Below, piece by piece: positions 1 to 51,442 of a stretch of DNA of 51,442 nt. The notes under the pieces are model-generated. The model searched no databases. It was not told where the DNA came from and saw nothing but the letters and a program-made list of their open reading frames with translations. Origin of the DNA: an uncultured Gammaproteobacteria bacterium (lineage in GTDB: Bacteria; Patescibacteriota; Microgenomatia; Levybacterales; UBA12049); the NCBI GenBank assembly GCA_964525395.1, contig CAZGGU010000001.1, positions 20,456 to 71,897 of the forward strand, given 5' to 3'. Every line of letters starts with the position of its first letter. Position 1 is the first letter of the stretch. The translations under genes and the position numbers were made by a program.

Positions 1-414
1 ATGCATCAAGCCATTCGCGATATGCTAGGAACTGAGGTTCATCAAAAAGGTTCCAATATTACCGCAGAGCGTGTAAGATTTGATTTTAATTTTGACCGCA
101 ATCTAACACCTGAAGAGCTAGAGGAACTTCAAACAGTTGTCAACGAAAAAATTAAAGCTAATTTACCAGTTCATTTCGAAATGATGCCACTTGAACGAGC
201 CAAAAAAATTGGCGCGATCGGACTTTTTGATGATAAATATGCAGATGAAGTAAAAGTGTACATGATAGGCTCAGATAATCCTGAAGAAGCATATTCGAAA
301 GAATTCTGTGGTGGCCCTCATGTAGCCTTTACTGGAGATGTGAAATCGTTTAAGATAATAAAGCAGGAAAATATCGGACAAGGCCTGCGCCGGCTGTATG
401 TAACGGTCGGTTAA
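1..414 (+). CDS. alaS: alanyl-tRNA synthetase C-terminal fragment (editing-domain core; 5' end lies outside the window)
   Basis: Open from base 1. QKGSNITAERVRFDF, GAIGLFDDKY, EFCGGPHV and GLRRLY match the AlaRS/AlaX editing core. The ORF stops right after this core, with no C-Ala domain, so a free-standing AlaX-type protein cannot be excluded. Confidence 0.75.
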   Translation: MHQAIRDMLGTEVHQKGSNITAERVRFDFNFDRNLTPEELEELQTVVNEKIKANLPVHFEMMPLERAKKIGAIGLFDDKYADEVKVYMIGSDNPEEAYSKEFCGGPHVAFTGDVKSFKIIKQENIGQGLRRLYVTVG

Positions 415-420
415 TTTAGT

Positions 421-2700
421 ATGAAATTACCAAAACTGCCCAGTTTGGAAAAAAAGACTAAGCTTAAGGAATATTATCTTTCATTAGTTCTCCGCGATGA
501 GAAAGCCAGTGCTGTAGTCTTCGAAGAAGAAAATAATCGAGTAAATGTAGTCGGCGAACATGAAGAACATTTTAAAACCTCACTTAAAGAAGCTTCTGAG
601 GATGAACTTTTAGACGTATTAGATAAAACCGTTTCAGGAGCAGAGCGAAACCTCCCTCCTGACACAGAGTCCCAAAAAACTATTTTCGGTGTTAATCAGG
701 ATTGGATTTCAGCCGACGGAAAAATCAAAGCTGAATATTTAACAAAACTTAAAAAGATCTCAGACGAACTTGAATTTAAGCCAATGGGTTTTCTCGTAAT
801 ACCTGAGGCTGTAGTTCATTTACTAGCGAAGGAAGAAGGCCAGCCAATCTCGGGAATTTTAACTGAAATAAATGACAAGTCCCTAAACGTTTATTTAGTA
901 AAAGCTGGGAAAATAATTGAGACTAAATCTGCACCTATCGAAGGCCCAATCCCTGAAACGGTAGATAAATTACTTCAACACTCAACTACAACAGAAATAC
1001 TACCCTCAAGAATTATTATTTTTAATGGCGGCGATGAAAAACTACAGCAAGAATTCCTCGCCCATAAATGGAGTAAAGCTCTTCCTTTTTTACATGTGCC
1101 TCAAATAACCAATCTGGCAGCCAATTATGATGCCAGATCTGTTCTCAATGGAACAGCTACCCAAATGGGGCTAAGCGTATTCGAGCCTTCACTTTCAAAA
1201 GCCGTAAAAGAAGATAAAGCAGAAGTGTTAGCAGAAGAAAAAGGAGAAGCAATTTCAACTGAAGAAATAATTGATGAAGACAAAACTCTTGCTGAAGCAG
1301 CAAACGATTTCGGTTTTTCAGCTGAAGATGTAAAGACAAAAGATAAACCAATGATTGCAATCGAAGATGACTTAATACCCAAAAAAGGAACTAAATCAGA
1401 TAATATTAATACTGATAATATTACTGCTGCTGATCAATTTAGAGAAATACCCGAAGAGGTGAAAATTTCTAATTCTGATTCACAATCTCTTTCTGTAAAC
1501 GCTGCCGCTATATCTACTGGCATGAAAAGTACACTTTCCAAGCTAAAACTAGGCTCCATCTTTAAAGGTGGCGGAAAAAATCCTAAAATTATTTTAGCGA
1601 TTACTATTCCACTAGTACTTCTACTTTTAATTGGATACTTATATCTTTTCGGAAGAAGCGCGACAGTAAATTTAAGTCTTGATCAGCGAGATGAAACTAA
1701 AACTGAGGATATTACCTTCTCAGAAAATGAGGCTACAAATGCAAAAGACAATACAATATCTGCGAAATTTATTACAGTTAGTCAAGATGGTAAAACGGAG
1801 ACCGCAGCCACTGGTAAAAAAGAAACTGGAGATAAAGCTAAAGGAACTGTGACACTTTTTAATAGCGATACGTCAGGTGGAAAAACTATTCCTGCGGGAA
1901 CCATAATTACCTCCTCTAACGATCTAAGTTTCGTTACAGAAAAAGCTGTAACTGTCGCTTCTGCTTCTGGAGATATTTTTTCAGGAACAGAACCTGGAAA
2001 AGCAGACATGGCTGTTACTGCTGAAAAATTTGGAACTAATTACAATCTGCCATCAGGCACAAAGTTTACAGTCGAAGGCACTTCTTCGGTGGCAGCTAAA
2101 AATGATAAAGCATTCTCAGGCGGAACCAAGAAAGAAATAAAAGTGGTTTCCAAAAAAGACCAAGATAAACTTACTAAAGATCTCGAAGAACAATTAAAAT
2201 CTAGCGCTGAGGATTCAATCAAAAAACAAGCTGGCGGATATGAAGTTCTCCCTGATTTTATTTCAATTGAATTTGATAAAAAAAGTTTTAGTAAAGATGT
2301 AGACGATGAAGCAGACAACGTAAGCTTAACCGGAGTTATTAATTACAAAGGCGTTGCATATAAAAAATCTGAAGCAGCAGCTTATGCAAATGAGAAATTC
2401 AAGAATAACGACGATTTAAGTGTCAACGAAGATTCAGTAGAAATTAGCGTTGAGGATTTAGAAGAAGATAAAGGAGAGGCTTCTGGAAAAGCAACTATTA
2501 AAGCTGGTTTACTTCCACAAATTGATAAAGAAAAAATTACGGATGAAATCAAAGGCAAATCTCTTGCTGATGCCAGATCAATAATCATAGGAATGCCTGG
2601 AATAAAAGATGTAGAAATAAAAATTTCCTTAGGCTTCTTACCGCTTCCTAAAACTCTTCCTTTCCGGGCGGGGAAAATTACAGTAAGTGCCAACCAATAA
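421..2700 (+). CDS. large bitopic membrane protein: ~385-aa cytoplasmic N-domain with an acidic linker, one TM, ~350-aa beta-rich ectodomain; function unknown
   Basis: 759-aa ORF with a single strong hydrophobic segment, KIILAITIPLVLLLLIGYLYLF. The ectodomain has KGTVTLFN...IPAGT-type strands, which from memory (unverified) resemble baseplate-J-like annotations in CPR genomes. The stop lies 3 nt before the sortase ATG. Confidence 0.6.
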   Translation: MKLPKLPSLEKKTKLKEYYLSLVLRDEKASAVVFEEENNRVNVVGEHEEHFKTSLKEASEDELLDVLDKTVSGAERNLPPDTESQKTIFGVNQDWISADGKIKAEYLTKLKKISDELEFKPMGFLVIPEAVVHLLAKEEGQPISGILTEINDKSLNVYLVKAGKIIETKSAPIEGPIPETVDKLLQHSTTTEILPSRIIIFNGGDEKLQQEFLAHKWSKALPFLHVPQITNLAANYDARSVLNGTATQMGLSVFEPSLSKAVKEDKAEVLAEEKGEAISTEEIIDEDKTLAEAANDFGFSAEDVKTKDKPMIAIEDDLIPKKGTKSDNINTDNITAADQFREIPEEVKISNSDSQSLSVNAAAISTGMKSTLSKLKLGSIFKGGGKNPKIILAITIPLVLLLLIGYLYLFGRSATVNLSLDQRDETKTEDITFSENEATNAKDNTISAKFITVSQDGKTETAATGKKETGDKAKGTVTLFNSDTSGGKTIPAGTIITSSNDLSFVTEKAVTVASASGDIFSGTEPGKADMAVTAEKFGTNYNLPSGTKFTVEGTSSVAAKNDKAFSGGTKKEIKVVSKKDQDKLTKDLEEQLKSSAEDSIKKQAGGYEVLPDFISIEFDKKSFSKDVDDEADNVSLTGVINYKGVAYKKSEAAAYANEKFKNNDDLSVNEDSVEISVEDLEEDKGEASGKATIKAGLLPQIDKEKITDEIKGKSLADARSIIIGMPGIKDVEIKISLGFLPLPKTLPFRAGKITVSANQ

Positions 2701-2703
2701 CTT

Positions 2704-3414
2704 ATGAGTAAAACATATTATAAAGGTAAAAACAGAAATAATAAGCTGTTTGTAAAAATTTTTTGTGTGATCGCAATTACAATTGGTGGAATTGTCTTTT
2801 CTTATACTTTTTTCCCTTTAATTTCTTGGCAGATTTATTTCGCACCAGCTTTCGCTTCCCAGAAAATAGAAGCTCCTATTCCCAATCACACAGTTATTGA
2901 TCCAGGAAATATTTCTAATCTTATTTCAAGTGCCACAACTAAAATAAACACAGATTATACAAATGCTTATAACTGGTATCCAGGGTATGGCAATCAGAAA
3001 AACCTCAAAGCAGACTACACCTTATCTATTCCTAAAATAGATATAAAAGATGCGCTTGTGTCTAATAGAGATACTGATCTGACAAGACATTTAGTTCAGT
3101 ATAATTCAGACAGCGTCCCACCAGATGAAGGAAATTCTGTAATTTTTGGCCACTCAACTCTCCCACAGCTTTACAAAAAAGGAGATTATAAAACCATCTT
3201 TGCCAATGCCTACAAACTTGGCGTGGGAGACTTAATTTTGGTTAACCGAGAAGGAAAAACTTATAACTATAAAATAGAAAGTGTTATAGTAGTAGATCCA
3301 ACAGACACTTCAGTACTTGCTCAAAATTTTTCTGACAGCTTCATAACGATAATTACTTGTACTCCTCCTGGCACAGTTTGGAAAAGATTGATAATTAAAG
3401 CGAGGAAAATATGA
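2704..3414 (+). CDS. sortase-family transpeptidase (N-terminal membrane anchor)
   Basis: N-terminal TM. Candidate catalytic His in VIFGHSTLP, Cys in ITIITCTPPG (TLxTC-like) and Arg in WKRLIIKAR, in the usual sortase order and spacing. Confidence 0.85.
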   Translation: MSKTYYKGKNRNNKLFVKIFCVIAITIGGIVFSYTFFPLISWQIYFAPAFASQKIEAPIPNHTVIDPGNISNLISSATTKINTDYTNAYNWYPGYGNQKNLKADYTLSIPKIDIKDALVSNRDTDLTRHLVQYNSDSVPPDEGNSVIFGHSTLPQLYKKGDYKTIFANAYKLGVGDLILVNREGKTYNYKIESVIVVDPTDTSVLAQNFSDSFITIITCTPPGTVWKRLIIKARKI

Positions 3415-3557
3415 TGGAAGAACAATCAGGATTTTTAGCTTGGCTCAAAAGTATTTGGCCAAGAATCTATCGAATAACCAACAGTATTTTTTATAATCTG
3501 ATAAATTTTTTAAAAAAATCTGTTAGGCTAATAATAGACCAATTAAGATATGGATGA
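3411..3557 (+). CDS. small 48-aa ORF (MMEEQSGFLAWLKSIWPRIYRITNSIFYNLINFLKKSVRLIIDQLRYG), not in the supplied track
   Basis: GAGGA Shine-Dalgarno 5-6 nt upstream. Its ATG overlaps the sortase stop (ATGA at 3411-3414) and its TGA overlaps the next gene's start (ATGGATGA at 3550-3557). It fills an otherwise 135-nt gap. Confidence 0.45.
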   Translation: MMEEQSGFLAWLKSIWPRIYRITNSIFYNLINFLKKSVRLIIDQLRYG

Positions 3558-4824
3558 AAAAGAATTAGCAATCGCTGCTATCAGAAAAAAACTAGTCGGC
3601 AAGAGACTTAATTATAAAGAGATCTATTCCATCATGGATCAGATTTCTCAGAATAAATTGGGTGATGTTTTAACAACTTATTTTGCAGCATCAGGTTTTT
3701 CCAAAGGTTTTTCAGATGATGAAATTTATTATCTAACCAAAGCTATGGTGGAGACTGGGGAAAAGTTAAATTTCAAAGGCATTGTCGCGGACAAACACTC
3801 CATAGGTGGAGTTCCTGGAACGAGAACTACTTTAATCGTTGTACCCATCATCGCTGCCGCAGGTTATAAAATTCCGAAAAGTTCTTCAAGAGCCATTACT
3901 ACGCCCGGAGGAACAGCCGATGATATGGAAATATTAGCTCCAGTTGATTTACAAGCAAAGAAGATTTATTCCGTGGTTGAAAAAACCAATGGATGTATCG
4001 TATGGGGTGGGAGCTTTAACATCGCACCTGCTGATGACATTATCATAAAAGTAGAAGAAGTATTACTTTTTGAATCATATGACAAAATATTAATTTCAAT
4101 TATGGCAAAGAAGGTGGCGTTTGGATCAAATCATGTCGTTATCGATATTCCATACGGAAAGAGCGTAAAAGTTCATACGCTAGAATATGCAAAAATTCTG
4201 AAAAACAAATTCGTAAGATTAGCTAAAAAGTTCGATATAAAAATCGATGTCTTAATTCACAAGACTGAGGAACCCGCAGGAAGAGGAATCGGACCTCTCC
4301 TAGAAGTCAAAGAATCTCTACTCGTGCTCGAGCAAGAGGCTAATCGGGCTAGAGATTTGGAAGCTAGGAGCATAAATCTAGCCGGAAGCCTTCTTGAGCT
4401 TTGTTTGGCAGATAGCCCTAAGGCCAAACAGGACGAAATTAGAAAGAAATATAAAAACGGATATAATTGGGCTCAGGATATTTTAGAAAGCGGACTTGCC
4501 CTAGCTAAGTTTAAGCAAATTGTCAGCGCTCAGGGAGGAAATGGAAAAATAACAAGTCGTGATTTAAAGCCCGGAAAATACACCTTTACTTTTCTGGCTC
4601 CTAAAAAATGTAAAATCGAAAGCTTTAATGTTAAAAATTTAACTATGATTACTCGAATCCTTGGAGCACCTAATATGAAAAAAGCAGGTATCTACCTAAA
4701 TAAGAAGATAGGCGAAGAAATCAATAAAAACGACCCAATCTGTACTTTTTACTCAGAATCAATGTATAATCTTAAAGAAGCAAAGGAGTCGCTTAAAAAC
4801 TTCCCTTTGATCAACTTTAAATGA
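3550..4824 (+). CDS. family-II nucleoside phosphorylase (thymidine/AMP phosphorylase type)
   Basis: KHSIGGVPG phosphate-binding motif, TTPGGTADD, and overall length and order of the glycosyltransferase family 3 and PYNP C-terminal domains. The HSIGGVPG form resembles archaeal AMP phosphorylases. Confidence 0.8.
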   Translation: MDEKELAIAAIRKKLVGKRLNYKEIYSIMDQISQNKLGDVLTTYFAASGFSKGFSDDEIYYLTKAMVETGEKLNFKGIVADKHSIGGVPGTRTTLIVVPIIAAAGYKIPKSSSRAITTPGGTADDMEILAPVDLQAKKIYSVVEKTNGCIVWGGSFNIAPADDIIIKVEEVLLFESYDKILISIMAKKVAFGSNHVVIDIPYGKSVKVHTLEYAKILKNKFVRLAKKFDIKIDVLIHKTEEPAGRGIGPLLEVKESLLVLEQEANRARDLEARSINLAGSLLELCLADSPKAKQDEIRKKYKNGYNWAQDILESGLALAKFKQIVSAQGGNGKITSRDLKPGKYTFTFLAPKKCKIESFNVKNLTMITRILGAPNMKKAGIYLNKKIGEEINKNDPICTFYSESMYNLKEAKESLKNFPLINFK

Positions 4825-5777
4825 AGAGGTTTTATATTCCGGTCGCCATAATAGTAGTCCTAATAGTAGCCTCCGTGATCTGGTGGAAAAATGGCACTTC
4901 TCCTGCTGATTCTAAAGATAACACTGCAAAGATATTTATCGTCGAACCAGGTCAAGGTGTAAAAGCGATAGCGAAAAATCTTAAAGACGAGGGCCTTATT
5001 AAAGATCAGGTAGCATTCTTTCTATTAACCAAACAGACTGGCTTAGCTAATAAAATCCAGGCAGGCTCCTTTAGACTTAATCCTTCTATGTCAGCTAATG
5101 AAATAGCCAATCAATTAACCAAAGGCACACTTGATATCTGGGTAACTGTACCTGAAGGTCAGCGTGCTGGAGAAATCGCAGATACACTTAAAAAATCAAT
5201 GCCTGGTTATAATGATTCCTGGAGAGCCGAGCTTGAAAAAAATGAAGGATACCTGTTCCCTGATACATATCTTTTTCCTAAGGAAGCAAACATAGAAACA
5301 ATAATCTCTATTATGAGAGATAATTTCGAGAGTAAATATGCAACATTAGATACGAGTAAGTCCAAATTGACTCAAGCACAAATTGTAACTCTAGCATCTT
5401 TAATCGAGCGCGAAGCAAGACATGCCGAAGATAGACCTAAGGTTTCCAGCGTTATTAATAATAGACTAGACATTGGCATGAAGCTGGATCTAGATGCCAC
5501 ACTTCAGTACATCAGAGGCTTTGATAGAAATCAAAATAGATGGTGGACAACTAACATAGGTAATGCTGACAAGGCATCTAATTCTCCATATAATACTTAT
5601 AAATTCGCTGGTCTTCCTCCGGGACCTATTTCTAATCCTGGCCTCTCAGCACTTGAGGCTGCTATCAACCCTGTAAAAACCCCATACCTTTATTACATCA
5701 CAGATAAAAATGGTGTAAATCGCTATGCTGAGGATATTGACGGCCACGAAGCAAACATCTCCAAATATGGCCTGTAA
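4821..5777 (+). CDS. mltG: endolytic murein transglycosylase MltG (YceG family)
   Basis: N-terminal TM, LysM-like KNLKDEGLIK segment, EGYLFPDTY, ASLIEREA and YNTYKFAGLPPGPISNPG motifs typical of YceG/MltG. ATGA overlap with the upstream gene. Confidence 0.9.
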   Translation: MKRFYIPVAIIVVLIVASVIWWKNGTSPADSKDNTAKIFIVEPGQGVKAIAKNLKDEGLIKDQVAFFLLTKQTGLANKIQAGSFRLNPSMSANEIANQLTKGTLDIWVTVPEGQRAGEIADTLKKSMPGYNDSWRAELEKNEGYLFPDTYLFPKEANIETIISIMRDNFESKYATLDTSKSKLTQAQIVTLASLIEREARHAEDRPKVSSVINNRLDIGMKLDLDATLQYIRGFDRNQNRWWTTNIGNADKASNSPYNTYKFAGLPPGPISNPGLSALEAAINPVKTPYLYYITDKNGVNRYAEDIDGHEANISKYGL

Positions 5778-5987
5778 AAAATTCTAATTACTAGTCATCA
5801 TTTCTTATAATAATTTGCGATTAGAACAAAGAACGTTAAGTTTTTGTTCTGAGCGACATCAAGAGGATTCCTCACAAACTCGTTGAGGAGAGGTGAAATC
5901 CCAAGAGGAGCGAATAAAACAAAAATAGTTCGCCTTCGCCGCTAGAGTTTTTGTGTTATGTTTCCGGAAAAAGTAACAGAGTAAAAT

Positions 5988-6269
5988 TTACTTTTTCTTA
6001 AAGAATCTTCGAGGCTTAGAGGGGTCGACTTCTACAGTTATATTTTCTGCTACTTCGCGCTCTTGCTCAGTATCTGGCATTGGATAAATTCCTTCAAGTC
6101 TCTCTTCTATGTTTTCCATTACATTCCCAAGCTCGATCTTTCCTTCTTGAGTTAGAGTTTTAAGAATTTTATTTCCTTTTTTGGTACCAAGCAGAAATAC
6201 AGCGGCACCACCAATGAGGGCGCCGATTAAAAATCCGTCTGAAAATTTACCATTATTATTCCCCATCAT
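5988..6269 (-). CDS. YtxH-like membrane-anchored small protein
   Basis: GFLIGALIGGAAVFLLGTKKG helix followed by a charged helical tail, the typical YtxH pattern. Confidence 0.6.
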   Translation of the reverse strand: MMGNNNGKFSDGFLIGALIGGAAVFLLGTKKGNKILKTLTQEGKIELGNVMENIEERLEGIYPMPDTEQEREVAENITVEVDPSKPRRFFKKK

Positions 6270-6546
6270 TGTCTCCTTTGTTATTCAAGCCAATATTCTT
6301 TAACAAACCAAGAACTGTGGCGATTCCTGCGCTAGCTTTTAATCCCATTACAAACGAGGACAATCCTTCAGCTGGAGCTGCTACGCTTTCTGTAATCCTG
6401 GTTGTGTTATCTAAGACTTTATTAGTTTTATCTATTGTAGTCCTAAGATCTCTTAAAATGAAGTAAACTTGAATTCCCAAAATCACAAGCAGAATAGTGA
6501 GGATTGTGATGAACACCAATAGAATGATTTGGACAGGATCAAACAT
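6256..6546 (-). CDS. DUF948-like membrane protein (start moved to the internal ATG, MFDPVQII...)
   Basis: TM followed by LRDLRTTIDKTNKVLDNTTRITESV, DUF948-like. A TTGACT(-35)/TATAAT(-10) pair at 6580-6585/6559-6564 lies downstream of the track start at 6594, favouring the ATG at 6546. The spacer is only 15 nt, so this is tentative. Confidence 0.55.
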   Translation of the reverse strand: MFDPVQIILLVFITILTILLVILGIQVYFILRDLRTTIDKTNKVLDNTTRITESVAAPAEGLSSFVMGLKASAGIATVLGLLKNIGLNNKGDNDGE

Positions 6547-6601
6547 AGTACTATATAAATTATAACACCCTGACTTGTTAGTCAAGAGCATCAAAGTTAA
6601 T

Positions 6602-7240
6602 CTAATCGGGCTTAACTATAATATCTCGCTTAACAACAGTCGTTCTTCCAAATCTATTTTCAGCCGTAAAAGTTATCGTAGTATTACCTGGAAAGACTGT
6701 AATCTCTTTAGTAAAGTTTCCATTACGATCAAGCGTTATCTGTTCGTTTTCTACAGTTAAAGTAGAATCAGGATCTGTTTTTCCAGAAACTTCAATCGAT
6801 AAGGTCTTAAAGCTCTGGCTTTCCTTCGGGGTATCAATTTTTAAAGTTGGATTAAACAAGGCGCCACGATATTGGAATAGTAAAAAGATTGCAACCAGTA
6901 CGAAAACAATCCCAATAATTATCATGCTTTTTCCGATCTTAAATTTAGTTCTCTTGTACTCATTTGGATTGGCTAAACCACGCGGCAATACTTCAATCTG
7001 CTTTTTTTCATCAAACTCACGACGATAAAGCGCAAGAGATTTTTCTACAGGTAAACCCAGAAATTTAGCGTAGTTACGGACAAAACCATAAGCATAGGCA
7101 CTTGACGGAAGTGCGCGGAAATCTCCTTTTTCAATCGCACGCAAAAAATCTTCCCGAATCTTAGTGGCTCGGGAAACTTCTTCTAAATTTAAGCCTTTAC
7201 GTTTACGCTCTTCTTCGAACTGCTGACCAATTTTAATCAT
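6602..7240 (-). CDS. rodZ: RodZ-like cytoskeleton protein (XRE-type HTH, TM, C-terminal beta domain)
   Basis: N-terminal HTH (LNLEEVSRATKIREDFLRAIEKGDF), AYAYGFVRNYAKFLGL, one TM and a C-terminal beta domain. Lies 6 nt downstream of ftsK. Confidence 0.65.
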   Translation of the reverse strand: MIKIGQQFEEERKRKGLNLEEVSRATKIREDFLRAIEKGDFRALPSSAYAYGFVRNYAKFLGLPVEKSLALYRREFDEKKQIEVLPRGLANPNEYKRTKFKIGKSMIIIGIVFVLVAIFLLFQYRGALFNPTLKIDTPKESQSFKTLSIEVSGKTDPDSTLTVENEQITLDRNGNFTKEITVFPGNTTITFTAENRFGRTTVVKRDIIVKPD

Positions 7241-7246
7241 AGGGAT

Positions 7247-9340
7247 TTATTCTTGTGGGGCACCAAGAATTTGTGATGGATCTTTTATTAAAACGTCTCT
7301 TGGCTTACTACCTTCTGCTCTACCCACAATACCTTCTGCCTCAAGCTGATCTAATATTCTTGCCGCACGTGAGTAACCGATAGAGAGTCTTCTTTGTAAA
7401 AGTGAAGCAGATGCTTTATCATACTCACAAATAATCTCTACAGCTTTAGCAAAAATTGGGTCCCTGCCAGATGAATCCCCATTTGAAGCACCACCTGCGC
7501 CTTTTGGTGTATAAGGTGTAGCCAAAATTTCTTCTGTATATTCAACTGCTGGCGACTTCTCTTTCATATACTCCACTAGCTTTTTAACTTCTTTTTCGGA
7601 CACAAATGCTCCCTGAATACGAGATGGCTTTGCCTGATCTGGTGGGATATATAACATGTCACCTCGACCAAGCAACTTTTCTGCTCCAGGACCATCTATG
7701 ATAACGCGTGAATCAATCATGGAGGAAACGTTAAAAGCAATTCTGGCCGGGATATTAGCTTTAATTAGCCCAGTGATGACATCTACTGAAGGCCTCTGGG
7801 TAGCTACGACTAAATGAATTCCGGTTGCACGAGCCATCTGAGCTAGACGAGCAATAGTGTCCTCAACCTCAACAGGAGCAAACATCATTAAATCAGCTAA
7901 TTCATCGATAAAAATTACGATATATGGCAAAGCCTGAAATCCTGCAAGCTCATTATATCCATCAATATTTCTTACTCCGCGCTCAGCAAAAGTTTTATAT
8001 CTGCGATCCATTTCATTAGTTGCCCATTTAAGAGCAGAGAGAATTTTTTCTACGTCAACTATTACAGGCACCATCAAATGAGGGATACCGTTGTATGCTG
8101 TAAGCTCAACGCGCTTAGGATCAATCATAATAAGCTTTACTTCTTCAGGCGAAGCACGGAAAAGCAGAGTGGTGATAAATGAATTTACAAGAACAGATTT
8201 TCCAGAACCAGTAGTACCAGCTACCAGTACGTGAGGCATTTTCCCAATATCTGCTATAACCGGACTTCCGGAAACATCTAGTCCCATAGAAACTGAAAGT
8301 TTTGATTTGGCTTTTCTCATAACGTCTGAGGCAAGCATAGTCTTTAGTGTCACAACCTCAAGCGATCTATTGGGAATTTCAATACCCACTAAGTTTCTAC
8401 CTGGAATTGGAGCCTCAATTCTAATCTGACCAGTAGGAGCTTGAGTCGCCAGGGCCAAATCGTTTGCAAGTGAGGTAATCTTAGAAACTCTTGTGCCTAG
8501 CGCCACCTCAAGGGCATACTGAGTAACAGCAGGCCCGAGATTAACTTCAACCACTTTAGCCGCAATACCAAAGCTTTGAAGAGTTTTTTCGATTGTTTGA
8601 GCAATTTCTTTAACATCTCCACGCTCTGCTTTTCCACCTTCTTGCTCCTCAAGCATATCAAGAGGCGGATATTCCCATATCAAACCTGAAGAAAGAGTAT
8701 TAGAAACTAGTTTTTCTGAAATAAGTTCATCTTTCTTAGCTGGATTTGCAGCTAGATTAGGTCCTTTATTAATCTGTGGCTCTCCTTTAATCATAAGTGG
8801 TTTATTAAGCATTGGATCTTTTGATTTTTTAAATACGCCAAGCGGCAAGGTTTTTCCTCCTGTTTTTTTAGCTGCTCCTAAACCTTTAACTATTTCATCC
8901 ATAGAAGTATCAAAAAGAACGATTACACCAATAAAAAGCCCAACTAAAAATATCAGAAGAGTTCCAATCGGACTTACCACATCTGAAATATTATTAAACA
9001 AAACTTGTCCCACATATCCTGCCTGAAATAGTGTGATTGTGGAAACATAAATAATTAGAGCTCCCATTGCCACATTCGGACGTGACAATGCAAATTTCAG
9101 TCTAAAAAATAAGAAGCCAAAAAGAATAACTACAAAAGGGAGAAAAAAAGACATGGCTCCAAAGTATTGCCTCAAAAGAGTGTTTATATAAATAAAAGAT
9201 GGACCATTTCCGAAGAAAGAAAGAAACATTAAAATGCCAAATCCTATGGTTCCGAAACCGAAAATTGTGTAAATAGTTTTGGATTTAAGTTTAATTTTGA
9301 ATTTACCACGTTTGCCGTAAGAGCCGCGTTTCTTTGCCAT
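7247..9340 (-). CDS. ftsK: DNA translocase FtsK/SpoIIIE
   Basis: N-terminal polytopic membrane domain, Walker A GTTGSGKS, Walker B IVIFIDELADL, and a C-terminal gamma wHTH (LLQRRLSIGYSRAARILDQLE). Confidence 0.95.
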   Translation of the reverse strand: MAKKRGSYGKRGKFKIKLKSKTIYTIFGFGTIGFGILMFLSFFGNGPSFIYINTLLRQYFGAMSFFLPFVVILFGFLFFRLKFALSRPNVAMGALIIYVSTITLFQAGYVGQVLFNNISDVVSPIGTLLIFLVGLFIGVIVLFDTSMDEIVKGLGAAKKTGGKTLPLGVFKKSKDPMLNKPLMIKGEPQINKGPNLAANPAKKDELISEKLVSNTLSSGLIWEYPPLDMLEEQEGGKAERGDVKEIAQTIEKTLQSFGIAAKVVEVNLGPAVTQYALEVALGTRVSKITSLANDLALATQAPTGQIRIEAPIPGRNLVGIEIPNRSLEVVTLKTMLASDVMRKAKSKLSVSMGLDVSGSPVIADIGKMPHVLVAGTTGSGKSVLVNSFITTLLFRASPEEVKLIMIDPKRVELTAYNGIPHLMVPVIVDVEKILSALKWATNEMDRRYKTFAERGVRNIDGYNELAGFQALPYIVIFIDELADLMMFAPVEVEDTIARLAQMARATGIHLVVATQRPSVDVITGLIKANIPARIAFNVSSMIDSRVIIDGPGAEKLLGRGDMLYIPPDQAKPSRIQGAFVSEKEVKKLVEYMKEKSPAVEYTEEILATPYTPKGAGGASNGDSSGRDPIFAKAVEIICEYDKASASLLQRRLSIGYSRAARILDQLEAEGIVGRAEGSKPRDVLIKDPSQILGAPQE

Positions 9341-9348
9341 GATAATCT

Positions 9349-9377
9349 ATTATAAACAGATCTTGTAGCTACTGCAA
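9349..9377 (-). promoter_or_regulatory. sigma70-type promoter of ftsK, leaderless geometry
   Basis: On the minus strand: TTGCAG, 17 nt, TATAAT, then 8 nt to the ATG at 9340. No Shine-Dalgarno sequence. Confidence 0.55.
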
Positions 9378-9379
9378 AC

Positions 9380-10555
9380 CTATTTTCCGATGATTTTTCC
9401 CTGCGTTGTCACATGACGAATTCCTCTATGATCAGCTATGGTAGCATATACTAAATCTGATCCAGGCGTTACACCTTTAAGCTCAGGATTAAATGGATCT
9501 TTAGTAATATGAACTACTACTACACCAATACTATCCGCAGGGGCTTTAACCAGGTCCCTATAACCATAAACCTTGTTTGACCACATATCCTCTCTATTTT
9601 TCTTGTAGTTTGTTATCTGAAAAAATCCTTCTCCAGTGGCACTCATTACTGCAGCGGCAGCTAGCTTTTCCGGTCCACCGCCACTACCGACTACCATTTG
9701 ATATTTTCCATCGGAGCCTCTTGAGTTTCCTGTCATTAATGCTGGAAAAAAATCACCAGCTTCCATTGGCTGCAAATCTACGCCCAAATGCCTTGCATCC
9801 TGCATATGCTCTGCAGTACGATCAGGCCTATCAAGAGTGATTACTCTTAAGTCTTTTGGATCTACTCCAGTAACTGCCAATACTCGATGAATATTAAATA
9901 GAGGATTCTTTCTTACATCCAATCCTCCCACATCTGGCGCAGCTAAAACTTCCCAGTATTTACCTAAGTCATTTGGGAGCTCTTGAAATCCTCCTCTTGC
10001 TGCGAAAGCAACAAACGCCTTAACCCCGGGGGCCCCTTCAATTCCTTCTGAAAAATTTGATCCTACAGCTGCAAGTCTTGTGCATTCAAGTGGATCATTT
10101 ACTCCAGATCTAAGATCCGCATTGGCACCATGTGGGCCTAGCATTACTTTAATTTCAGCACCTAGTAGCTGATCTTGAATTCCCTCACCATCTGTAAAAT
10201 CAATTCCATATCTTGAATCTCTGAATTTTCTGATCAACATCCCCGTTGCTAAATTATCTAACTGATCTTTTCGCTCATCTATATCTTTTTTACTTGCATC
10301 TTCCGGAAGCACACCCATTCTATCCATCCTGTTTCCTACTGCAAGCGCTACTGAAGCAAGCGCATCTAAAACTTCATTTTCAGTAGCATCTAAAACTTTA
10401 ACTCTTTGTATGTCAGGAGTGTATATATCTCTTTCTTGTGGCAATTGAGGCGTTGCAGACTCTAGCCCGTGATATCGATGGAATCTGCCGGTTGTGGATC
10501 TGAACATTGTTGGCAGTCTGTCTTGATCTAGAGGACTTTGCTGAAGTTCTGTCAT
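9380..10555 (-). CDS. glpX: divergent class II fructose-1,6-bisphosphatase (GlpX family) with an N-terminal extension of roughly 55 aa
   Basis: By-eye alignment to GlpX: DPLECTRLAA (DPIEGT), ITLDRPDR...LGVDL, and GSGGGPEKLAAAAVMSATG (GIGGAPEGV). The track start is TTG at 10558, so the adjacent ATG at 10555 is used here. Confidence 0.6.
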   Translation of the reverse strand: MTELQQSPLDQDRLPTMFRSTTGRFHRYHGLESATPQLPQERDIYTPDIQRVKVLDATENEVLDALASVALAVGNRMDRMGVLPEDASKKDIDERKDQLDNLATGMLIRKFRDSRYGIDFTDGEGIQDQLLGAEIKVMLGPHGANADLRSGVNDPLECTRLAAVGSNFSEGIEGAPGVKAFVAFAARGGFQELPNDLGKYWEVLAAPDVGGLDVRKNPLFNIHRVLAVTGVDPKDLRVITLDRPDRTAEHMQDARHLGVDLQPMEAGDFFPALMTGNSRGSDGKYQMVVGSGGGPEKLAAAAVMSATGEGFFQITNYKKNREDMWSNKVYGYRDLVKAPADSIGVVVVHITKDPFNPELKGVTPGSDLVYATIADHRGIRHVTTQGKIIGK

Positions 10556-10606
10556 CAATAAAGAATATCAATATAAAAAATTCATGGCTTGACCGAAAAT
10601 GGATTT

Positions 10607-10626
10607 TTTCCTGACACTTTCCTGAC
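10607..10626 (+). promoter_or_regulatory. tandem direct repeat TTTCCTGAC x2 with 11-bp periodicity, candidate wHTH operator
   Basis: Exact 9-mers at 10607-10615 and 10618-10626. They end 12 nt upstream of the predicted -35 of the gene encoding an OmpR/PhoB-type winged helix. Confidence 0.4.
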
Positions 10627-10637
10627 GAAAGCTCCAA

Positions 10638-10666
10638 TTGATAAAAAAGCTCTAAACTAATAAAAT
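10638..10666 (+). promoter_or_regulatory. sigma70-type promoter of the ATPase-wHTH gene, near-leaderless
   Basis: TTGATA, 17 nt, TAAAAT, then 9 nt to the ATG at 10676. No Shine-Dalgarno sequence. Confidence 0.5.
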
Positions 10667-10675
10667 ACTGCCACT

Positions 10676-11962
10676 ATGGATCATGTGATCGAAACAACTT
10701 ATCCTTTTGATTTCAGAAAGTCTGATGCTAAGAAACTTGCTCAGCAAATTAATAAAAGAAGAAACACAGTTCTTATTGGAATGAAAAGAGTGGGAATTAG
10801 TAATTTTTTAAGATTCTTTCTTTATCATCCCGAAATCGCTGAGAAATATTTAAATTCTAAAAATCATTTATTTATTCCAGTAGATTTAAATGACTTAGTA
10901 GAGCGAGAAGTGTTTCCGTTTTGGGTTTTAACTTTTAAAAGAATTTCAGATGCAGTTGAAAAATCTAATTTATCTAAAGAAATTAAAAAAGAAATAGAAC
11001 AATATTTTCTAGATAGCATTCAGTCCCAAGATTTATTTTTAACGATCGATTATTTAAGAAAAAGTTTACGTGTTATTTCTGAAAATGGAATTCTTCCAAC
11101 TATTTTCCTCATTCGTTTCGACAGAATGCGCGGATCTATTACCTCAGAATTTTTTAACAATATCCAAGGGCTTTTCGATGCTACTCACGGAAAACTTTCT
11201 TATGTAATCACGTCTGACCACGCACTCGATCAGTTAGAACCAGATATTTTTAACAAACAATCCGTTTCTGTTTTTTCAGATAATTTATATATAAAACCTG
11301 CAGAAAAAAATGACACTAAAATTATCTATGATTCAAGCATTAAGCAATATCATCTAAATTTAAAACTAGAAATAACACGCGAGCTTTTAAGAATAGTAGA
11401 TGGTCATACTCAATATCTTCTATATGGACTGATTTCCATTGGAGAAAATAAAGAAAATTTTACTTCTGATAACCTTTTTGAATTTTTAATAAATGAGGAA
11501 AGAATTTCGCTTCAGTCAGAAGAGCTCTGGGAAACTCTAAGTCCTTCAGAACAAAATATTTTAATTAAAGTTTTAAATAAAGAAAAATTAACATCCTCAG
11601 AAATTAAAGACGGACAATATTTAATTAGTACCGGATTTTTTGATTTAGATTCGTTAGAAATTTTTAATAAAATTTTTGAATATTTTGTAAAGACTAAAGA
11701 CGAAGAAAGGAAAAAGGAAAAAAATGTCACTGAACTTTCTAAAAAAGAACACCTCCTTTTAAGTTTCTTAGAAAAAAATAAAAACGAAATTTGTGAGAGA
11801 GAAGAAATTATTGAAGCAGTTTGGCCAGAAGCAGAAAGCTTAGGTGTAACCGATTGGGCTATTGATAGATTAGTCGCAAGACTTCGAGCAAAGATTATAA
11901 ATAAAAACTACGAAATTATAACTATTAAAACCAGAGGATATAAATTAACAATTAAAAGTTAA
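10676..11962 (+). CDS. STAND/Arch-ATPase-like domain with a degenerate Walker A, fused to a C-terminal OmpR/PhoB-type winged-helix DNA-binding domain
   Basis: The P-loop position reads GMKRVGIS (Lys replaced by Ile). Walker-B-like IFLIRFDR. The C-terminus, EREEIIEAVWPE...TDWAIDRLVARLRAKI...IKTRGYKL, matches the Trans_reg_C pattern. Confidence 0.65.
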   Translation: MDHVIETTYPFDFRKSDAKKLAQQINKRRNTVLIGMKRVGISNFLRFFLYHPEIAEKYLNSKNHLFIPVDLNDLVEREVFPFWVLTFKRISDAVEKSNLSKEIKKEIEQYFLDSIQSQDLFLTIDYLRKSLRVISENGILPTIFLIRFDRMRGSITSEFFNNIQGLFDATHGKLSYVITSDHALDQLEPDIFNKQSVSVFSDNLYIKPAEKNDTKIIYDSSIKQYHLNLKLEITRELLRIVDGHTQYLLYGLISIGENKENFTSDNLFEFLINEERISLQSEELWETLSPSEQNILIKVLNKEKLTSSEIKDGQYLISTGFFDLDSLEIFNKIFEYFVKTKDEERKKEKNVTELSKKEHLLLSFLEKNKNEICEREEIIEAVWPEAESLGVTDWAIDRLVARLRAKIINKNYEIITIKTRGYKLTIKS

Positions 11963-12377
11963 ACAAAAACCTATTTCTAATTTTTAAGCCCAAATTTCTT
12001 ACCCTTGATCTTACACTGTCTCTTTCCCATACAATATTTGCTTTTGATGATGTCCCTTGAGGTCCAGGAATAATCACTTCTAAACCTTCTGCATTTATAT
12101 CATCATGATGAAGTCTATTTTTTCCAATCAGTATCCTTTTACCTCTGTAGTGATAAACTCCTAAGGTATTAGTATCTATAACTTGAATCTCTCTTCTCAA
12201 TTCACGCAAATGTTCTACAGTATCTTCTTGTGAAACTTCTAATATATTTGGAATAAAAACTTCTTCCATTCTACCATCACCATGAGATGCGAAATAACTT
12301 TTTCCCTCACCTAACTCAAGTGTCGGAATTCTAAAATCTGCTGCTGCCTGCTCTCCAAGTTCTGCTTTAATTCCCAT
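11952..12377 (-). CDS. hypothetical protein (141 aa)
   Basis: ORF with its own consensus promoter. Convergent 11-nt overlap with the upstream regulator gene. No family recognised. Confidence 0.5.
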   Translation of the reverse strand: MGIKAELGEQAAADFRIPTLELGEGKSYFASHGDGRMEEVFIPNILEVSQEDTVEHLRELRREIQVIDTNTLGVYHYRGKRILIGKNRLHHDDINAEGLEVIIPGPQGTSSKANIVWERDSVRSRVRNLGLKIRNRFLFNF

Positions 12378-12385
12378 AGGTATGA

Positions 12386-12414
12386 AATATACCTTTAAAG
12401 GCTTACTGTGTCAA
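12386..12414 (-). promoter_or_regulatory. sigma70-type promoter of the 141-aa gene, leaderless geometry
   Basis: On the minus strand: TTGACA, 17 nt, TATATT, then 8 nt to the ATG at 12377. Confidence 0.55.
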
Positions 12415-12434
12415 CCTTCATGTATAATGCTTCT

Positions 12435-13031
12435 ATGAATAAAGCGCTTAACCATTTTAAAAAATCAGATCCTATACTTTATGAAATAGCGAAAGAAATA
12501 GTAATCAATCAAAAAGAAAAATCTCAGAATTATTTTATCGATTTAGTCGAATCAATTATTTCTCAGCAATTATCCATTAAAGCCGCAGATACTATATTTA
12601 ATAGATTTCAAAATTTATTTATTAATGAAAAAATTACTCCTGAGCAAACATTAAAAATAGATGATCAGAAAATGAGAAACTGCGGAATTTCTTTTTCTAA
12701 AATTAGATATATAAAAGGAATTGCTGAGGCAATAATTAATCAGACGATTGACTTGAATAAACTTGATGAAATGACAGACGATGAAGTTATTACGGAACTT
12801 ATCAAACTAAAAGGAGTAGGGAAGTGGACTGCGGAAATGTTTCTGATGTTCTCTTTATCCCGTGAAGATATTTTTTCTACAGGAGATTTAGGATTGCAAA
12901 ATGCGGTCATAAAAGTTTATGGACTAAAGAAAAAACCAACAGAAAAACAGCTTTTAAAAATTAGTAAAAAGTGGTCGCCCCACAGAACTTATGCTTCTAG
13001 AATTCTTTGGAAAAGTTTAGAAATTAAATAA
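12435..13031 (+). CDS. HhH-GPD DNA glycosylase (AlkA / 3-methyladenine glycosylase II type)
   Basis: QQLSIKAADTIFNRF, LIKLKGVGKWTAEMFLMF (HhH-GPD) and a catalytic-Asp context, STGDLGL. The track start is GTG at 12408. The ATG at 12435 is preferred because TATAAT (12423-12428) sits 6 nt upstream. Confidence 0.8.
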   Translation: MNKALNHFKKSDPILYEIAKEIVINQKEKSQNYFIDLVESIISQQLSIKAADTIFNRFQNLFINEKITPEQTLKIDDQKMRNCGISFSKIRYIKGIAEAIINQTIDLNKLDEMTDDEVITELIKLKGVGKWTAEMFLMFSLSREDIFSTGDLGLQNAVIKVYGLKKKPTEKQLLKISKKWSPHRTYASRILWKSLEIK

Positions 13032-13698
13032 TCTCCCAAAGATTTAGATCTCCATCTTTTAAATCAACATCTCCCTTTAAATACTTTATGATATATTCTC
13101 CCACTATCCCCGGCTCTTCTCCGTTATCAAATTTCCACATCTGGGTTTTAGTAGCACCAGGGGAGACAGAGAAAATTTTCAAATCAGGAAATTCTAAAGC
13201 CAAACTTTTCGTAAATCCTATTACACCAAATTTGCTAGCAGTATAAACAGCTCGTCCTGCAAACGGAATATGACCAGCTCGGCTTGCGATGTTAATTATC
13301 CCAACTTTTATTTGTGGGAGAAGTGCTGAGGTTACTTTTACTAAACCTTCTAAATTTATTCTCAGTTGATCTTCTATTTCCTCAAAGTTTTCATTTTCAA
13401 ATCCTTCCCAGGAAATAACTCCAGCATTATTGATTAAGAAATCTACATGACCAAATTTCTCAACTGCTACACTTACAGCATCGTTAATACTATTATTATC
13501 TTTAAGATTTAGTTCCAGCACTAAAACTTCAGGAGAACCCAGCTCCAAACATTTATTTTTTACTTTTTCTGCTGCATCAGCATCTTTGGAATAAGTGATC
13601 ACTAGTCTTGCATTTTCCCGTGCAAATTCATATGCAATCGCTTCACCGATACCACGACAAGAACCAGTTATGAAAATAATCAAATTATTAAGATTCAT
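13024..13698 (-). CDS. short-chain dehydrogenase/reductase (SDR)
   Basis: TGSCRGIG cofactor motif, NNAG, and the YTASK catalytic Tyr-x3-Lys. Confidence 0.85.
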   Translation of the reverse strand: MNLNNLIIFITGSCRGIGEAIAYEFARENARLVITYSKDADAAEKVKNKCLELGSPEVLVLELNLKDNNSINDAVSVAVEKFGHVDFLINNAGVISWEGFENENFEEIEDQLRINLEGLVKVTSALLPQIKVGIINIASRAGHIPFAGRAVYTASKFGVIGFTKSLALEFPDLKIFSVSPGATKTQMWKFDNGEEPGIVGEYIIKYLKGDVDLKDGDLNLWEII

Positions 13699-14155
13699 TT
13701 TTCATGCTATACAGCCCAATAAATTCAGCTTTTTCTAATAAACTCTGACCAATTATTGATTCTAATTCTACACGAGAAATATTCTGCGACACAGAAAGCG
13801 GGGAAGATAGCGCATATAATTTAAACCTATAATGATGCGCTCCTGTGGGAGGACAAGGACCAGTATAGCCAATTTTTCCCCTTCCATTCATTCCCTCTGT
13901 CGCCTCAAATGGAACAGAATTTTCTTCAATTATGTTAGTTTTAGGATCGATATTCCAAACTAACCAATGAGTAAATGTAGATCCTGTCCCTTTCGGATCT
14001 GTCGCAGCATCAGGATCATCAATAATAATCGCTAAACTTTTTGTCTCTTCTGGGACTTCAGAGAAATGTAACTCAGGACTATAATTCTCCCCCTCACAAG
14101 TATAAGTAGTAGGAATCAATTGGTTATTTTCAAATGCCGGAGAAGAAAATTTCAT
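13688..14155 (-). CDS. PEBP / YbhB-YbcL family protein
   Basis: SPELHF, IIIDDPDA, HWLVWNI and CPPTGAHHYRFKLYAL are hallmark PEBP motifs. Confidence 0.85.
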   Translation of the reverse strand: MKFSSPAFENNQLIPTTYTCEGENYSPELHFSEVPEETKSLAIIIDDPDAATDPKGTGSTFTHWLVWNIDPKTNIIEENSVPFEATEGMNGRGKIGYTGPCPPTGAHHYRFKLYALSSPLSVSQNISRVELESIIGQSLLEKAEFIGLYSMKNES

Positions 14156-14231
14156 AAATCTATCTTAGTACAATCAAAAAAATTTGCAAGCTAAATTTGC
14201 ATTCATTTAAAATTTATGACCATAATAAATT

Positions 14232-15083
14232 GTGAGACTGTCCGAATCAAAAATTATCCTCCTTTTAATTGCTTTCGCTATATTAATAGTAGGTATTCTC
14301 TTTTTAGCTTTTGACGAAAAAAATAAGTCACTCGAGAACAACTCCAGCTCCATTCAACAATCCCCACTTTTAACAAAACTCTCTCAAGGATTGTCAGACG
14401 CTAATTGGAGCAGTCCAGAAATGATAAATCAATCAGCAGGAACATATGGCGAAAAGGAAGGGCAGAAAATCACAGCCACTATTACTACTAAGGATGCCAT
14501 GCCTGTTAACTTTAATGAAAAAGCTTACTTAGAATCCCAAGGCTATAAAGAAGATCCTCAGCTCGCAGCAGGTGGTGCGGGCTCAAGCGTTTGGGGATAT
14601 TCCAAAGCTGAAAATGGTGCCACCAGTGTCGTAGTTTTCTCTTCAGAAACACAACCATCCAACAGTAATCAAAATGCACCAGCTGAATTTAATTGCCCTT
14701 GCCAAACTCAGATTAGTATTTTCGTAAGCACTCCTCCGCCCGCATCAGCTAATTCTAATGCTTCATCAACATCTACTGTAGGCTTAGCCAACCCTGCATC
14801 AGTTAACTGCGGAAATGTCGGCGGAACTACTTCTATCCAAAACGGCCCAAACGGACAGTATGGACTATGTGAATTCGGAGATAATATGGCATGTGAAGAA
14901 TGGGCTCTTTATAGAGGAGAGTGTCCAGTCGGTGGTGTAAAAACCACAGGATTTAACACAAAAGCTCAAATGTATTGCGCATGGGTAGGCGGACAAACAT
15001 TAGCAGTACCTAATGCTACCTGCACATTGCCGTCCGGTAAAGTCTGTTCAGACGAAGCAGTCTACAACGGCACCTGCTCATAG
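14232..15083 (+). CDS. membrane-anchored secreted protein with Cys-rich DUF333-like C-terminal modules
   Basis: N-terminal TM. NPASVNCGNVGG...GLCEFGDNMACEEWALYRGECP resembles DUF333. GTG (or ATT) start immediately after an in-frame TAA. Confidence 0.6.
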   Translation: MRLSESKIILLLIAFAILIVGILFLAFDEKNKSLENNSSSIQQSPLLTKLSQGLSDANWSSPEMINQSAGTYGEKEGQKITATITTKDAMPVNFNEKAYLESQGYKEDPQLAAGGAGSSVWGYSKAENGATSVVVFSSETQPSNSNQNAPAEFNCPCQTQISIFVSTPPPASANSNASSTSTVGLANPASVNCGNVGGTTSIQNGPNGQYGLCEFGDNMACEEWALYRGECPVGGVKTTGFNTKAQMYCAWVGGQTLAVPNATCTLPSGKVCSDEAVYNGTCS

Positions 15084-15108
15084 TGATCAAGGTCCAACTA
15101 CCCATTAG

Positions 15109-16353
15109 CTAATCCTTAATTGGCACTGAATTTATAAATGAGTAGTACATTATTAAAATCGTATCTTTAGAATCATGATAAATAAAATCCCCTCCATTAT
15201 CAAGGAATTTAATTAATGGTTTCGATGTATAAACCTGCTCACCTTCAAAAAATGGATAGAAATTTTTATTAAATGGCAAAAGTTTTGTAAATAAATAAAA
15301 CCCAACGAAAAGATTTAATACAAGAATTAATCCTATGAAAATTTTCTTCTTATGAGAACTAATTAAAAATGCACAAGAAATTGTAATAGATACAAAGATT
15401 GGAATAAAAATTCCATTTCTAACAAAAGGTAATGTAGAAAGTCCTAATATAAATTGAAAAACAACTAACAAAAGATAACTACTGTTTGCGAGAAAAAGAT
15501 AAAGAGTAAATTTCTTTAATTTTTTATTTCCTTTATTTACTATAATAATAAGACTAAAAAAATAAGTTACAACAAATATTAGACTTCCTAGAGGAACAAG
15601 AAACAAATTCGATAGAGAATTAAATGTAAGATCGATAAATAATGAAAGAGAGTTGTATCCCCATCCAAACTTAGAGGCATGAATCAAATCTTTAATAACA
15701 GGACTATATAAAATTATCGAACTCAATGGAATAATTGCACCTGAAATGAAGATACTAGCTCGATACTTTTTATCAACTATCATACTAGCAAGATAAATTA
15801 AGGGGAGAGTTAAAATAAATGTTGGAATTGTCCAAATTGAAAGAATAAAGAAAATTGAAGAATAATAAAATTTTTTCTTCAAAAAAAAATTTATTCCAAG
15901 AAATAATAGCAAACTACCTAATAAATATCCCCTCCCTGAAATAAAATATGGAGTCAGAAGTGGGCTTGCGAAGAATATTAACATTGAGATTGAAAATAAT
16001 AATTTAATTGATTTTTCTTTTTTTAAAATCCTACAAATAATTAATCCAGAGAGATATAAAAATAGTGCTCCAACCAAACAGTTGAAGACTCTCAATTCTA
16101 AAGGAAAGTAGATCAATATTTTTTTATGGGCAAAAAATGATTGAATAAATGTGAAAAAGATATGATTATTCGGCAACTCATAATGAGTAAGCGTAAAAAT
16201 TGGTCCATATCTAGCAAATCCTAAATAATTCCAAGCCTCATCTCCAGTTAAAGGCAACAGTGGATAAAAAATGCTTATAAATATTAAACTACAAAATAAA
16301 AAAATGAGATAAATAAAAAATCTATACTTATTCAGATAATTTAATAAAGCCAT
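15109..16353 (-). CDS. polytopic membrane protein, candidate GT-C (ArnT/PMT-like) glycosyltransferase
   Basis: 414 aa with more than 10 hydrophobic segments. An acidic GDEAWNY motif follows the first TM, as in GT-C enzymes. Confidence 0.45.
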   Translation of the reverse strand: MALLNYLNKYRFFIYLIFLFCSLIFISIFYPLLPLTGDEAWNYLGFARYGPIFTLTHYELPNNHIFFTFIQSFFAHKKILIYFPLELRVFNCLVGALFLYLSGLIICRILKKEKSIKLLFSISMLIFFASPLLTPYFISGRGYLLGSLLLFLGINFFLKKKFYYSSIFFILSIWTIPTFILTLPLIYLASMIVDKKYRASIFISGAIIPLSSIILYSPVIKDLIHASKFGWGYNSLSLFIDLTFNSLSNLFLVPLGSLIFVVTYFFSLIIIVNKGNKKLKKFTLYLFLANSSYLLLVVFQFILGLSTLPFVRNGIFIPIFVSITISCAFLISSHKKKIFIGLILVLNLFVGFYLFTKLLPFNKNFYPFFEGEQVYTSKPLIKFLDNGGDFIYHDSKDTILIMYYSFINSVPIKD

Positions 16354-16406
16354 AACAATAAATTCGACTTTAACAAACGTCTTTTAAATAGTCAATGGAA
16401 TTTTAT

Positions 16407-16829
16407 TTAATTCGAGGTTGCGCAGTTTTGATAAGTAGTTACTCCATTTTGCTCAATCATCACACTGTCTCCCACATTCCAGAAGACCAATGATTCATCT
16501 GAATTAGCATATCTTGCACCATCTGCACTCATCGCATGAGGAAGCGTAGTCTCTTCACCTCCTGGAAGAGTAAATGAAACTGTCCCTTCTGCATTATTAA
16601 ATGTAGCTGGAATTTTATCTCCATTTGGACATTTATAAACGACACTAATTGAAGGTTCTGGAGTAGGCACAGGTGCATTCACTATATTTGATTGTCCTCT
16701 ATGCCAAACGAAAATTATGCCAAAAAGCAACACAATAGCTAAAACGAAAATTAGCTCTTTGCCTTTCATTTCTTTTTTACGAACAGCAGCTTTTGTTTTT
16801 GTAGATTTGGAAGCTTTCTTTTTGGGCAT
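16407..16829 (-). CDS. membrane-anchored MliC-like (lysozyme-inhibitor fold) protein
   Basis: Lys-rich N-terminus plus TM. YKCPNGD...ATFNN...VSFTLPGGEETTLPHAMSADGARYAN...LVFWNVGDS matches the MliC pattern. TATAAT lies 5 nt upstream of the ATG. Confidence 0.6.
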   Translation of the reverse strand: MPKKKASKSTKTKAAVRKKEMKGKELIFVLAIVLLFGIIFVWHRGQSNIVNAPVPTPEPSISVVYKCPNGDKIPATFNNAEGTVSFTLPGGEETTLPHAMSADGARYANSDESLVFWNVGDSVMIEQNGVTTYQNCATSN

Positions 16830-16868
16830 ACTCTATTATAAACATGCGAGAAGACTAAGTGTCAACAA

Positions 16869-17099
16869 TTATTCTTGGAGATTCCCATGCACTGTGGGAT
16901 CATGAAGCGGTTTAAAAATTACTGACTCATCTTTCTCTCTTCTGCCTATTCTCAAATTTAATCCTTCACCATTAAATCCATTCTCTCCCATGCCGCCCGC
17001 TTTTAAAGTAAATTTTAATAAATCTAAAAACTCAGCTACTTCCCTAGGAGTTCTTAAATCCACTTGTAAAACAATGTTTCCCTTTTCTTCTTCCGTCAT
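16869..17099 (-). CDS. hypothetical protein (76 aa)
   Basis: ORF with TATAAT (17107-17112) 7 nt upstream of the ATG. No family recognised. Confidence 0.4.
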   Translation of the reverse strand: MTEEEKGNIVLQVDLRTPREVAEFLDLLKFTLKAGGMGENGFNGEGLNLRIGRREKDESVIFKPLHDPTVHGNLQE

Positions 17100-17165
17100 A
17101 CCGGGAATTATAAATCGGAGATATTTCGCAAGTCTATCAAATTAATATAAGAGGATGGTAATAAA

Positions 17166-17792
17166 TTAAAATAAGCTTTCTGCTTCTTCTTCAAACACCA
17201 TTTTTTTATAAACTTTTCGAGTCAGCTCTACGTCTTTCATGCAATATTTGCAAATTTCTTCTATTCTTCCTTCTTGAAAATAATCCCAAACCATCGATCC
17301 ATCCATTTCATCTTTTGAAGTAGGAAGCCCCAAAACCTTAGCAAGTGTATCTAGTTTTTGATTTTTTTCAAAGCTCCATAGGCTCCATTCCTTCATGGTG
17401 TCATAGATAGGCACATTTCTATAACGCGCGAAGTTTAAAATTCTCGGCTTTATTCCGTTGATTATAGATCTCTGAAAAATAAATGGGAGATCAAACTCCC
17501 AAATATTATGTCCTATAAATCGATCCACGTCTTTTGCAGTAATCCAAAACTTTTCTAGTATTTCTTTTTCCGTTCCTGAATAAACTTCTTTCAGAGTTTC
17601 TTTCCCATTCACTTCCTTAATAATACCAATACAACAAATTCTACCAAAGGTCCCCTCGAAAGAAGTCATACGATGAATCTCATCATCGCTCTTGTTCGTA
17701 CTCATACTTTTCTTTTTAAGGATTTCTAAATGAGCTTCTTTATGCTCATCAGCAGAAGGGATCGTCTCGATATCAAAAAACAAATTTATCAT
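17166..17792 (-). CDS. RNase-H-fold 3'-5' exonuclease related to the PolB exonuclease domain
   Basis: FFDIETIP (ExoI), IGHNIWEFDLPF (ExoII) and YCMKDVELT (ExoIII, DEDDy). Confidence 0.75.
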   Translation of the reverse strand: MINLFFDIETIPSADEHKEAHLEILKKKSMSTNKSDDEIHRMTSFEGTFGRICCIGIIKEVNGKETLKEVYSGTEKEILEKFWITAKDVDRFIGHNIWEFDLPFIFQRSIINGIKPRILNFARYRNVPIYDTMKEWSLWSFEKNQKLDTLAKVLGLPTSKDEMDGSMVWDYFQEGRIEEICKYCMKDVELTRKVYKKMVFEEEAESLF

Positions 17793-17798
17793 GCACTT

Positions 17799-17828
17799 AT
17801 TATATATTCTCTAAAGCTATATTGCGAA
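17799..17828 (-). promoter_or_regulatory. promoter of the exonuclease gene, leaderless geometry
   Basis: On the minus strand: TTCGCA, 18 nt, TATAAT, then 6 nt to the ATG at 17792. Confidence 0.5.
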
Positions 17829-17849
17829 CGTTTTTAAAGATGCTATAAT
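17822..17849 (+). promoter_or_regulatory. promoter of the 132-aa gene, leaderless geometry
   Basis: TTGCGA, 16 nt, TATAAT, then 6 nt to the ATG at 17856. Its -35 overlaps the -35 of the divergent promoter. Confidence 0.55.
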
Positions 17850-17855
17850 TTCCGC

Positions 17856-18254
17856 ATGATTGAGGGAGGCTCTATAGAAGCAAAGCCAAAATATGTGCCT
17901 CACATAAAAAGAGTGAGAGATTTCGCAGTAGAGACCGCAGAGCTTAGATATCTAATTCCCATCACTGCCGAAGGGTTGAGAAAATTTTCTGTAAGTAGAT
18001 TTAGAATCTCTAGACTTGAAGAAATTATTGGAACAAGCACTAGAGTTTCGTTGGAAATTAGTGAAGATCCCAAAGCAAGAAGACTACGCTTGAAACCAGA
18101 AGAAATTCCTTTATATCTTAAGGCAACGAAAATTACTGCCTTTAATATTTGGGACGATTATATTAGAGGAAACCCTGAAGCAGAATGCGCTGCCAATGAA
18201 GTAATTATTTTTATTAATAATCTTCAAAGCACCAGAAAACATAAAAAAGTTTGA
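17856..18254 (+). CDS. hypothetical protein (132 aa, basic)
   Basis: ORF with a consensus leaderless promoter. No family recognised. Confidence 0.5.
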   Translation: MIEGGSIEAKPKYVPHIKRVRDFAVETAELRYLIPITAEGLRKFSVSRFRISRLEEIIGTSTRVSLEISEDPKARRLRLKPEEIPLYLKATKITAFNIWDDYIRGNPEAECAANEVIIFINNLQSTRKHKKV

Positions 18255-18556
18255 CGAAATAACATATTCATAATAACCTTACGCGATTAAAATCCAGGAA
18301 CCACCAAGAAGAGTTCACTGTCCATAAACCATAACCACAAATCCAGGATTTCAAAGAAAATCGAATGAAGATGAGTTTGGCAGGAGTCCTGCAGATGCTT
18401 GAGAATTTCAAGACAGCTTAGATTTATCACGCATTAACACTCCGCGAACCTCTAAGCTCCGTAAAGGTCAAAAAAATCAATTTAAACTACTTTTTCTTAC
18501 ATTTCTTTTACATGACCATGTATAGATTTTTTATATTGCAGGCTTAATATAAGCTT

Positions 18557-18814
18557 ATGAATAAAGTTCTTTTATTAACAGTAGCAATTTTATTAATATT
18601 AATGACTATGACTTCGCCTGCACAAATAAGACACATGATTGATACAGGAGCCCCGCTAGCTATCGTCATTTGGCTCTCACCAATATTTCTAATAACAGGC
18701 ATCTACTATTTAATAAAACACCCGGTCTCAAATGACTTAAACAACACTGGAGAATTAGTTGGAATGAAGGGCGGAAAAGCAGAATCAGCTCACCCAGATA
18801 AAAAAGGGAATTAA
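18557..18814 (+). CDS. small two-TM membrane protein
   Basis: Two hydrophobic helices. TAATAT lies 6 nt upstream of the ATG. Confidence 0.45.
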   Translation: MNKVLLLTVAILLILMTMTSPAQIRHMIDTGAPLAIVIWLSPIFLITGIYYLIKHPVSNDLNNTGELVGMKGGKAESAHPDKKGN

Positions 18815-18934
18815 AAATAATAGACAACATAATAGTTAATGGATTTAAATACAAAATATTCGAAATAAAACAATCAAATAAATAAGATGAATAGGTGATA
18901 ATTCAGGAATAAATTCATAAGGGATAAATAAAAG

Positions 18935-18965
18935 CTACGCAAACTGGAGCCTTGCGTAGTTTTTA
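18935..18965. terminator. bidirectional rho-independent terminator
   Basis: CTACGCAA (18935-18942) pairs with TTGCGTAG (18952-18959). The stem is flanked by an A-run and a T-run and sits between convergent genes, touching the stop of the minus-strand gene. Confidence 0.7.
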
Positions 18966-19223
18966 TTTATGCACTTCTTTTTCAATTTTATTTCCTTCAT
19001 CTACAAATTCTAATCCTGCAAAAATATCAGTAAACGCTTTAAGAGCCATAGCAAATCCGAAAATAATTACACCATGAGCTGCTCTCACATGCACATCATG
19101 AATATCTTGGGGAATAGTTTCCCAAACTTCAAGGATACCTGAAAGAAATAGAATCAAACCTACAGATAAGTCCACAAACGGATTACTAACAAGCTTTCTT
19201 AAAACTTTTTTAGTTTTCTCCAT
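18963..19223 (-). CDS. small two-TM membrane protein
   Basis: 86-aa ORF with two hydrophobic helices and its own promoter. Confidence 0.5.
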   Translation of the reverse strand: MEKTKKVLRKLVSNPFVDLSVGLILFLSGILEVWETIPQDIHDVHVRAAHGVIIFGFAMALKAFTDIFAGLEFVDEGNKIEKEVHK

Positions 19224-19229
19224 AAATAT

Positions 19230-19259
19230 ATTCTAATCAACTATTAATTAGATAATCAA
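19230..19259 (-). promoter_or_regulatory. promoter, leaderless geometry
   Basis: On the minus strand: TTGATT, 18 nt, TAGAAT, then 6 nt to the ATG at 19223. Confidence 0.45.
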
Positions 19260-19295
19260 ATACGTACTTGTCTACGCACTTTAAAATAATTTTTC

Positions 19296-19325
19296 TTGAC
19301 TTTTAATTCAACTTGTCCATAAAAT
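19296..19325 (+). promoter_or_regulatory. promoter, leaderless geometry
   Basis: TTGACT, 18 nt, TAAAAT, then 5 nt to the ATG at 19331. Confidence 0.5.
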
Positions 19326-19330
19326 GAATT

Positions 19331-19891
19331 ATGGCCAAAGTTCACGAAAATAAACAGGCATTCGCAGCAATAATAATCGCTTTAATTCTTCTCATTGGGG
19401 CTATCTTCGTTTTCTCTAAGTCACAGAAAAATTCAGACAGTATGATGGATTCTCAAAAACAAAGCACAGAATCTAAATCAAAAGATTTAAAATCAATTCT
19501 AACGAGTGGAAAAAATCTCCAATGCAATTTCGAATATTTCAAAAATGAAGATGAACAAACTGCAGGAGTAGTCTATGTAAGCGGAGACAATGTCAGATTC
19601 GACGCTTCCAGCTATTATGGACTTGAAGACAGCGATATCTTCATGATTAGAAAAGGTAATACGAATTATATTTGGGGCTCACAGCTACCAAAAGATACTG
19701 GACTTAAAATGGAAGCGACTATTGATGAGTTATTTGCTAACCCCCAAGCCAAAAGCATACTCGATCCCGAAAAATATGAATATGGCTGCCAAGATTGGAA
19801 AGTAGATCCTACAGCATTCGATCTTCCTGAAAAAGTTATTTTTACAGATCTTATAGGACTAATGCGACTAATGATAACTCCAGCCAAGTAA
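19331..19891 (+). CDS. membrane-anchored secreted hypothetical protein
   Basis: N-terminal TM/signal anchor (FAAIIIALILLIGAIFVF). No family recognised. Confidence 0.55.
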   Translation: MAKVHENKQAFAAIIIALILLIGAIFVFSKSQKNSDSMMDSQKQSTESKSKDLKSILTSGKNLQCNFEYFKNEDEQTAGVVYVSGDNVRFDASSYYGLEDSDIFMIRKGNTNYIWGSQLPKDTGLKMEATIDELFANPQAKSILDPEKYEYGCQDWKVDPTAFDLPEKVIFTDLIGLMRLMITPAK

Positions 19892-19930
19892 TTTGACTTA
19901 CCACCTTAAAGCCCCTACACTTATTAGATC

Positions 19931-20407
19931 GTGAGGAAAAATTTTCCAATTTTACTCGCAGCATTTATTCTGGGAATTATTATATTATTCCTAGCTGCTC
20001 AAAAATTTACTAATTATGGGATTAAAAACCCTTTTGTAACTCCTACCCCTTATCCCACTGTCACTACAAGAGATCCTTCTCATACAGAAAACATTCCGCC
20101 TTCATCTTCTAATAATATCGAAGTTCTTAGCCCAAGAACTGGAGACAGCATAAAATCGGGCTTCCGGGTGGAAGGAAATGCCAGGACATTTGAAAGCAAT
20201 GTGAGAATTAGGCTGACCGATGATCAAGGAATCTTTTTGATCGATACTAATACTACAGCGAATGCGCCAGACGTAGGACAATTCGGGCCTTTTGAAAAAA
20301 CTTTAGTATTTGAGACTGATGCTAAGACAGGAACTCTGGAAGTTTTTCAAAATAGCGCAAAAGATGGAGCAGAAATAGATAAAGTAACTATCCCTGTGGT
20401 GTTCTAA
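19931..20407 (+). CDS. membrane-anchored Gmad2-type immunoglobulin-like domain protein
   Basis: N-terminal TM. IEVLSP..GD.I...FRVEGNARTFESNVRIRL.D..G...TTANAPDVGQFGPFE...F matches the Gmad2 pattern. Confidence 0.6.
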   Translation: MRKNFPILLAAFILGIIILFLAAQKFTNYGIKNPFVTPTPYPTVTTRDPSHTENIPPSSSNNIEVLSPRTGDSIKSGFRVEGNARTFESNVRIRLTDDQGIFLIDTNTTANAPDVGQFGPFEKTLVFETDAKTGTLEVFQNSAKDGAEIDKVTIPVVF

Positions 20408-21014
20408 CATCTAAAGCAGGTAAGGCTCTTAACACATTCTCTACAGCGGCTCCAACTATTACAGAAATTCTTTCATCATCCATTGAAGGAATGTAAAAAT
20501 TACCTTTAAGCTTATTATAAATAAATCTATGTCTAACATCATCCACATCTCCTAGATGAAGACCTCGGACATTATCTTCTCGATATTTTCTATCATAGGC
20601 AAGAATATACAAGCCAAAAATATCTTCTTTCCAAAGAAGGAGTTTCTCTGCTTCTTTAATTGCTTCATCTGGCTCCGACTCAGCTAAATTCTTGGCAAGT
20701 TCAAAAAAATTTTCAATATCTCCACGCAAAGCATAGTCTACATATCTCACCCCCGGGTTTACATATGATGCTGCTTCAATTTGATGAATTTTTCCAACTA
20801 GCGCAGGTCCTGAAGTCGTTATAGCATAAAATGCATCAGGATTATCAAATTTTCCATCTGGATCAATTGCTCCTTTTTGAATGGTAATAGGAAAACCTTT
20901 TTTTTGCAGTACAAGAGGAAGATAAAAATCTAAATATTTCACATCAGGTGTGTTTCTCAATAAATAAGTATTTTCCGGAGATCCCTCGGCTCTCCTAGCC
21001 AATTCTGTAGCCAT
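20388..21014 (-). CDS. hypothetical cytoplasmic protein (208 aa), last gene of the Lon-like/RNase J operon
   Basis: ORF 16 nt downstream of rnj. No family recognised. Confidence 0.5.
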   Translation of the reverse strand: MATELARRAEGSPENTYLLRNTPDVKYLDFYLPLVLQKKGFPITIQKGAIDPDGKFDNPDAFYAITTSGPALVGKIHQIEAASYVNPGVRYVDYALRGDIENFFELAKNLAESEPDEAIKEAEKLLLWKEDIFGLYILAYDRKYREDNVRGLHLGDVDDVRHRFIYNKLKGNFYIPSMDDERISVIVGAAVENVLRALPALDVRTPQG

Positions 21015-21030
21015 AACGAGGTAAATTATA

Positions 21031-22686
21031 TCAAACTTCGATCACTACGGGGAGAACAAGTGGGCGGCGCTTTAACTTAGACACTAAATAACGCTCTGCA
21101 ATATTTCCAATGTTTCGTCTAACATAATTCCAGTCTCCAACTTTTTGTTTCTTTGATTTCAAATTAATCTTCAATTCTTGAGTTATTCCATTTGTAATTT
21201 CAGGTACTTCTGCAGCTGAGAAACCACGTACTACTATATTTGGACGATCGATTAATGAGCCATATGTATCAATTTCAGCCATAATAATTACAACTCCCTC
21301 TTTCGAAATCTTTTCTCGATCCCTAAGAACAAATGTGTCAACTTCTTCGCCGGAAACTTGATCTACATACACATTCTGAAGTGCTATTTTCTTTCCAAGC
21401 TTAGCATCTGTCTTACTAAAGATTACTTCTTGCCCATCATCTGGAAGTAAAACATCTCGATCCATAAATCCATTTTTCTTCGCTAATCTTTTATAAGCAG
21501 ACATATGTTTGTATGTTCCTCCAATAGGCAAAACTTTTCTTGGACGAACCAAATTCATCATTAATGACAAATCTCCCTGTGGTCCGTGTCCCGAAACGTG
21601 AAATCCCTTTTCAATTGCAGAATATAAAACTCTAGCTCCGCTTCTGGCTAAGTCGTCGATCAAAGAATTAACTGCTACCTCATTTCCAGGAATAGTATCT
21701 GATGAAAATGCCACCGTGTCTTTTGGATTAATCGTAATATCTCTGTGATCTCCACGTGCAATTCTAGCTAGCGCTGAATTCTCCTGACCCTGGCTTCCTG
21801 CTACAATTAGGACGATCTGCTTATCGTTAAAGTTTTTAATATCTTTCAAATCGATTTCCATATTTCGCTCTATTTTCATATATCCAAGCTGCGTTGCTAC
21901 ATCTTTAGCTTTTATAAGAGAACGGCCTACAAAACAAACTTTTCTATTCAGCGCACGAGTAGCATCCAATACTTGATTAAGACGAGAAATGTTTGAAGAA
22001 TAAGTAGTCATAATAAATTTTCCTTCGGTTTCCTTCATCGCGTCATAAATCTTTCCCCCAATCGGAAGTTCTGTTGGAGTAAACCCTTCCCTCTCAGATC
22101 CCAAACAATCTGACATAAGACACATTATTCCCTCATCTGCTTTACGCACTATTTTTGCAAAATCTGTTCTTTTTCCGTCATATGGCGTTAGATCAAATTT
22201 AAAATCTGAGCCATGATAAATGTTTCCGGCAGGTGTTTTGATGAAAATGTTTGAAGTATCTGGCACAGAGTGGGTTACTCTGATAAAGGAGAGCAAGAAT
22301 GGACCAAGCACTACATCCCGATCAAAATTTACAGACATAGCTTTTTTCTGCACACCGAATTCTTTAAGTTTTTCGTTAATAAATGCAGTGGTGAGAGGTG
22401 TTGCGAAAATATCAAATTTTCCTGGAAGTTGTGGAAGAATATATGGAAGAGCGCCTAAATGATCCTCATGTCCGTGAGTAATAGCGATCCCTACAATCTT
22501 TTTCTGTGGATTTTTCAAAAGATATGAAATGTCAGGAAGCATAAGATCGACTCCAAGCATCGTTTCATCAGCAAAACCCAAACCACAATCCACGATTAAA
22601 ACCTGATTATTATATTCATATAAATGCATGTTCTTCGTTACCCCGGTAACGCCTCCCAGTGCCATGTATTTTAAAGTATTATCCAT
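21031..22686 (-). CDS. rnj: ribonuclease J
   Basis: Metallo-beta-lactamase HGHEDH motif, a beta-CASP region (GSQGQE, HVSGH) and a C-terminal domain. The length of 551 aa is typical. Confidence 0.92.
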   Translation of the reverse strand: MDNTLKYMALGGVTGVTKNMHLYEYNNQVLIVDCGLGFADETMLGVDLMLPDISYLLKNPQKKIVGIAITHGHEDHLGALPYILPQLPGKFDIFATPLTTAFINEKLKEFGVQKKAMSVNFDRDVVLGPFLLSFIRVTHSVPDTSNIFIKTPAGNIYHGSDFKFDLTPYDGKRTDFAKIVRKADEGIMCLMSDCLGSEREGFTPTELPIGGKIYDAMKETEGKFIMTTYSSNISRLNQVLDATRALNRKVCFVGRSLIKAKDVATQLGYMKIERNMEIDLKDIKNFNDKQIVLIVAGSQGQENSALARIARGDHRDITINPKDTVAFSSDTIPGNEVAVNSLIDDLARSGARVLYSAIEKGFHVSGHGPQGDLSLMMNLVRPRKVLPIGGTYKHMSAYKRLAKKNGFMDRDVLLPDDGQEVIFSKTDAKLGKKIALQNVYVDQVSGEEVDTFVLRDREKISKEGVVIIMAEIDTYGSLIDRPNIVVRGFSAAEVPEITNGITQELKINLKSKKQKVGDWNYVRRNIGNIAERYLVSKLKRRPLVLPVVIEV

Positions 22687-22697
22687 AATTTCTAATC

Positions 22698-23762
22698 CTA
22701 TTGAGGTAGAAACTCCTTTATATTTGTCGGATTCAAGATTATTGTACCATTTTGCGGAACTTTTCCCTCGATGAGAATTCTAGCTGCTTTTCTGCAAATC
22801 CCCTCAATCGTTCTCTCTAGGCTTCTAATACCTGAGTCAAATCCCAGAGGTCTAATAATCAAAGGCCAGACCGAATCATCAATTGATAAAAATCCCTGAG
22901 GAAGTCCTGACGAAGCAGCAATCTTAGGAAAAATGTAATTTTTTCCAATTATTAATTTTTCCTGATCAGTATAAGATGGCATTTGAATAAGTTCAAGTCT
23001 ATCCAATACAGCTGTAGAAATATTCGTGGTATTATTTGCAGTCGCGATGAATAAAACATTAGATAAATTTGCTGGATAATCCACATAATGGTCTGTAAAC
23101 GCACTATTCTGAGAAGGGTCTAAAAGCTCAACCAATGCTCCCATAATGTCTCCTCTCGCTTGTTCTGTTACACGATCTAGTTCATCAAGTAAAATCACTG
23201 CGTTTCGAGCTTTTGCATCAATAAGTTTTTTAATAATCTGCCCTGGCTCTGCATCAGGATAAACTCTAGACTGTCCTCTGATTGCTCGAACATCTCCCAG
23301 ACCTCCGAATGGAATACGCTCGAAAGGGCGATTTAAACTTTCAGCTATTGAATAAGCCAATGTAGTTTTTCCAGTTCCGACCAGACCTACGAGACAAAGG
23401 ATAGGCGCACGAGTTATATCTGTATTTCCATTTCGTAAATTCAAAATTAAAGATGCAAGATATTCCAAAATTCTATCCTTAACAGGATCTAGTCCATAAT
23501 GATTTTTATTTAAAATTTCTTTAGCATGAACTAAATCCAAAGTGTCTTTAGTTTCTGTACTAAAAGGGATCTTAGTTACTACGTTTATATAATTGGCTAC
23601 ACTTTCGAAATTGGAATAACTTCCGCCTTCTTTTAATGAAATTTTCAAGACTGAAATCATTCCTTGAACCTTTTCGAGTAAATCTGAGGGGAGTTGAGCA
23701 GCTTGAAGGCTTTGTTCTAATTTTAAAATCTGGGCATCAAAACCCTGAGCAGAGTTATCCAT
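22698..23762 (-). CDS. Lon-like AAA+ ATPase module lacking both the N-terminal LAN domain and the S16 protease domain
   Basis: EILNKNHYGLDPVKDRILEYLA, PILCLVGLVGTGKTTLA (Walker A), AVILLDELDRV (Walker B) and GIRSLERTIEGICRKAA align with the Lon A-domain. The ORF ends about 30 aa after the lid helix. Confidence 0.8.
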   Translation of the reverse strand: MDNSAQGFDAQILKLEQSLQAAQLPSDLLEKVQGMISVLKISLKEGGSYSNFESVANYINVVTKIPFSTETKDTLDLVHAKEILNKNHYGLDPVKDRILEYLASLILNLRNGNTDITRAPILCLVGLVGTGKTTLAYSIAESLNRPFERIPFGGLGDVRAIRGQSRVYPDAEPGQIIKKLIDAKARNAVILLDELDRVTEQARGDIMGALVELLDPSQNSAFTDHYVDYPANLSNVLFIATANNTTNISTAVLDRLELIQMPSYTDQEKLIIGKNYIFPKIAASSGLPQGFLSIDDSVWPLIIRPLGFDSGIRSLERTIEGICRKAARILIEGKVPQNGTIILNPTNIKEFLPQ

Positions 23763-23768
23763 ATATAA

Positions 23769-23797
23769 AGTATACCATTTGAATTATGAAGAGTGAA
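23769..23797 (-). promoter_or_regulatory. promoter of the Lon-like/rnj operon, leaderless geometry
   Basis: On the minus strand: TTCACT, 17 nt, TATACT, then 6 nt to the ATG at 23762. Confidence 0.45.
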
Positions 23798-23866
23798 TTA
23801 AGAATCAAGAATATTTAGTAGAATCGCCATCATGCCATAAGCTACATGCTATTGGCCAAATGCAAT

Positions 23867-26338
23867 TTAGTAGTGGGTTTTTTTGTAAGGTCTTCTTGCG
23901 CCGCCGCGAGTTGGGTTGTTTCTTCTATAAGAATCTTCTCTTTCACGTCTAAATTGCATAGCTAGTGGGTGCGCTGCTTCTGGTCCCGCATTTGGATCAT
24001 CATGCCTAGGCCCCTTCATTGGAGCTGGAGTTGGCCCCATATGTATAGGGGCTGCTGGTGCATTAAAATCTGATCTTGGAGCAAAATCTCTTCTTGGTGC
24101 GAAGTCACGTCTAGGCCCTCTGTCATTTCTTGGACCTCCACGGAATCCACCACGATCATTTCCGCCACGGAAACCACCACGATCTCCACCCTCACGTCTT
24201 GGACCTCTTGGTCCGCGTTCTTCTGCTGGTGGAATTTCTCCATTTTCACCGAATTTCATAGAAAGGTTAATTCTACCTTGATCATCGATTTCCATTACTC
24301 TAACTTTTACTTTGTCTCCAACTTTTACTACATCTGCTGGATCTTTTACGAAATCATTAGACATCTGAGAAACATGAACCATTCCTTCTTTTCCAGGCAA
24401 GAATTCTACAAAGGCTCCGAAATTAAGAAGTCTTTTTACCTCTGCTTCTTCAAAAATTTCTCCCGGAGTTACTTCTCTCATCATATTAGTAATCCAATCA
24501 GTTCCTTTTTGAACAGCTTCTGCATCTACTCCTGAAATAGTAACTGTTCCATCATCTTCTACGTCAACCTGAGCACCTGTGGTAGCAATAATATTTTTAA
24601 TATTCTTTCCGCTTGGTCCTATAAGTTCTCCAATTTTCTCAACTGGAATTGTAACTGTTTCAATTTTAGGTGCATATTCTGAAAGCTTATCATTTGGCTT
24701 TGGCATAAGTTTATTAATCTTTTCGATAATAAATATTCTTCCAGCCTTTGCTCTCTCAAGTGTTGCTTTTACTTGATCATCTGTAAGTCCTGGAATTTTA
24801 ACATCTAACTGAATAGCTGTAATGCCAGTATCTGTTCCAGCTACTTTAAAATCCATATCTCCTGAGAAATCTTCTAAACCAATAATGTCTGTTAATAATT
24901 CATATTTTTTATCGTCTGACATCATTCCTACAGAAACTCCAGCAACAGGCTTTTTGATTGGTACACCGGCATCCATAAGAGCAAGAGTTGAACCGCAAGT
25001 GGAAGCCATAGATGAAGATCCGTTTTGTGAAAGAACTTCTGAAACAACGCGAATGGTGTATGGGAATTCTTTTTGTGTTGGAATAACAGCCTCAAGTGCT
25101 CTTTCTGCCAATGCTCCGTGACCAATTTCACGTCTTCCGGGTGAACCTACGCGACCAGTTTGACCAAATGAAAATGGAAGTCCTGAGTAATGATGGATGT
25201 ATCTTTTATCTACTTCGCCTTCAGCTGATTCAATAAGCTGCCCCATTCTAGGAGAACCTAGAGTTACTATTGATAAGGCTTGAGTAATTCCTCTTTGGAA
25301 AAACGCTGACCCATGAGTTCTTGGAAGAACATCAACTTTCATTTCGATATCGCGAATTTGATCCATTTTTCGTCCGTCAGGTCTTTTTCCTTTTTCCATA
25401 ATTCCGCCGCGAATAGCTTTATACATTACTTTTTCAATTCCTGCTGCAATAACTTTTTTATCAATTGGAGATTCAGCGTCTTTCATGTGAATCTCTTCAT
25501 CAATCTTTTCGATTAACGCATTAACATCGTCATTTCCTGAGTCTTTTGCCACTCTAGCATCAAGCAGTGCCTGAACATCTGCTTTATATGTCTTATCAAT
25601 AAGAGTTACTACTTCGTTTAAGTCTTCATCTGCAGGTACTTCAAGTTTTGTTTGTCCAACTTTTTTAACTAAATCTTCAATTCCTTTAATAATTCCTTGT
25701 GTTTCTTCGTGTGCTCTTACGATCGCTGCATGCACAATGTCTTCTGAAACCTGATTAGCTCCAGCCTCAATCATTACTGATTTTTCAGCTGTCTGAGAAA
25801 CTACTAAATCAAGATTGGAATTTTCCATTTCAGGAAGTGTTGGGTTAACGATTAACTCACCTGTTTCTTTGTTAACACCCATGCGAGTTGCACCTACTGG
25901 TCCGTTCCATGGAATTCTAGAAATAGCTAAAGCTGCAGAAACTGCATTTAATGCGAGAATATCAGCCTGATTTTCACCATCAACTGATAAAACAGTGATG
26001 ATTACCTGAACTTCATTTTTAAATGCTTTAGGAAATAATGGTCTAACCGAACGATCAATTAGGCGTCCAGCAAGAATAGCTTCGTCTGATGGACGACCTT
26101 CTCGCTTTACCCAACGTGAACCTTTAATTTTTCCTCCAGCATATAATCTTTCTCCGTATTCGATAGAAAGTGGGAAATAATCTAGGGATGTTTTTCCGCC
26201 TTCAACTACAGTAACTAGAACTACTGTATCTCCAATGCGCGCGAAAATAGATGAAGTGGCTTGTACAGCTAACTCACCTGTTTCAAAGGTCATTTTTTTG
26301 CCCGCTAATTCGAGTTCTACTGAGGTTACTTTATTCAT
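23867..26338 (-). CDS. pnp: polynucleotide phosphorylase with a ~125-aa Arg/Gly/Pro-rich C-terminal extension
   Basis: Two RNase PH domains, KH (GPSGKNIK) and S1 (GAFVEFLPGKEGMVHVSQ). These are followed by GGDRGGFRGGNDRGGFRGGPRNDRGPRRDFAPRRDFAPR.... Confidence 0.95.
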   Translation of the reverse strand: MNKVTSVELELAGKKMTFETGELAVQATSSIFARIGDTVVLVTVVEGGKTSLDYFPLSIEYGERLYAGGKIKGSRWVKREGRPSDEAILAGRLIDRSVRPLFPKAFKNEVQVIITVLSVDGENQADILALNAVSAALAISRIPWNGPVGATRMGVNKETGELIVNPTLPEMENSNLDLVVSQTAEKSVMIEAGANQVSEDIVHAAIVRAHEETQGIIKGIEDLVKKVGQTKLEVPADEDLNEVVTLIDKTYKADVQALLDARVAKDSGNDDVNALIEKIDEEIHMKDAESPIDKKVIAAGIEKVMYKAIRGGIMEKGKRPDGRKMDQIRDIEMKVDVLPRTHGSAFFQRGITQALSIVTLGSPRMGQLIESAEGEVDKRYIHHYSGLPFSFGQTGRVGSPGRREIGHGALAERALEAVIPTQKEFPYTIRVVSEVLSQNGSSSMASTCGSTLALMDAGVPIKKPVAGVSVGMMSDDKKYELLTDIIGLEDFSGDMDFKVAGTDTGITAIQLDVKIPGLTDDQVKATLERAKAGRIFIIEKINKLMPKPNDKLSEYAPKIETVTIPVEKIGELIGPSGKNIKNIIATTGAQVDVEDDGTVTISGVDAEAVQKGTDWITNMMREVTPGEIFEEAEVKRLLNFGAFVEFLPGKEGMVHVSQMSNDFVKDPADVVKVGDKVKVRVMEIDDQGRINLSMKFGENGEIPPAEERGPRGPRREGGDRGGFRGGNDRGGFRGGPRNDRGPRRDFAPRRDFAPRSDFNAPAAPIHMGPTPAPMKGPRHDDPNAGPEAAHPLAMQFRREREDSYRRNNPTRGGARRPYKKTHY
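24138..24184 (-). repeat. 27-nt-period coding repeat (DRGGFRGG x2) inside the pnp tail
   Basis: ccacggaatccaccacgatc (24138-24157) and ccacggaaaccaccacgatc (24165-24184) differ at 1 position. Confidence 0.8.
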
Positions 26339-26395
26339 TTATTTTTTCTATCTTTCCTACACACTACTAAAATTTAAGGGATAAAGAAGTAAGTC

Positions 26396-26665
26396 TTAGT
26401 TTGCGAGTCCTACTTTTTTAGTAATATCTGTTGCTCTTATTTTATCAACTTTTGTCAATAAATTTACAAGTCTTCTTCTTTTAGCGATCATGGTAAGGAG
26501 TCCTCTTCTTGAGTGAACATCATGCCCATGAGCTTTTAAGTGTTCTGTTAATTTTTCAATTCTTGTTGTGAGTAATGCAATCTGGACTTCAGGACTTCCT
26601 GTGTCGCCTTTTTGTGTTGCATATTTCTCTATAATTTCTTGTTTTTGTGTTGTTGAAAGTGGCAT
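26396..26665 (-). CDS. rpsO: 30S ribosomal protein S15
   Basis: 89 aa. GDTGSPEVQIALLT.RI..LT.HLK.H.HD.HSRRGLL is the canonical S15 sequence. Confidence 0.97.
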   Translation of the reverse strand: MPLSTTQKQEIIEKYATQKGDTGSPEVQIALLTTRIEKLTEHLKAHGHDVHSRRGLLTMIAKRRRLVNLLTKVDKIRATDITKKVGLAN

Positions 26666-26673
26666 AGGAAGGT

Positions 26674-26682
26674 ATTATATCA
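26674..26682 (-). promoter_or_regulatory. extended -10 promoter (TGaTATAAT) of rpsO, leaderless geometry
   Basis: On the minus strand: TGATATAAT, then 8 nt to the ATG at 26665. No Shine-Dalgarno sequence. Confidence 0.5.
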
Positions 26683-26694
26683 AAGTTCGTTCAT

Positions 26695-27696
26695 TTACTC
26701 AACATTTGTTGAGCCTTTATAAATTTTAGGCTGTAGCCAGTCATTTGGAGCAGCTTCCTGAGCAGGTGCTGCGTTAATAGGATTTGGTTGTCTATTTTGG
26801 TTTTGAGTCATATTTTGATTTGGATTTACTGGTGCGAACTCTTGATTTTGAGCTGATTGCTGGATAGGTCTTGGGGCACTGTTTGCTCTAGGCTGGTTTT
26901 GTCTATTATTTTGCTGAGCTGCAATAGCTTCCATTACTTTTTGGGCCTGATTATTAACATGTGCGGGTTTAGCAGATTCTCTCCTAGCTCCTGCTCTCAT
27001 TAAAATTCCTGCCATTTCAAATCCAAGTGAACTTGTTTTTGGACTTTGGAAATTAGCTGTTGCACCCATTAGACCTGACATTAAATTTTGGGCGATATCT
27101 AAATCTAGTGGAAATCCGAGAGTTAAGATAAGATTTGCAACTTGCTCAGAAACTGAAGATGCACCCTGTCCCATAATTACTACATCTCCATATCCTTCAT
27201 TATTTCCTACTTTATCAATATTAATAATCACTGTATCTTTCAGTCCCTCAACATCAAAAGAGGCTGACAAATCTGAAATTCTTTTTACTCCTACTGCGAT
27301 TAAAACCGCAGGTATATCTCCAGCACGTCTAAATAACACATCTTTTTCACCAAAAGAAAGTGTATTGTTGTCTTTTGGCTTAACGATAATATTTAAGAAT
27401 CCAGCTTCGAGAGTATATGAAACTTTTCCAATTTCATCTTCTTGGTATGGAAATGAGACTACTAAATCACCGTTTGAAGATTCAAATCTTGATTTAACTT
27501 GATCAATTCCCACGAGCGAAGAAACTTCCACAAGGGGCTGTTTTCCTGAAACTACAGAAACATTTTTTCCGTTAGTTTTTAAAGCTAATTGCAGTGCGAG
27601 AGCTGCTCCCATTTCATCAATTGTGTAGTTATTTCCTACCACAATTGCATATGAACCGTCTTTATTTAAAATATCTTTAAGTCTTTGAATATCCAT
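26695..27696 (-). CDS. DHH-family (NrnA-like) protein with degenerate catalytic motifs and a Q/N/P-rich tail replacing DHHA1
   Basis: The fold pattern and the infB-...-rpsO synteny fit NrnA. However, motif I reads GNNYTIDEMG, the DHH motif reads IDKVGNN and the DTGxF motif reads ATANF. The C-terminal ~90 aa is low complexity. Confidence 0.6.
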   Translation of the reverse strand: MDIQRLKDILNKDGSYAIVVGNNYTIDEMGAALALQLALKTNGKNVSVVSGKQPLVEVSSLVGIDQVKSRFESSNGDLVVSFPYQEDEIGKVSYTLEAGFLNIIVKPKDNNTLSFGEKDVLFRRAGDIPAVLIAVGVKRISDLSASFDVEGLKDTVIINIDKVGNNEGYGDVVIMGQGASSVSEQVANLILTLGFPLDLDIAQNLMSGLMGATANFQSPKTSSLGFEMAGILMRAGARRESAKPAHVNNQAQKVMEAIAAQQNNRQNQPRANSAPRPIQQSAQNQEFAPVNPNQNMTQNQNRQPNPINAAPAQEAAPNDWLQPKIYKGSTNVE

Positions 27697-27707
27697 ATTT
27701 ATAAATG

Positions 27708-27747
27708 ATTAATGCGTTAACCTGTTAACTGGTTAATGTATTAATTT
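27708..27747. repeat. five tandem 8-nt units, ATTAATGC GTTAACCT GTTAACTG GTTAATGT ATTAATTT
   Basis: Read directly in the 71-nt infB/DHH-like intergenic region. Each unit carries a palindromic RTTAAY core. Confidence 0.7.
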
Positions 27748-27767
27748 TCTAAACCTATAGGCTTAGA

Positions 27768-29189
27768 TTAACTGTGGCATATTACCATATCGCCTATAGT
27801 AAAGTCAATAGAAGGCCCAACTATAATGCCGCATTCTGCGCCTGCCTCCACCTTAGAAGTTTGATCTTTACCAAGTCTTACAGAGTTAATAAATCCTTCC
27901 CCAATTACTTCATCTCCGCGCTCAATTCTGACTTTATCACCTTTAGCAACGCGTCCTTCAAGGACCTTAACACCCATAACTATTTGCTTATCAAAAGGGA
28001 ATGAGGCCAAAATCTTGGCTGTCCCATAAACTTCTTCTAAAAGCGAGAGCGCCTTACCTTCCACTACATCATTAATTTCATCAAGCATCTCGTAAATAAT
28101 GGTGTATGCTCTAATCAAAACTTTTTCTGTCGAAGCTAAATTAAGAACATCTGGCTTAATTTTTATATTAAATCCAAGAACAATCGCGCCAACAGATTTT
28201 GCTAAAAGAACATCAGCTGTCGTAATATCTCCTGTTTTTTTAAGAATTACATTTACTTTTTCAGGAAGTGAAGCATAAATAGCTTCAAGTGAACCTAAGG
28301 TATCAGCTACTAAAATCACTGAGATTATACCGTCTTCATTCTTAATAGGTCTTTTTTCTTCTTTTTCTTCAGGCTGAGTCTCGCTTCCCTTATAAACTAC
28401 AGCTCCTACTTCAGGTGCGCGCTCAAACCCCATGATCTCAACCGCATCTCCAATTCCAGCTTCGTTTACTTGTTTTCCTGTATCTGAAATCAGACTTTTG
28501 ACTTTTCCAGCCACTAAACCTGTGGTTATTTCATCACGAACTGCGATTTTTCCATTTTTAATAATGGCTGTAGCTCTTGGCCCGCCTTTAGAATCAGACT
28601 TTGATTCAATAATAATAGCCTTTAATGCAGATGCATCAGAAATTTCAGCAGATTTTGGATGTAAGTCATCAATAAGAAGTATCAAGTCCAAGAGCTCCTT
28701 AATGTTTAGCCCAGTTTTCGCACTAATTTCAATTACAGGCACATCTCCTCCCAAACCCTCAAGCATCACCTGCTCTCCCATTAGCTGTTGTTTAGCTTTT
28801 TCAGGATTTTTATTATCTGAATCAGCTTTTGTAAGCGCCACTAAAAATGGTAAACCAGAAGCTTTAAGAAGTGAGATACTTTCTTTTGTCTGAGGCTGAA
28901 CTCCATCTACGGCTGATACAACTAGTATTCCTATGTCTGCTGCCTGAGCACCACGGCCGCGCATTTTAGAAAAGGCTTCATGACCAGGAGTGTCAATGAA
29001 AGTAATTTTACGTTTTCTACCTTCATGCTCTAACTCAACTGTGGAAGCACCAATCTTTTGTGTAATTCCTCCATGTTCGCGGTCAGCAACTGAAGTTTTT
29101 CTGAGAGTATCTAAAAGCGTGGTTTTACCATGATCTACATGACCAAGTACGGCTACGACAGGAGGATAAGATTTTTTCTGATTGTCCAT
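27768..29189 (-). CDS. infB: translation initiation factor IF-2, minimal form (G domain to C2 only)
   Basis: Begins almost directly with VAVLGHVDHGKTTLLD, then DTPGHEAF and TKAD. The C-terminal beta-barrel/C1/C2 pattern follows. 473 aa, with no N-terminal domains. Confidence 0.93.
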   Translation of the reverse strand: MDNQKKSYPPVVAVLGHVDHGKTTLLDTLRKTSVADREHGGITQKIGASTVELEHEGRKRKITFIDTPGHEAFSKMRGRGAQAADIGILVVSAVDGVQPQTKESISLLKASGLPFLVALTKADSDNKNPEKAKQQLMGEQVMLEGLGGDVPVIEISAKTGLNIKELLDLILLIDDLHPKSAEISDASALKAIIIESKSDSKGGPRATAIIKNGKIAVRDEITTGLVAGKVKSLISDTGKQVNEAGIGDAVEIMGFERAPEVGAVVYKGSETQPEEKEEKRPIKNEDGIISVILVADTLGSLEAIYASLPEKVNVILKKTGDITTADVLLAKSVGAIVLGFNIKIKPDVLNLASTEKVLIRAYTIIYEMLDEINDVVEGKALSLLEEVYGTAKILASFPFDKQIVMGVKVLEGRVAKGDKVRIERGDEVIGEGFINSVRLGKDQTSKVEAGAECGIIVGPSIDFTIGDMVICHS

Positions 29190-29301
29190 AAAAAATTAAT
29201 TTTAAATTCTAAATTTGTAATCTTCATTGAATCTCCAATCATTTAATATTTAAACATTTAGTTTTCATTAAAAATTTAAAATTTCAAATTGAAAATTCAT
29301 A

Positions 29302-30567
29302 TTATTCAGAATCTTTGTCTGGGTCTTCTGGTTTCATTTCTGGTGTTTCACTTACTTCTTCTGCTACTTCTGCTGGCTTATCCGCCATAGCTTCAGCGTC
29401 GGTGGAAGTTTCAGGATCAGATTCATTTGCTGCAGCCTCTAATTCTTCTGCTACTTCTGCTTGAGCAACCTCTTTATTCTCATCTTCTGCAGTTTCCACT
29501 TCTTCAGATACAGCTTCAACAGTCTCTGGCTCTTCAACTTTTTCCTCATTTTCATTATCTCCCAAAACTGCATCAGCCGACTTCTCTTGTCCTTCCGAAG
29601 CTTCTTCAGAAGCAGAGAGAGGATCACCTTCAATTTCTATTCTATAACCAGTAAGTTTTGAGGCTAATCTTACGTTTTGACCATCTTTTCCGATAGCAAG
29701 TGATAACTCATCTTGAGGAACCTTAACTCTAGCTGTTTTATTCTCTTCATCGATTTCAACTGTAATATTTTTAGCTGGAGACAGTGCCTGAGCTACATAT
29801 TCTTTAGAATTTTCCTGGAACTGAATAATATCAATTTTTTCTAATCCATTAAATTCCTGAATAATAGCCTGGACACGAACTCCTTTTTGTCCTACGCATG
29901 AACCAACTGGGTCAATTCCTGACTGAGCTGATGCCACTGCAATTTTTGCTCTATTTCCTGGCTCTCTTTCAATAGATTTAATCTCCACTGAGCCTTGAGC
30001 TACTTCTGGAACTTCTCTTTTCAAAAGTCCTTCAAGAAGCCCATTGTCCGCACGAGAAACTACTACTTCTTCGCCCTTTGGTCCTTCATGAATTTCCTTC
30101 AAGTAAACTGTTATTCTCTGATTAAGATGATATTTTTCATTTGAAATCTGCTCTCCTGGAGGCATAATTCCTTCAGCTTTTCCAATATCTACAATAATAT
30201 TTGGCCCAGCGAATCTGAGCACCATACCATTTACGATAGTTCCAATTCTAACTTTATAGTCTGTGATTATCGCTTCTTTTTCTTTTTCGCGGATTTTTTG
30301 TAAGATTACTTGCTTAGCTGTTTGAGCAGCAATTCTTCCAAATCCTGGAGGAGTTACATCTTTTCCCTCGAACCAGATGTGAGCTTCACCTGAATTAGGA
30401 TCAAGCGTAGCTGAATAATCTTCAAGCTCTGTTTCAGGGTGATCTTTTCTAAAAGCTGCGAGGATAGCATTTTGTACGGTATCTAAAACGATTGAAGGAT
30501 CAATTCCTCTTTCGTTTGCAACCTGGTTCAATGCTAATGCGAATTCTGATCTTTGTATTGCTGGCAT
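29302..30567 (-). CDS. nusA: transcription termination/antitermination factor NusA with a 105-aa acidic tail
   Basis: N-terminal domain, S1, and KH1/KH2 (GACVGQKGVRVQ, AIGKDGQNVRLA). The tail is about half Glu/Asp. The track start is TTG at 30585; the ATG at 30567 (MPAIQRSEF) is preferred. Confidence 0.93.
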   Translation of the reverse strand: MPAIQRSEFALALNQVANERGIDPSIVLDTVQNAILAAFRKDHPETELEDYSATLDPNSGEAHIWFEGKDVTPPGFGRIAAQTAKQVILQKIREKEKEAIITDYKVRIGTIVNGMVLRFAGPNIIVDIGKAEGIMPPGEQISNEKYHLNQRITVYLKEIHEGPKGEEVVVSRADNGLLEGLLKREVPEVAQGSVEIKSIEREPGNRAKIAVASAQSGIDPVGSCVGQKGVRVQAIIQEFNGLEKIDIIQFQENSKEYVAQALSPAKNITVEIDEENKTARVKVPQDELSLAIGKDGQNVRLASKLTGYRIEIEGDPLSASEEASEGQEKSADAVLGDNENEEKVEEPETVEAVSEEVETAEDENKEVAQAEVAEELEAAANESDPETSTDAEAMADKPAEVAEEVSETPEMKPEDPDKDSE

Positions 30568-30606
30568 ATTTAATAAAAGATTCAATCACTTGAATCTCAT
30601 GCAACG

Positions 30607-30635
30607 ATTATACCAGAAAGGAGCCTCAGCTTCAA
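30607..30635 (-). promoter_or_regulatory. sigma70-type promoter of the nusA operon (leadered)
   Basis: On the minus strand: TTGAAG, 17 nt, TATAAT, then 39 nt to the ATG at 30567. Confidence 0.55.
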
Positions 30636-30666
30636 GGAAAAATGCAAATTAACTATTATTGAAGGT

Positions 30667-30909
30667 CTAAGGAGTTGGACTAATCATTACTTGAGTTTCT
30701 TTAAAACAACTCAAGATTTTTTCTTGATCACCATTAAATTTAGCTTCACAATTAGCAATCTTTGCGTCATTGAACCTTTTAACTGGATTCAGCGCTACCA
30801 AAACTCCTACCGCAAGTATACTCATCACAAAAAATGCGATTCCAAATGCAATTAAAATGAAAAATATGAAACTGCTATGTTTCTGTGATTTATTATTTTG
30901 TTTTGCCAT
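30667..30909 (-). CDS. small membrane-anchored protein (80 aa)
   Basis: One TM (FIFFILIAFGIAFFVMSILAVGVLVAL) and two Cys in the ectodomain. Its start overlaps the lepB stop. Confidence 0.5.
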   Translation of the reverse strand: MAKQNNKSQKHSSFIFFILIAFGIAFFVMSILAVGVLVALNPVKRFNDAKIANCEAKFNGDQEKILSCFKETQVMISPTP

Positions 30910-31463
30910 TATTCACAATTATTAAAACAGCGATTTGCATTAATAATGCTTACTATATTTGCTTCAGGCACAAAACCCCATGTACGAGAATCATAGCTAT
31001 GTTCTCTATTATCCCCCAACACAAAATAATTATTTTCAGGAACTGAGATTGTTTCACCTTCTGGAAATAAATCAGAGCCCGTTGTCATTCCCAGCTGGGT
31101 AGGAAATCCAAAAGCTTTTCCATTGACAAAGATATTACTATCTTGAATCTTAATTGTATCTCCTGGTACAGCTATAATTCGTGATATTCCATAACTAGTT
31201 GGATCCTTGGGAAACTTGAATACAACTGGTGTTCCCGTAGTCAAATCATCACCAGAATGATAGATGTCAGTTAAATAATACTGACCATTTTTGAAATTTG
31301 GATACATAGAGTCACCTTTTATCTGGAACGGTCTCGCTATTTGGGAGTATGTAAAACCGAAGATACCAATTGCTAAGATGGGAAGCGAAACAGCGCTAAC
31401 GCTTAAAAGCAAAGCCAAAATAATAAGATACTTTACTTTATTTGAACTTTTCTTTGCTGCCAT
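30909..31463 (-). CDS. lepB: type I signal peptidase (S26 family) with a non-canonical box D
   Basis: N-terminal TM, box B GDSMYPNF, and box E YFVLGDNREHSYDSRTWGFVP. Box D reads GISRIIAVPGD where (V/I)KR(V/I)IGxPGD is expected. Confidence 0.85.
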   Translation of the reverse strand: MAAKKSSNKVKYLIILALLLSVSAVSLPILAIGIFGFTYSQIARPFQIKGDSMYPNFKNGQYYLTDIYHSGDDLTTGTPVVFKFPKDPTSYGISRIIAVPGDTIKIQDSNIFVNGKAFGFPTQLGMTTGSDLFPEGETISVPENNYFVLGDNREHSYDSRTWGFVPEANIVSIINANRCFNNCE

Positions 31464-31466
31464 AAA

Positions 31467-32156
31467 TTAATAGAGAAATTTAAAAGAATTAACTACTGTA
31501 TCAAAAGCTCTAGTTTTTGAGGGATCATCTATGTTTTTCGAAGAGATAGTATAAATAATATCTCCTTTTTTAAAAAATACTTTCTTTTCTAAATAACCCA
31601 CCGGTTGTTCTTTTTTAATAATATTTGGATTCGAAGCACCTTTTCCATAGATGGTCTCAAGTAAAGACTCATAAATCCCTTCTGTCATTTCAAATTCTGA
31701 ATATACTGCATTAACCCCACCCACATTGCGTTCGGAATATTTCCAGCCATCTGTTATTTCACTAAACAATGATGAATTAGAAATTTTGGCATAATCCATT
31801 GCTGATTTTTTAGTACCGATCGGTATAATACCACTTATTTTTATTTTTGATTTTCCCCTAGATAACTCTAGGATAAAATTATTAAAATTTGTTTTATCGA
31901 TCTCTGCCGACGCATACGAAGTTAAACTGTAAGTTGGGGGATAATTAAATTTAAAATTTCTTGCAAGATCTATATAAACTTGTGTCGTAGGTGTTTTCGA
32001 AGCATCATAAATTTGAAAATATTTAGATGTGTAATTAATTGGAATAATATTTGTTTTGATGATTATCAGATAAATGACTATCGCTCCAATAATTAATGAG
32101 ATTAAAGCAGTTACTATATAGAAAGCTAGATTATTTGCATTTTTATGCTTAGCCAT
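31467..32156 (-). CDS. membrane-anchored exported hypothetical protein
   Basis: N-terminal TM. The ectodomain begins FKFNYPPTYSL, a DcrB/PsbP-like start pattern (weak). Confidence 0.5.
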   Translation of the reverse strand: MAKHKNANNLAFYIVTALISLIIGAIVIYLIIIKTNIIPINYTSKYFQIYDASKTPTTQVYIDLARNFKFNYPPTYSLTSYASAEIDKTNFNNFILELSRGKSKIKISGIIPIGTKKSAMDYAKISNSSLFSEITDGWKYSERNVGGVNAVYSEFEMTEGIYESLLETIYGKGASNPNIIKKEQPVGYLEKKVFFKKGDIIYTISSKNIDDPSKTRAFDTVVNSFKFLY

Positions 32157-32157
32157 A

Positions 32158-32943
32158 TTAGTTTAGCTTGAAGGTTTTAAGTGAGGCGTCGATTGCAGCC
32201 TGATTAGCAGCCCATGCATCTGGAGTTGATGTGGCAGTAAGCACATATACTTTTCCGTTATCTACGACTAATAATTGTCTGTTTACGAGACTGAGTCCGC
32301 TCTGAGAAAATGCACCATCCATTTGATATGCTTGCACTCCATTTACAGTAACAGTTTTTTCATTGGTAACTTTATATCCTGGAATAGCTTTAGCTAGCTG
32401 CTCTTTAGCTGCTTTTGCATAATCTGTAAGAGTAAAGCCGGGAGCATCCTCACTAACAACATTAATTGAAGTCTGAGGAGATTTCGGATTTGTAAACATT
32501 ACTACTACTCCCTGCTGATCGCCCTTCGTCCAACCTGATGGAGGAGTGAAACTAAAAGAACCATCTGAATAAACTCCTGATGAATCCACTGCTCCTGAAT
32601 TCATTGCTTCACCCGTAGGCACTGGGGACATATATTTATCTAGTCCTGCTTCTTTTGCACACTGCTCTACGCATGCATTTTGCTGATCTTTAGGCATTTC
32701 CTGACATTTCTTGGAACATTCATAAACTTTTCCAAGATCTTGTTTAACTTGCGGATCAATCTTATCAAATGCGCTTTTAACTCCAACACCAATTAGGACG
32801 ATAAGGGCTAGAATAATTCCAAAAATAATAAGTACTATATATAAGAGCTTGTGGGATTTCTTTTTTTCAGCAGATGTTGATTCCTTAGGAGCTTCTACCT
32901 TAGTTTCTGTTTTTACTTCTGTTGTCTTATTATTTTCTTCCAT
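32158..32943 (-). CDS. membrane-anchored exported protein, Cys-rich helical segment plus DcrB/PsbP-like domain
   Basis: TM, then CSKKCQEM..QNACVEQC, then FSFTPPSGWTKG...VNGVQAY...GKVYVLTATS, typical of the DUF1795/PsbP-like fold (by eye). Confidence 0.5.
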   Translation of the reverse strand: MEENNKTTEVKTETKVEAPKESTSAEKKKSHKLLYIVLIIFGIILALIVLIGVGVKSAFDKIDPQVKQDLGKVYECSKKCQEMPKDQQNACVEQCAKEAGLDKYMSPVPTGEAMNSGAVDSSGVYSDGSFSFTPPSGWTKGDQQGVVVMFTNPKSPQTSINVVSEDAPGFTLTDYAKAAKEQLAKAIPGYKVTNEKTVTVNGVQAYQMDGAFSQSGLSLVNRQLLVVDNGKVYVLTATSTPDAWAANQAAIDASLKTFKLN

Positions 32944-32974
32944 AAATCAATATTGTCAAAGCGAGCTATAAATG

Positions 32975-33505
32975 TCAATTATCAGATTCGTTTTGCTCTT
33001 GTTCACCTTGTTGGCCCTGGTCTTGTCCCTGCTGGTTTTGATTTTGCTGATGTTGACCTCCACGTTGCATGTTTCCCTTTCCATTTTGTTGGTTGTTATT
33101 TTGCTTCTGCACTTGAGGCTTACATTTTGTATTTTTATTGCAAGCTTTCATCACCTTTTCAAATAATTGCTGAGGATTACCGCAACTAGATGAACTAATA
33201 GAACTGCTCGTTCCATCCCCACATGTGTAAGTTACTTTTTGGAAACCCATCTTCTCATCACAAGAAGATGAAAAAGTAATTGAGCTAATTTTAGTTGGCT
33301 TGCATGCGCCCGACGGCTTGGGAGAAAGATTACTTGTTTTCTTCCCAATAAAATCGCTGACTCCAAGCACTGAACCTTGAGATTGATTAAGAACAAAGAG
33401 GAATAATAATGCTGGAAGAGAAACGATCATTATCTTCTTCCATAAAACAATTGTACTCCCAGAAGATTTAGGCTTTGATGATTTTCGTCGTGTTATTTTA
33501 GGCAT
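32975..33505 (-). CDS. secreted Cys-containing protein with a Q/N/G-rich low-complexity tail
   Basis: Signal anchor, 6 Cys, and a C-terminal QKQNNNQQNGKGNMQRGGQHQQNQNQQGQDQGQQGEQEQ tail. Confidence 0.5.
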   Translation of the reverse strand: MPKITRRKSSKPKSSGSTIVLWKKIMIVSLPALLFLFVLNQSQGSVLGVSDFIGKKTSNLSPKPSGACKPTKISSITFSSSCDEKMGFQKVTYTCGDGTSSSISSSSCGNPQQLFEKVMKACNKNTKCKPQVQKQNNNQQNGKGNMQRGGQHQQNQNQQGQDQGQQGEQEQNESDN

Positions 33506-33511
33506 TAAGTT

Positions 33512-33541
33512 ATTATCATCATATTTGTCTTACAGTGTCAA
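33512..33541 (-). promoter_or_regulatory. promoter of the exported-protein/lepB operon, leaderless geometry
   Basis: On the minus strand: TTGACA, 18 nt, GATAAT, then 6 nt to the ATG at 33505. Confidence 0.5.
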
Positions 33542-33565
33542 CAAAGTTGTGTCTAGAAATGCAGG

Positions 33566-33997
33566 TTATAAAAGTAAAGTATTCACAATCATGTAAACAA
33601 TCCATTTATTGTAAATGTAGTGAATTAAAACAGCGATAATGAAAGCCAAAATCAACCAGTAAACCCCTTTTTTTCCTAATAAATAAATAAATATAAAATT
33701 AGACGTATGAATAATGGTCGTAAAAACTAAACGGATTAAAAAAAGATTTGTATTTCCATTCAGAAATATATTATTTAAATATAAAATCGCTTCTGAAACA
33801 GAAAACAATATTCCCGCAAGAACTAGATACTTTAAGAGACTTTTCTTTAAAACTTTTTCTTGCTTATAAATAAGCAATACTATTAAAACCGTAAATAATT
33901 CTTCAATTATTGAAGGTATGGGTATAATCCACTCAATAAACAAGATTGGAAGAGGTGCGACAAAAGCTGCAAACAAAATAAGATATAAAACATTCAT
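33566..33997 (-). CDS. small polytopic membrane protein, possible minimal PrsW-like intramembrane protease
   Basis: 4-5 TMs. IIEELF (EE), FSVSEA (FxxxE), IIHTSN and LIHYIYN (HxxxN) occur in the order of the PrsW motifs. ATGA overlap with the upstream 1044-aa gene. Confidence 0.35.
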   Translation of the reverse strand: MNVLYLILFAAFVAPLPILFIEWIIPIPSIIEELFTVLIVLLIYKQEKVLKKSLLKYLVLAGILFSVSEAILYLNNIFLNGNTNLFLIRLVFTTIIHTSNFIFIYLLGKKGVYWLILAFIIAVLIHYIYNKWIVYMIVNTLLL

Positions 33998-36900
33998 TTA
34001 TCTACAATAAACTGATCGCTTACCCAGCCCTTTAAATTTTCACCGTCATATTGGAACTCAACTTGAATCCAGTTTTCTTTATGATTAACTTTCTTCGCAA
34101 GTACGCTTTTTTGTAATCTTTTTACTATTTGGGTATTAAGAGATGGCCCTTCTCTCAAATTAACTGCACTGGGGGAAGCAACAATTTCCACATTTTCCAT
34201 CTTAGTCCTTGCTCCCAAAACAGACTTTTCTCCAGATAAATCAACTTCTTCACGAGAACTTTCTGAGACTTCTTTCTGCTCTTCTCGAGAAGTTACTGTA
34301 TTCTTCTCTTCCAAGGCTGGCTTTGAAGACTTATCCTTAAACATAAAAATACCCAATATTAGCGATAAACCCAAAACGATAATCATCATAAAAGCAATAA
34401 CTTTTTTAGATATTAACTTATCGAATTCATAGAAAATATTTGTAATCGGAGAGAAATAACTAGCATAAAATCCTTTTGTATTTCCTCCGTCTTTTTTTCT
34501 GCTTCCTACGAAGATTAGTCGCATATATAAAGCAAGAAAGATAAAGCCAGCTAATAGCACAATTATTATTCCCCAGACAGCTAAAACTTGTGCCCCTCCC
34601 ACGAATCCAAAAAGCGACCCAGCAGAGCTGGCAGAAGTTCCGAGCGTTTTCAAATCATTTATCTCAGATTTAGCTTTATCAACTTGAATTACTGCATCCC
34701 TATATGCCTTAATCCTCTCTTCAGGAGTATTGGCATCTTTTTGAATTCTTGATGCAGAGTCTAAAGAGGCAACAATATCAGCATAAAGCGTCGCGCCTTG
34801 CCCAAAATATGAAGTCCCTTTAAGTGGCGCGTATAATTCTTTTGCTTGAATTCTTAGCGAAGATATTTCTTCATCTGATATTTTCCAAATATCTTTAACT
34901 TCAACTGAATATATTCTCGTGGCATTTGCTGCCAATACTACTTGCCCGCTGGCATAATATGCATCTTCAGCCGCATCATATTCAATTGTTAAATCATCAT
35001 CTTTTTTTATTACATCTTTCTCTGTTGCTTCTTTTGGCAAATAAAACTTAACTGGAATTGTCTGAGCCACACCGGTGGGATTAGTTATCAACGTTTTAAA
35101 AATAATACTGCCTTCTTCCATCCAGGTCTGAACGATAGGGCTTTTTGTACCATTTTCTAGTAAAGATTTATTTGCTTGAGTCAATGCTTGCAATGAAAGT
35201 ACACTATTTTTAAGACTTTGCAGATCCGAAGCATTTGCTTGCGAAAGCGTTAATATTTCCGAAACGCCCGAAATAGAATTTGAATCTGAAACATCTGTGG
35301 AAATTGCATTTATTTCATCGATAATATCAGCAGCTGTATAACTATCCCACTTAGCAAGTAGATCTGAAAGCCCAGCGCCAGATGTATCAAGATTTTGAAT
35401 TGTTTCTTTATTTAACTTTAATCTTCCATATAAGGTCGCTGCAGAAGAGGTGTCTGTGCTTGTTCCAATTTTAGTCTGCATGGAAGAAATCTCAGTAATA
35501 ATCGATTGCATATCTTCATAGGCAGTCGTAGATTTCCCGTTGTAATTAAGTTCATTCTTTAAATCATCAATATCTGATTGAGTAGCTGTAGCCGAATTGT
35601 AAATATCATCAGCTGTTCTTGAGCCCCATTTGCCTTTAATACAATTAACCTGTCCAAAAATAGTTGAATCTAAACAACCATCCGCTGCGTCCCCCAACGA
35701 GGAATTGTCGAGAGCATTTACTGCTGTCATTAAATCTGCCATCGTATAGCTTCCCCATTTTGCTAAGATTGTATCTGCCTTGGTATCTATACCGTCCACC
35801 GTCGTATTGATCGAATCCACATTCGTACTAATAGTATTAACCGTGGTAGAAACGCCTGCCACTTCAGTTGAAACATCAGATAGACTTTTATTATTAGGTC
35901 CTTTTATCGAGATCGTACTAGATGAAACATCGTCCCTTGTGGCTTGAATTTTTCCAAAAACTGTAAGCGCCGAAGAATTATCCCCCGATGCTCCAATATT
36001 GTTATTCAATGTTTGAGCGTAAGTCTTTATCGCCTGCAAATCATCATATGCGGTAGAAGATTTACCATTATAGTTAAGCTCATTTCTAAGTGCAGCCGAA
36101 TAAGTGGCTGCATTATTAGCTGCCAAATAAAGTGAGTCCGCAGTCTGACTTCCCCATTTATCCCTAACGCATTTTATACTTCCGAAGATTGTACTTCCGG
36201 AACAAATATCAGAATTTGAACCTAAACTTGTCTCGAGAGTATCCACATAACCTATCAAATCGCTTGCGCTATATGATCCCCACTTAGAAAGAATTGAAGA
36301 TGCATTAGAATTTATAGTATCTACTTTTGTGTCCATGGAGTTAACCGTAGTAGTCAACGAATCAATTGAAGATTGGGCTGTAGCAATACTTGTATTAATC
36401 TGCGTTAAATCCTTATTTCCCGCACCTTTTATAGATGTAGTGGCTGAGGAAGTAGCAGAATCTACATCTGATTTAGTAGCCAATTGTCCACCATCAGCTA
36501 AATTCGCACCAGTCAAGGTTCGCGTCGCACTACTCCAAACATCAGCAACAAGTGTTCCAAACGTGGTCAGTGACCTCGCTGAATAGCTCCATATGTCAGA
36601 GATAAGTGTGCCAAATGAACTAAGTGTCCTTGAAGGGTAACTCCAGATATCTGCAGTTGAAGGAACAGTATTCTGTAGCTTTTCTCCGAAACTTCCTGAC
36701 GTCACATGGGCACTGGCTGTCGCATTCCAAACTTGATCTGCTGTTTTTTCTTCAATGGTAAAAGACTTATCGAGCTTCAGTGTATCACCGCCCGTTACAC
36801 AAGTTATCTGACTTCTATATAAGCCAAGGGTCATATTAGAAGTGTTAAATGTATATGAATACCAGCCATCGCTTTCAGCAGCTGATGTCATAGATTGACC

Positions 36901-37128
36901 ATTTAAAAAGAGGGATCCATCGGGGTAACGACTAGTTAGGGTGCAGGTAGCGTCTGTGATTGGCGCATATGAATCATCATAAAGATATTCACCTATTGAG
37001 CAAGCCGAGCCTTCTGCGCATTTTTGATAACCTGCACTTGATGCATCCACAATACCTGGGACAATAAATACGTAAGATAATATAAAGATTATAGATAAGA
37101 TAATCTTTAACTTATTAGACAGAAGCAT
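33994..37128 (-). CDS. 1044-aa repeat-containing surface protein: Sec signal, beta-sandwich, W-repeats, ~180-aa tandem repeats, two TMs, C-terminal SH3b
   Basis: Signal peptide ending VDA/SS with no twin arginine. Internal repeats are listed as separate features. The TM pair lies near aa 860-945. The C-terminus, VNLREGPSLNTQIV...NWIQVEF...LKGWVSDQFI, fits bacterial SH3. The start lies 2 nt after the tatA stop. Confidence 0.75.
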   Translation of the reverse strand: MLLSNKLKIILSIIFILSYVFIVPGIVDASSAGYQKCAEGSACSIGEYLYDDSYAPITDATCTLTSRYPDGSLFLNGQSMTSAAESDGWYSYTFNTSNMTLGLYRSQITCVTGGDTLKLDKSFTIEEKTADQVWNATASAHVTSGSFGEKLQNTVPSTADIWSYPSRTLSSFGTLISDIWSYSARSLTTFGTLVADVWSSATRTLTGANLADGGQLATKSDVDSATSSATTSIKGAGNKDLTQINTSIATAQSSIDSLTTTVNSMDTKVDTINSNASSILSKWGSYSASDLIGYVDTLETSLGSNSDICSGSTIFGSIKCVRDKWGSQTADSLYLAANNAATYSAALRNELNYNGKSSTAYDDLQAIKTYAQTLNNNIGASGDNSSALTVFGKIQATRDDVSSSTISIKGPNNKSLSDVSTEVAGVSTTVNTISTNVDSINTTVDGIDTKADTILAKWGSYTMADLMTAVNALDNSSLGDAADGCLDSTIFGQVNCIKGKWGSRTADDIYNSATATQSDIDDLKNELNYNGKSTTAYEDMQSIITEISSMQTKIGTSTDTSSAATLYGRLKLNKETIQNLDTSGAGLSDLLAKWDSYTAADIIDEINAISTDVSDSNSISGVSEILTLSQANASDLQSLKNSVLSLQALTQANKSLLENGTKSPIVQTWMEEGSIIFKTLITNPTGVAQTIPVKFYLPKEATEKDVIKKDDDLTIEYDAAEDAYYASGQVVLAANATRIYSVEVKDIWKISDEEISSLRIQAKELYAPLKGTSYFGQGATLYADIVASLDSASRIQKDANTPEERIKAYRDAVIQVDKAKSEINDLKTLGTSASSAGSLFGFVGGAQVLAVWGIIIVLLAGFIFLALYMRLIFVGSRKKDGGNTKGFYASYFSPITNIFYEFDKLISKKVIAFMMIIVLGLSLILGIFMFKDKSSKPALEEKNTVTSREEQKEVSESSREEVDLSGEKSVLGARTKMENVEIVASPSAVNLREGPSLNTQIVKRLQKSVLAKKVNHKENWIQVEFQYDGENLKGWVSDQFIVDK
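35293..36453 (-). repeat. two full and one partial ~180-aa tandem coding repeats in the 1044-aa protein
   Basis: Unit 1 (aa ~226-400) and unit 2 (aa ~402-580) share ILxKWGSYxxxDL..., C..STIFG...C..KWGS.TAD, NELNYNGKS.TAY.D.Q and S.A.T..G. A third copy starts LLAKWDSYTAADI. Each full unit has a Cys pair 11 residues apart. Confidence 0.8.
36499..36738 (-). repeat. four short ~18-aa repeats (A/S)D(I/V)W(S/N)xxxR(T/S)Lxx(F)G(T)L
   Basis: ADQVWNATASAHVTSGSFGEKL, ADIWSYPSRTLSSFGTL, SDIWSYSARSLTTFGTL and ADVWSSATRTLTGANL, at aa 130-210. Confidence 0.75.
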
Positions 37129-37130
37129 TG

Positions 37131-37310
37131 TTATTCTTTACTTTCTTTTTTATCTTTAGCTTTTTCTTCATCACCTCGAAAAGCACCTAAGACTTCTTTA
37201 ATTGCTTGGGACAAGCCTTTTGCGAATTCTGGCAATTTTTTAGGACCAAAAATTATTAAAAGGACTACAGCAACGATTATTATTTCAGTTTTACCTATAC
37301 TATCAAACAT
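37131..37310 (-). CDS. tatA: twin-arginine translocase subunit TatA/E (59 aa; below the ORF-track cutoff)
   Basis: Translation: MFDSIGKTEIIIVAVVLLIIFGPKKLPEFAKGLSQAIKEVLGAFRGDEEKAKDKKESKE. This shows the canonical TM, the FGPKKLPE hinge and an amphipathic helix. A GGAGG Shine-Dalgarno sequence lies 9 nt upstream. Confidence 0.9.
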   Translation of the reverse strand: MFDSIGKTEIIIVAVVLLIIFGPKKLPEFAKGLSQAIKEVLGAFRGDEEKAKDKKESKE

Positions 37311-37336
37311 GTATAAACACCTCCCTTCAAGAGCAG

Positions 37337-38053
37337 TTAATGTCTATTTAATAGTAGCCCAAACTCGAATAAAAAGAAAAGTGGCAAAGTTAACATAATT
37401 AATGAGAAAAGGTCTGTCGGCGGGAGCAAAACGGCTACCAAGAGTAGCCCTAGATAAACATATTTTCTCTTTTTCACCATCTCACTCCTTTTTACAATTT
37501 TTAATCTAATTAAAATAGTAACAATTATCGGGACTTGGAAAATAATTCCAGTCAGAAATGAAGTAAATAAAATCTGCGAAAGAAAATTCTGAATGTCCCA
37601 AAAACTATCGACCCCAGAAGAAGTCCAGACATTGGAATAAAAATTTATAATCTGCTGCATAATCCACATTCCAAACGAAAAGCCAACGATAAAAAGAAAA
37701 ATTGAAAGTGGAGCAAAAGAAAGTATTATTTTTCTCTCTGTAGGCTTTAATGCAGGCTTAAAAAAAAGATAAAGCCTAATAAATGAGTAGGGAAGTGCAA
37801 TAATAATTCCTACTATAAAACTTACAGTAAAAGTGAGACTGATATACTGATACGGAGATGTGGTAATTATGCTTACATTTTTAAAGTTATATAACCCAAG
37901 AATAAAATCGACGATTTTCTGACTATTTACTAGTCCAAAAATTGCCCCCACTATAAAAATTACGAATATAATAAAAACTTGCAATCTAAGCTCCAGTAAA
38001 TAGGGCCTATATTTTATATAAAGTTCGTTTAATTCTTGCGATTTATCTTCCAT
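37337..38053 (-). CDS. tatC: twin-arginine translocase subunit TatC
   Basis: LLELR, TSPYQYISLTFTVS, FFKPALKPTERK, FQVPIIV, KRKYVYLGLLLVAVLLPPTDLFS and FLFEFG align along the whole length with TatC. Six TMs. Confidence 0.92.
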   Translation of the reverse strand: MEDKSQELNELYIKYRPYLLELRLQVFIIFVIFIVGAIFGLVNSQKIVDFILGLYNFKNVSIITTSPYQYISLTFTVSFIVGIIIALPYSFIRLYLFFKPALKPTERKIILSFAPLSIFLFIVGFSFGMWIMQQIINFYSNVWTSSGVDSFWDIQNFLSQILFTSFLTGIIFQVPIIVTILIRLKIVKRSEMVKKRKYVYLGLLLVAVLLPPTDLFSLIMLTLPLFFLFEFGLLLNRH

Positions 38054-38080
38054 TTACAGCTAATCGTAACATTTTTATCC

Positions 38081-38110
38081 TTGAACAAACAATAAAAGTA
38101 AATATACAAT
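38081..38110 (+). promoter_or_regulatory. promoter of the three-gene beta-rich module, leaderless geometry
   Basis: TTGAAC, 18 nt, TACAAT, then 6 nt to the ATG at 38117. No Shine-Dalgarno sequence. Confidence 0.5.
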
Positions 38111-38116
38111 GTAAGA

Positions 38117-38533
38117 ATGGCAGCCAAATTTGACCCAATTTTAGGCAAGCTTAGAACTGAGGACAGAGGAGTTACAGAAGGTAGCTTTGGAATAACTATT
38201 GATGGTGGTGGAAATGTAATTACAACTGGCACGAAAGGGTATGTAACAATTCCCTACGACTGCACTATTACTGGTTGGGATATTTTCGCAGACCAAACTG
38301 GTTCATGCGTAATTGACCTCTGGAAGGATACCTATTCGAACTTCGCACCAACTATTGCAGATACCATAACGGGTACTGAAAAACCCACACTTAGCTCTCA
38401 ACAAAAAAACAGAGACACCTCCCTCACCACCTGGACAACGAATATTTCAGCTGGAGATATCATAGCGTTTAATGTCGACAGCGCTTCGACAGTACAGCGC
38501 GTAAATGTTATTATAAAAGTTAATAAGATTTAA
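38117..38533 (+). CDS. 138-aa signal-less beta-rich protein (module gene A); possibly related to small proteins of phage tail/structural modules
   Basis: GITIDGGGNVITTGTKGYVTIPYDCTITGWDIFADQTGSCVIDLWKDTYSNFAPT...W.T.I.AGD...FNV. From memory I associate this pattern with ~130-aa phage-encoded proteins; unverified. No signal peptide or TM. Confidence 0.55.
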   Translation: MAAKFDPILGKLRTEDRGVTEGSFGITIDGGGNVITTGTKGYVTIPYDCTITGWDIFADQTGSCVIDLWKDTYSNFAPTIADTITGTEKPTLSSQQKNRDTSLTTWTTNISAGDIIAFNVDSASTVQRVNVIIKVNKI

Positions 38534-38535
38534 AT

Positions 38536-40707
38536 ATGGCTAAACTCGCAGTAAATATTAATTATGGAAACTTAGCTACCTATGTTTTTCCTGGTGGATA
38601 TGATTCAACTAAGTTAGGTCTTGGACCTCTGATTACTCAAAAAAATGGAGGCGGAGAAGGCAATTATGCTGGCCCATATCCGATCGCACTTGCTCGCCCA
38701 ATGGAACAAAGTACAGCAATACCCGGGATCTATCCATGGGCTATGCAGTGGTCTTCAACTATTGATTGGGTCTTTCTAGCTGATAATGCAGCTGCAGCAG
38801 CCACCAGAAGAATAATTCTTTACACATACAATCGCGCAACAAACGCATTCTCCTGGCAAGGTTTTATCACTATTGGCTTTCCATTCGGTGGAACCCAAGG
38901 AACATACACAATCACTGGCATGAGGATGACCTACGACACATATTCTACGGGTTCAGCAAGCGCATCAGGCACTGCTGTCACCGGCTCTACAACCGCGTGG
39001 CAAACCGCCAGAATAGCTGTGGGAGCAAGGATAGGCTTTGGATCTACTGATCCAACGCAAATTACCACTTGGTATGATATTTCCGCGATCGGCAGCGACA
39101 CAAGCATTACACTTAGCACTTCCGCAGGTACTGTAAATTCTGGATCATACGTTATCGAAGAATTAAGAGCTATTGTCCTTACAAAAAACGGCACCACTGC
39201 TACCAACGGAGGCTTATTTATAGTTAAAGGATTAAATTACTCAACATTTAACACCGCTGGTTCACCTACTATCGCAGCCGCAACCACGACTGATAACATA
39301 CGGGCAACTTATTGGGTAAAAGATGCAGCCACATCTACCAACACCAATGGAACTGGACTAGCTATACAGACTAAGGACTCAAATACTCAGCATTACGTCT
39401 GGGTACTACAAGGTACTACTACTATGCAGCTTTATAAATATAATCTAAGAGCCGCACTAACACTCACCTCTGGTGCGGATACTGCTAATTCTTGGCAATT
39501 TTCTACAGGCGTTACTGCAACACTAACAGGTACTGCATCACAGGCTAATAACGGCAGACTTGCAAACATGTCTTCTGGGCCTGGCTCAGGCCTTAACTGT
39601 ATTTACTTCACAACAACAACCAGAATATATCGATCAGTTGATGTATCAACAATTACCACTGGTGTAACAAATTTCCTTGCAGACAATTCGGCTGAAATAC
39701 CCCCTGGAAGCGCAAGCTCTACAGCTGCATCCTCTCTGCTAAACAGCATTGAGTACGCCACGTCATTAGATAAGATGATAGTTATGACTACGGGGGCAGC
39801 AGGCGTCAGGTCCTATGTAACGCAATACAGAACTGATTCTGGACAATGGGATAGACTTTTTTTGATAGACAATAAGCAAATTGATCAATCATTAGCAGAT
39901 TCTACTCTTACTCCTTTTCCTTCAATCCTTGCAAGAGCATTTTCGGTTTGGTCAGAAGGTGGAGTTGCCTATTTAGCTGGTATCGGCACAACGGCGGCCA
40001 CTAACTTACTTTATGCAATTCCATTAGGAGCAGATTGGGAATATACTTCTACCACAAACTGCAGAGTTGTAACACCATCTTTAAGTACTCCGAATGTAGA
40101 CTCTTTTGATAAAGTTTATACTAACTCCGTAACAATTCTGGGCGGCGCTACTGGACAAGTATTGGGCTTACCACTCGAAGCATTTGAAACTCATTACAGA
40201 ACAACAGGAATTTCTGATAACTCTGGCAGCTGGATTACCCTAGATGACAGTGGAGATCTATCAAGCGTATCGCCCTCAAATGAAATTCAGTTTGCTTTTG
40301 ACTTTAGAACAATCGGAACTACATGCATACCTGCTAGGCTCTTAAGCACAACAGTTACGTATAACGATCTATCTACAGATAGTCATTTCCAGCCATCAGT
40401 TACAAATTCATCCGCCGCTACAAAAATATTTTCATGGAGGTTTTCCACTGCTTTTGGAGGAACTGTACCTGCAATGAGAATTCGACTATATAATGCTGTT
40501 ACAAATGGAAGCTTACTTGATGATAACACTACAGATCATGCATCAGGTACTTGGGAGCAATCAACAGACGGTGGTTCTAATTGGTCTTCATATACAACAG
40601 TTGGGAGTCCTTTGGCTGATAAAGCAAATGAAACTACTTACATACGCTATACACCTACTTCGATTGCCGATAATATAAAAGTCAGAGCATTATTAACTCA
40701 AAACTAA
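38536..40707 (+). CDS. 723-aa signal-less T/S/A/G-rich, Lys-poor protein (module gene B): putative beta-propeller plus C-terminal beta-sandwich with an Asp-box
   Basis: About 14 Lys in 723 aa, against Lys-rich neighbours. Recurrent blade-like strands (RRIILYTY, GLFIVKG, HYVWVLQG, NCIYFTT, KMIVMTT, GVAYLAG). STDGGSNW (40561-40584) fits SxDxGxxW. The start lies 2 nt after the gene A stop. Confidence 0.6.
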   Translation: MAKLAVNINYGNLATYVFPGGYDSTKLGLGPLITQKNGGGEGNYAGPYPIALARPMEQSTAIPGIYPWAMQWSSTIDWVFLADNAAAAATRRIILYTYNRATNAFSWQGFITIGFPFGGTQGTYTITGMRMTYDTYSTGSASASGTAVTGSTTAWQTARIAVGARIGFGSTDPTQITTWYDISAIGSDTSITLSTSAGTVNSGSYVIEELRAIVLTKNGTTATNGGLFIVKGLNYSTFNTAGSPTIAAATTTDNIRATYWVKDAATSTNTNGTGLAIQTKDSNTQHYVWVLQGTTTMQLYKYNLRAALTLTSGADTANSWQFSTGVTATLTGTASQANNGRLANMSSGPGSGLNCIYFTTTTRIYRSVDVSTITTGVTNFLADNSAEIPPGSASSTAASSLLNSIEYATSLDKMIVMTTGAAGVRSYVTQYRTDSGQWDRLFLIDNKQIDQSLADSTLTPFPSILARAFSVWSEGGVAYLAGIGTTAATNLLYAIPLGADWEYTSTTNCRVVTPSLSTPNVDSFDKVYTNSVTILGGATGQVLGLPLEAFETHYRTTGISDNSGSWITLDDSGDLSSVSPSNEIQFAFDFRTIGTTCIPARLLSTTVTYNDLSTDSHFQPSVTNSSAATKIFSWRFSTAFGGTVPAMRIRLYNAVTNGSLLDDNTTDHASGTWEQSTDGGSNWSSYTTVGSPLADKANETTYIRYTPTSIADNIKVRALLTQN

Positions 40708-40708
40708 C

Positions 40709-40894
40709 ATGGCTTTAGAGGATATCGTATTTCCAGATGGAGACCCGCAAAACTTTATTCAAACCATGAATAGAGGCAATGTGGGCACAATTAGCGATAT
40801 TACCACTGAAACAAACTCCAACTCAGGTATACTTTTAGCAGAATGGACCTCTGCCACTACAGCCGAAACTACTGCATTCACCTGGGTATCTTAA
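40709..40894 (+). CDS. 61-aa signal-less acidic T-rich protein (module gene C)
   Basis: The ATG lies 1 nt after the gene B stop. Its composition matches A and B (no Lys). Confidence 0.45.
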   Translation: MALEDIVFPDGDPQNFIQTMNRGNVGTISDITTETNSNSGILLAEWTSATTAETTAFTWVS

Positions 40895-41737
40895 CTAGAA
40901 TGTAGCACTAAATGAAGCATAACTTTCTGAAGCTCTATTTGACCAATTATAACTACTGCCCCCTTTCGCATATAAGAAAGATCCATCCCCAACTTCTTTT
41001 ACAATATACCAAGCACCATCTTTATTTATGAAACCATAATAATAGGGGGTAGAAGAGGTATCCGTGTTAGCGATAGCATAACCGTCAGTTGGAGATTTGA
41101 TTGCTGGATCAATTAATGTTCCCGTTGTGTCTTTAATACCTACAGTTCCGGGCCCTGGTACACTACCAAAAAAAGCCGCACCTGCTTTTTGAGGATTTAA
41201 CATCATTGCTACAAAAACACCAAGACCAGCTCCTGCTAATAACTTAAAAAACTTTCTTCGATCAGCCTCTTTAACAATTTCTCCATTTTTAATCTCAGCC
41301 ACATCGTCAATCTGAAAGTTAAAAATATTTTCTTCATAGCTTGATATTTTTCTACCTTTTTTTATAGGCGAAACATTTTTAACACTACTTATAATTTTTA
41401 ATAAGAAATATATCTCAAGAGGCAAAAAGAATAACACGAAAAATATTTCATCTGCGCTGTGGATATTTAATATTATGGAGAGAAAAAGAACATTAGAAAA
41501 AATAAAGCTATAATAATTAAGAAAGTGCATCATCTTCTTAGATTGATTCTTAGAAATAACACCTTTTATAACTGGTGCAATATTTAGAAGATTTAATAAG
41601 AAGTATGCCTCAATAGGAATAAGTAAAATTAAAAATAAAAGATTATTAATTTGATCCTCATCATTGAAACCAATAAAGAGCAAACAAGAAACCAAGAATA
41701 AATTATAAATTAATAATATATTAATGACCTTCTTCAT
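40895..41737 (-). CDS. polytopic membrane protein: duplicated 2-TM hairpin (4 TMs), internal twin-arginine signal/5th TM, ~95-aa exported C-domain
   Basis: The duplicated segments share PIEAYFLLNLL / PLEIYFLLKII and FNDEDQI / HSADEIF. aa 157-188 read EADRRKFFKLLAGAGLGVFVAMMLNPQKAGA, i.e. RRxF(F/L)K plus an h-region plus an AxA-like site. Confidence 0.65.
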   Translation of the reverse strand: MKKVINILLIYNLFLVSCLLFIGFNDEDQINNLLFLILLIPIEAYFLLNLLNIAPVIKGVISKNQSKKMMHFLNYYSFIFSNVLFLSIILNIHSADEIFFVLFFLPLEIYFLLKIISSVKNVSPIKKGRKISSYEENIFNFQIDDVAEIKNGEIVKEADRRKFFKLLAGAGLGVFVAMMLNPQKAGAAFFGSVPGPGTVGIKDTTGTLIDPAIKSPTDGYAIANTDTSSTPYYYGFINKDGAWYIVKEVGDGSFLYAKGGSSYNWSNRASESYASFSATF

Positions 41738-42396
41738 TTCCTTTTCTCCCTTATATTTTTATCAGGCACCCAACCTAACTCGACTTGACCTTCGATCTTA
41801 ATTTGGTACCAGCCAGCAGTTTTTTTAAAATAATCTACTTCTGAGCCGACTTGAAGTGAAGTAATCACAGCCGAAATAGTAGTTCCATCTTTATAAACAT
41901 CAACTGCTTTTCGCACAGGATCATAAATCTCTACTTTTCCAAGCGAATTAGGCGCAATTTGATTCTTGGCAGACGTAGGGTGAACATAGCTAGAACTATT
42001 TACCGAATAATACTCACCAGCAACTTTTGTAGATTGATCTGCACTAATTACACCAGATGTGGTCGATGCTGATAAAACACCATAGTCAATATCATCAGCA
42101 CCATTTGTAATAATATTATCCACTCTTGCACTTAATTTTTTTAGCTTTTCCGTGTTCCCATCTGCCATTTTTTTTGCTTCGACTTCAGACTGACGTAAAA
42201 CTGTCAGCTCTAGCTCATGACGCTTCTTTTCTTCTTGAAGTGAATTAATTTTTATATATCCCGCAAAACAAATGATTAACGGAACAATTAACAATAGGGC
42301 AATCAAGCCTAATTTTTTCTTTTCCTTGAATATATTTTCTAAATCTAGATTCTCTTTTTTCCACGGAATAAAATTGGGCAAATTAAAGTCCGACAT
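41734..42396 (-). CDS. bitopic protein: N-terminal TM, coiled coil, C-terminal SH3b-like domain
   Basis: TM LGLIALLLIVPLIICFAGYI, a heptad-like EEKKRHELELTVLRQSEVEAKK, and a C-terminal VDVYKDGTT...GSEVDYFKKTAGWYQIKIEGQVELGWVPDKNI. ATGA-type overlap with the downstream gene. Confidence 0.6.
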   Translation of the reverse strand: MSDFNLPNFIPWKKENLDLENIFKEKKKLGLIALLLIVPLIICFAGYIKINSLQEEKKRHELELTVLRQSEVEAKKMADGNTEKLKKLSARVDNIITNGADDIDYGVLSASTTSGVISADQSTKVAGEYYSVNSSSYVHPTSAKNQIAPNSLGKVEIYDPVRKAVDVYKDGTTISAVITSLQVGSEVDYFKKTAGWYQIKIEGQVELGWVPDKNIREKRK

Positions 42397-42402
42397 TACA
42401 CC

Positions 42403-42432
42403 ATTTTATGCATATTTCAGAAACATTAGCAA
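42403..42432 (-). promoter_or_regulatory. promoter of the SH3b/Tat-signal gene pair, leaderless geometry
   Basis: On the minus strand: TTGCTA, 18 nt, TAAAAT, then 6 nt to the ATG at 42396. Confidence 0.5.
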
Positions 42433-42440
42433 TGAAGTTA

Positions 42441-42959
42441 TTAAGCAAGCGGAAATCTCTCTCTAACAGTCCATTCACCATTTTTAGACGTCATAATCAA
42501 TATTTCATCTGCAGTCGCAGAAATAGGCATATTATTTTCAATCTTCATTGCTTCTGCTAAGCAAGATTCAAATTTATCTCCTAAATCATGACCTATGGTA
42601 AGATGTGGATTTATTTCAGGTAGATACTTGCCTTCAAATGGCGGGTAATCTGGAAAATTTTCCCAGATTTTTTTAGTTATTTCTATAAATTTATCTTTAT
42701 TATTTGGCTCAAGAAAAACTACACCTGGAAAAGTTACTATTTTCTCAAGCATAAAATCAAATTTAGGAAATTTAAGAATTTCTTTTAGTTTAAGTAAATC
42801 TTCAGATTTTATTTTTTCTGGAGGGATAAATGGAAAAATTGCGGTAATGTGGGCCGGTATTCCATGTGGAGCACTAGGATCATATTTTAATCGCAGTTCA
42901 GATACGAATGGCTCTGCAGCTTTTATTGGAATAAGAATTACTGTCTCTCGCTTTTCCAT
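42441..42959 (-). CDS. 2H phosphoesterase superfamily protein (LigT / 2'-5' RNA ligase-like)
   Basis: Two HxT motifs (PAHITAI and PHLTIGH) at the expected spacing in a ~170-aa protein. Confidence 0.7.
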   Translation of the reverse strand: MEKRETVILIPIKAAEPFVSELRLKYDPSAPHGIPAHITAIFPFIPPEKIKSEDLLKLKEILKFPKFDFMLEKIVTFPGVVFLEPNNKDKFIEITKKIWENFPDYPPFEGKYLPEINPHLTIGHDLGDKFESCLAEAMKIENNMPISATADEILIMTSKNGEWTVRERFPLA

Positions 42960-42965
42960 ATCAAA

Positions 42966-43856
42966 TTAGAACCAACCGGATTTTTTCTTAGCATTTTCAA
43001 ATTGCTTTAATAAATCCTTTTGCTCAGAAGAAAGACTCTTGGGCACCACAACTTTTACTTGAACATAATGATCTCCATGGCTTGACGAGTTTACTCTTTT
43101 AACTCCACGCTGAGACAAACGAATAACTGTATTCGGCTGAGTTCCTGCTGGAATTTTTAATTTCACTGAACCACTGATAGTCTCAACTGATATTTCTGTC
43201 CCAAGCGCAGCTTGAGGGAAGCTAACTTCTTCTTCAGTTACAATGTCATACCCCTCTCTCTTAAACCTTTTATCTGCTCTTACTCCCACTATCACATCAT
43301 ATGCATCAAATCTTACTCTCTGACCATTATCCACACCTGCTGGAATTTTAACCGTTTGCTGTTTTCCGTCAATTGAAATTCTCTTAGCTACTCCTTTTAC
43401 AGCTTCCATAAAATCAATGGTTAAAGAATAAGTTGGTCGTCTTTGCGCTCTTCCGAAGGGTGAACCACCACCCCCGAAAAATTGTTCAAAAATTTCGAAC
43501 GGATCAGAAAAGCCACCGAAATCAAAACCTTGACTATTTCCTCCAGAAGAATATGTATAAGTAAACGGACCATATTGACCACCTTGCTGCCCACCAAAGC
43601 CACCAGTAAATGGATTACCTCCAGCTCCTTGCTCAAATGCAGATGAACCAAACTGATCATATTGAGCTCTTTTTTGTGAATCTGATAACACTTCGTATGC
43701 TTCAGTTACTTCTTTAAATTTTGCTTCCGACGCTTTATCTCCTTTATTTCTGTCTGGATGATATTCAAGTGCGAGCTTTCTGTAAGCTTTTTTAATTTCA
43801 GCCTCACTCGCCCCTTTAGCTACGCCTAATGTTTGATAGAAATCTTTGTTTGCCAT
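42966..43856 (-). CDS. dnaJ: J-domain co-chaperone (DnaJ/CbpA type) without the Cys-rich zinc-finger domain
   Basis: J domain with an HPD motif (YHPDRNKGD), a G/F-rich region and C-terminal substrate-binding domains. No CxxCxGxG repeats. Confidence 0.9.
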
Positions 43857-43863
43857 AGCCTAT

Positions 43864-43892
43864 ATTTTACCATTATTTGAGCTCATTATAAA
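43864..43892 (-). promoter_or_regulatory. promoter of dnaJ, leaderless geometry
   Basis: On the minus strand: TTTATA, 17 nt, TAAAAT, then 7 nt to the ATG at 43856. Confidence 0.45.
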
Positions 43893-43987
43893 GCTAAAGC
43901 GAACAGTTTATTGCTATATTCAAGCAATAAGCTTACATATTTTTCATATTGCTTCACTAAACTATTGAGCATAAAGGGGGTGAGTAT

Positions 43988-44266
43988 ATGTTAATGAGTA
44001 TTATTCTCTGGGTAATTTTCGGAGCAATCGTTGGATTCATCGCGGACATGCTTGATTCTTCTGTTGCGCTGAGCTGGCCTGAACGAATCGTAGTTGGAGT
44101 GGTAGGAGCAGTAGTCGGAGGAACAATCGCACATCTACTCACAACTGGAAGCCTTGATCTTGCTTCAGCAGCAAGTTTTGATATCGTTTCACTTATAGTT
44201 TCTGTAATTGGAGCGTTAATTTCAATCTTCGTTTGGAAGAGAGTTAGACGATCAACAGTAGCTTAA
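43988..44266 (+). CDS. GlsB/YeaQ/YmgE-family small membrane protein
   Basis: IILWVIFGAIVGFIADML...VVGVVGAVVGG pattern. A strong Shine-Dalgarno sequence (AAGGGGGTGA) lies upstream. Confidence 0.75.
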   Translation: MLMSIILWVIFGAIVGFIADMLDSSVALSWPERIVVGVVGAVVGGTIAHLLTTGSLDLASAASFDIVSLIVSVIGALISIFVWKRVRRSTVA

Positions 44267-44274
44267 AAATAAGA

Positions 44275-44312
44275 AAAAACCCGCCTGATCTACGGATTGG
44301 GCGGGTTATTTT
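44275..44312. terminator. bidirectional rho-independent terminator
   Basis: CCCGCC (44280-44285) pairs with GGCGGG (44300-44305), flanked by an A-run and a T-rich tract, between convergent genes. Confidence 0.7.
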
Positions 44313-46084
44313 ACAGTTACACTTTTTGCCAAATTCCTCGGCTTATCAGGATCCAAATTTTTCAGTAGTGCCAAATAATAAGCAATTAGCTGCAAAGGAA
44401 CAATCTGGGCTACTAAACTTCCCTCCTTTATATCTTTTACCTCAATAAAATGATCAAAAATATCACTATTCATGTGAGACACACCAATAATTACGCCTCC
44501 TCTGGCTTTGACCTCCATGGCATTGGACATGATTGCTGAATATGTCTCATCATTTGGAGCAAAAACGATACAGGGAGTTCCTTTAGAAATTAATGCGATT
44601 GCCCCATGTTTTAATTCCCCTCCAGCTAAACCTTCTGCATGCAAATAACTGACTTCCCGAATCTTAAGCGCTCCTTCCAACGCTGATGAATAAGATGGGC
44701 CGCGACCTAAAATAAACACATGCTCTTTTGAATTTAAAAATGAAGCAATCTTTTTAATATTGCTTACATTTTCTTCTTCAAGAATTCTCTTAATCTCCTT
44801 AGCCGCTGATTTAACCAATTCTCGTCCAGTATTTATCTCCCCATTCATGGAAAAAGCCAGCTCAAGCAGAATTCCAAGCTTAGCAATATATGCTTTAGTG
44901 GAGGCTACAGCTTTTTCCGAACCTGCACCAAGTAAAATATGTAAATCCGCCATTCTATATATTGATGACCCCTTAACGTTGGTTATTGCAAAAATCTTAC
45001 TTCCTTTGAGCTTTTTAGCTCGCTGCAATGGTTCAACTATATCTATAGTTTCTCCGGACTGAGAAAGTGCAATGATTAAACTTTTTTTTGTGAGAAAATC
45101 TTCAAGATAATTAAATTCAGATGCTGGCGCGTGGTTTACATGTACTTTCGCAATTTTTGAGAATAAATACGCACCCATGAGGCATGCAAAATATGCCGTT
45201 CCAGCTCCGATGAAATAAGTTCCATATGCACTTTTGATCTCGTCTCCCAACTTTTCAATTTCAGCAGACAAATTTGAAACGAGATTTTCTAAAACTTCTG
45301 GCTGTTCATAAATCTCTTTAATCATATAATGCTCGTAATCTCCGAGCCCTTCATCTTTTACATTTTTTTCTAATGTCTCAACTTCAGGATCTAACACTTC
45401 ACCATTTGGAAGAGAAAATAATTTAAATTCTTTCCCTAAAATCACCATCTCATTATCTTTTAAAAACAATGCTTTTTGAGTATGATTCGCCACACCAGAT
45501 GGGTCGGATGAAATAAAATATTCGTTCTCTCCTAAACCGATAATTAAAGGTGATCCAGTTTTTGCAGCAGCTATTTCATCTGTTTCTGAATCAATCGCGA
45601 CAATTGCATTAAGACCTTTTATCTTATTAAATGCTTTAAGAAAGGCTTGATCAAAAGATGCTGTTTTGCAGAATTCTTCAATAAGATGAGGAAATACTTC
45701 TGTATCGGTTTCGGAGATAAATTTATGTCCTTTTTTAATTAATTCTTCTTTAAGTTCTAGATAATTTTCAATTATCCCATTATGCACTACAGCAATTCTT
45801 TCAGAACAATCTAAATGGGGATGAGAATTTTCCTGAGTAACACCTCCATGAGTAGCCCAACGAGTATGACCAATACCAATTTCACTTTCAGGAAGATCAA
45901 CTTTTGCAGAACCAATTTTCCCAATCTGCTTGTTAACAACAATTTGTGATTTGTTATTGGATATTGGAGATTTTACAGCTATACCCCAAGAATCATAGCC
46001 ACGATATTCTAGAAGCTTTAAGCCCTCAAGAATCATTTCTGATGTTTGGCCTTTTCGACCCACATATCCAAATATTCCGCACAT
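44306..46084 (-). CDS. glmS: glutamine--fructose-6-phosphate aminotransferase
   Basis: MCGIFGY Ntn nucleophile start, two SIS domains and a C-terminal ...LAKSVTVK. The track start (GTG at 46114) lies inside the dnaK terminator hairpin. The ATG at 46084 has TATAAT 9 nt upstream. Confidence 0.95.
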   Translation of the reverse strand: MCGIFGYVGRKGQTSEMILEGLKLLEYRGYDSWGIAVKSPISNNKSQIVVNKQIGKIGSAKVDLPESEIGIGHTRWATHGGVTQENSHPHLDCSERIAVVHNGIIENYLELKEELIKKGHKFISETDTEVFPHLIEEFCKTASFDQAFLKAFNKIKGLNAIVAIDSETDEIAAAKTGSPLIIGLGENEYFISSDPSGVANHTQKALFLKDNEMVILGKEFKLFSLPNGEVLDPEVETLEKNVKDEGLGDYEHYMIKEIYEQPEVLENLVSNLSAEIEKLGDEIKSAYGTYFIGAGTAYFACLMGAYLFSKIAKVHVNHAPASEFNYLEDFLTKKSLIIALSQSGETIDIVEPLQRAKKLKGSKIFAITNVKGSSIYRMADLHILLGAGSEKAVASTKAYIAKLGILLELAFSMNGEINTGRELVKSAAKEIKRILEEENVSNIKKIASFLNSKEHVFILGRGPSYSSALEGALKIREVSYLHAEGLAGGELKHGAIALISKGTPCIVFAPNDETYSAIMSNAMEVKARGGVIIGVSHMNSDIFDHFIEVKDIKEGSLVAQIVPLQLIAYYLALLKNLDPDKPRNLAKSVTVK

Positions 46085-46103
46085 AGATCGGGTATTATAC
46101 AAC

Positions 46104-46128
46104 AAAAACCGCACTTTTGCGGTTTTTT
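46104..46128 (-). terminator. rho-independent terminator after dnaK
   Basis: ACCGCA (46108-46113) pairs with TGCGGT (46118-46123) around a 4-nt loop, with a T-run on the minus-strand transcript. Confidence 0.75.
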
Positions 46129-46151
46129 ATAAATAGTTCATACACTTTTTT

Positions 46152-48104
46152 TTAATTAACTACTTCGCCTTCTACAGGTTCGTCTTTTTTAGCTTCTTCT
46201 TTAGATGCTTCTGCGTCACTTGAAGCAGCAGAATCTTCGCTTACTGTTTCACCATCTACTGGCTGAGCTTCTCCATCCGCTGGGGCGCCTTCTTGAGGCT
46301 GCTCTGAACCTGCTTGCTGCTGCATTTGCTCTCCTACCTTTTGGAGTGCTTCTGAAAGCTCTTTAGTCTTAGCTTCGATATCTTCTTTATTGTTCGTAGG
46401 AAGGGCTTCTTTTAATGATGCAATCTTTGACTCAATGTCAGATTTTAAGTCTTCTGCTACTTTACCATCAAAATCCTTCAAAGTTTTTTCAGCTGTGAAA
46501 ATAAGAGAATCAGCTTGGTTACGAACTTCTGCCGCTGCTCTTGCTTCTTCATCCTCTTTAGCATGAGCTTCTGCGTCTTTCGTCATTTTCTCTACTTCCT
46601 CATCGGAAAGACCAGTCGAACCAGTAATCTTAATGCTTTGCTCTTTCCCTGATGCTTTATCCTGAGCTTTAACACTTAAAATTCCTGACGCGTCAATGTC
46701 AAAAGTTACTTCCACTTGTGGAACACCACGAGGAGCTGGCGGAACACCATCGAGAATAAATCTTCCAAGGGACTTATTATCAGCTGCCATTGCACGCTCT
46801 CCCTGGAGAACATTAATTTCCACTTGAGTCTGATTATCTGCCGCAGTCGAGAAAACCTGAGACTTAGATGCAGGAATAGTCGTATTTTTAGGAATTAAGG
46901 GAGTAGCTACTGCTCCAAGAGTTTCGATTCCTAGAGTAAGCGGAGTCACGTCTAATAAAAGCACATCTTTAACTTCTCCGCCTAATACTCCTCCCTGAAT
47001 TGCAGCTCCTACAGCTACAACTTCATCAGGATTTACGGATTTATTAGGTTCTTTTCCAAAGAATTTAGAAACAGTTTCGACAATCTTTGGCATTCTAGTC
47101 ATTCCTCCGACTAGAACTACTTCATCAATGTCTCCCACTTTTACTTTGGCATCAGACAGTGCCTGCTCAACTGGCTTAAGTGTTTTTTCAATAAGTGGAT
47201 CTACTATTTCTTCCAACTTAGCCCTAGACAAAGTCAAAGTTAGATGAAGTGGACCATTTGGACCTTGGGTTATAAATGGTTGATTAATTTGCGCTTCAGT
47301 TGATGAAGAAAGTTCGATCTTTGCTTTTTCAGCAGATTCTCTTAATCTTTGGAGCGCTTGAGAGTCTTTTCTAAGATCAATTCCATTTTCTTTTTCGAAT
47401 TGTTCAGCTAAATAATCAATTATTGCCTGATCGAAATCGTCTCCTCCAAGATGTGTGTCTCCATTTGTGGATTTAACCTCATAAACTCCTTCTCCTAATT
47501 CAAGAATCGAAATATCGAAAGTTCCACCACCAAGATCATAAACAGCGATGGTATGCGCATTTTTCTTATCAAGACCATAAGCTAATGCTGCCGCTGTAGG
47601 TTCATTAATTATTCTTTGAACATTAAGCCCTGCGATTTCTCCTGCCTGTTTAGTAGCTTGACGTTGAGAATCATCAAAGTATGCTGGAACTGTAATTACA
47701 GCCTCAGATACCTTATCTCCAAGGTATGCCTCAGCATCGGCTTTAATCTTCTGAAGAATCATCGCTGAAACTTCTTGAGGAGTGAATGTCTTTCCATCAA
47801 CCTCTACTACTGCCATTCCATCTCTTCCTTCTTTAATAGTATAAGGAAGCCATTTCATATCAAACTGAACTGACTCATCCTTAAACTTTTTACCCATGAG
47901 TCTCTTAATAGAAAAGATTGTGGATTTTGGCTTAAGAACTAATTGTCTTTTAGCCACATCTCCTACTACGTGGGTTATTGGATCCACCACAGAAGGGATT
48001 GTGTTTCTACCTTCTCGGGAATGAATCACCTTTGGTGATCCACCCTCCATTACAGCTACACATGAATTTGTTGTACCTAAATCGATTCCAATTATTTTTG
48101 CCAT
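46152..48104 (-). CDS. dnaK: molecular chaperone DnaK with an acidic C-terminal extension
   Basis: [26 protein letters not shown] and the full Hsp70 architecture. Confidence 0.98.
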
Positions 48105-48172
48105 ATTATTATTTTAAATTCTCTGAATTAAATTTTCAATCAGTCTTTGAGTATCAAAGATTCATTGTAAAC

Positions 48173-48682
48173 TTAATTCTTCCTTTTTCCTACTACTACC
48201 TGGGCTGCTCTTAGAACATCGCCATTTAAGACATATCCTGCTTTTACTTCCTCGAGAACTTTTCCTTCATCTCCATCTTTAGTCGAAACAGCATCCATAG
48301 TGTGCGGATCAAAATCTTTTCCTTTTGTTTCAATCCTTTTTACGCCCTCTGCCTCGAATGTATCCAGAAAATATTTTATAGACATCTTTACACCTTGATC
48401 TTCTGTGTGTTTTTCAGCCAGAAATAAGCTATCAAGTCCTGGTAAAAGCCTCATAATTAAGTCGCGGTTTGCTGACATAATCCAGGCTGCTTTTTCCCCT
48501 GAGATTCTTTTTTCTAAGTTTTGATAATCAGCTAATGCACGCTTTAATTGATTAGTTAACTGCTCTACTTCATCATCCTGTTTATTTATATCAGGAGTTT
48601 CTGAATCATTGAGTTCTTCATCTGAAATCAATTGATCATCAACTATTTCTTCATCTGTATTTTGTTTTTTATTGTCTTTCAT
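48173..48682 (-). CDS. grpE: nucleotide exchange factor GrpE
   Basis: Long helix (LKRALADYQNLEKR), C-terminal beta domain (FDPHTMDAV....GYVLNGDVLRAAQV). Confidence 0.93.
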   Translation of the reverse strand: MKDNKKQNTDEEIVDDQLISDEELNDSETPDINKQDDEVEQLTNQLKRALADYQNLEKRISGEKAAWIMSANRDLIMRLLPGLDSLFLAEKHTEDQGVKMSIKYFLDTFEAEGVKRIETKGKDFDPHTMDAVSTKDGDEGKVLEEVKAGYVLNGDVLRAAQVVVGKRKN

Positions 48683-48685
48683 GAT

Positions 48686-49414
48686 TTACCAACCTTTTGC
48701 TACCTCTTCAATCAAATCTCCAAAATATCTTACAGTCGGAACTACATAAGTATAATTCATTCTTGTAGGTCCGATTACCCCGATCTCTCCGCCATTATTC
48801 TCTCCTGTTACGAATTTCTTAAAAACAAATCCGTATGGTCCAGAAAGTCTTGGCCCCAAGTCTTCTCCAATTAGAACCTGGATATCTTCATCGCTTACTG
48901 CCTTAAAGAGCGTTCTAATATCTTCGAATTCATCGATCGCTGAAAGAAGAGCTTTGGTAATATCTATATCAAAAAACTCTGGCATCTCAAGTAAATTTGC
49001 ATAACCTGAAATATAATATTCACCTGAATCAGTTGCCGCGATCGCTACCGCACCTGTTTTGGCTGCTAGAGAACGAACAACTTCTTTAAGAAATAAGCTC
49101 TCTCGATCTCGAATATCCCAAACTTTTTCCTTCATCGAAACTTCTTCAGCTACTGATAATTCCTTTTCTTTCATTAGCTGCTTTACATAAAACTTCATTG
49201 CAGCTGGAGTAGGAACTCTGCCTGATGAGATATGGGTTTTTTTAAGATAACCGTAGTCAGTTAACTTCACCATCTCATTTCTAATAGTCGCCGGAGAAGC
49301 ACTCAATGAGTGTTTCTTCTCAAGAGTTTCTGAGCCGACAGGCTCTGCTGTTTCAATGTACTCTTCGATCAGAGATTTAAGAATCTCGATCTGACGTTGC
49401 GTAAGATCATGCAT
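48686..49414 (-). CDS. hrcA: heat-inducible repressor HrcA, compact 242-aa form
   Basis: N-terminal wHTH (LTQRQIEILKSLIEEYIETAEPVGSETL, ATIRNEM) and C-terminal IGVIGPTRMNY. It is much shorter than the usual HrcA length as I recall it, so part of the middle domain is missing. Confidence 0.9.
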   Translation of the reverse strand: MHDLTQRQIEILKSLIEEYIETAEPVGSETLEKKHSLSASPATIRNEMVKLTDYGYLKKTHISSGRVPTPAAMKFYVKQLMKEKELSVAEEVSMKEKVWDIRDRESLFLKEVVRSLAAKTGAVAIAATDSGEYYISGYANLLEMPEFFDIDITKALLSAIDEFEDIRTLFKAVSDEDIQVLIGEDLGPRLSGPYGFVFKKFVTGENNGGEIGVIGPTRMNYTYVVPTVRYFGDLIEEVAKGW

Positions 49415-49468
49415 AATCTTTGATAAATTCCGAACTTGTCCCTCGAAGCCCTGCAGAGCAAAGTGGGA

Positions 49469-49495
49469 TTAGCAGTAATATACCACCTCTGCTAA
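49469..49495 (-). promoter_or_regulatory. CIRCE-like inverted repeat (HrcA operator candidate)
   Basis: The 27-nt element TTAGCAGTA-ATATACCAC-CTCTGCTAA keeps the outer TTAGCA/TGCTAA of the CIRCE consensus TTAGCACTC-N9-GAGTGCTAA. It lies between the -35 and -10 of the hrcA promoter. Confidence 0.65.
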
Positions 49496-49505
49496 TTCCT
49501 GTCAA
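49477..49505 (-). promoter_or_regulatory. sigma70-type promoter of hrcA-grpE-dnaK (leadered)
   Basis: On the minus strand: TTGACA (49500-49505), 17 nt, TATATT (49477-49482). About 60 nt of leader to the ATG at 49414. Confidence 0.65.
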
Positions 49506-49534
49506 GAGGTTTAAAACGACTGCTAAATTTAGCC

Positions 49535-49939
49535 TTAATTTAGAGGTTTTTTAGGAGAAATGAGTTTAATAGTAGACATATATTTCTTGACTATACTGTC
49601 CTTCTTGGGGTTCTTTTCATATTCATAAATCCAGTTAAGTAAGTAGATATATGATTTTCCATCTGAGATCATGACTTCATCGATATCATCATTTATATAT
49701 TGAACTTCCAACCTTAGCGTATGCATTTCTCTAACGAAAACTTCTGCTATATAAACTGCGAAATAGACATAAGCCATCTTGATAGCTTCTTTGGAATTTT
49801 TTTCAGATCTTAATCCATTTAGAGCATACTCAACATGCATAATGCTTTTTTCAGAATAATCGAAGTCATAACCTGCATTCTTGAGGGTTTTTACGAAGCC
49901 ATCTGAGAGTGAAATGAAACGGTCAGTATTTTTATTCAC
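49535..49939 (-). CDS. hypothetical cytoplasmic protein (134 aa)
   Basis: ORF with a GTG start. No family recognised. Confidence 0.45.
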   Translation of the reverse strand: MNKNTDRFISLSDGFVKTLKNAGYDFDYSEKSIMHVEYALNGLRSEKNSKEAIKMAYVYFAVYIAEVFVREMHTLRLEVQYINDDIDEVMISDGKSYIYLLNWIYEYEKNPKKDSIVKKYMSTIKLISPKKPLN

Positions 49940-50045
49940 GACTTACAAGTATATAAAATATTTTTAAATTACTAAATATCTCTAACTACTACAATCTTAT
50001 ATTTTCACTTCCGTATTAATGTGTCAAATTGCTATACTAAATTTT

Positions 50046-50426
50046 ATGGATAAATTACAACGAACTAGACTGAAAATGAAAACTAAGCCTATCGCCAGAC
50101 GCAGACGAAATTATGTTTATCCTCTACTTTCTATATTAATCTTTATTGGGTTATCTTACATTTTCTTTAACTTTTCCCCAATTAAACCAATTGAGTTAAA
50201 AGGCTTTGAAATTCCCACTAAACCCATATTTCTAATAGCTATATTTGGACTTCTTTATACAGCCATTACATTTATTTCGAATAAAAAATCTCAGGGACTC
50301 CTCGTCGCAACACTAACCACAGGATACCTTTTACTCCGATTTATCGGACTCACTCACTGGCTTTTTTTAATTCTTTTTATAGCTCTATTTATAACCCTCG
50401 AACTTTTTATCCTAAAGAAAAAATAG
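50046..50426 (+). CDS. three- to four-TM membrane protein
   Basis: Hydrophobic helices. The ATG at 50046 (second Met of the track ORF) has TATACT 7 nt upstream. Confidence 0.5.
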   Translation: MDKLQRTRLKMKTKPIARRRRNYVYPLLSILIFIGLSYIFFNFSPIKPIELKGFEIPTKPIFLIAIFGLLYTAITFISNKKSQGLLVATLTTGYLLLRFIGLTHWLFLILFIALFITLELFILKKK

Positions 50427-50435
50427 GCTCACTTC

Positions 50436-50444
50436 TGATATAAT
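50436..50444 (+). promoter_or_regulatory. extended -10 promoter (TGaTATAAT) of metG, leaderless geometry
   Basis: TGATATAAT, then 6 nt to the ATG at 50451. No Shine-Dalgarno sequence. Confidence 0.55.
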
Positions 50445-50450
50445 CCGAGC

Positions 50451-51442
50451 ATGAACAAGTTTTATATCACGACGCCAATTTATTATATTAATGACATTCC
50501 ACACATCGGCCATGGATATACAACTGTGGCAGCGGATATTATTGCAAGATATTATAAGCAAAAACTTGGAGAAGAAAATGTAATGTTTCTTACTGGAACT
50601 GATGAACATGGAGCTAAAATCGCGACAGCCGCTAAAGAAGCGAATAAAGAACCACAAGAATTCGCAGATGAGATCGTTCCAAAATTTCAAGAAGCTTGGA
50701 AATTACTCAATATAGATTATACTCACTTTTTTAGAACTACTGATCCAAAACATGAAAATCTAGTGCAGGAAATTCTTCAAAAAATTTATGACAAAGGATT
50801 TATTTATGAAGGAGTTTATGAAGGATTGTACTGCGAAGGTTGCGAAAAATTCTTAACAGAAACTGATTTAATTGATGGAAAATGCCCACTCCATCCAAAT
50901 AAAATTCCTAAATATCAAAAAGAAAAAAACTATTTCTTTAAACTCTCAGAATTTAAAACAGATTTAATTAATTGGTTTGAAAATGATGAAGTAATAATTT
51001 TACCTAAAAGCAAAAAGAATGAAATTCTGGGAAAACTGAGATCTGATGGACTAAAAGACATTGCGATTTCGAGAGAAGAAGTATCTTGGGGAATTCCAAT
51101 CCCTTGGGATAATAAGCAGACTATCTATGTTTGGGTCGAAGCACTGTTTAATTACTATACAGCCACCCAATTTTTAAATAAAGAGAGATTCTGGCCAGCA
51201 GATATTCACCTTATCGGCAAAGATATTCTTTGGTTTCACACTGTAATTTGGTGCGCTCTCTTAAAAGCAGCAGAGATAGATCGCCCAAAATCAGTCTTTG
51301 CTCATGGATTTTTTACTATTAATGGGGAAAAAATGTCTAAATCTCTAGGAAATTCCATCTCACCAAAAGAACTAGTTGATAAGTTCGGTGTAGATGCCAC
51401 TAGATATTTATTAGTCTCACAGTTTCCTTTCGGCCAAGATGG
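50451..51442 (+). CDS. metG: methionyl-tRNA synthetase, N-terminal part (runs off the window; absent from the ORF track)
   Basis: My translation from 50451 reads MNKFYITTPIYYINDIPHIGHGYTT... (HIGH motif), CEGCEKF...CPLH (zinc knuckle) and ...INGEKMSKSLGN (KMSKS). It is open to the window end. Confidence 0.93.
   Translation, partial: MNKFYITTPIYYINDIPHIGHGYTTVAADIIARYYKQKLGEENVMFLTGTDEHGAKIATAAKEANKEPQEFADEIVPKFQEAWKLLNIDYTHFFRTTDPKHENLVQEILQKIYDKGFIYEGVYEGLYCEGCEKFLTETDLIDGKCPLHPNKIPKYQKEKNYFFKLSEFKTDLINWFENDEVIILPKSKKNEILGKLRSDGLKDIAISREEVSWGIPIPWDNKQTIYVWVEALFNYYTATQFLNKERFWPADIHLIGKDILWFHTVIWCALLKAAEIDRPKSVFAHGFFTINGEKMSKSLGNSISPKELVDKFGVDATRYLLVSQFPFGQD

What the first reader, a model, noticed from the sequence alone, without database searches (positions are those of the whole stretch)
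33566..42396. Candidate novel Tat-centred cell-surface module: tatC-tatA-giant SH3b protein-PrsW-like operon, divergent signal-less beta-protein trio, internal-Tat-signal membrane protein and a second SH3b protein
Nine contiguous genes form a coherent unit that I cannot assign to a described system.
- The operon tatC-tatA-(1044-aa repeat protein)-(PrsW-like protease) is packed with 2-26-nt gaps or overlaps.
- 63 nt away, divergently, a leaderless promoter drives three tightly coupled genes (A 138 aa, B 723 aa, C 61 aa). Their products look extracellular in composition (T/S/A/G-rich, almost Lys-free, Asp-box) but have no Sec or Tat signal and no TM.
- Immediately convergent, with zero spacing, is the only protein in the window with a near-consensus twin-arginine motif (DRRKFFKLL...AGA). 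It is co-transcribed with a TM/coiled-coil/SH3b protein.
- SH3b peptidoglycan-binding domains bracket the locus.

Hypothesis (inference): A, B and C fold in the cytoplasm and are exported by Tat hitchhiking on the RR-bearing protein, as is known for hydrogenase and DMSO-reductase subunits. The complex is then tethered to the wall by the SH3b proteins, giving a surface adhesin or attachment apparatus in a probable episymbiont. An alternative is holin/peptidoglycan-remodelling-dependent (type-10-like) release, because gene D has a duplicated 2-TM holin-like N-domain.
Basis: partly seen in the sequence, partly recalled or inferred. Interest (0 to 1): 0.8.

Follow-up and report, generated by a model that had tools for sequence, protein, structure and literature searches.

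The report
Tat-exported phage-fibre module in CPR bacteria
Ultrasmall CPR (Patescibacteria) bacteria carry a widely conserved gene cluster in which proteins borrowed from bacteriophage fibres are linked to their own folded-protein export machine (Tat) and to a giant surface-anchored protein, which may be an undescribed cell-surface apparatus of these symbionts.

Summary
The core recurs in about 60 CPR genome loci and in metagenome contigs found from tatC alone. That core is a Tat-signal protein D, a large signal-less beta protein, small partner proteins, tatC, tatA and a giant surface protein.

A, B and C are not orphans. They are a phage fibre module, found in about 200 IMG/VR viral contigs with no Tat genes nearby. 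In phages the A domain is the C-terminal end of the tail-fibre protein just upstream of B.

The mature domain of canonical D is homologous to signal-less phage proteins, one of them encoded directly upstream of B. The N-terminal module of the giant protein shows weak similarity to the phage gene that follows B-C. The CPR gene order therefore appears to mirror the phage order. The additions are tatC-tatA, a Tat signal on the first gene and a Sec-type signal on the giant.

A second, unrelated phage protein family (B2) replaces B in other clusters.

Best reading: D carries folded phage-derived cargo out through a dedicated TatAC, and the cargo is mounted on the anchored giant fibre. Export of B itself is inferred, not shown. 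I found no description of this in the literature.

The parts
33566..33997 (-). Small polytopic membrane protein (143 aa), last gene of the tat operon; possibly a PrsW/CPBP-like intramembrane protease.
   Evidence: ORF. No Pfam, PHROG or NCBIfam hit. It is conserved after the giant gene in window-type clusters L005, L066, L162/L163 and L168. The 43%-identical L163 homolog has a weak precomputed PF13367 hit.
33994..37128 (-). Giant surface protein (1044 aa). It has a Sec-type signal, an Ig-like N-domain, W..RTL(S/T)xFGTL..D.W repeats, a Thr/Ser-rich fibre region, two C-terminal TM segments and a C-terminal SH3b domain.
   Evidence: for the sequence; SH3_3 at residues 987-1041. The first ~260 residues are conserved in 63 CPR loci next to tatA. 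The same motif occurs in phage protein L082_13, encoded just after B-C (weak, HMM E 6e-4). Canonical relatives end in a dockerin instead of TM+SH3b.
37131..37310 (-). tatA (59 aa)
   Evidence: PF02416, 1.1e-13; found in 58 related loci.
37337..38053 (-). tatC (238 aa)
   Evidence: PF00902, 2e-44. It retains the LLELR and PTERK glutamates, which I identify by eye with E. coli TatC E15 and E103. It accompanies the cluster in 59-60 of 62 CPR loci.
38081..38110 (+). Promoter-like site in the 63-nt divergent intergenic region. It ends 7 nt before A's start codon.
   Evidence: This is a consensus match only, and such sites are not enriched over shuffled sequence.
38117..38533 (+). A (138 aa): a free-standing copy of a phage tail-fibre C-terminal domain. 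No signal peptide.
   Evidence: phrog_35197 at 1e-29 and phrog_10330 'virion structural protein' at 4e-19. It matches T4-like cyanophage structural proteins in the tail-fibre region. In 30 of 80 IMG/VR loci it is the extreme C-terminus of the protein directly upstream of B, with up to 67% identity over a partial segment and up to 64% over most of A. That upstream protein is a tail fibre by PHROGs in L101.
38536..40707 (+). B (723 aa): a signal-less all-beta protein with a beta-propeller, belonging to a closed, highly conserved family shared by phages and CPR.
   Evidence: More than 1800 homologs at 50-80% identity and 394 representatives. AlphaFold model with pLDDT 84.6. Foldseek hits to a podovirus nozzle protein, tail tubular protein B, P22 gp10 and endosialidase propellers, with low TM-scores. 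Found in 199 IMG/VR stretches, where neighbours are mostly tail-fibre families. No hit in GenBank phage isolates, Pfam, PHROGs, NCBIfam or PDB sequences.
40709..40894 (+). C (61 aa): small partner protein with a conserved N-terminus (MAL(T/E)DI.F), encoded after B in both CPR and phages.
   Evidence: A family of 55 members in CPR loci. Phage homologs lie directly after B.
40895..41737 (-). D (280 aa): four N-terminal TM helices, a cytoplasmic linker, an internal Tat signal and a conserved ~94-aa exported domain.
   Evidence: Model; motif. It has 326 homologs, mainly in the Microgenomates group, one named 'Twin-arginine translocation signal domain-containing protein' by UniRef. It shares the Tat signal and the FGSxPxxxxVGIKDxxGxxIxPA segment with canonical D.
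41177..41269 (-). Tat signal segment of D (residues 157-187): EADRRKFFK, then the h-region, then AGA|A.
   Evidence: R161, F163 and K165 are invariant or nearly so. An AxA-like site is present in 94 of 98 family members.
41734..42396 (-). E (220 aa): TM segment, coiled coil and C-terminal SH3b domain, translationally coupled to D.
   Evidence: SH3_3 at 1.7e-6. An SH3_3 or E-like gene lies directly upstream of window-type D in L005, L162/L163, L164, L166 and L168.

Best explanation
This is a CPR-specific cell-surface system built from a domesticated bacteriophage fibre module plus a dedicated minimal TatAC translocase.

**Proposed mechanism, with the status of each step**
1. A, B and C are phage fibre-module proteins that normally fold and assemble in the cytoplasm. 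Their phage origin is shown. That they are virion components is inferred from gene context.
2. D is the only component with a twin-arginine signal. The motif is shown; actual Tat targeting is inferred.
3. D binds the folded, signal-less cargo in the cytoplasm, and the adjacent TatAC exports the complex by hitchhiking. This step is inferred.
4. In the window variant, D's four upstream TM helices would be inserted by Sec/YidC and the RR helix by Tat. Signal peptidase could then cut at AGA|A. This step is inferred.
5. Outside the cell, the cargo is mounted on the conserved N-terminal module of the giant, Sec-exported fibre protein. The fibre is held on the cell by TM segments plus SH3b in the window, or by dockerin with cohesin-like membrane proteins in the common form. 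This step is inferred.
6. The large cargo protein is exchangeable (B, B2 or others), as receptor-binding tips are in phages. The most likely role is therefore contact with, or enzymatic attack on, a target cell surface or glycan by these putative episymbionts. This step is speculative.
For: **Conserved unit**
- The order D > B > F3 > C > tatC > tatA > giant > two cohesin-like genes occurs in about 60 of 77 genome loci.
- TatC is present in 59-60 of 62 loci with enough flank, and D is immediately upstream of B in 52 of 53.
- The flanking genes differ from locus to locus.

**Reverse test from TatC.** About 25 metagenome contigs had at least 4.4 kb upstream of tatC. Of these, 13 have D-B-F3-C, 8 have D with a different ~945-aa cargo, and 4 have nothing detected. 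The giant gene follows tatC in nearly all.

**Tat signal.** In 98 D sequences the motif is (D/E)xx(K/R)RxF(L/I)K. There are 49 KR and 47 RR forms, F in 94, K in 95, and an AxA-like site in 94. D is the only such motif in the window.

**Signal-less cargo.** None of 269 B homologs has the motif, and their N-termini are conserved and non-hydrophobic.

**Phage origin of the cargo**
- B occurs in 199 IMG/VR stretches with no tatC, tatA, D or giant nearby.
- The A domain is the C-terminus of the tail-fibre protein upstream of B.
- F3 and C follow B in phages too.
- Neighbours of B in phages are mostly tail-fibre families.

**Link between D and the cargo.** The mature domain of canonical D is homologous to the C-terminus of signal-less phage proteins. 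One is encoded directly upstream of B (L097, E 1.6e-19). Another lies after the portal gene (L278). In CPR, therefore, a Tat signal has been added to a phage protein that is B's upstream neighbour in at least one phage.

**Cargo swapping**
- L163 and L168 keep tatC-tatA-giant-PrsW-like and E-D but carry other cargo.
- B2 is itself a phage protein, 41-60% identical over its full length in 28 viral contigs that lack Tat genes.

**Anchoring.** SH3b is present in the window. The canonical giant ends in Dockerin_1, followed by genes whose products look cohesin-like by eye (no Pfam cohesin hit) and carry a TM anchor.

**Topology.** The D model has four confident TM helices before the RR helix. An even number keeps the RR motif in the cytoplasm. 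Shorter family members have two TM helices.

**Strong constraint**
- B is 50-57% identical across loci where TatC is 30-37% identical.
- The mature domain of canonical D has 79% mean column identity.
- The conserved mature N-terminus of D is predicted disordered when modelled alone, as expected for a segment that folds on a partner.
Against: - No experiment or complex prediction shows that D binds A, B or C, or that any of them leaves the cell.
- Half of the D signals are KR rather than RR. KR is weaker in model Tat systems.
- The mature domain of the window-type D lacks the canonical C-terminal domain that has phage homologs, and it has no phage homolog of its own. The D-cargo link is therefore weaker for this particular window.
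- hhalign finds no similarity between the mature domain of D and the A domain.
- Such high conservation of B and D is unusual for surface proteins that would be exposed to host or phage selection.
- Only one of 80 B-bearing viral loci shows the D-type domain upstream of B.
- Foldseek TM-scores for B are low (0.2-0.3), so its fold class is only loosely defined.
- Some window-type D genes lie far from any tat gene (L164, L166, L167).
- Whether these genomes have other Tat substrates could not be checked.
Confidence: 0.55

Rival explanations
1. Only D is a Tat substrate. A, B and C (or B2) stay in the cytoplasm, or are released some other way such as cell lysis. They sit next to tat because the whole block was inherited from a phage or is co-regulated, not because they are co-exported.
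For: Nothing shows export of B. Cargo families lack any signal. The window-type D mature domain has no detectable relation to phage partners of B. Some D genes occur without tat or cargo nearby.
Against: Phage fibre proteins act outside the cell, so a cytoplasmic role is hard to picture. Two unrelated phage protein families occupy the same slot between D and tatC. Canonical D is a Tat signal fused to a domain carried by a phage protein encoded next to B. The association holds in about 60 loci with unrelated flanks.
Confidence: 0.2
2. The exported cargo is mainly an enzyme rather than an adhesin. B would be a glycan-degrading beta-propeller of sialidase or tailspike type, used for remodelling the cell's own wall or scavenging sugars from the host envelope. 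Tat export would serve only to deliver a protein that folds in the cytoplasm.
For: Foldseek matches include endosialidases, a pseudaminidase, an endo-arabinanase and a polysaccharide lyase. The sequence contains an Asp-box-like STDGGSNW motif. Natural fusions join B to PKD, BNR-sialidase and LamG-like modules (domains read by eye). Very high conservation suits an enzyme with an invariant substrate.
Against: No catalytic residues could be mapped. TM-scores are 0.2-0.3. Equally good matches are to non-enzymatic nozzle or tail-hub proteins. B is replaceable by the unrelated B2. The giant fibre and anchoring genes suggest display rather than release.
Confidence: 0.25
3. The block is a decaying prophage remnant, or a selfish mobile island, with no cellular function.
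For: A, B, C, F3, the mature domain of D and B2 all have phage homologs, and the N-terminal module of the giant has a weak phage match. GC content rises to 0.42 over 38-41 kb against about 0.35 around it. In non-CPR genomes, B lies in prophages.
Against: No terminase, portal, capsid or integrase gene flanks the cluster in the window. All genes are intact. B and D are under very strong constraint. The same architecture persists across the Paceibacteria and Microgenomates groups with different flanks. Tat genes and signals have been added in a consistent way. The GC rise is explained by the Thr/Ser/Ala/Gly-rich composition.
Confidence: 0.05
4. It is an anti-phage device. Displayed or secreted copies of phage fibre proteins would block or mask receptors used by phages carrying B- or B2-type fibres, giving superinfection exclusion by a decoy.
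For: The cargo is nearly identical in type to phage fibre-module proteins and is swapped between related genomes. Such swapping is typical of arms-race loci.
Against: The nine proteins were not scanned against PADLOC. Phages carrying B span GC 0.29-0.72 and mostly cannot be CPR phages. Extreme conservation of B and D is the opposite of arms-race diversification.
Confidence: 0.07
5. This is the first reader's alternative: release by a holin-like N-domain of D together with peptidoglycan remodelling (type-10-like secretion).
For: The window-type D has a duplicated 2-TM N-terminal module, and SH3b domains are present.
Against: Canonical D (57 loci, and more than 560 clusters) has no TM module, only a soluble n-region before the Tat motif. 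No muramidase, amidase or endolysin domain is found in the nine genes. The TM module always sits upstream of a consensus Tat signal, next to tatAC.
Confidence: 0.03

Closest known systems
Substrate-dedicated minimal TatAC translocases of Gram-positive bacteria (Bacillus subtilis tatAd-tatCd in one operon with its substrate phoD) - from established knowledge
   Same: A TatA/TatC pair with no TatB detected, encoded next to the protein that carries the twin-arginine signal and apparently serving mainly that locus.
   Different: The substrate here is not a cofactor or phosphate enzyme. It is a small carrier protein flanked by large signal-less phage-derived proteins and a giant surface fibre. Half of the signals are KR. 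One genome has two tatAC pairs within the same cluster.
Tat 'hitchhiker' co-export (E. coli hydrogenase-2 HybO/HybC, DMSO reductase DmsA/DmsB) - from established knowledge
   Same: One subunit bears the RR signal while the adjacent, larger partner has none and must fold before export. The gene arrangement here matches this.
   Different: No cofactor is involved. The cargo is of viral origin and exchangeable. Complex formation and co-export are not demonstrated.
Membrane proteins integrated jointly by Sec and Tat (actinobacterial Rieske protein and related cases) - from established knowledge
   Same: The window-type D has an even number of N-terminal TM helices, followed by an internal RR motif and a final hydrophobic helix.
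   Different: D has an AxA site after that helix, so the exported domain may be cut free. It has no cofactor domain.
Phage fibre, neck-fibre or tail-tip modules with exchangeable receptor-binding proteins; podovirus nozzle/tail-hub proteins (T7 gp12, P22 gp10, LME-1 nozzle, PMC12407071) and endosialidase tailspikes
   Same: The A domain belongs to PHROG 'virion structural protein' families in tail-fibre regions. B is structurally closest to nozzle, tail-hub and endosialidase beta-propeller proteins. The gene order fibre(A or D-type domain)-B-F3-C-next fibre gene is shared with phages.
   Different: In CPR there are no capsid, portal, tail tube or sheath genes. TatCA is inserted, a Tat signal is added to the first gene and a Sec signal to the last. 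TM-scores of 0.2-0.3 do not establish that B is a nozzle or a sialidase.
Domesticated phage-tail machines (tailocins/pyocins, extracellular contractile injection systems, T6SS)
   Same: Phage structural genes are kept under selection in a cellular genome for a cellular purpose.
   Different: Those systems keep the tube, sheath and baseplate, and are released by lysis or assembled in the cytoplasm. This one keeps only fibre-module proteins and couples them to Tat and Sec export and to surface anchoring.
Cohesin-dockerin surface assemblies (cellulosome scaffolds)
   Same: In the common form of the cluster, the giant protein ends in a type I dockerin. It is followed by two membrane-anchored proteins whose domains look cohesin-like by eye.
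   Different: No glycoside hydrolase modules were detected. The window uses TM plus SH3b instead. The cohesin assignment rests on sequence appearance only; there was no Pfam cohesin hit.

Membership tests
Tat translocase (minimal TatAC type) | A TatC family membrane protein | tested here: met
   PF00902, 2e-44, covering the full-length profile.
Tat translocase (minimal TatAC type) | A TatA/B/E family protein adjacent to TatC | tested here: met
   PF02416, 1.1e-13, 26 nt downstream of tatC.
Tat translocase (minimal TatAC type) | The conserved TatC glutamates that bind the arginine pair (E. coli E15 and E103) | tested here: inconclusive
   Glutamates are seen in LLELR and PALKPTERK, and one of them (E106) is nearly invariant in alignment A3. 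Equivalence to the E. coli residues was judged by eye, not by alignment to E. coli TatC.
Tat translocase (minimal TatAC type) | Transport of folded substrates, dependent on the RR motif | not testable with these tools
   Needs export assays.
Twin-arginine signal peptide | An (S/T)-R-R-x-F-L-K motif, a moderately hydrophobic h-region and an AxA c-region | tested here: met
   Window D reads DRRKFFK, then LLAGAGLGVFVAMML, then AGA|A. Across 98 family members the second R is present in 96, F in 94, K in 95 and an AxA-like site in 94. The first position is K in 50 and R in 48.
Tat hitchhiker complex | A signal-less partner encoded next to the signal-bearing subunit | tested here: met
   D is immediately upstream of B in 52 of 53 loci. 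No B homolog has a Tat motif.
Tat hitchhiker complex | The partners form a complex in the cytoplasm and are exported together | not testable with these tools
The only indirect support is that the D-type domain and B are neighbours in phage L097.
Dual Sec/Tat-integrated membrane protein | An even number of TM helices, then a cytoplasmic RR motif, then a final Tat-inserted helix | tested here: met
   The AlphaFold model has 4 TM helices (pLDDT above 90), then RR at residues 160-161 and a helix at 157-180. Shorter homologs have 2 TM helices. The mode of insertion was not tested.
Bacteriophage tail-fibre module | Sequence membership in phage structural families | tested here: met
   A matches phrog_35197 at 1e-29 and phrog_10330 at 4e-19. 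B, F3, C and B2 have full-length homologs in IMG/VR contigs. B and B2 themselves match no PHROG.
Bacteriophage tail-fibre module | Location among tail-fibre or virion genes in phage genomes | tested here: met
   The commonest annotated neighbours of B are tail fibre, collagen-like minor tail and tail protein families. In some phages B lies next to the portal, terminase or capsid genes instead.
Bacteriophage tail-fibre module | Presence of the protein in virions | not testable with these tools
   No cultured phage carries B.
Prophage | Flanking terminase, portal, capsid, tail tube or integrase genes | tested here: not met
   The window flanks hold nusA, signal peptidase I, DcrB/PsbP-like genes, a 2'-5' RNA ligase, dnaJ and glmS. 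CPR loci share no recurrent flanking families. Non-CPR loci carrying B do have these hallmark genes.
Podovirus nozzle / tail tubular protein B | Global fold match, and a position next to the adaptor and portal in a podovirus genome | tested here: inconclusive
   The best Foldseek hit is the 817-aa chain 9efk_M of the LME-1 portal-tail complex (E 1.8e-10), which I take to be the nozzle protein from its length and the paper. Tail tubular protein B and P22 gp10 are among the BFVD hits. However, TM-scores are 0.16-0.30. B also occurs in contigs of 200-518 kb and behind long tail fibres.
Sialidase/BNR beta-propeller glycosidase | A six-bladed propeller with the catalytic Arg triad and a Tyr/Glu nucleophile | tested here: inconclusive
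   Endosialidase hits at E 1e-7, TM about 0.3. One Asp-box-like motif is present.
PrsW protease | A match to PF13367 with its conserved motifs | tested here: inconclusive
   The window protein has no hit at E up to 0.1. Its L162/L163 homolog has a weak precomputed hit. EE, H and HxxxN motifs are visible by eye only.
SH3b cell-wall-binding domain | A match to the bacterial SH3 profile | tested here: met
   PF08239 at 1.7e-6, 28.6 bits against a cut-off of 27, in both the giant and E. Wall binding was not tested.
Type 10 / holin-endolysin-dependent secretion | A holin together with a peptidoglycan hydrolase in the locus | tested here: not met
   No hydrolase domain in the nine genes. The TM module of D is absent from canonical D.

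The most novel reading that the evidence does not exclude
Paceibacteria-type and Microgenomates-type CPR bacteria possess a lineage-wide surface organelle derived from a phage fibre. It consists of a giant anchored stalk whose tip is a folded phage receptor-binding-type complex. The tip is exported by its own Tat translocase through a carrier protein, and tip cassettes (B, B2 and others) are exchanged with phages. This organelle would set which host cells, or which surface glycans, the episymbiont can attach to or feed on. It would be a new class of Tat-dependent secretion and display system, and a molecular handle on CPR host range.
Probability: 0.3. Interest if true: 0.9.

Novelty: new variant of a known kind. 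Interest (0 to 1): 0.8.

Why it matters
- **Biology of CPR bacteria.** How CPR/Patescibacteria recognise and hold on to their hosts is largely unknown beyond type IV pili. It is also unexplained why such reduced, largely cofactor-poor genomes keep a Tat system. This cluster offers one testable answer to both: Tat is kept to export a folded, phage-derived surface complex.
- **Domestication of viral parts.** Only the fibre module is kept, and it is given cellular export signals. This has not been described before, as far as I could find.
- **Uncharacterised protein families.** The analysis exposes two large phage protein families, B and B2. Both are absent from cultured phages and from Pfam, PHROGs and NCBIfam, yet they are 40-60% identical between phages of very different hosts and CPR bacteria.
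- **A possible tool.** The carrier signal could be used to export folded proteins.

Tried and rejected
**Profile searches with no result**
- Pfam, PHROGs and NCBIfam gave nothing for B, C, D or the 143-aa protein.
- A PDB sequence-profile search with the B alignment gave no hit.
- tblastn of B, and of the window D mature domain, against 50,697 GenBank phage records gave no match.

**Comparisons that failed**
- hhalign of canonical D mature domain against the A domain found no similarity (probability 0.1). I dropped the idea that D is simply A with a signal.
- Foldseek of the D model against BFVD gave nothing below E 0.06.
- An IMG/VR scan with the window-type D mature domain found no relative.
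- PHROG scans of alternative cargo trios gave only marginal 'baseplate/tail protein' hits for the 123-aa proteins.

**Technical limits**
- The first TatC alignment was too diverse for a metagenome scan and had to be narrowed.
I could not do domain parsing or active-site mapping of B.

**Readings considered and rejected**
- I considered B as a true podovirus nozzle protein and did not adopt it. TM-scores are low, B occurs behind long tail fibres, and it occurs in contigs of more than 200 kb.
- I considered an S-layer protein and set it aside, because B has phage homologs and no signal.

**Literature searches.** Searches combined Patescibacteria or CPR with Tat, S-layer, tail fibre or cohesin/dockerin, and I checked the Southlakia Tn-seq paper. 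None described this cluster. PMC9166423 only notes that TatA and TatC are present in Microgenomatia, Paceibacteria and Saccharimonadia.

Full report
**1. Observation**

The nine ORFs, their strands and their spacings are exactly as described. The Pfam results are:
- tatC: PF00902, 2e-44.
- tatA: PF02416, 1e-13.
- A bacterial SH3 domain at the C-terminus of both the 1044-aa protein and the 220-aa protein E. The score of 28.6 bits is just above the cut-off of 27.

D (280 aa) is the only ORF in the 51-kb window with a Tat-type motif followed by a hydrophobic stretch and an AxA site: DRRKFFK-LLAGAGLGVFVAMML-NPQKAGA|AFF.

A, B, C and D have no Pfam or NCBIfam family. The 143-aa 'PrsW-like' protein has no profile hit of its own. 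A 43%-identical homolog carries a weak precomputed PrsW hit.

A promoter-like site ends 7 nt before A's ATG, but such sites are not enriched over shuffled sequence.

The near flanks are ordinary cellular genes: nusA, signal peptidase I, DcrB/PsbP-like genes, a 2'-5' RNA ligase-like gene, dnaJ and glmS.

B's closest named relative (78% identity) is from Candidatus Dojkabacteria, and D's relatives are from the Microgenomates group. The window is therefore most likely from that part of the CPR. This is an inference.

**2. A, B and C are a phage fibre module**

*Protein A*
- A matches phrog_35197 (1e-29) and phrog_10330 'virion structural protein' (4e-19).
- It also matches the C-terminal part of structural proteins in the tail-fibre region of T4-like cyanophages.

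*Protein B: family and fold*
- B has no PHROG hit and no hit in 50,697 GenBank phage records.
- It belongs to a closed family of about 700-890-aa proteins. There are more than 1800 clusters at 50-80% identity and 394 representatives.
- A confident AlphaFold model (pLDDT 84.6) is all-beta.
- Foldseek places it nearest to the LME-1 phage portal-tail complex chain M. That chain is 817 aa, which matches the nozzle protein described in PMC12407071.
- Other close hits are tail tubular protein B, P22 gp10-like proteins and endosialidase propellers.
- TM-scores are only 0.2-0.3. I therefore treat B as 'a beta-propeller protein of phage tail type', not as a nozzle or a sialidase.

*Protein B: genomic context in phages*
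- A scan of IMG/VR found 199 viral stretches encoding B. Their GC content ranges from 0.29 to 0.72, and the contigs reach 518 kb.
- None of the 80 loci examined has tatC, tatA, D or the giant nearby.
- In 30 of the 80, the A domain is the extreme C-terminus of the protein directly upstream of B, which ranges from 117 to 1646 aa.
- In L101 that upstream protein is a tail fibre by PHROGs, and in L088 it carries the A-domain families.
- Homologs of C, and of a further small protein F3, follow B in phages.
- Among 148 neighbours of B in viral loci, the commonest annotated families are tail fibre, collagen-like minor tail and tail protein.
- In some phages B lies next to terminase, portal or capsid genes instead.
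- The few non-CPR genome hits (Armatimonadota, Polaromonas, Dependentiae, Roseomonas and Lysinibacter MAGs) lack tat nearby. Those examined in detail, L021 and L037, are prophages.

**3. The Tat link is real and specific to CPR**

*Loci found through B*
- A scan of one genome per species found 77 loci with B, nearly all in Patescibacteria MAGs.
- tblastn and family clustering show a canonical co-directional operon, in this order:
  - D (~205 aa);
  - B (sometimes 2-3 paralogs in tandem);
  - F3;
  - C;
  - tatC;
  - tatA (one or two copies);
  - the giant (500-2300 aa);
  - two further genes.
- TatC is present in 59 of 62 loci with enough flanking sequence, plus one more seen only by tblastn.
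- D is immediately upstream of the first B in 52 of 53 loci.
- Flanking genes differ between loci, so this is not part of a larger island.

*Loci found through TatC alone*
- Searching metagenome contigs with TatC alone recovered the same cluster. About 25 contigs had at least 4.4 kb upstream of tatC.
- Of these, 13 have D-B-F3-C, 8 have D with a different large protein, and 4 have nothing detected.
- The giant follows tatC/tatA almost always.

*The window form*
- The window and its close relative L005 (B 93% identical) are a rearranged variant. It consists of tatC-tatA-giant-143aa on one strand, A-B-C divergent from it, and E-D convergent on it.

**4. D is a Tat-signal carrier derived from a phage protein**

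*The signal*
- Across 98 D sequences the motif is (D/E)xx(K/R)RxF(L/I)K, followed by an h-region and an AxA-like site.
- There are 47 RR and 49 KR forms. F is present in 94, K in 95 and the AxA-like site in 94.

*Canonical D*
- The mature domain is extraordinarily conserved. Mean column identity is 79%, and identity is 80-92% across hundreds of clusters named Pacebacteria or Vogelbacteria.
- This domain has signal-less phage homologs.
  - In phage contig L097, the 351-aa protein directly upstream of B ends in this domain (E 1.6e-19). The locus reads as 489 aa, 735 aa, this protein, then B, and I take the first two to be terminase and portal from size and position only.
  - In L278, a 350-aa coiled-coil protein ends in the whole mature region, including the IGIKD..G.KINPA segment. 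I read the 581-aa gene before it as the portal from its sequence.
- CPR bacteria have therefore placed a Tat signal on a phage protein that is B's upstream neighbour in at least one phage.

*Window-type D*
- This form is common in the Microgenomates group.
- It shares the signal and the first ~30 mature residues with canonical D, but has a different small beta domain and an N-terminal block of four TM helices (two in some members).
- The model is confident for these helices. Their even number keeps the RR motif in the cytoplasm.
- This arrangement resembles proteins integrated jointly by Sec and Tat (from established knowledge).
- The conserved mature N-terminus is predicted disordered in isolation, as expected for a partner-binding segment.
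- No phage homolog of the window-type mature domain was found.

**5. The giant protein and anchoring**

- The first ~260 residues of the giant are conserved in 63 loci. They comprise a signal peptide, an Ig-like domain and W..RTL(S/T)xFGTL..D.W repeats.
- The same motif and the same N-domain type occur in the phage protein encoded just after B-C (L082_13, and L002_15 in a prophage). The HMM support is weak (E 6e-4), but the motif match is plain.
- If that weak match holds, the CPR order D-B-F3-C-[tatC-tatA]-giant mirrors a phage gene order with tatCA inserted.
- In the canonical form the giant ends in a type I dockerin. It is followed by two membrane-anchored proteins that look cohesin-like by eye, with no Pfam cohesin hit.
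- In the window form the giant has two TM segments and SH3b. E adds a second SH3b, and a small PrsW-like membrane protein follows the giant.

**6. The cargo is exchangeable**

- L163, on a 707-kb contig, keeps tatC-tatA-giant (55% identical)-PrsW-like and E-D. It replaces A-B-C with proteins of 123, 124 and 1451 aa.
- L168 has proteins of 123, 123 and 984 aa in that position, and two tatAC pairs.
- In canonical operons, eight TatC-anchored contigs carry a ~945-aa protein in B's place. I call this family B2; its N-terminus reads MALTNNLKxxVDLPxFE.
- B2 is also a phage protein. It is 41-60% identical over its full length in 28 IMG/VR contigs (GC 0.26-0.64) that lack Tat genes. In one of them it lies in the structural region after the major head protein.
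- Two unrelated, signal-less phage protein families therefore occupy the same slot between a Tat-signal carrier and tatC.

**7. Interpretation**

*Shown*
- A conserved CPR cluster exists.
- The cargo, and canonical D's mature domain, are of phage origin.
- The Tat signal runs through the whole D family.
- The cargo has no signal.
- The cargo can be swapped.
- Anchoring domains are part of the unit.

*Inferred*
- D binds the folded cargo and carries it through TatAC.
- The complex is mounted on the giant fibre.
- The apparatus contacts or degrades target surfaces.

*Why Tat*
- Phage fibre proteins have evolved to fold and oligomerise in the cytoplasm, so they need a folded-protein exporter.

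*Main doubts*
- There is no direct evidence for a D-cargo complex or for export of the cargo.
- Half the signals are KR.
- B and D are unusually conserved for exposed proteins. B is 50-57% identical where TatC is 30-37%. This may point to an invariant ligand or a tightly packed assembly rather than host-specific recognition.
- The window-type D has a weaker link to phage partners than canonical D does.
- MAG taxon labels in several loci are unreliable, for example 'uncultured Gammaproteobacteria' for L005. My ORF calls in related loci are heuristic.

**8. Comparison with what is known**

- The system works like a substrate-dedicated TatAC operon (B. subtilis PhoD/TatAdCd) combined with Tat hitchhiking (HybOC, DmsAB).
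- In the window it also resembles dual Sec/Tat membrane proteins.
- Its cargo is related to phage fibre and tail proteins. Its anchoring recalls cohesin-dockerin or SH3b wall binding.
- It is not a prophage, because the hallmark genes are absent. It is not a tailocin or contractile system, because there is no tube, sheath or baseplate. It is not a holin-type release system, because there is no hydrolase and canonical D has no TM module.
- Literature searches found no description of it.

**9. Verdict**

- Novelty: a new variant built from known kinds of parts.
- Interest is high (0.8), because the cluster gives a concrete, testable candidate for both the role of Tat in CPR bacteria and a CPR surface or host-contact apparatus.

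Noticed in passing
L003:9584-9988 and alignment A7; proteins P0390-P0509: The mature domain of canonical D (~135 aa) is 80-92% identical across hundreds of 90%-identity clusters from different Paceibacteria-group lineages, with 79% mean column identity. That is far more conserved than TatC in the same loci (30-50%). It is unexplained for a small exported protein.
   Followed up: partly
L039, L040, L049, L053, L058, L059, L062, L063, L074, L080 (around 10001-17000 in each): Many canonical clusters carry two or three B paralogs in tandem (~880, ~805 and ~944 aa) between D and F3. This suggests hetero-oligomers or alternative tips.
   Followed up: no
P0165 (1935 aa), P0210 (2094 aa): Natural fusions join B at the N-terminus to what look by eye like a PKD domain, a BNR/Asp-box sialidase-like propeller and a LamG-like domain. 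Other B homologs have FN3-like or carbohydrate-binding-like N-terminal insertions (P0041, P0143, P0184).
   Followed up: no
L168:1396-2272 and 7663-8579: One Microgenomates-type genome has two tatA-tatC pairs within the same cluster. One pair lies next to E-D and the other next to the giant gene.
   Followed up: no
window 37337-38053: The window TatC matches phrog_36238 (1.8e-23, function unknown), so some sequenced phages encode TatC-like proteins.
   Followed up: no
window 38000-41000: GC content rises to 0.41-0.42 over A-B-C, against about 0.35 on either side. This is consistent with the Thr/Ser/Ala/Gly-rich composition of B (45%) and/or a foreign origin.
   Followed up: partly
window 30909-31463, 31467-32943: A signal peptidase I gene (Peptidase_S26, 5e-33) and two membrane-anchored DcrB/PsbP-like proteins lie just upstream of the cluster on the same strand. 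The peptidase could process the AxA sites of D and the giant.
   Followed up: no
L164:1-4072 (AP024680.1, Patescibacteria group bacterium): A protein of more than 2472 aa, with phage tail-fibre domains (Gp34_trimer, Peptidase_S74 intramolecular chaperone) and integrase-SAM-like hits, lies about 6 kb upstream of an E-D pair in a 786-kb CPR record. This is another phage-fibre-like giant in a CPR chromosome.
   Followed up: no
L005 (CAYQEJ010000006.1), L014, L029, L030, L033, L066, L072: Contigs with clear CPR-type clusters are labelled 'uncultured Gammaproteobacteria bacterium' in their records. Many others are labelled 'uncultured Candidatus Saccharibacteria', although the named protein homologs are from Paceibacteria or Microgenomates groups. 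These MAG labels look unreliable.
   Followed up: no
canonical D n-regions, e.g. L003:9359-9500: The ~45-residue n-region before the Tat motif of canonical D carries its own conserved motif (N/S)(K/R)(Y/F)SF(R/K)(L/F)(V/I). It could be a chaperone- or cargo-binding site.
   Followed up: no
L163:15207-15581 (124 aa) and L278:4383-5435: A short segment, xxG.xINPA(T/Q/K)(E/D)E, recurs in three places: the mature N-terminus of D, a small alternative-cargo protein, and the phage homolog of D. It may be a shared assembly motif.
   Followed up: no

Follow-up and report, generated by a model that had tools for sequence, protein, structure and literature searches.

Patescibacteria (CPR) are thought to be host-dependent, and little is known beyond type IV pili about how they recognise and attach to partner cells. 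Here, we analysed three adjacent genes, A, B and C, within the window, by which we mean the whole stretch of 51,442 nucleotides under study. What is a module related to phage tails, none of whose products carries a signal, doing directly beside the genes of the Tat exporter? In our estimation, there is about an even chance that A-B-C is a domesticated phage tail-fibre module, which would leave the cytoplasm in the folded state as a hitchhiker on Tat and be displayed to serve in adhesion or glycan binding. This reading comes close to the domesticated phage-derived binding module proposed in an earlier note on this DNA, a proposal with which the comparative data presented below agree well.

Layout and composition of the module

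Direct reading bore out that the three ORFs lie on the plus strand and are spaced by only 2 nt and 1 nt:

38081..38110, plus strand: promoter-like TTGAAC-18 nt-TACAAT, ending 6 nt before the ATG of A
38117..38533, plus strand: gene A, ORF of 138 aa; stand-alone jelly-roll domain of a phage virion/tail-fibre-module family
38536..40707, plus strand: gene B, ORF of 723 aa; all-beta, with a propeller-type core and a C-terminal beta-sandwich region
40709..40894, plus strand: gene C, ORF of 61 aa; small acidic accessory protein

The promoter claimed for this unit is indeed present 6 nt before the start codon of A, but such elements are no more frequent than chance predicts: it agrees with the consensus at 9 of 12 positions, 20 sites of this kind occur in 5.6 kb (shuffled sequences gave 17.4 ± 4.0), and no Shine-Dalgarno sequence follows it. 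A scan for N-terminal signal-like segments found none in A, B or C, as had been proposed.

The earlier note also described the module as a compositionally atypical island. The view of a foreign island of recent acquisition had to be abandoned, as synonymous sites are near native and the gene order is kept in relatives with saturated synonymous divergence. What remains of the atypical composition is a slightly elevated GC content (0.41-0.42 in genes A, B and C vs 0.358 ± 0.039 elsewhere, z = 1.4-1.7), which is mostly a matter of amino-acid content and makes the claim a weak one. The count of 14 Lys in B is correct; Thr/Ser/Ala/Gly account for 45% of this protein and Lys/Glu for 3.7%, compared to 26% and 15% in the remaining genes. 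Its high GC2 (0.547, z = 3.5) results from the amino-acid content, while GC3 (0.297) is close to the background (z = 0.9) and GC1 lies under the mean. Synonymous codon usage of B deviates mildly (z = 3.4), is exceeded by two of 43 background genes, falls within the range of long genes and is comparable to the score of the adjoining 1044-aa gene (3.36); A (z = 1.5) and C (z = -0.4) are typical. GC3 is raised in A (z = 2.2) and C (z = 2.6), both of which are short genes. The deviant synonymous composition or codon usage of a horizontally acquired island was thus not found for A-B-C.

Phage relatives of A, B and C

The two motifs quoted earlier for A were found at residues 28 and 58, and the attribution of their pattern to phage structural modules proved right: A belongs to PHROG 35197 (E 1e-29, residues 18-137) and to PHROG 10330, 'virion structural protein' (3.7e-19, residues 27-135). 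A tblastn search with A yielded matches in 17 cyanophage records, and A is 37% identical to virion structural proteins from tail-fibre modules of T4-like cyanophages. In the AF2 model (pLDDT 87), a 20-residue low-confidence peptide (KFDPILGKLR) precedes the jelly roll, and among PDB entries the model comes closest to a tail fibre from Agrobacterium phage 7-7-1 (E 1e-3, TM 0.5).

For B, neither profile and sequence searches (Pfam, PHROG, PADLOC, NCBIfam, PDB sequences) nor tblastn against 50,697 phage records gave a match. The protein nevertheless belongs to a large family: it has more than 1800 homologs, of which the 120 best listed are 51-81% identical to B and mostly cover 90-100% of the query, and the family comprises 394 clusters at 50% identity. 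The AF2 model (pLDDT 85.5, pTM 0.80) confidently predicts an all-beta protein, and the structures that match it best are phage-tail propeller proteins; the multi-blade propeller with C-terminal sandwich suggested earlier is upheld to this extent, but the TM-scores are low. Best among the Foldseek matches is chain M of the LME-1 portal-tail complex (9efk_M, 3e-12, TM 0.22/0.20), and further matches comprise P22 gp10-like 'DNA-stabilising' proteins in BFVD (2e-6 to 5e-9), P22 gp10 itself (8u10_1, TM 0.14) and phage endosialidases (~1e-5, probability 1.0, TM ~0.3, 8-10% identity). The Asp-box SxDxGxxW is present in one strict copy, STDGGSNW, at residues 676-683.

Where do relatives of the module reside in phages? 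We found B in myovirus tail modules at 80 IMG/VR loci, with TatC beside it in none of the 80 (individual loci are given as L numbers). The proposed check for homologs beside tail-fibre genes turned out positive, as phage B homologs adjoin fibre-like genes: phage fibre-like proteins have the A domain at their C-terminus, B is encoded directly after them and a C-like small protein comes next. In 34 of 72 viral loci, the gene immediately upstream of B encodes an A-family protein. In L043, the order is sheath, tube, a 1613-aa protein, an A-domain protein, B, terminase and portal; the B locus L074 comprises PhoH, virion proteins, a head-tail adaptor and a tail sheath; in L014, B comes after a protein ending in the A domain and in L016 after a protein with collagen repeats. 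A position in the tail or tail-fibre module holds for the phage relatives of A in S-SSM7, S-SCSM2R, L074, L043 and L014, while the window copy is chromosomal. In Armatimonadota, Roseomonas and others, B lies in prophage-like regions.

The two families accompanying B, c4 and C, have phage counterparts that likewise adjoin B. C, for which Pfam and PHROG searches gave no match, was present in 70 loci in a first clustering, and the family HMM recovers the window copy at 4e-23. No more than three genes separate it from B on the downstream side, counted inclusively, in 52 of 76 genome loci and in 16 of 79 viral loci; hence, C follows B in cells and in phages alike. B itself is a family common to myovirus tail modules and Tat-linked loci of Patescibacteria, with identities of ~50-60% between phages and hosts from several phyla. 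In a neighbour-joining (NJ) tree, the B proteins of cells form a polyphyletic set that is interleaved with phage B.

A conserved cell-envelope locus around B

In cells, B has a different neighbourhood. TatC stands beside it in 61 of 77 species-representative genome loci, and the 16 exceptions consist of ten prophage-like loci outside Patescibacteria and six contigs on which no more than 1.7 kb follows B. In the window, the following genes precede the module:

33994..37128, minus strand: 1044-aa envelope protein 'BIG' (Pfam SH3_3 and SH3_4), downstream of TatA
37131..37310, minus strand: TatA (Pfam TatA_B_E, 1.1e-13), which comes after TatC in most related loci
37337..38053, minus strand: TatC (Pfam TatC, 2e-44), divergent from A-B-C with a gap of 63 nt

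BIG, the conserved partner of the tat genes, starts with a signal-like segment, contains repeats and TM segments and ends in an SH3 domain. Its N-terminal ~260 aa share 35-41% identity with large proteins after TatA in 51 loci, and its homolog in L002 carries dockerin and MG2 domains. The window flanks encode TatC, TatA, NusA, signal peptidase I, DnaJ, GlmS and DnaK, and within ~9 kb on either side of A-B-C we found only Tat, envelope and housekeeping genes. Integrase, terminase or capsid/portal genes and att/tRNA boundaries were not detected nearby; the whole 51 kb window contains no tRNA and no Rfam family. The statement that the locus is not a prophage is therefore confirmed by its housekeeping flanks and the absence of tRNA.

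The order BIG<TatA<TatC<A>B>C is identical in L087 and L167, which have thus kept the cassette; across Patescibacteria, alternative cassettes occur. Compared to L087, B shows a pN of 0.039 and neighbouring genes 0.14-0.26, with pS saturated near 0.7. These substitution rates show that B is under very strong purifying selection, and its divergence is discordant with that of the flanking genes. At 50-60% identity across phages and hosts from several phyla, B is more conserved than is usual in a receptor-binding tip; a structural or enzymatic role would account for this better, which counts against our preferred explanation.

A putative Tat-signal carrier and a variable slot beside TatC

How could proteins without a signal be exported? 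In all loci scanned, A, B, C and c4 never have a signal-like N-terminus. An explanation, which the earlier note had overlooked, is offered by the adjacent Tat genes together with a twin-arginine-type protein encoded just downstream of the module:

40895..41737, minus strand: 280-aa membrane protein with an internal twin-arginine-type signal; convergent with C, zero intergenic bases
41183..41260, minus strand: RRKFFK (residues 160-165) and hydrophobic LLAGAGLGVFVAMML within the 280-aa protein, from a motif and hydrophobicity scan
41734..42396, minus strand: 220-aa protein with N-terminal TM segment, coiled coil and C-terminal SH3_3 domain (Pfam 1.7e-6)

The 220-aa gene and the beginning of the 280-aa gene have 4 nt in common, and the two probably share an operon; a small SH3 protein (L249) or a similar-sized small protein (L248) is encoded before the 280-aa-family gene elsewhere. 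Members of this family adjoin TatC/TatA in L248 and lie directly upstream of B in L165. The 280-aa protein is the window counterpart of c3, a small-protein family that precedes B in other Patescibacteria: the c3 HMM matches its residues 127-214 (E 4e-14), corresponding to the c3 signal region. It carries DRRKFFK-LLAGAGLGVFVAMML...AGA, the RR motif being preceded by four predicted TM helices. While neither TIGR01409 nor Pfam TAT_signal matches the 280-aa protein, a 41%-identical relative in UniRef is named a Tat-signal protein.

Every intact Tat-linked copy of c3 displays D-x-x-[KR]R-x-F-L-K, an h-region and A-[EDS]-A, compared to none of the four copies on viral contigs; most of the signals are K-R rather than R-R. 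Against the TIGR01409 cutoff of 16.7 bits, c3 scores 18.5 in L091 and 18.8 in L108, and 14.7, 13.3 and 7.5 in L002, L122 and L123. Based on these motifs, the sole predicted signal-bearing protein of the locus is c3, or the 280-aa protein in the window, and the signal is of the twin-arginine type. The C-terminal domain of c3 occurs directly upstream of B in four viral loci. This domain, common to c3 and phage proteins, is absent from the 280-aa protein, so that binding of the latter to A or B is no more than conjecture.

The order c3-B-c4-C-TatC-TatA is found with short gaps across many lineages. The slot between signal protein and TatC can be filled by alternative signal-less beta-propeller cassettes, including unrelated signal-less proteins with Kelch-motif matches, and this applies to both locus layouts. 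Where TatC has 4 kb or more of upstream sequence (19 loci), B is present in only 9 cases, and the orientation of the cassette varies between lineages. In the window, A-B-C is divergent from tatC and not co-transcribed with it, and the Tat-signal gene lies on the opposite strand, which counts against the export model.

Proposed function and alternative explanations

We suggest that A-B-C fills the variable 'cargo slot' of a conserved cell-envelope locus of Patescibacteria. According to our preferred explanation, A, B and C would fold and assemble in the cytoplasm and bind the signal-bearing protein (c3 in most lineages, the 280-aa protein in the window), whereupon the adjacent TatAC would move the folded complex over the membrane as a 'hitchhiker'. 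At the surface, the module would work together with large SH3 or dockerin-type envelope proteins, and the propeller of B may bind, possibly cleave, a glycan on a partner cell or substrate, like the phage version at the tip of a tail fibre. The fixed slot next to Tat and giant surface proteins suggests that viral attachment parts have been put to new use on the surface of the cell itself. If B is trimeric or hexameric like its structural neighbours, the complex may exceed the size limit of Tat. In a bolder version, which we regard as possible rather than probable, exporting swappable signal-less beta-propeller cassettes on a small carrier that acquired a twin-arginine signal would be the main task of a dedicated, minimal TatAC, with c3/A-B-c4-C originating from, and still being exchanged with, the tail-fibre tips of myoviruses.

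Could the module instead simply have landed beside tatC? A decaying prophage remnant or recent genomic island would agree with the phage ancestry of A and B, the slightly raised GC (GC3 z = 2.2-2.6 for A and C) and the prophage-like settings of B in Armatimonadota, Roseomonas and others. This idea is largely refuted and deserves very little credence, given that integrase, terminase, capsid and tRNA are absent nearby, housekeeping genes flank the module, all three ORFs are intact with a pN of 0.039 for B at saturated pS, the arrangement is kept in L087 and L167, and GC3 and codon usage are near native. A recombination hot spot without functional coupling would require only a permissive site by tatC at which large genes, phage-derived or other, settle and stay, and B would then act independently of Tat, e.g. 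released by lysis or inside the cell. Unrelated cassettes at the same position, their lineage-dependent orientation, the polyphyly of cellular B in the NJ tree and the presence of B in only 9 of the 19 TatC loci speak for such a site. We consider it rather improbable, because the Tat-signal protein itself goes back to a partner that B has in phages (the C-terminal domain of c3 in four viral loci), phage counterparts of c4 and C also adjoin B, and the maintained order c3-B-c4-C-TatC-TatA with its short gaps is unexpected for a passive landing site.

Two further alternatives concern what B does. The module might act against phages in the cytoplasm, either blocking the assembly of incoming phages as a poison subunit or decoy, or sensing them, and the Tat link would then concern c3 or the 280-aa protein only. 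The lack of signals on A, B and C is compatible with this, as are tandem B paralogues in some genomes and the ~45% divergence between cellular and phage B, which together with the interleaved tree and the discordance with the flanks could mean ongoing exchange or conflict with phages. A defence role nonetheless appears unlikely to us: PADLOC gave no match for A, B and C and marginal ones for neighbours (E 0.043 and 6e-5, the latter in a coiled-coil stretch), the slot also houses a Kelch-motif family that is not phage-like, linkage to Tat and envelope proteins is tight and consistent, and very strong purifying selection on B is atypical of an arms-race protein. As a variant of our preferred explanation, B could be a secreted or surface-bound sialidase-like glycoside hydrolase that is conserved for catalysis and not for binding. 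Foldseek matches to endosialidases, a pseudaminidase, a GH43 xylosidase and an arabinanase (1e-5 to 1e-4), the single strict Asp-box, 15 invariant Arg/Asp/Glu positions in a 39-sequence alignment and the enzyme-like level of family-wide conservation favour catalysis. Sialidases have a six-bladed propeller with an Arg triad and a Tyr/Glu nucleophile pair, and invariant Arg, Glu and Tyr residues do occur in the alignment of B. Pfam BNR, sialidase and GH families did not match even at E 0.1, the lone Asp-box lies in the C-terminal region outside the propeller blades, and TM-scores are 0.2-0.3; B thus displays neither the profile match nor the several blade Asp-boxes of a sialidase/BNR protein, and we give this variant a small chance.

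The locus is conserved in at least 61 species-level genomes and combines the folded-protein exporter Tat with a carrier that bears a signal and with large beta-propeller proteins that can replace one another, with one type of cassette being common to phage tail modules at ~50-60% identity. If the export model is true, it provides a concrete and testable surface apparatus for Patescibacteria and the first phage-derived cargo that hitchhikes on Tat, and phages and cells would draw on one pool of recognition modules. If TatAC is in fact dedicated to such cassettes, ultrasmall host-dependent bacteria would attach to or feed on their partners with a cell-recognition device of phages, which would mean that phage parts can be domesticated by a route new to science and that Tat has a further class of cargo, likewise new. 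There is also a practical side: the families B, c3, c4 and C match no Pfam or PHROG profile, and contigs of Patescibacteria with B could therefore pass for viral sequence, or vice versa.

Comparison with known systems

In the literature searched, we found no description of a Tat-linked tail-fibre locus, and several known systems resemble parts of it. The A domain is homologous to proteins of cyanophages S-SSM7 (gp108, YP_004324161), S-CAM1 and S-SCSM2R ('tail adaptor protein'; PHROG 10330 / 35197). There it constitutes the C-terminal part of a ~224-aa virion protein within the tail-fibre module, followed by large proteins, one of which is annotated 'TolB', whereas A in the window stands alone as a domain of 138 aa, has a conserved N-terminal peptide of its own and is encoded on a cellular chromosome. 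The T4-like cyanophages with the A domain have no B homolog.

Like B, the nozzle or tail hub proteins of podoviruses (P22 gp10, T7 gp12 and, putatively, chain M of LME-1 9efk) are large and all-beta with a propeller-like domain; the LME-1 tail is built from portal, adaptor, hexameric nozzle and fibre (PMC12407071). We rejected B as such a nozzle, since TM-scores are 0.14-0.22, no Pfam or PHROG family matches, and its phage contexts are myoviruses with sheath and tube, in which B comes after fibre-like proteins and not after portal or adaptor. Endosialidase tailspikes (K1F 1v0e, phi92 4hiz, K1E P49714) share with B the propeller core, the origin as a phage tail protein and an Asp-box; B differs in having no Pfam sialidase/BNR match. 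Endosialidases additionally carry N-terminal capsid-binding and C-terminal chaperone domains, and B has neither.

Classical hitchhikers of the Tat pathway are hydrogenase-2 HybO/HybC and the DMSO reductase subunits DmsA/DmsB of E. coli. Export of signal-less partners as heterodimers is established (PMC10924467): one subunit bears the twin-arginine signal and the folded signal-less partner is exported alongside. Our locus would follow this pattern with a signal on only one protein (c3 or the 280-aa protein), and here tat genes are adjacent. The known hitchhikers are cofactor-containing redox enzymes, whereas the putative cargo here is a phage-derived beta-propeller and most of the signals are K-R.

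Re-use of phage tail parts under selection likewise characterises R/F-type tailocins, extracellular contractile injection systems and type VI secretion. Such machines have retained their sheath, tube and baseplate; lysis sets them free, or membrane complexes dedicated to this task anchor them. In the window locus, by comparison, no sheath, tube or baseplate genes lie nearby, and only the fibre-end module (A/c3, B, c4 and C) is represented, coupled to Tat.

Gene organisation and composition

The earlier note on this DNA, made by a model from the sequence, had described three open reading frames separated by 2 and 1 nt, and ORFs were found at the same coordinates (genes A, B and C). They are listed here with the convergent gene of a 280-aa protein, the window's counterpart of family c3, one of the protein families clustered from loci containing B.

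38117-38533, +, gene A, 138 aa
38536-40707, +, gene B, 723 aa
40709-40894, +, gene C, 61 aa
40895-41737, −, 280-aa protein (c3 HMM on residues 127-214, 4e-14)

The gaps (2 nt for A/B, 1 nt for B/C), the 14 lysines of B, its Asp-box (one strict STDGGSNW, residues 676-683), both motifs quoted from A and the absence of tRNA genes from the window all agree with that note, and no Rfam family matched anywhere in the window. The promoter-like TTGAAC-18-TACAAT is present as well, ending 6 nt before the ATG of A; it is statistically weightless because 20 such near-consensus sites occur in the surrounding 5.6 kb, compared to 17.4 ± 4.0 in shuffles. The arrangement at 38105-38119, with a −10-like TACAAT ending 6 nt upstream of the ATG and no Shine-Dalgarno sequence ahead of any of the three genes, resembles the leaderless type and is statistically not distinctive. 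A scan for promoters and terminators around A-B-C gave nothing above chance. The stop codon of C abuts that of the 280-aa gene with zero intergenic bases (40892-40897), and no terminator-like hairpin was found at this junction. NusA, signal peptidase I, DnaJ, GlmS and DnaK are encoded in the flanks. Beyond TatA lies the gene of a large envelope protein, here termed BIG (33994-37128, −, 1044 aa), with at least two clear internal repeats of ~190 aa (ILSKWGSYSASDL...NELNYNGKSSTAYDD and ILAKWGSYTMADL...NELNYNGKSTTAYED), a partial third, two transmembrane segments and a C-terminal SH3 domain.

The three genes had also been called compositionally atypical, which holds for amino-acid content, weakly for a GC content of 41-42% (window: 36.4%; 45 other ORFs: 35.8 ± 3.9%; z = 1.4-1.7), and not for the synonymous sites of B, which are near background (GC3 0.297, z = 0.9). 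The GC excess of B sits at codon position 2 (GC2 = 0.547, z = 3.5; GC1 is below average) because Thr, Ser, Ala and Gly make up 45% of its residues and Lys and Glu only 3.7%. Synonymous codon choice in a parametric test gave z = 3.4 for B, a value exceeded by 2 of 43 background genes, with 3.36 for the 1044-aa neighbour, 1.5 for A and −0.4 for C. The proteins are unusual in amino-acid content, and their DNA is not clearly foreign by composition. No gene in the window deviates more in synonymous codon usage than one of 823 aa at 23867-26338 (−), whose z of 7.1 far exceeds that of B.

Relationship to phage tail proteins

A and B are of phage ancestry. A matches PHROG 35197 (1e-29) and PHROG 10330, 'virion structural protein' (4e-19), and shares 37% identity with the C-terminal half of virion proteins of ~224 aa that sit within tail-fibre modules of T4-like cyanophages. 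Its AF2 model is a jelly roll (pLDDT 87), for which the tail fibre of Agrobacterium phage 7-7-1 was the best PDB match (E 1e-3, TM 0.5), followed by generic jelly rolls. Sequence-family searches with B (Pfam, PHROG, PADLOC, NCBIfam, PDB profile) and tblastn against 50,697 deposited phage genomes gave no match. B nevertheless has more than 1800 homologues, the best 120 of which are 51-81% identical, mostly across 90-100% of the query; an exhaustive search yielded 394 clusters at 50% identity, nearly all of about 700-720 aa. Residues of B that are invariant include R92, R130, R165, E208, D253, D263, R341, E387, D412, R555, D561, Y609 and D611. Its confident all-beta AF2 model (pLDDT 85.5, pTM 0.80) found chain M of the LME-1 portal-tail complex (9efk, 3e-12) as the top Foldseek match, followed by phage endosialidases (about 1e-5), WD40-type propellers, and P22 gp10-like and podophage tail proteins, at low TM-scores of 0.2-0.3. 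The tail of LME-1 is built from portal, adaptor, nozzle and fibre (PMC12407071). The ~60-aa proteins of the family to which C belongs have no known relatives, and sequence-family searches with C, c3 and c4 (a further family from these loci) gave no match.

In two T4-like cyanophages, S-SSM7 (L005, 7653-14113) and S-SCSM2R (L006, 7650-13614), B is absent, and one gene after an A-domain protein stands a very large protein with the annotation 'TolB', a name commonly applied to propeller proteins. Thus, the layout of an A-domain followed by a large protein may extend beyond the B family.

Genomic context in phages and cells

For context analysis, 80 loci from IMG/VR and 78 from species-representative genomes were collected, and their ORFs were called and clustered. 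On viral contigs, B lies within long co-directional gene arrays, e.g. among PhoH, virion proteins, a head-tail adaptor and tail sheath (L074), or, on a 519-kb contig (L043), in the order sheath, tube, two small proteins, 1613-aa protein, A-domain protein, B, terminase and portal. An A-family match stands directly upstream of B in 34 of 72 viral loci; the A domain forms the C-terminus of a 1125-aa protein in L014, and the upstream protein of L016 carries collagen repeats. In myoviruses, B thus follows where a fibre-like protein ends; the note had asked whether its homologues neighbour tail-fibre genes in phages.

None of the 80 viral loci contains TatC, and TatC lies beside B in 61 of 77 loci from species-representative genomes. 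The other 16 comprise ten prophage-like loci in other phyla (Armatimonadota, Lysinibacter, Polaromonas, Roseomonas, Opitutia, Planctomycetaceae, Dependentiae) and six contigs ending at most 1.7 kb after B. In Patescibacteria, the linkage of B to Tat and envelope genes is conserved, usually in the order c3 (~209 aa), B (one to three copies), c4 (~218 aa), C, TatC, TatA, BIG and two proteins of another family, c1. In L002, BIG contains dockerin and MG2 domains. The c1 proteins examined, from L002 and L090, start with a signal-like segment and end in a membrane anchor; one of them also has an Ig-like domain. Directly upstream of B, c3 was found in 56 of 65 genome loci and A in 2, so the lineage of the window, with its phage-type partner A, is unusual among cellular loci. 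We rejected a relationship between c3 and A (no HMM match, hhalign probability 0.5%) and one between c4 and the 280-aa protein. SEML1_0315, the essential dockerin protein of Southlakia epibionticum, was considered as a marker of the locus and discarded: the genes around it are unrelated, and the tables of that genome list no TatC.

Three tandem B paralogues (~880, ~807 and ~944 aa, around 10001-15200) occur in L120, L121, L133, L138, L139, L144, L145, L149 and L162; other Patescibacteria genomes have a single B. L087, L109, L110, L114, L138, L152 and L164 are labelled 'uncultured Gammaproteobacteria' and carry a Patescibacteria-type locus (c3 or A with B, and TatC); these labels look unreliable.

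A slot with alternative cassettes

A metagenome scan starting from TatC, with a 7-sequence alignment (a 15-sequence version was too divergent), returned 80 loci. Nineteen of them extend 4 kb or more upstream of TatC; nine of these carry B-c4-C and ten lack all three. Seven B-less loci (L179, L180, L192, L205, L220, L226, L233) have the order c3, ~950-aa protein, ~180-310-aa protein, TatC. The ~950-aa proteins were rejected as divergent B (hhalign probability 2.5%) and form a separate family, signal-less and rich in Thr, Ser and Gly, with Kelch-motif matches in two of four tested. Members of this family (~890-1450 aa) include:

L179:3022-5898
L180:6321-8987
L192:4711-7809
L205:6240-9095
L248:9848-14203, −, 1451 aa

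L248 has an inverted layout like that of the window, with the 1451-aa member replacing A-B-C. Thus, the Tat-signal protein and TatC are constant, usually together with TatA and BIG, and the stretch between them varies.

The N-terminal peptide KFDP[IVL]LGKLR is kept in 20 of 20 A proteins of ~138-145 aa (P0121-P0140; residues 1-20 of A are encoded at 38117-38176) and missing from P0141-P0144, which are longer members of the A family. Of the small proteins in the unrelated L248 cassette, the first (14594-14965, −) starts with MPSTFDKILGKQL. Judged by sequence, the two may represent a shared docking peptide, seen in two cassette types only; beyond the 138-aa A class and this one L248 protein, the N-terminal motif FDxILGK was not found.

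The twin-arginine-type signal

Just one protein of the locus bears a twin-arginine-type signal. All Tat-linked c3 copies with an intact N-terminus show D-x-x-[KR]R-x-F-L-K, a hydrophobic stretch and A-x-A; the four viral c3 proteins, also located directly upstream of B, lack this pattern. Two c3 proteins of the RR type, those of L091 and L108, scored above the curated cutoff of TIGR01409, with the K-R types just short. Signal-like N-termini were absent from B, A, C and c4 in cellular and viral contexts alike.

In the 280-aa protein, the stretch matched by the c3 HMM contains DRRKFFK-LLAGAGLGVFVAMML, beyond four predicted transmembrane helices, and TIGR01409 did not reach its threshold. Microgenomates-group CPR contain 326 members of this family, and UniRef calls one of these a Tat-signal protein; in L165 (B 61% identical) a member directly precedes B, C, TatC and TatA. 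Residues 1-130 comprise two similar transmembrane-hairpin segments (LLFLILLIPIEAYFLLNLLN, IFFVLFFLPLEIYFLLKIIS) ahead of the motif, an unusual position for a Tat signal that is kept in L248.

Selection and probable exchange with phages

L087 and L167, the latter a Dojkabacteria MAG, share the order BIG<TatA<TatC<A>B>C with the window. Between the window and L087, pS is about 0.7 in all genes, i.e. synonymous sites are saturated, and pN is 0.039 for B compared to 0.14-0.26 for TatA, TatC, BIG and the 280-aa gene; B is under strong purifying selection. B of the window is 93% identical to that of L087 and 79% to that of L167, whereas in TatC, TatA and BIG it is L167 that stands closer to the window. 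This discordance between B and its flanks (33994-41737 in the window) suggests that B was replaced in one lineage. A neighbour-joining tree with short internal branches interleaves Tat-linked with phage B proteins. Taken together, housekeeping flanks, recurring order, low pN, discordance and interleaving speak for strong selection and for occasional replacement out of the phage pool.

Discussion

What might phage tail parts do next to TatC? From the gene neighbourhood and the single signal, we infer that the signal-less proteins would assemble with the signal-bearing carrier, that the complex would be exported in folded form by TatAC in hitchhiker fashion, and that the exported proteins would have a binding or glycan-cleaving role at the cell surface. 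Three features count against this reading: the cassette of the window is divergent from tatC, the 280-aa protein is without the phage-derived C-terminal domain of c3, and B is more conserved than is usual for receptor-binding tips.

These features have to be weighed together with rival explanations. A-B-C could serve in the cytoplasm as an anti-phage decoy, a reading to set beside the lack of signals on A, B and C and against the conserved linkage to Tat and envelope genes; that same linkage would have to be accommodated if the gap beside tatC were a passive landing site. B might alternatively be an enzyme, and here its endosialidase matches come with low TM-scores. A prophage remnant or a recent island, which phage ancestry might bring to mind, is largely excluded, given the housekeeping flanks, the recurring order and the low pN of B. 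Export of a carrier-bound complex remains our preferred reading.

That cells re-use parts of phage tails is known, and so is Tat hitchhiking; in the literature searched, neither their combination nor an A-B-C/Tat locus was found to be described. Hitchhiker export is a known Tat route (PMC10924467), and the same folded co-export with a signal carrier is what we propose for the A-B-C locus.
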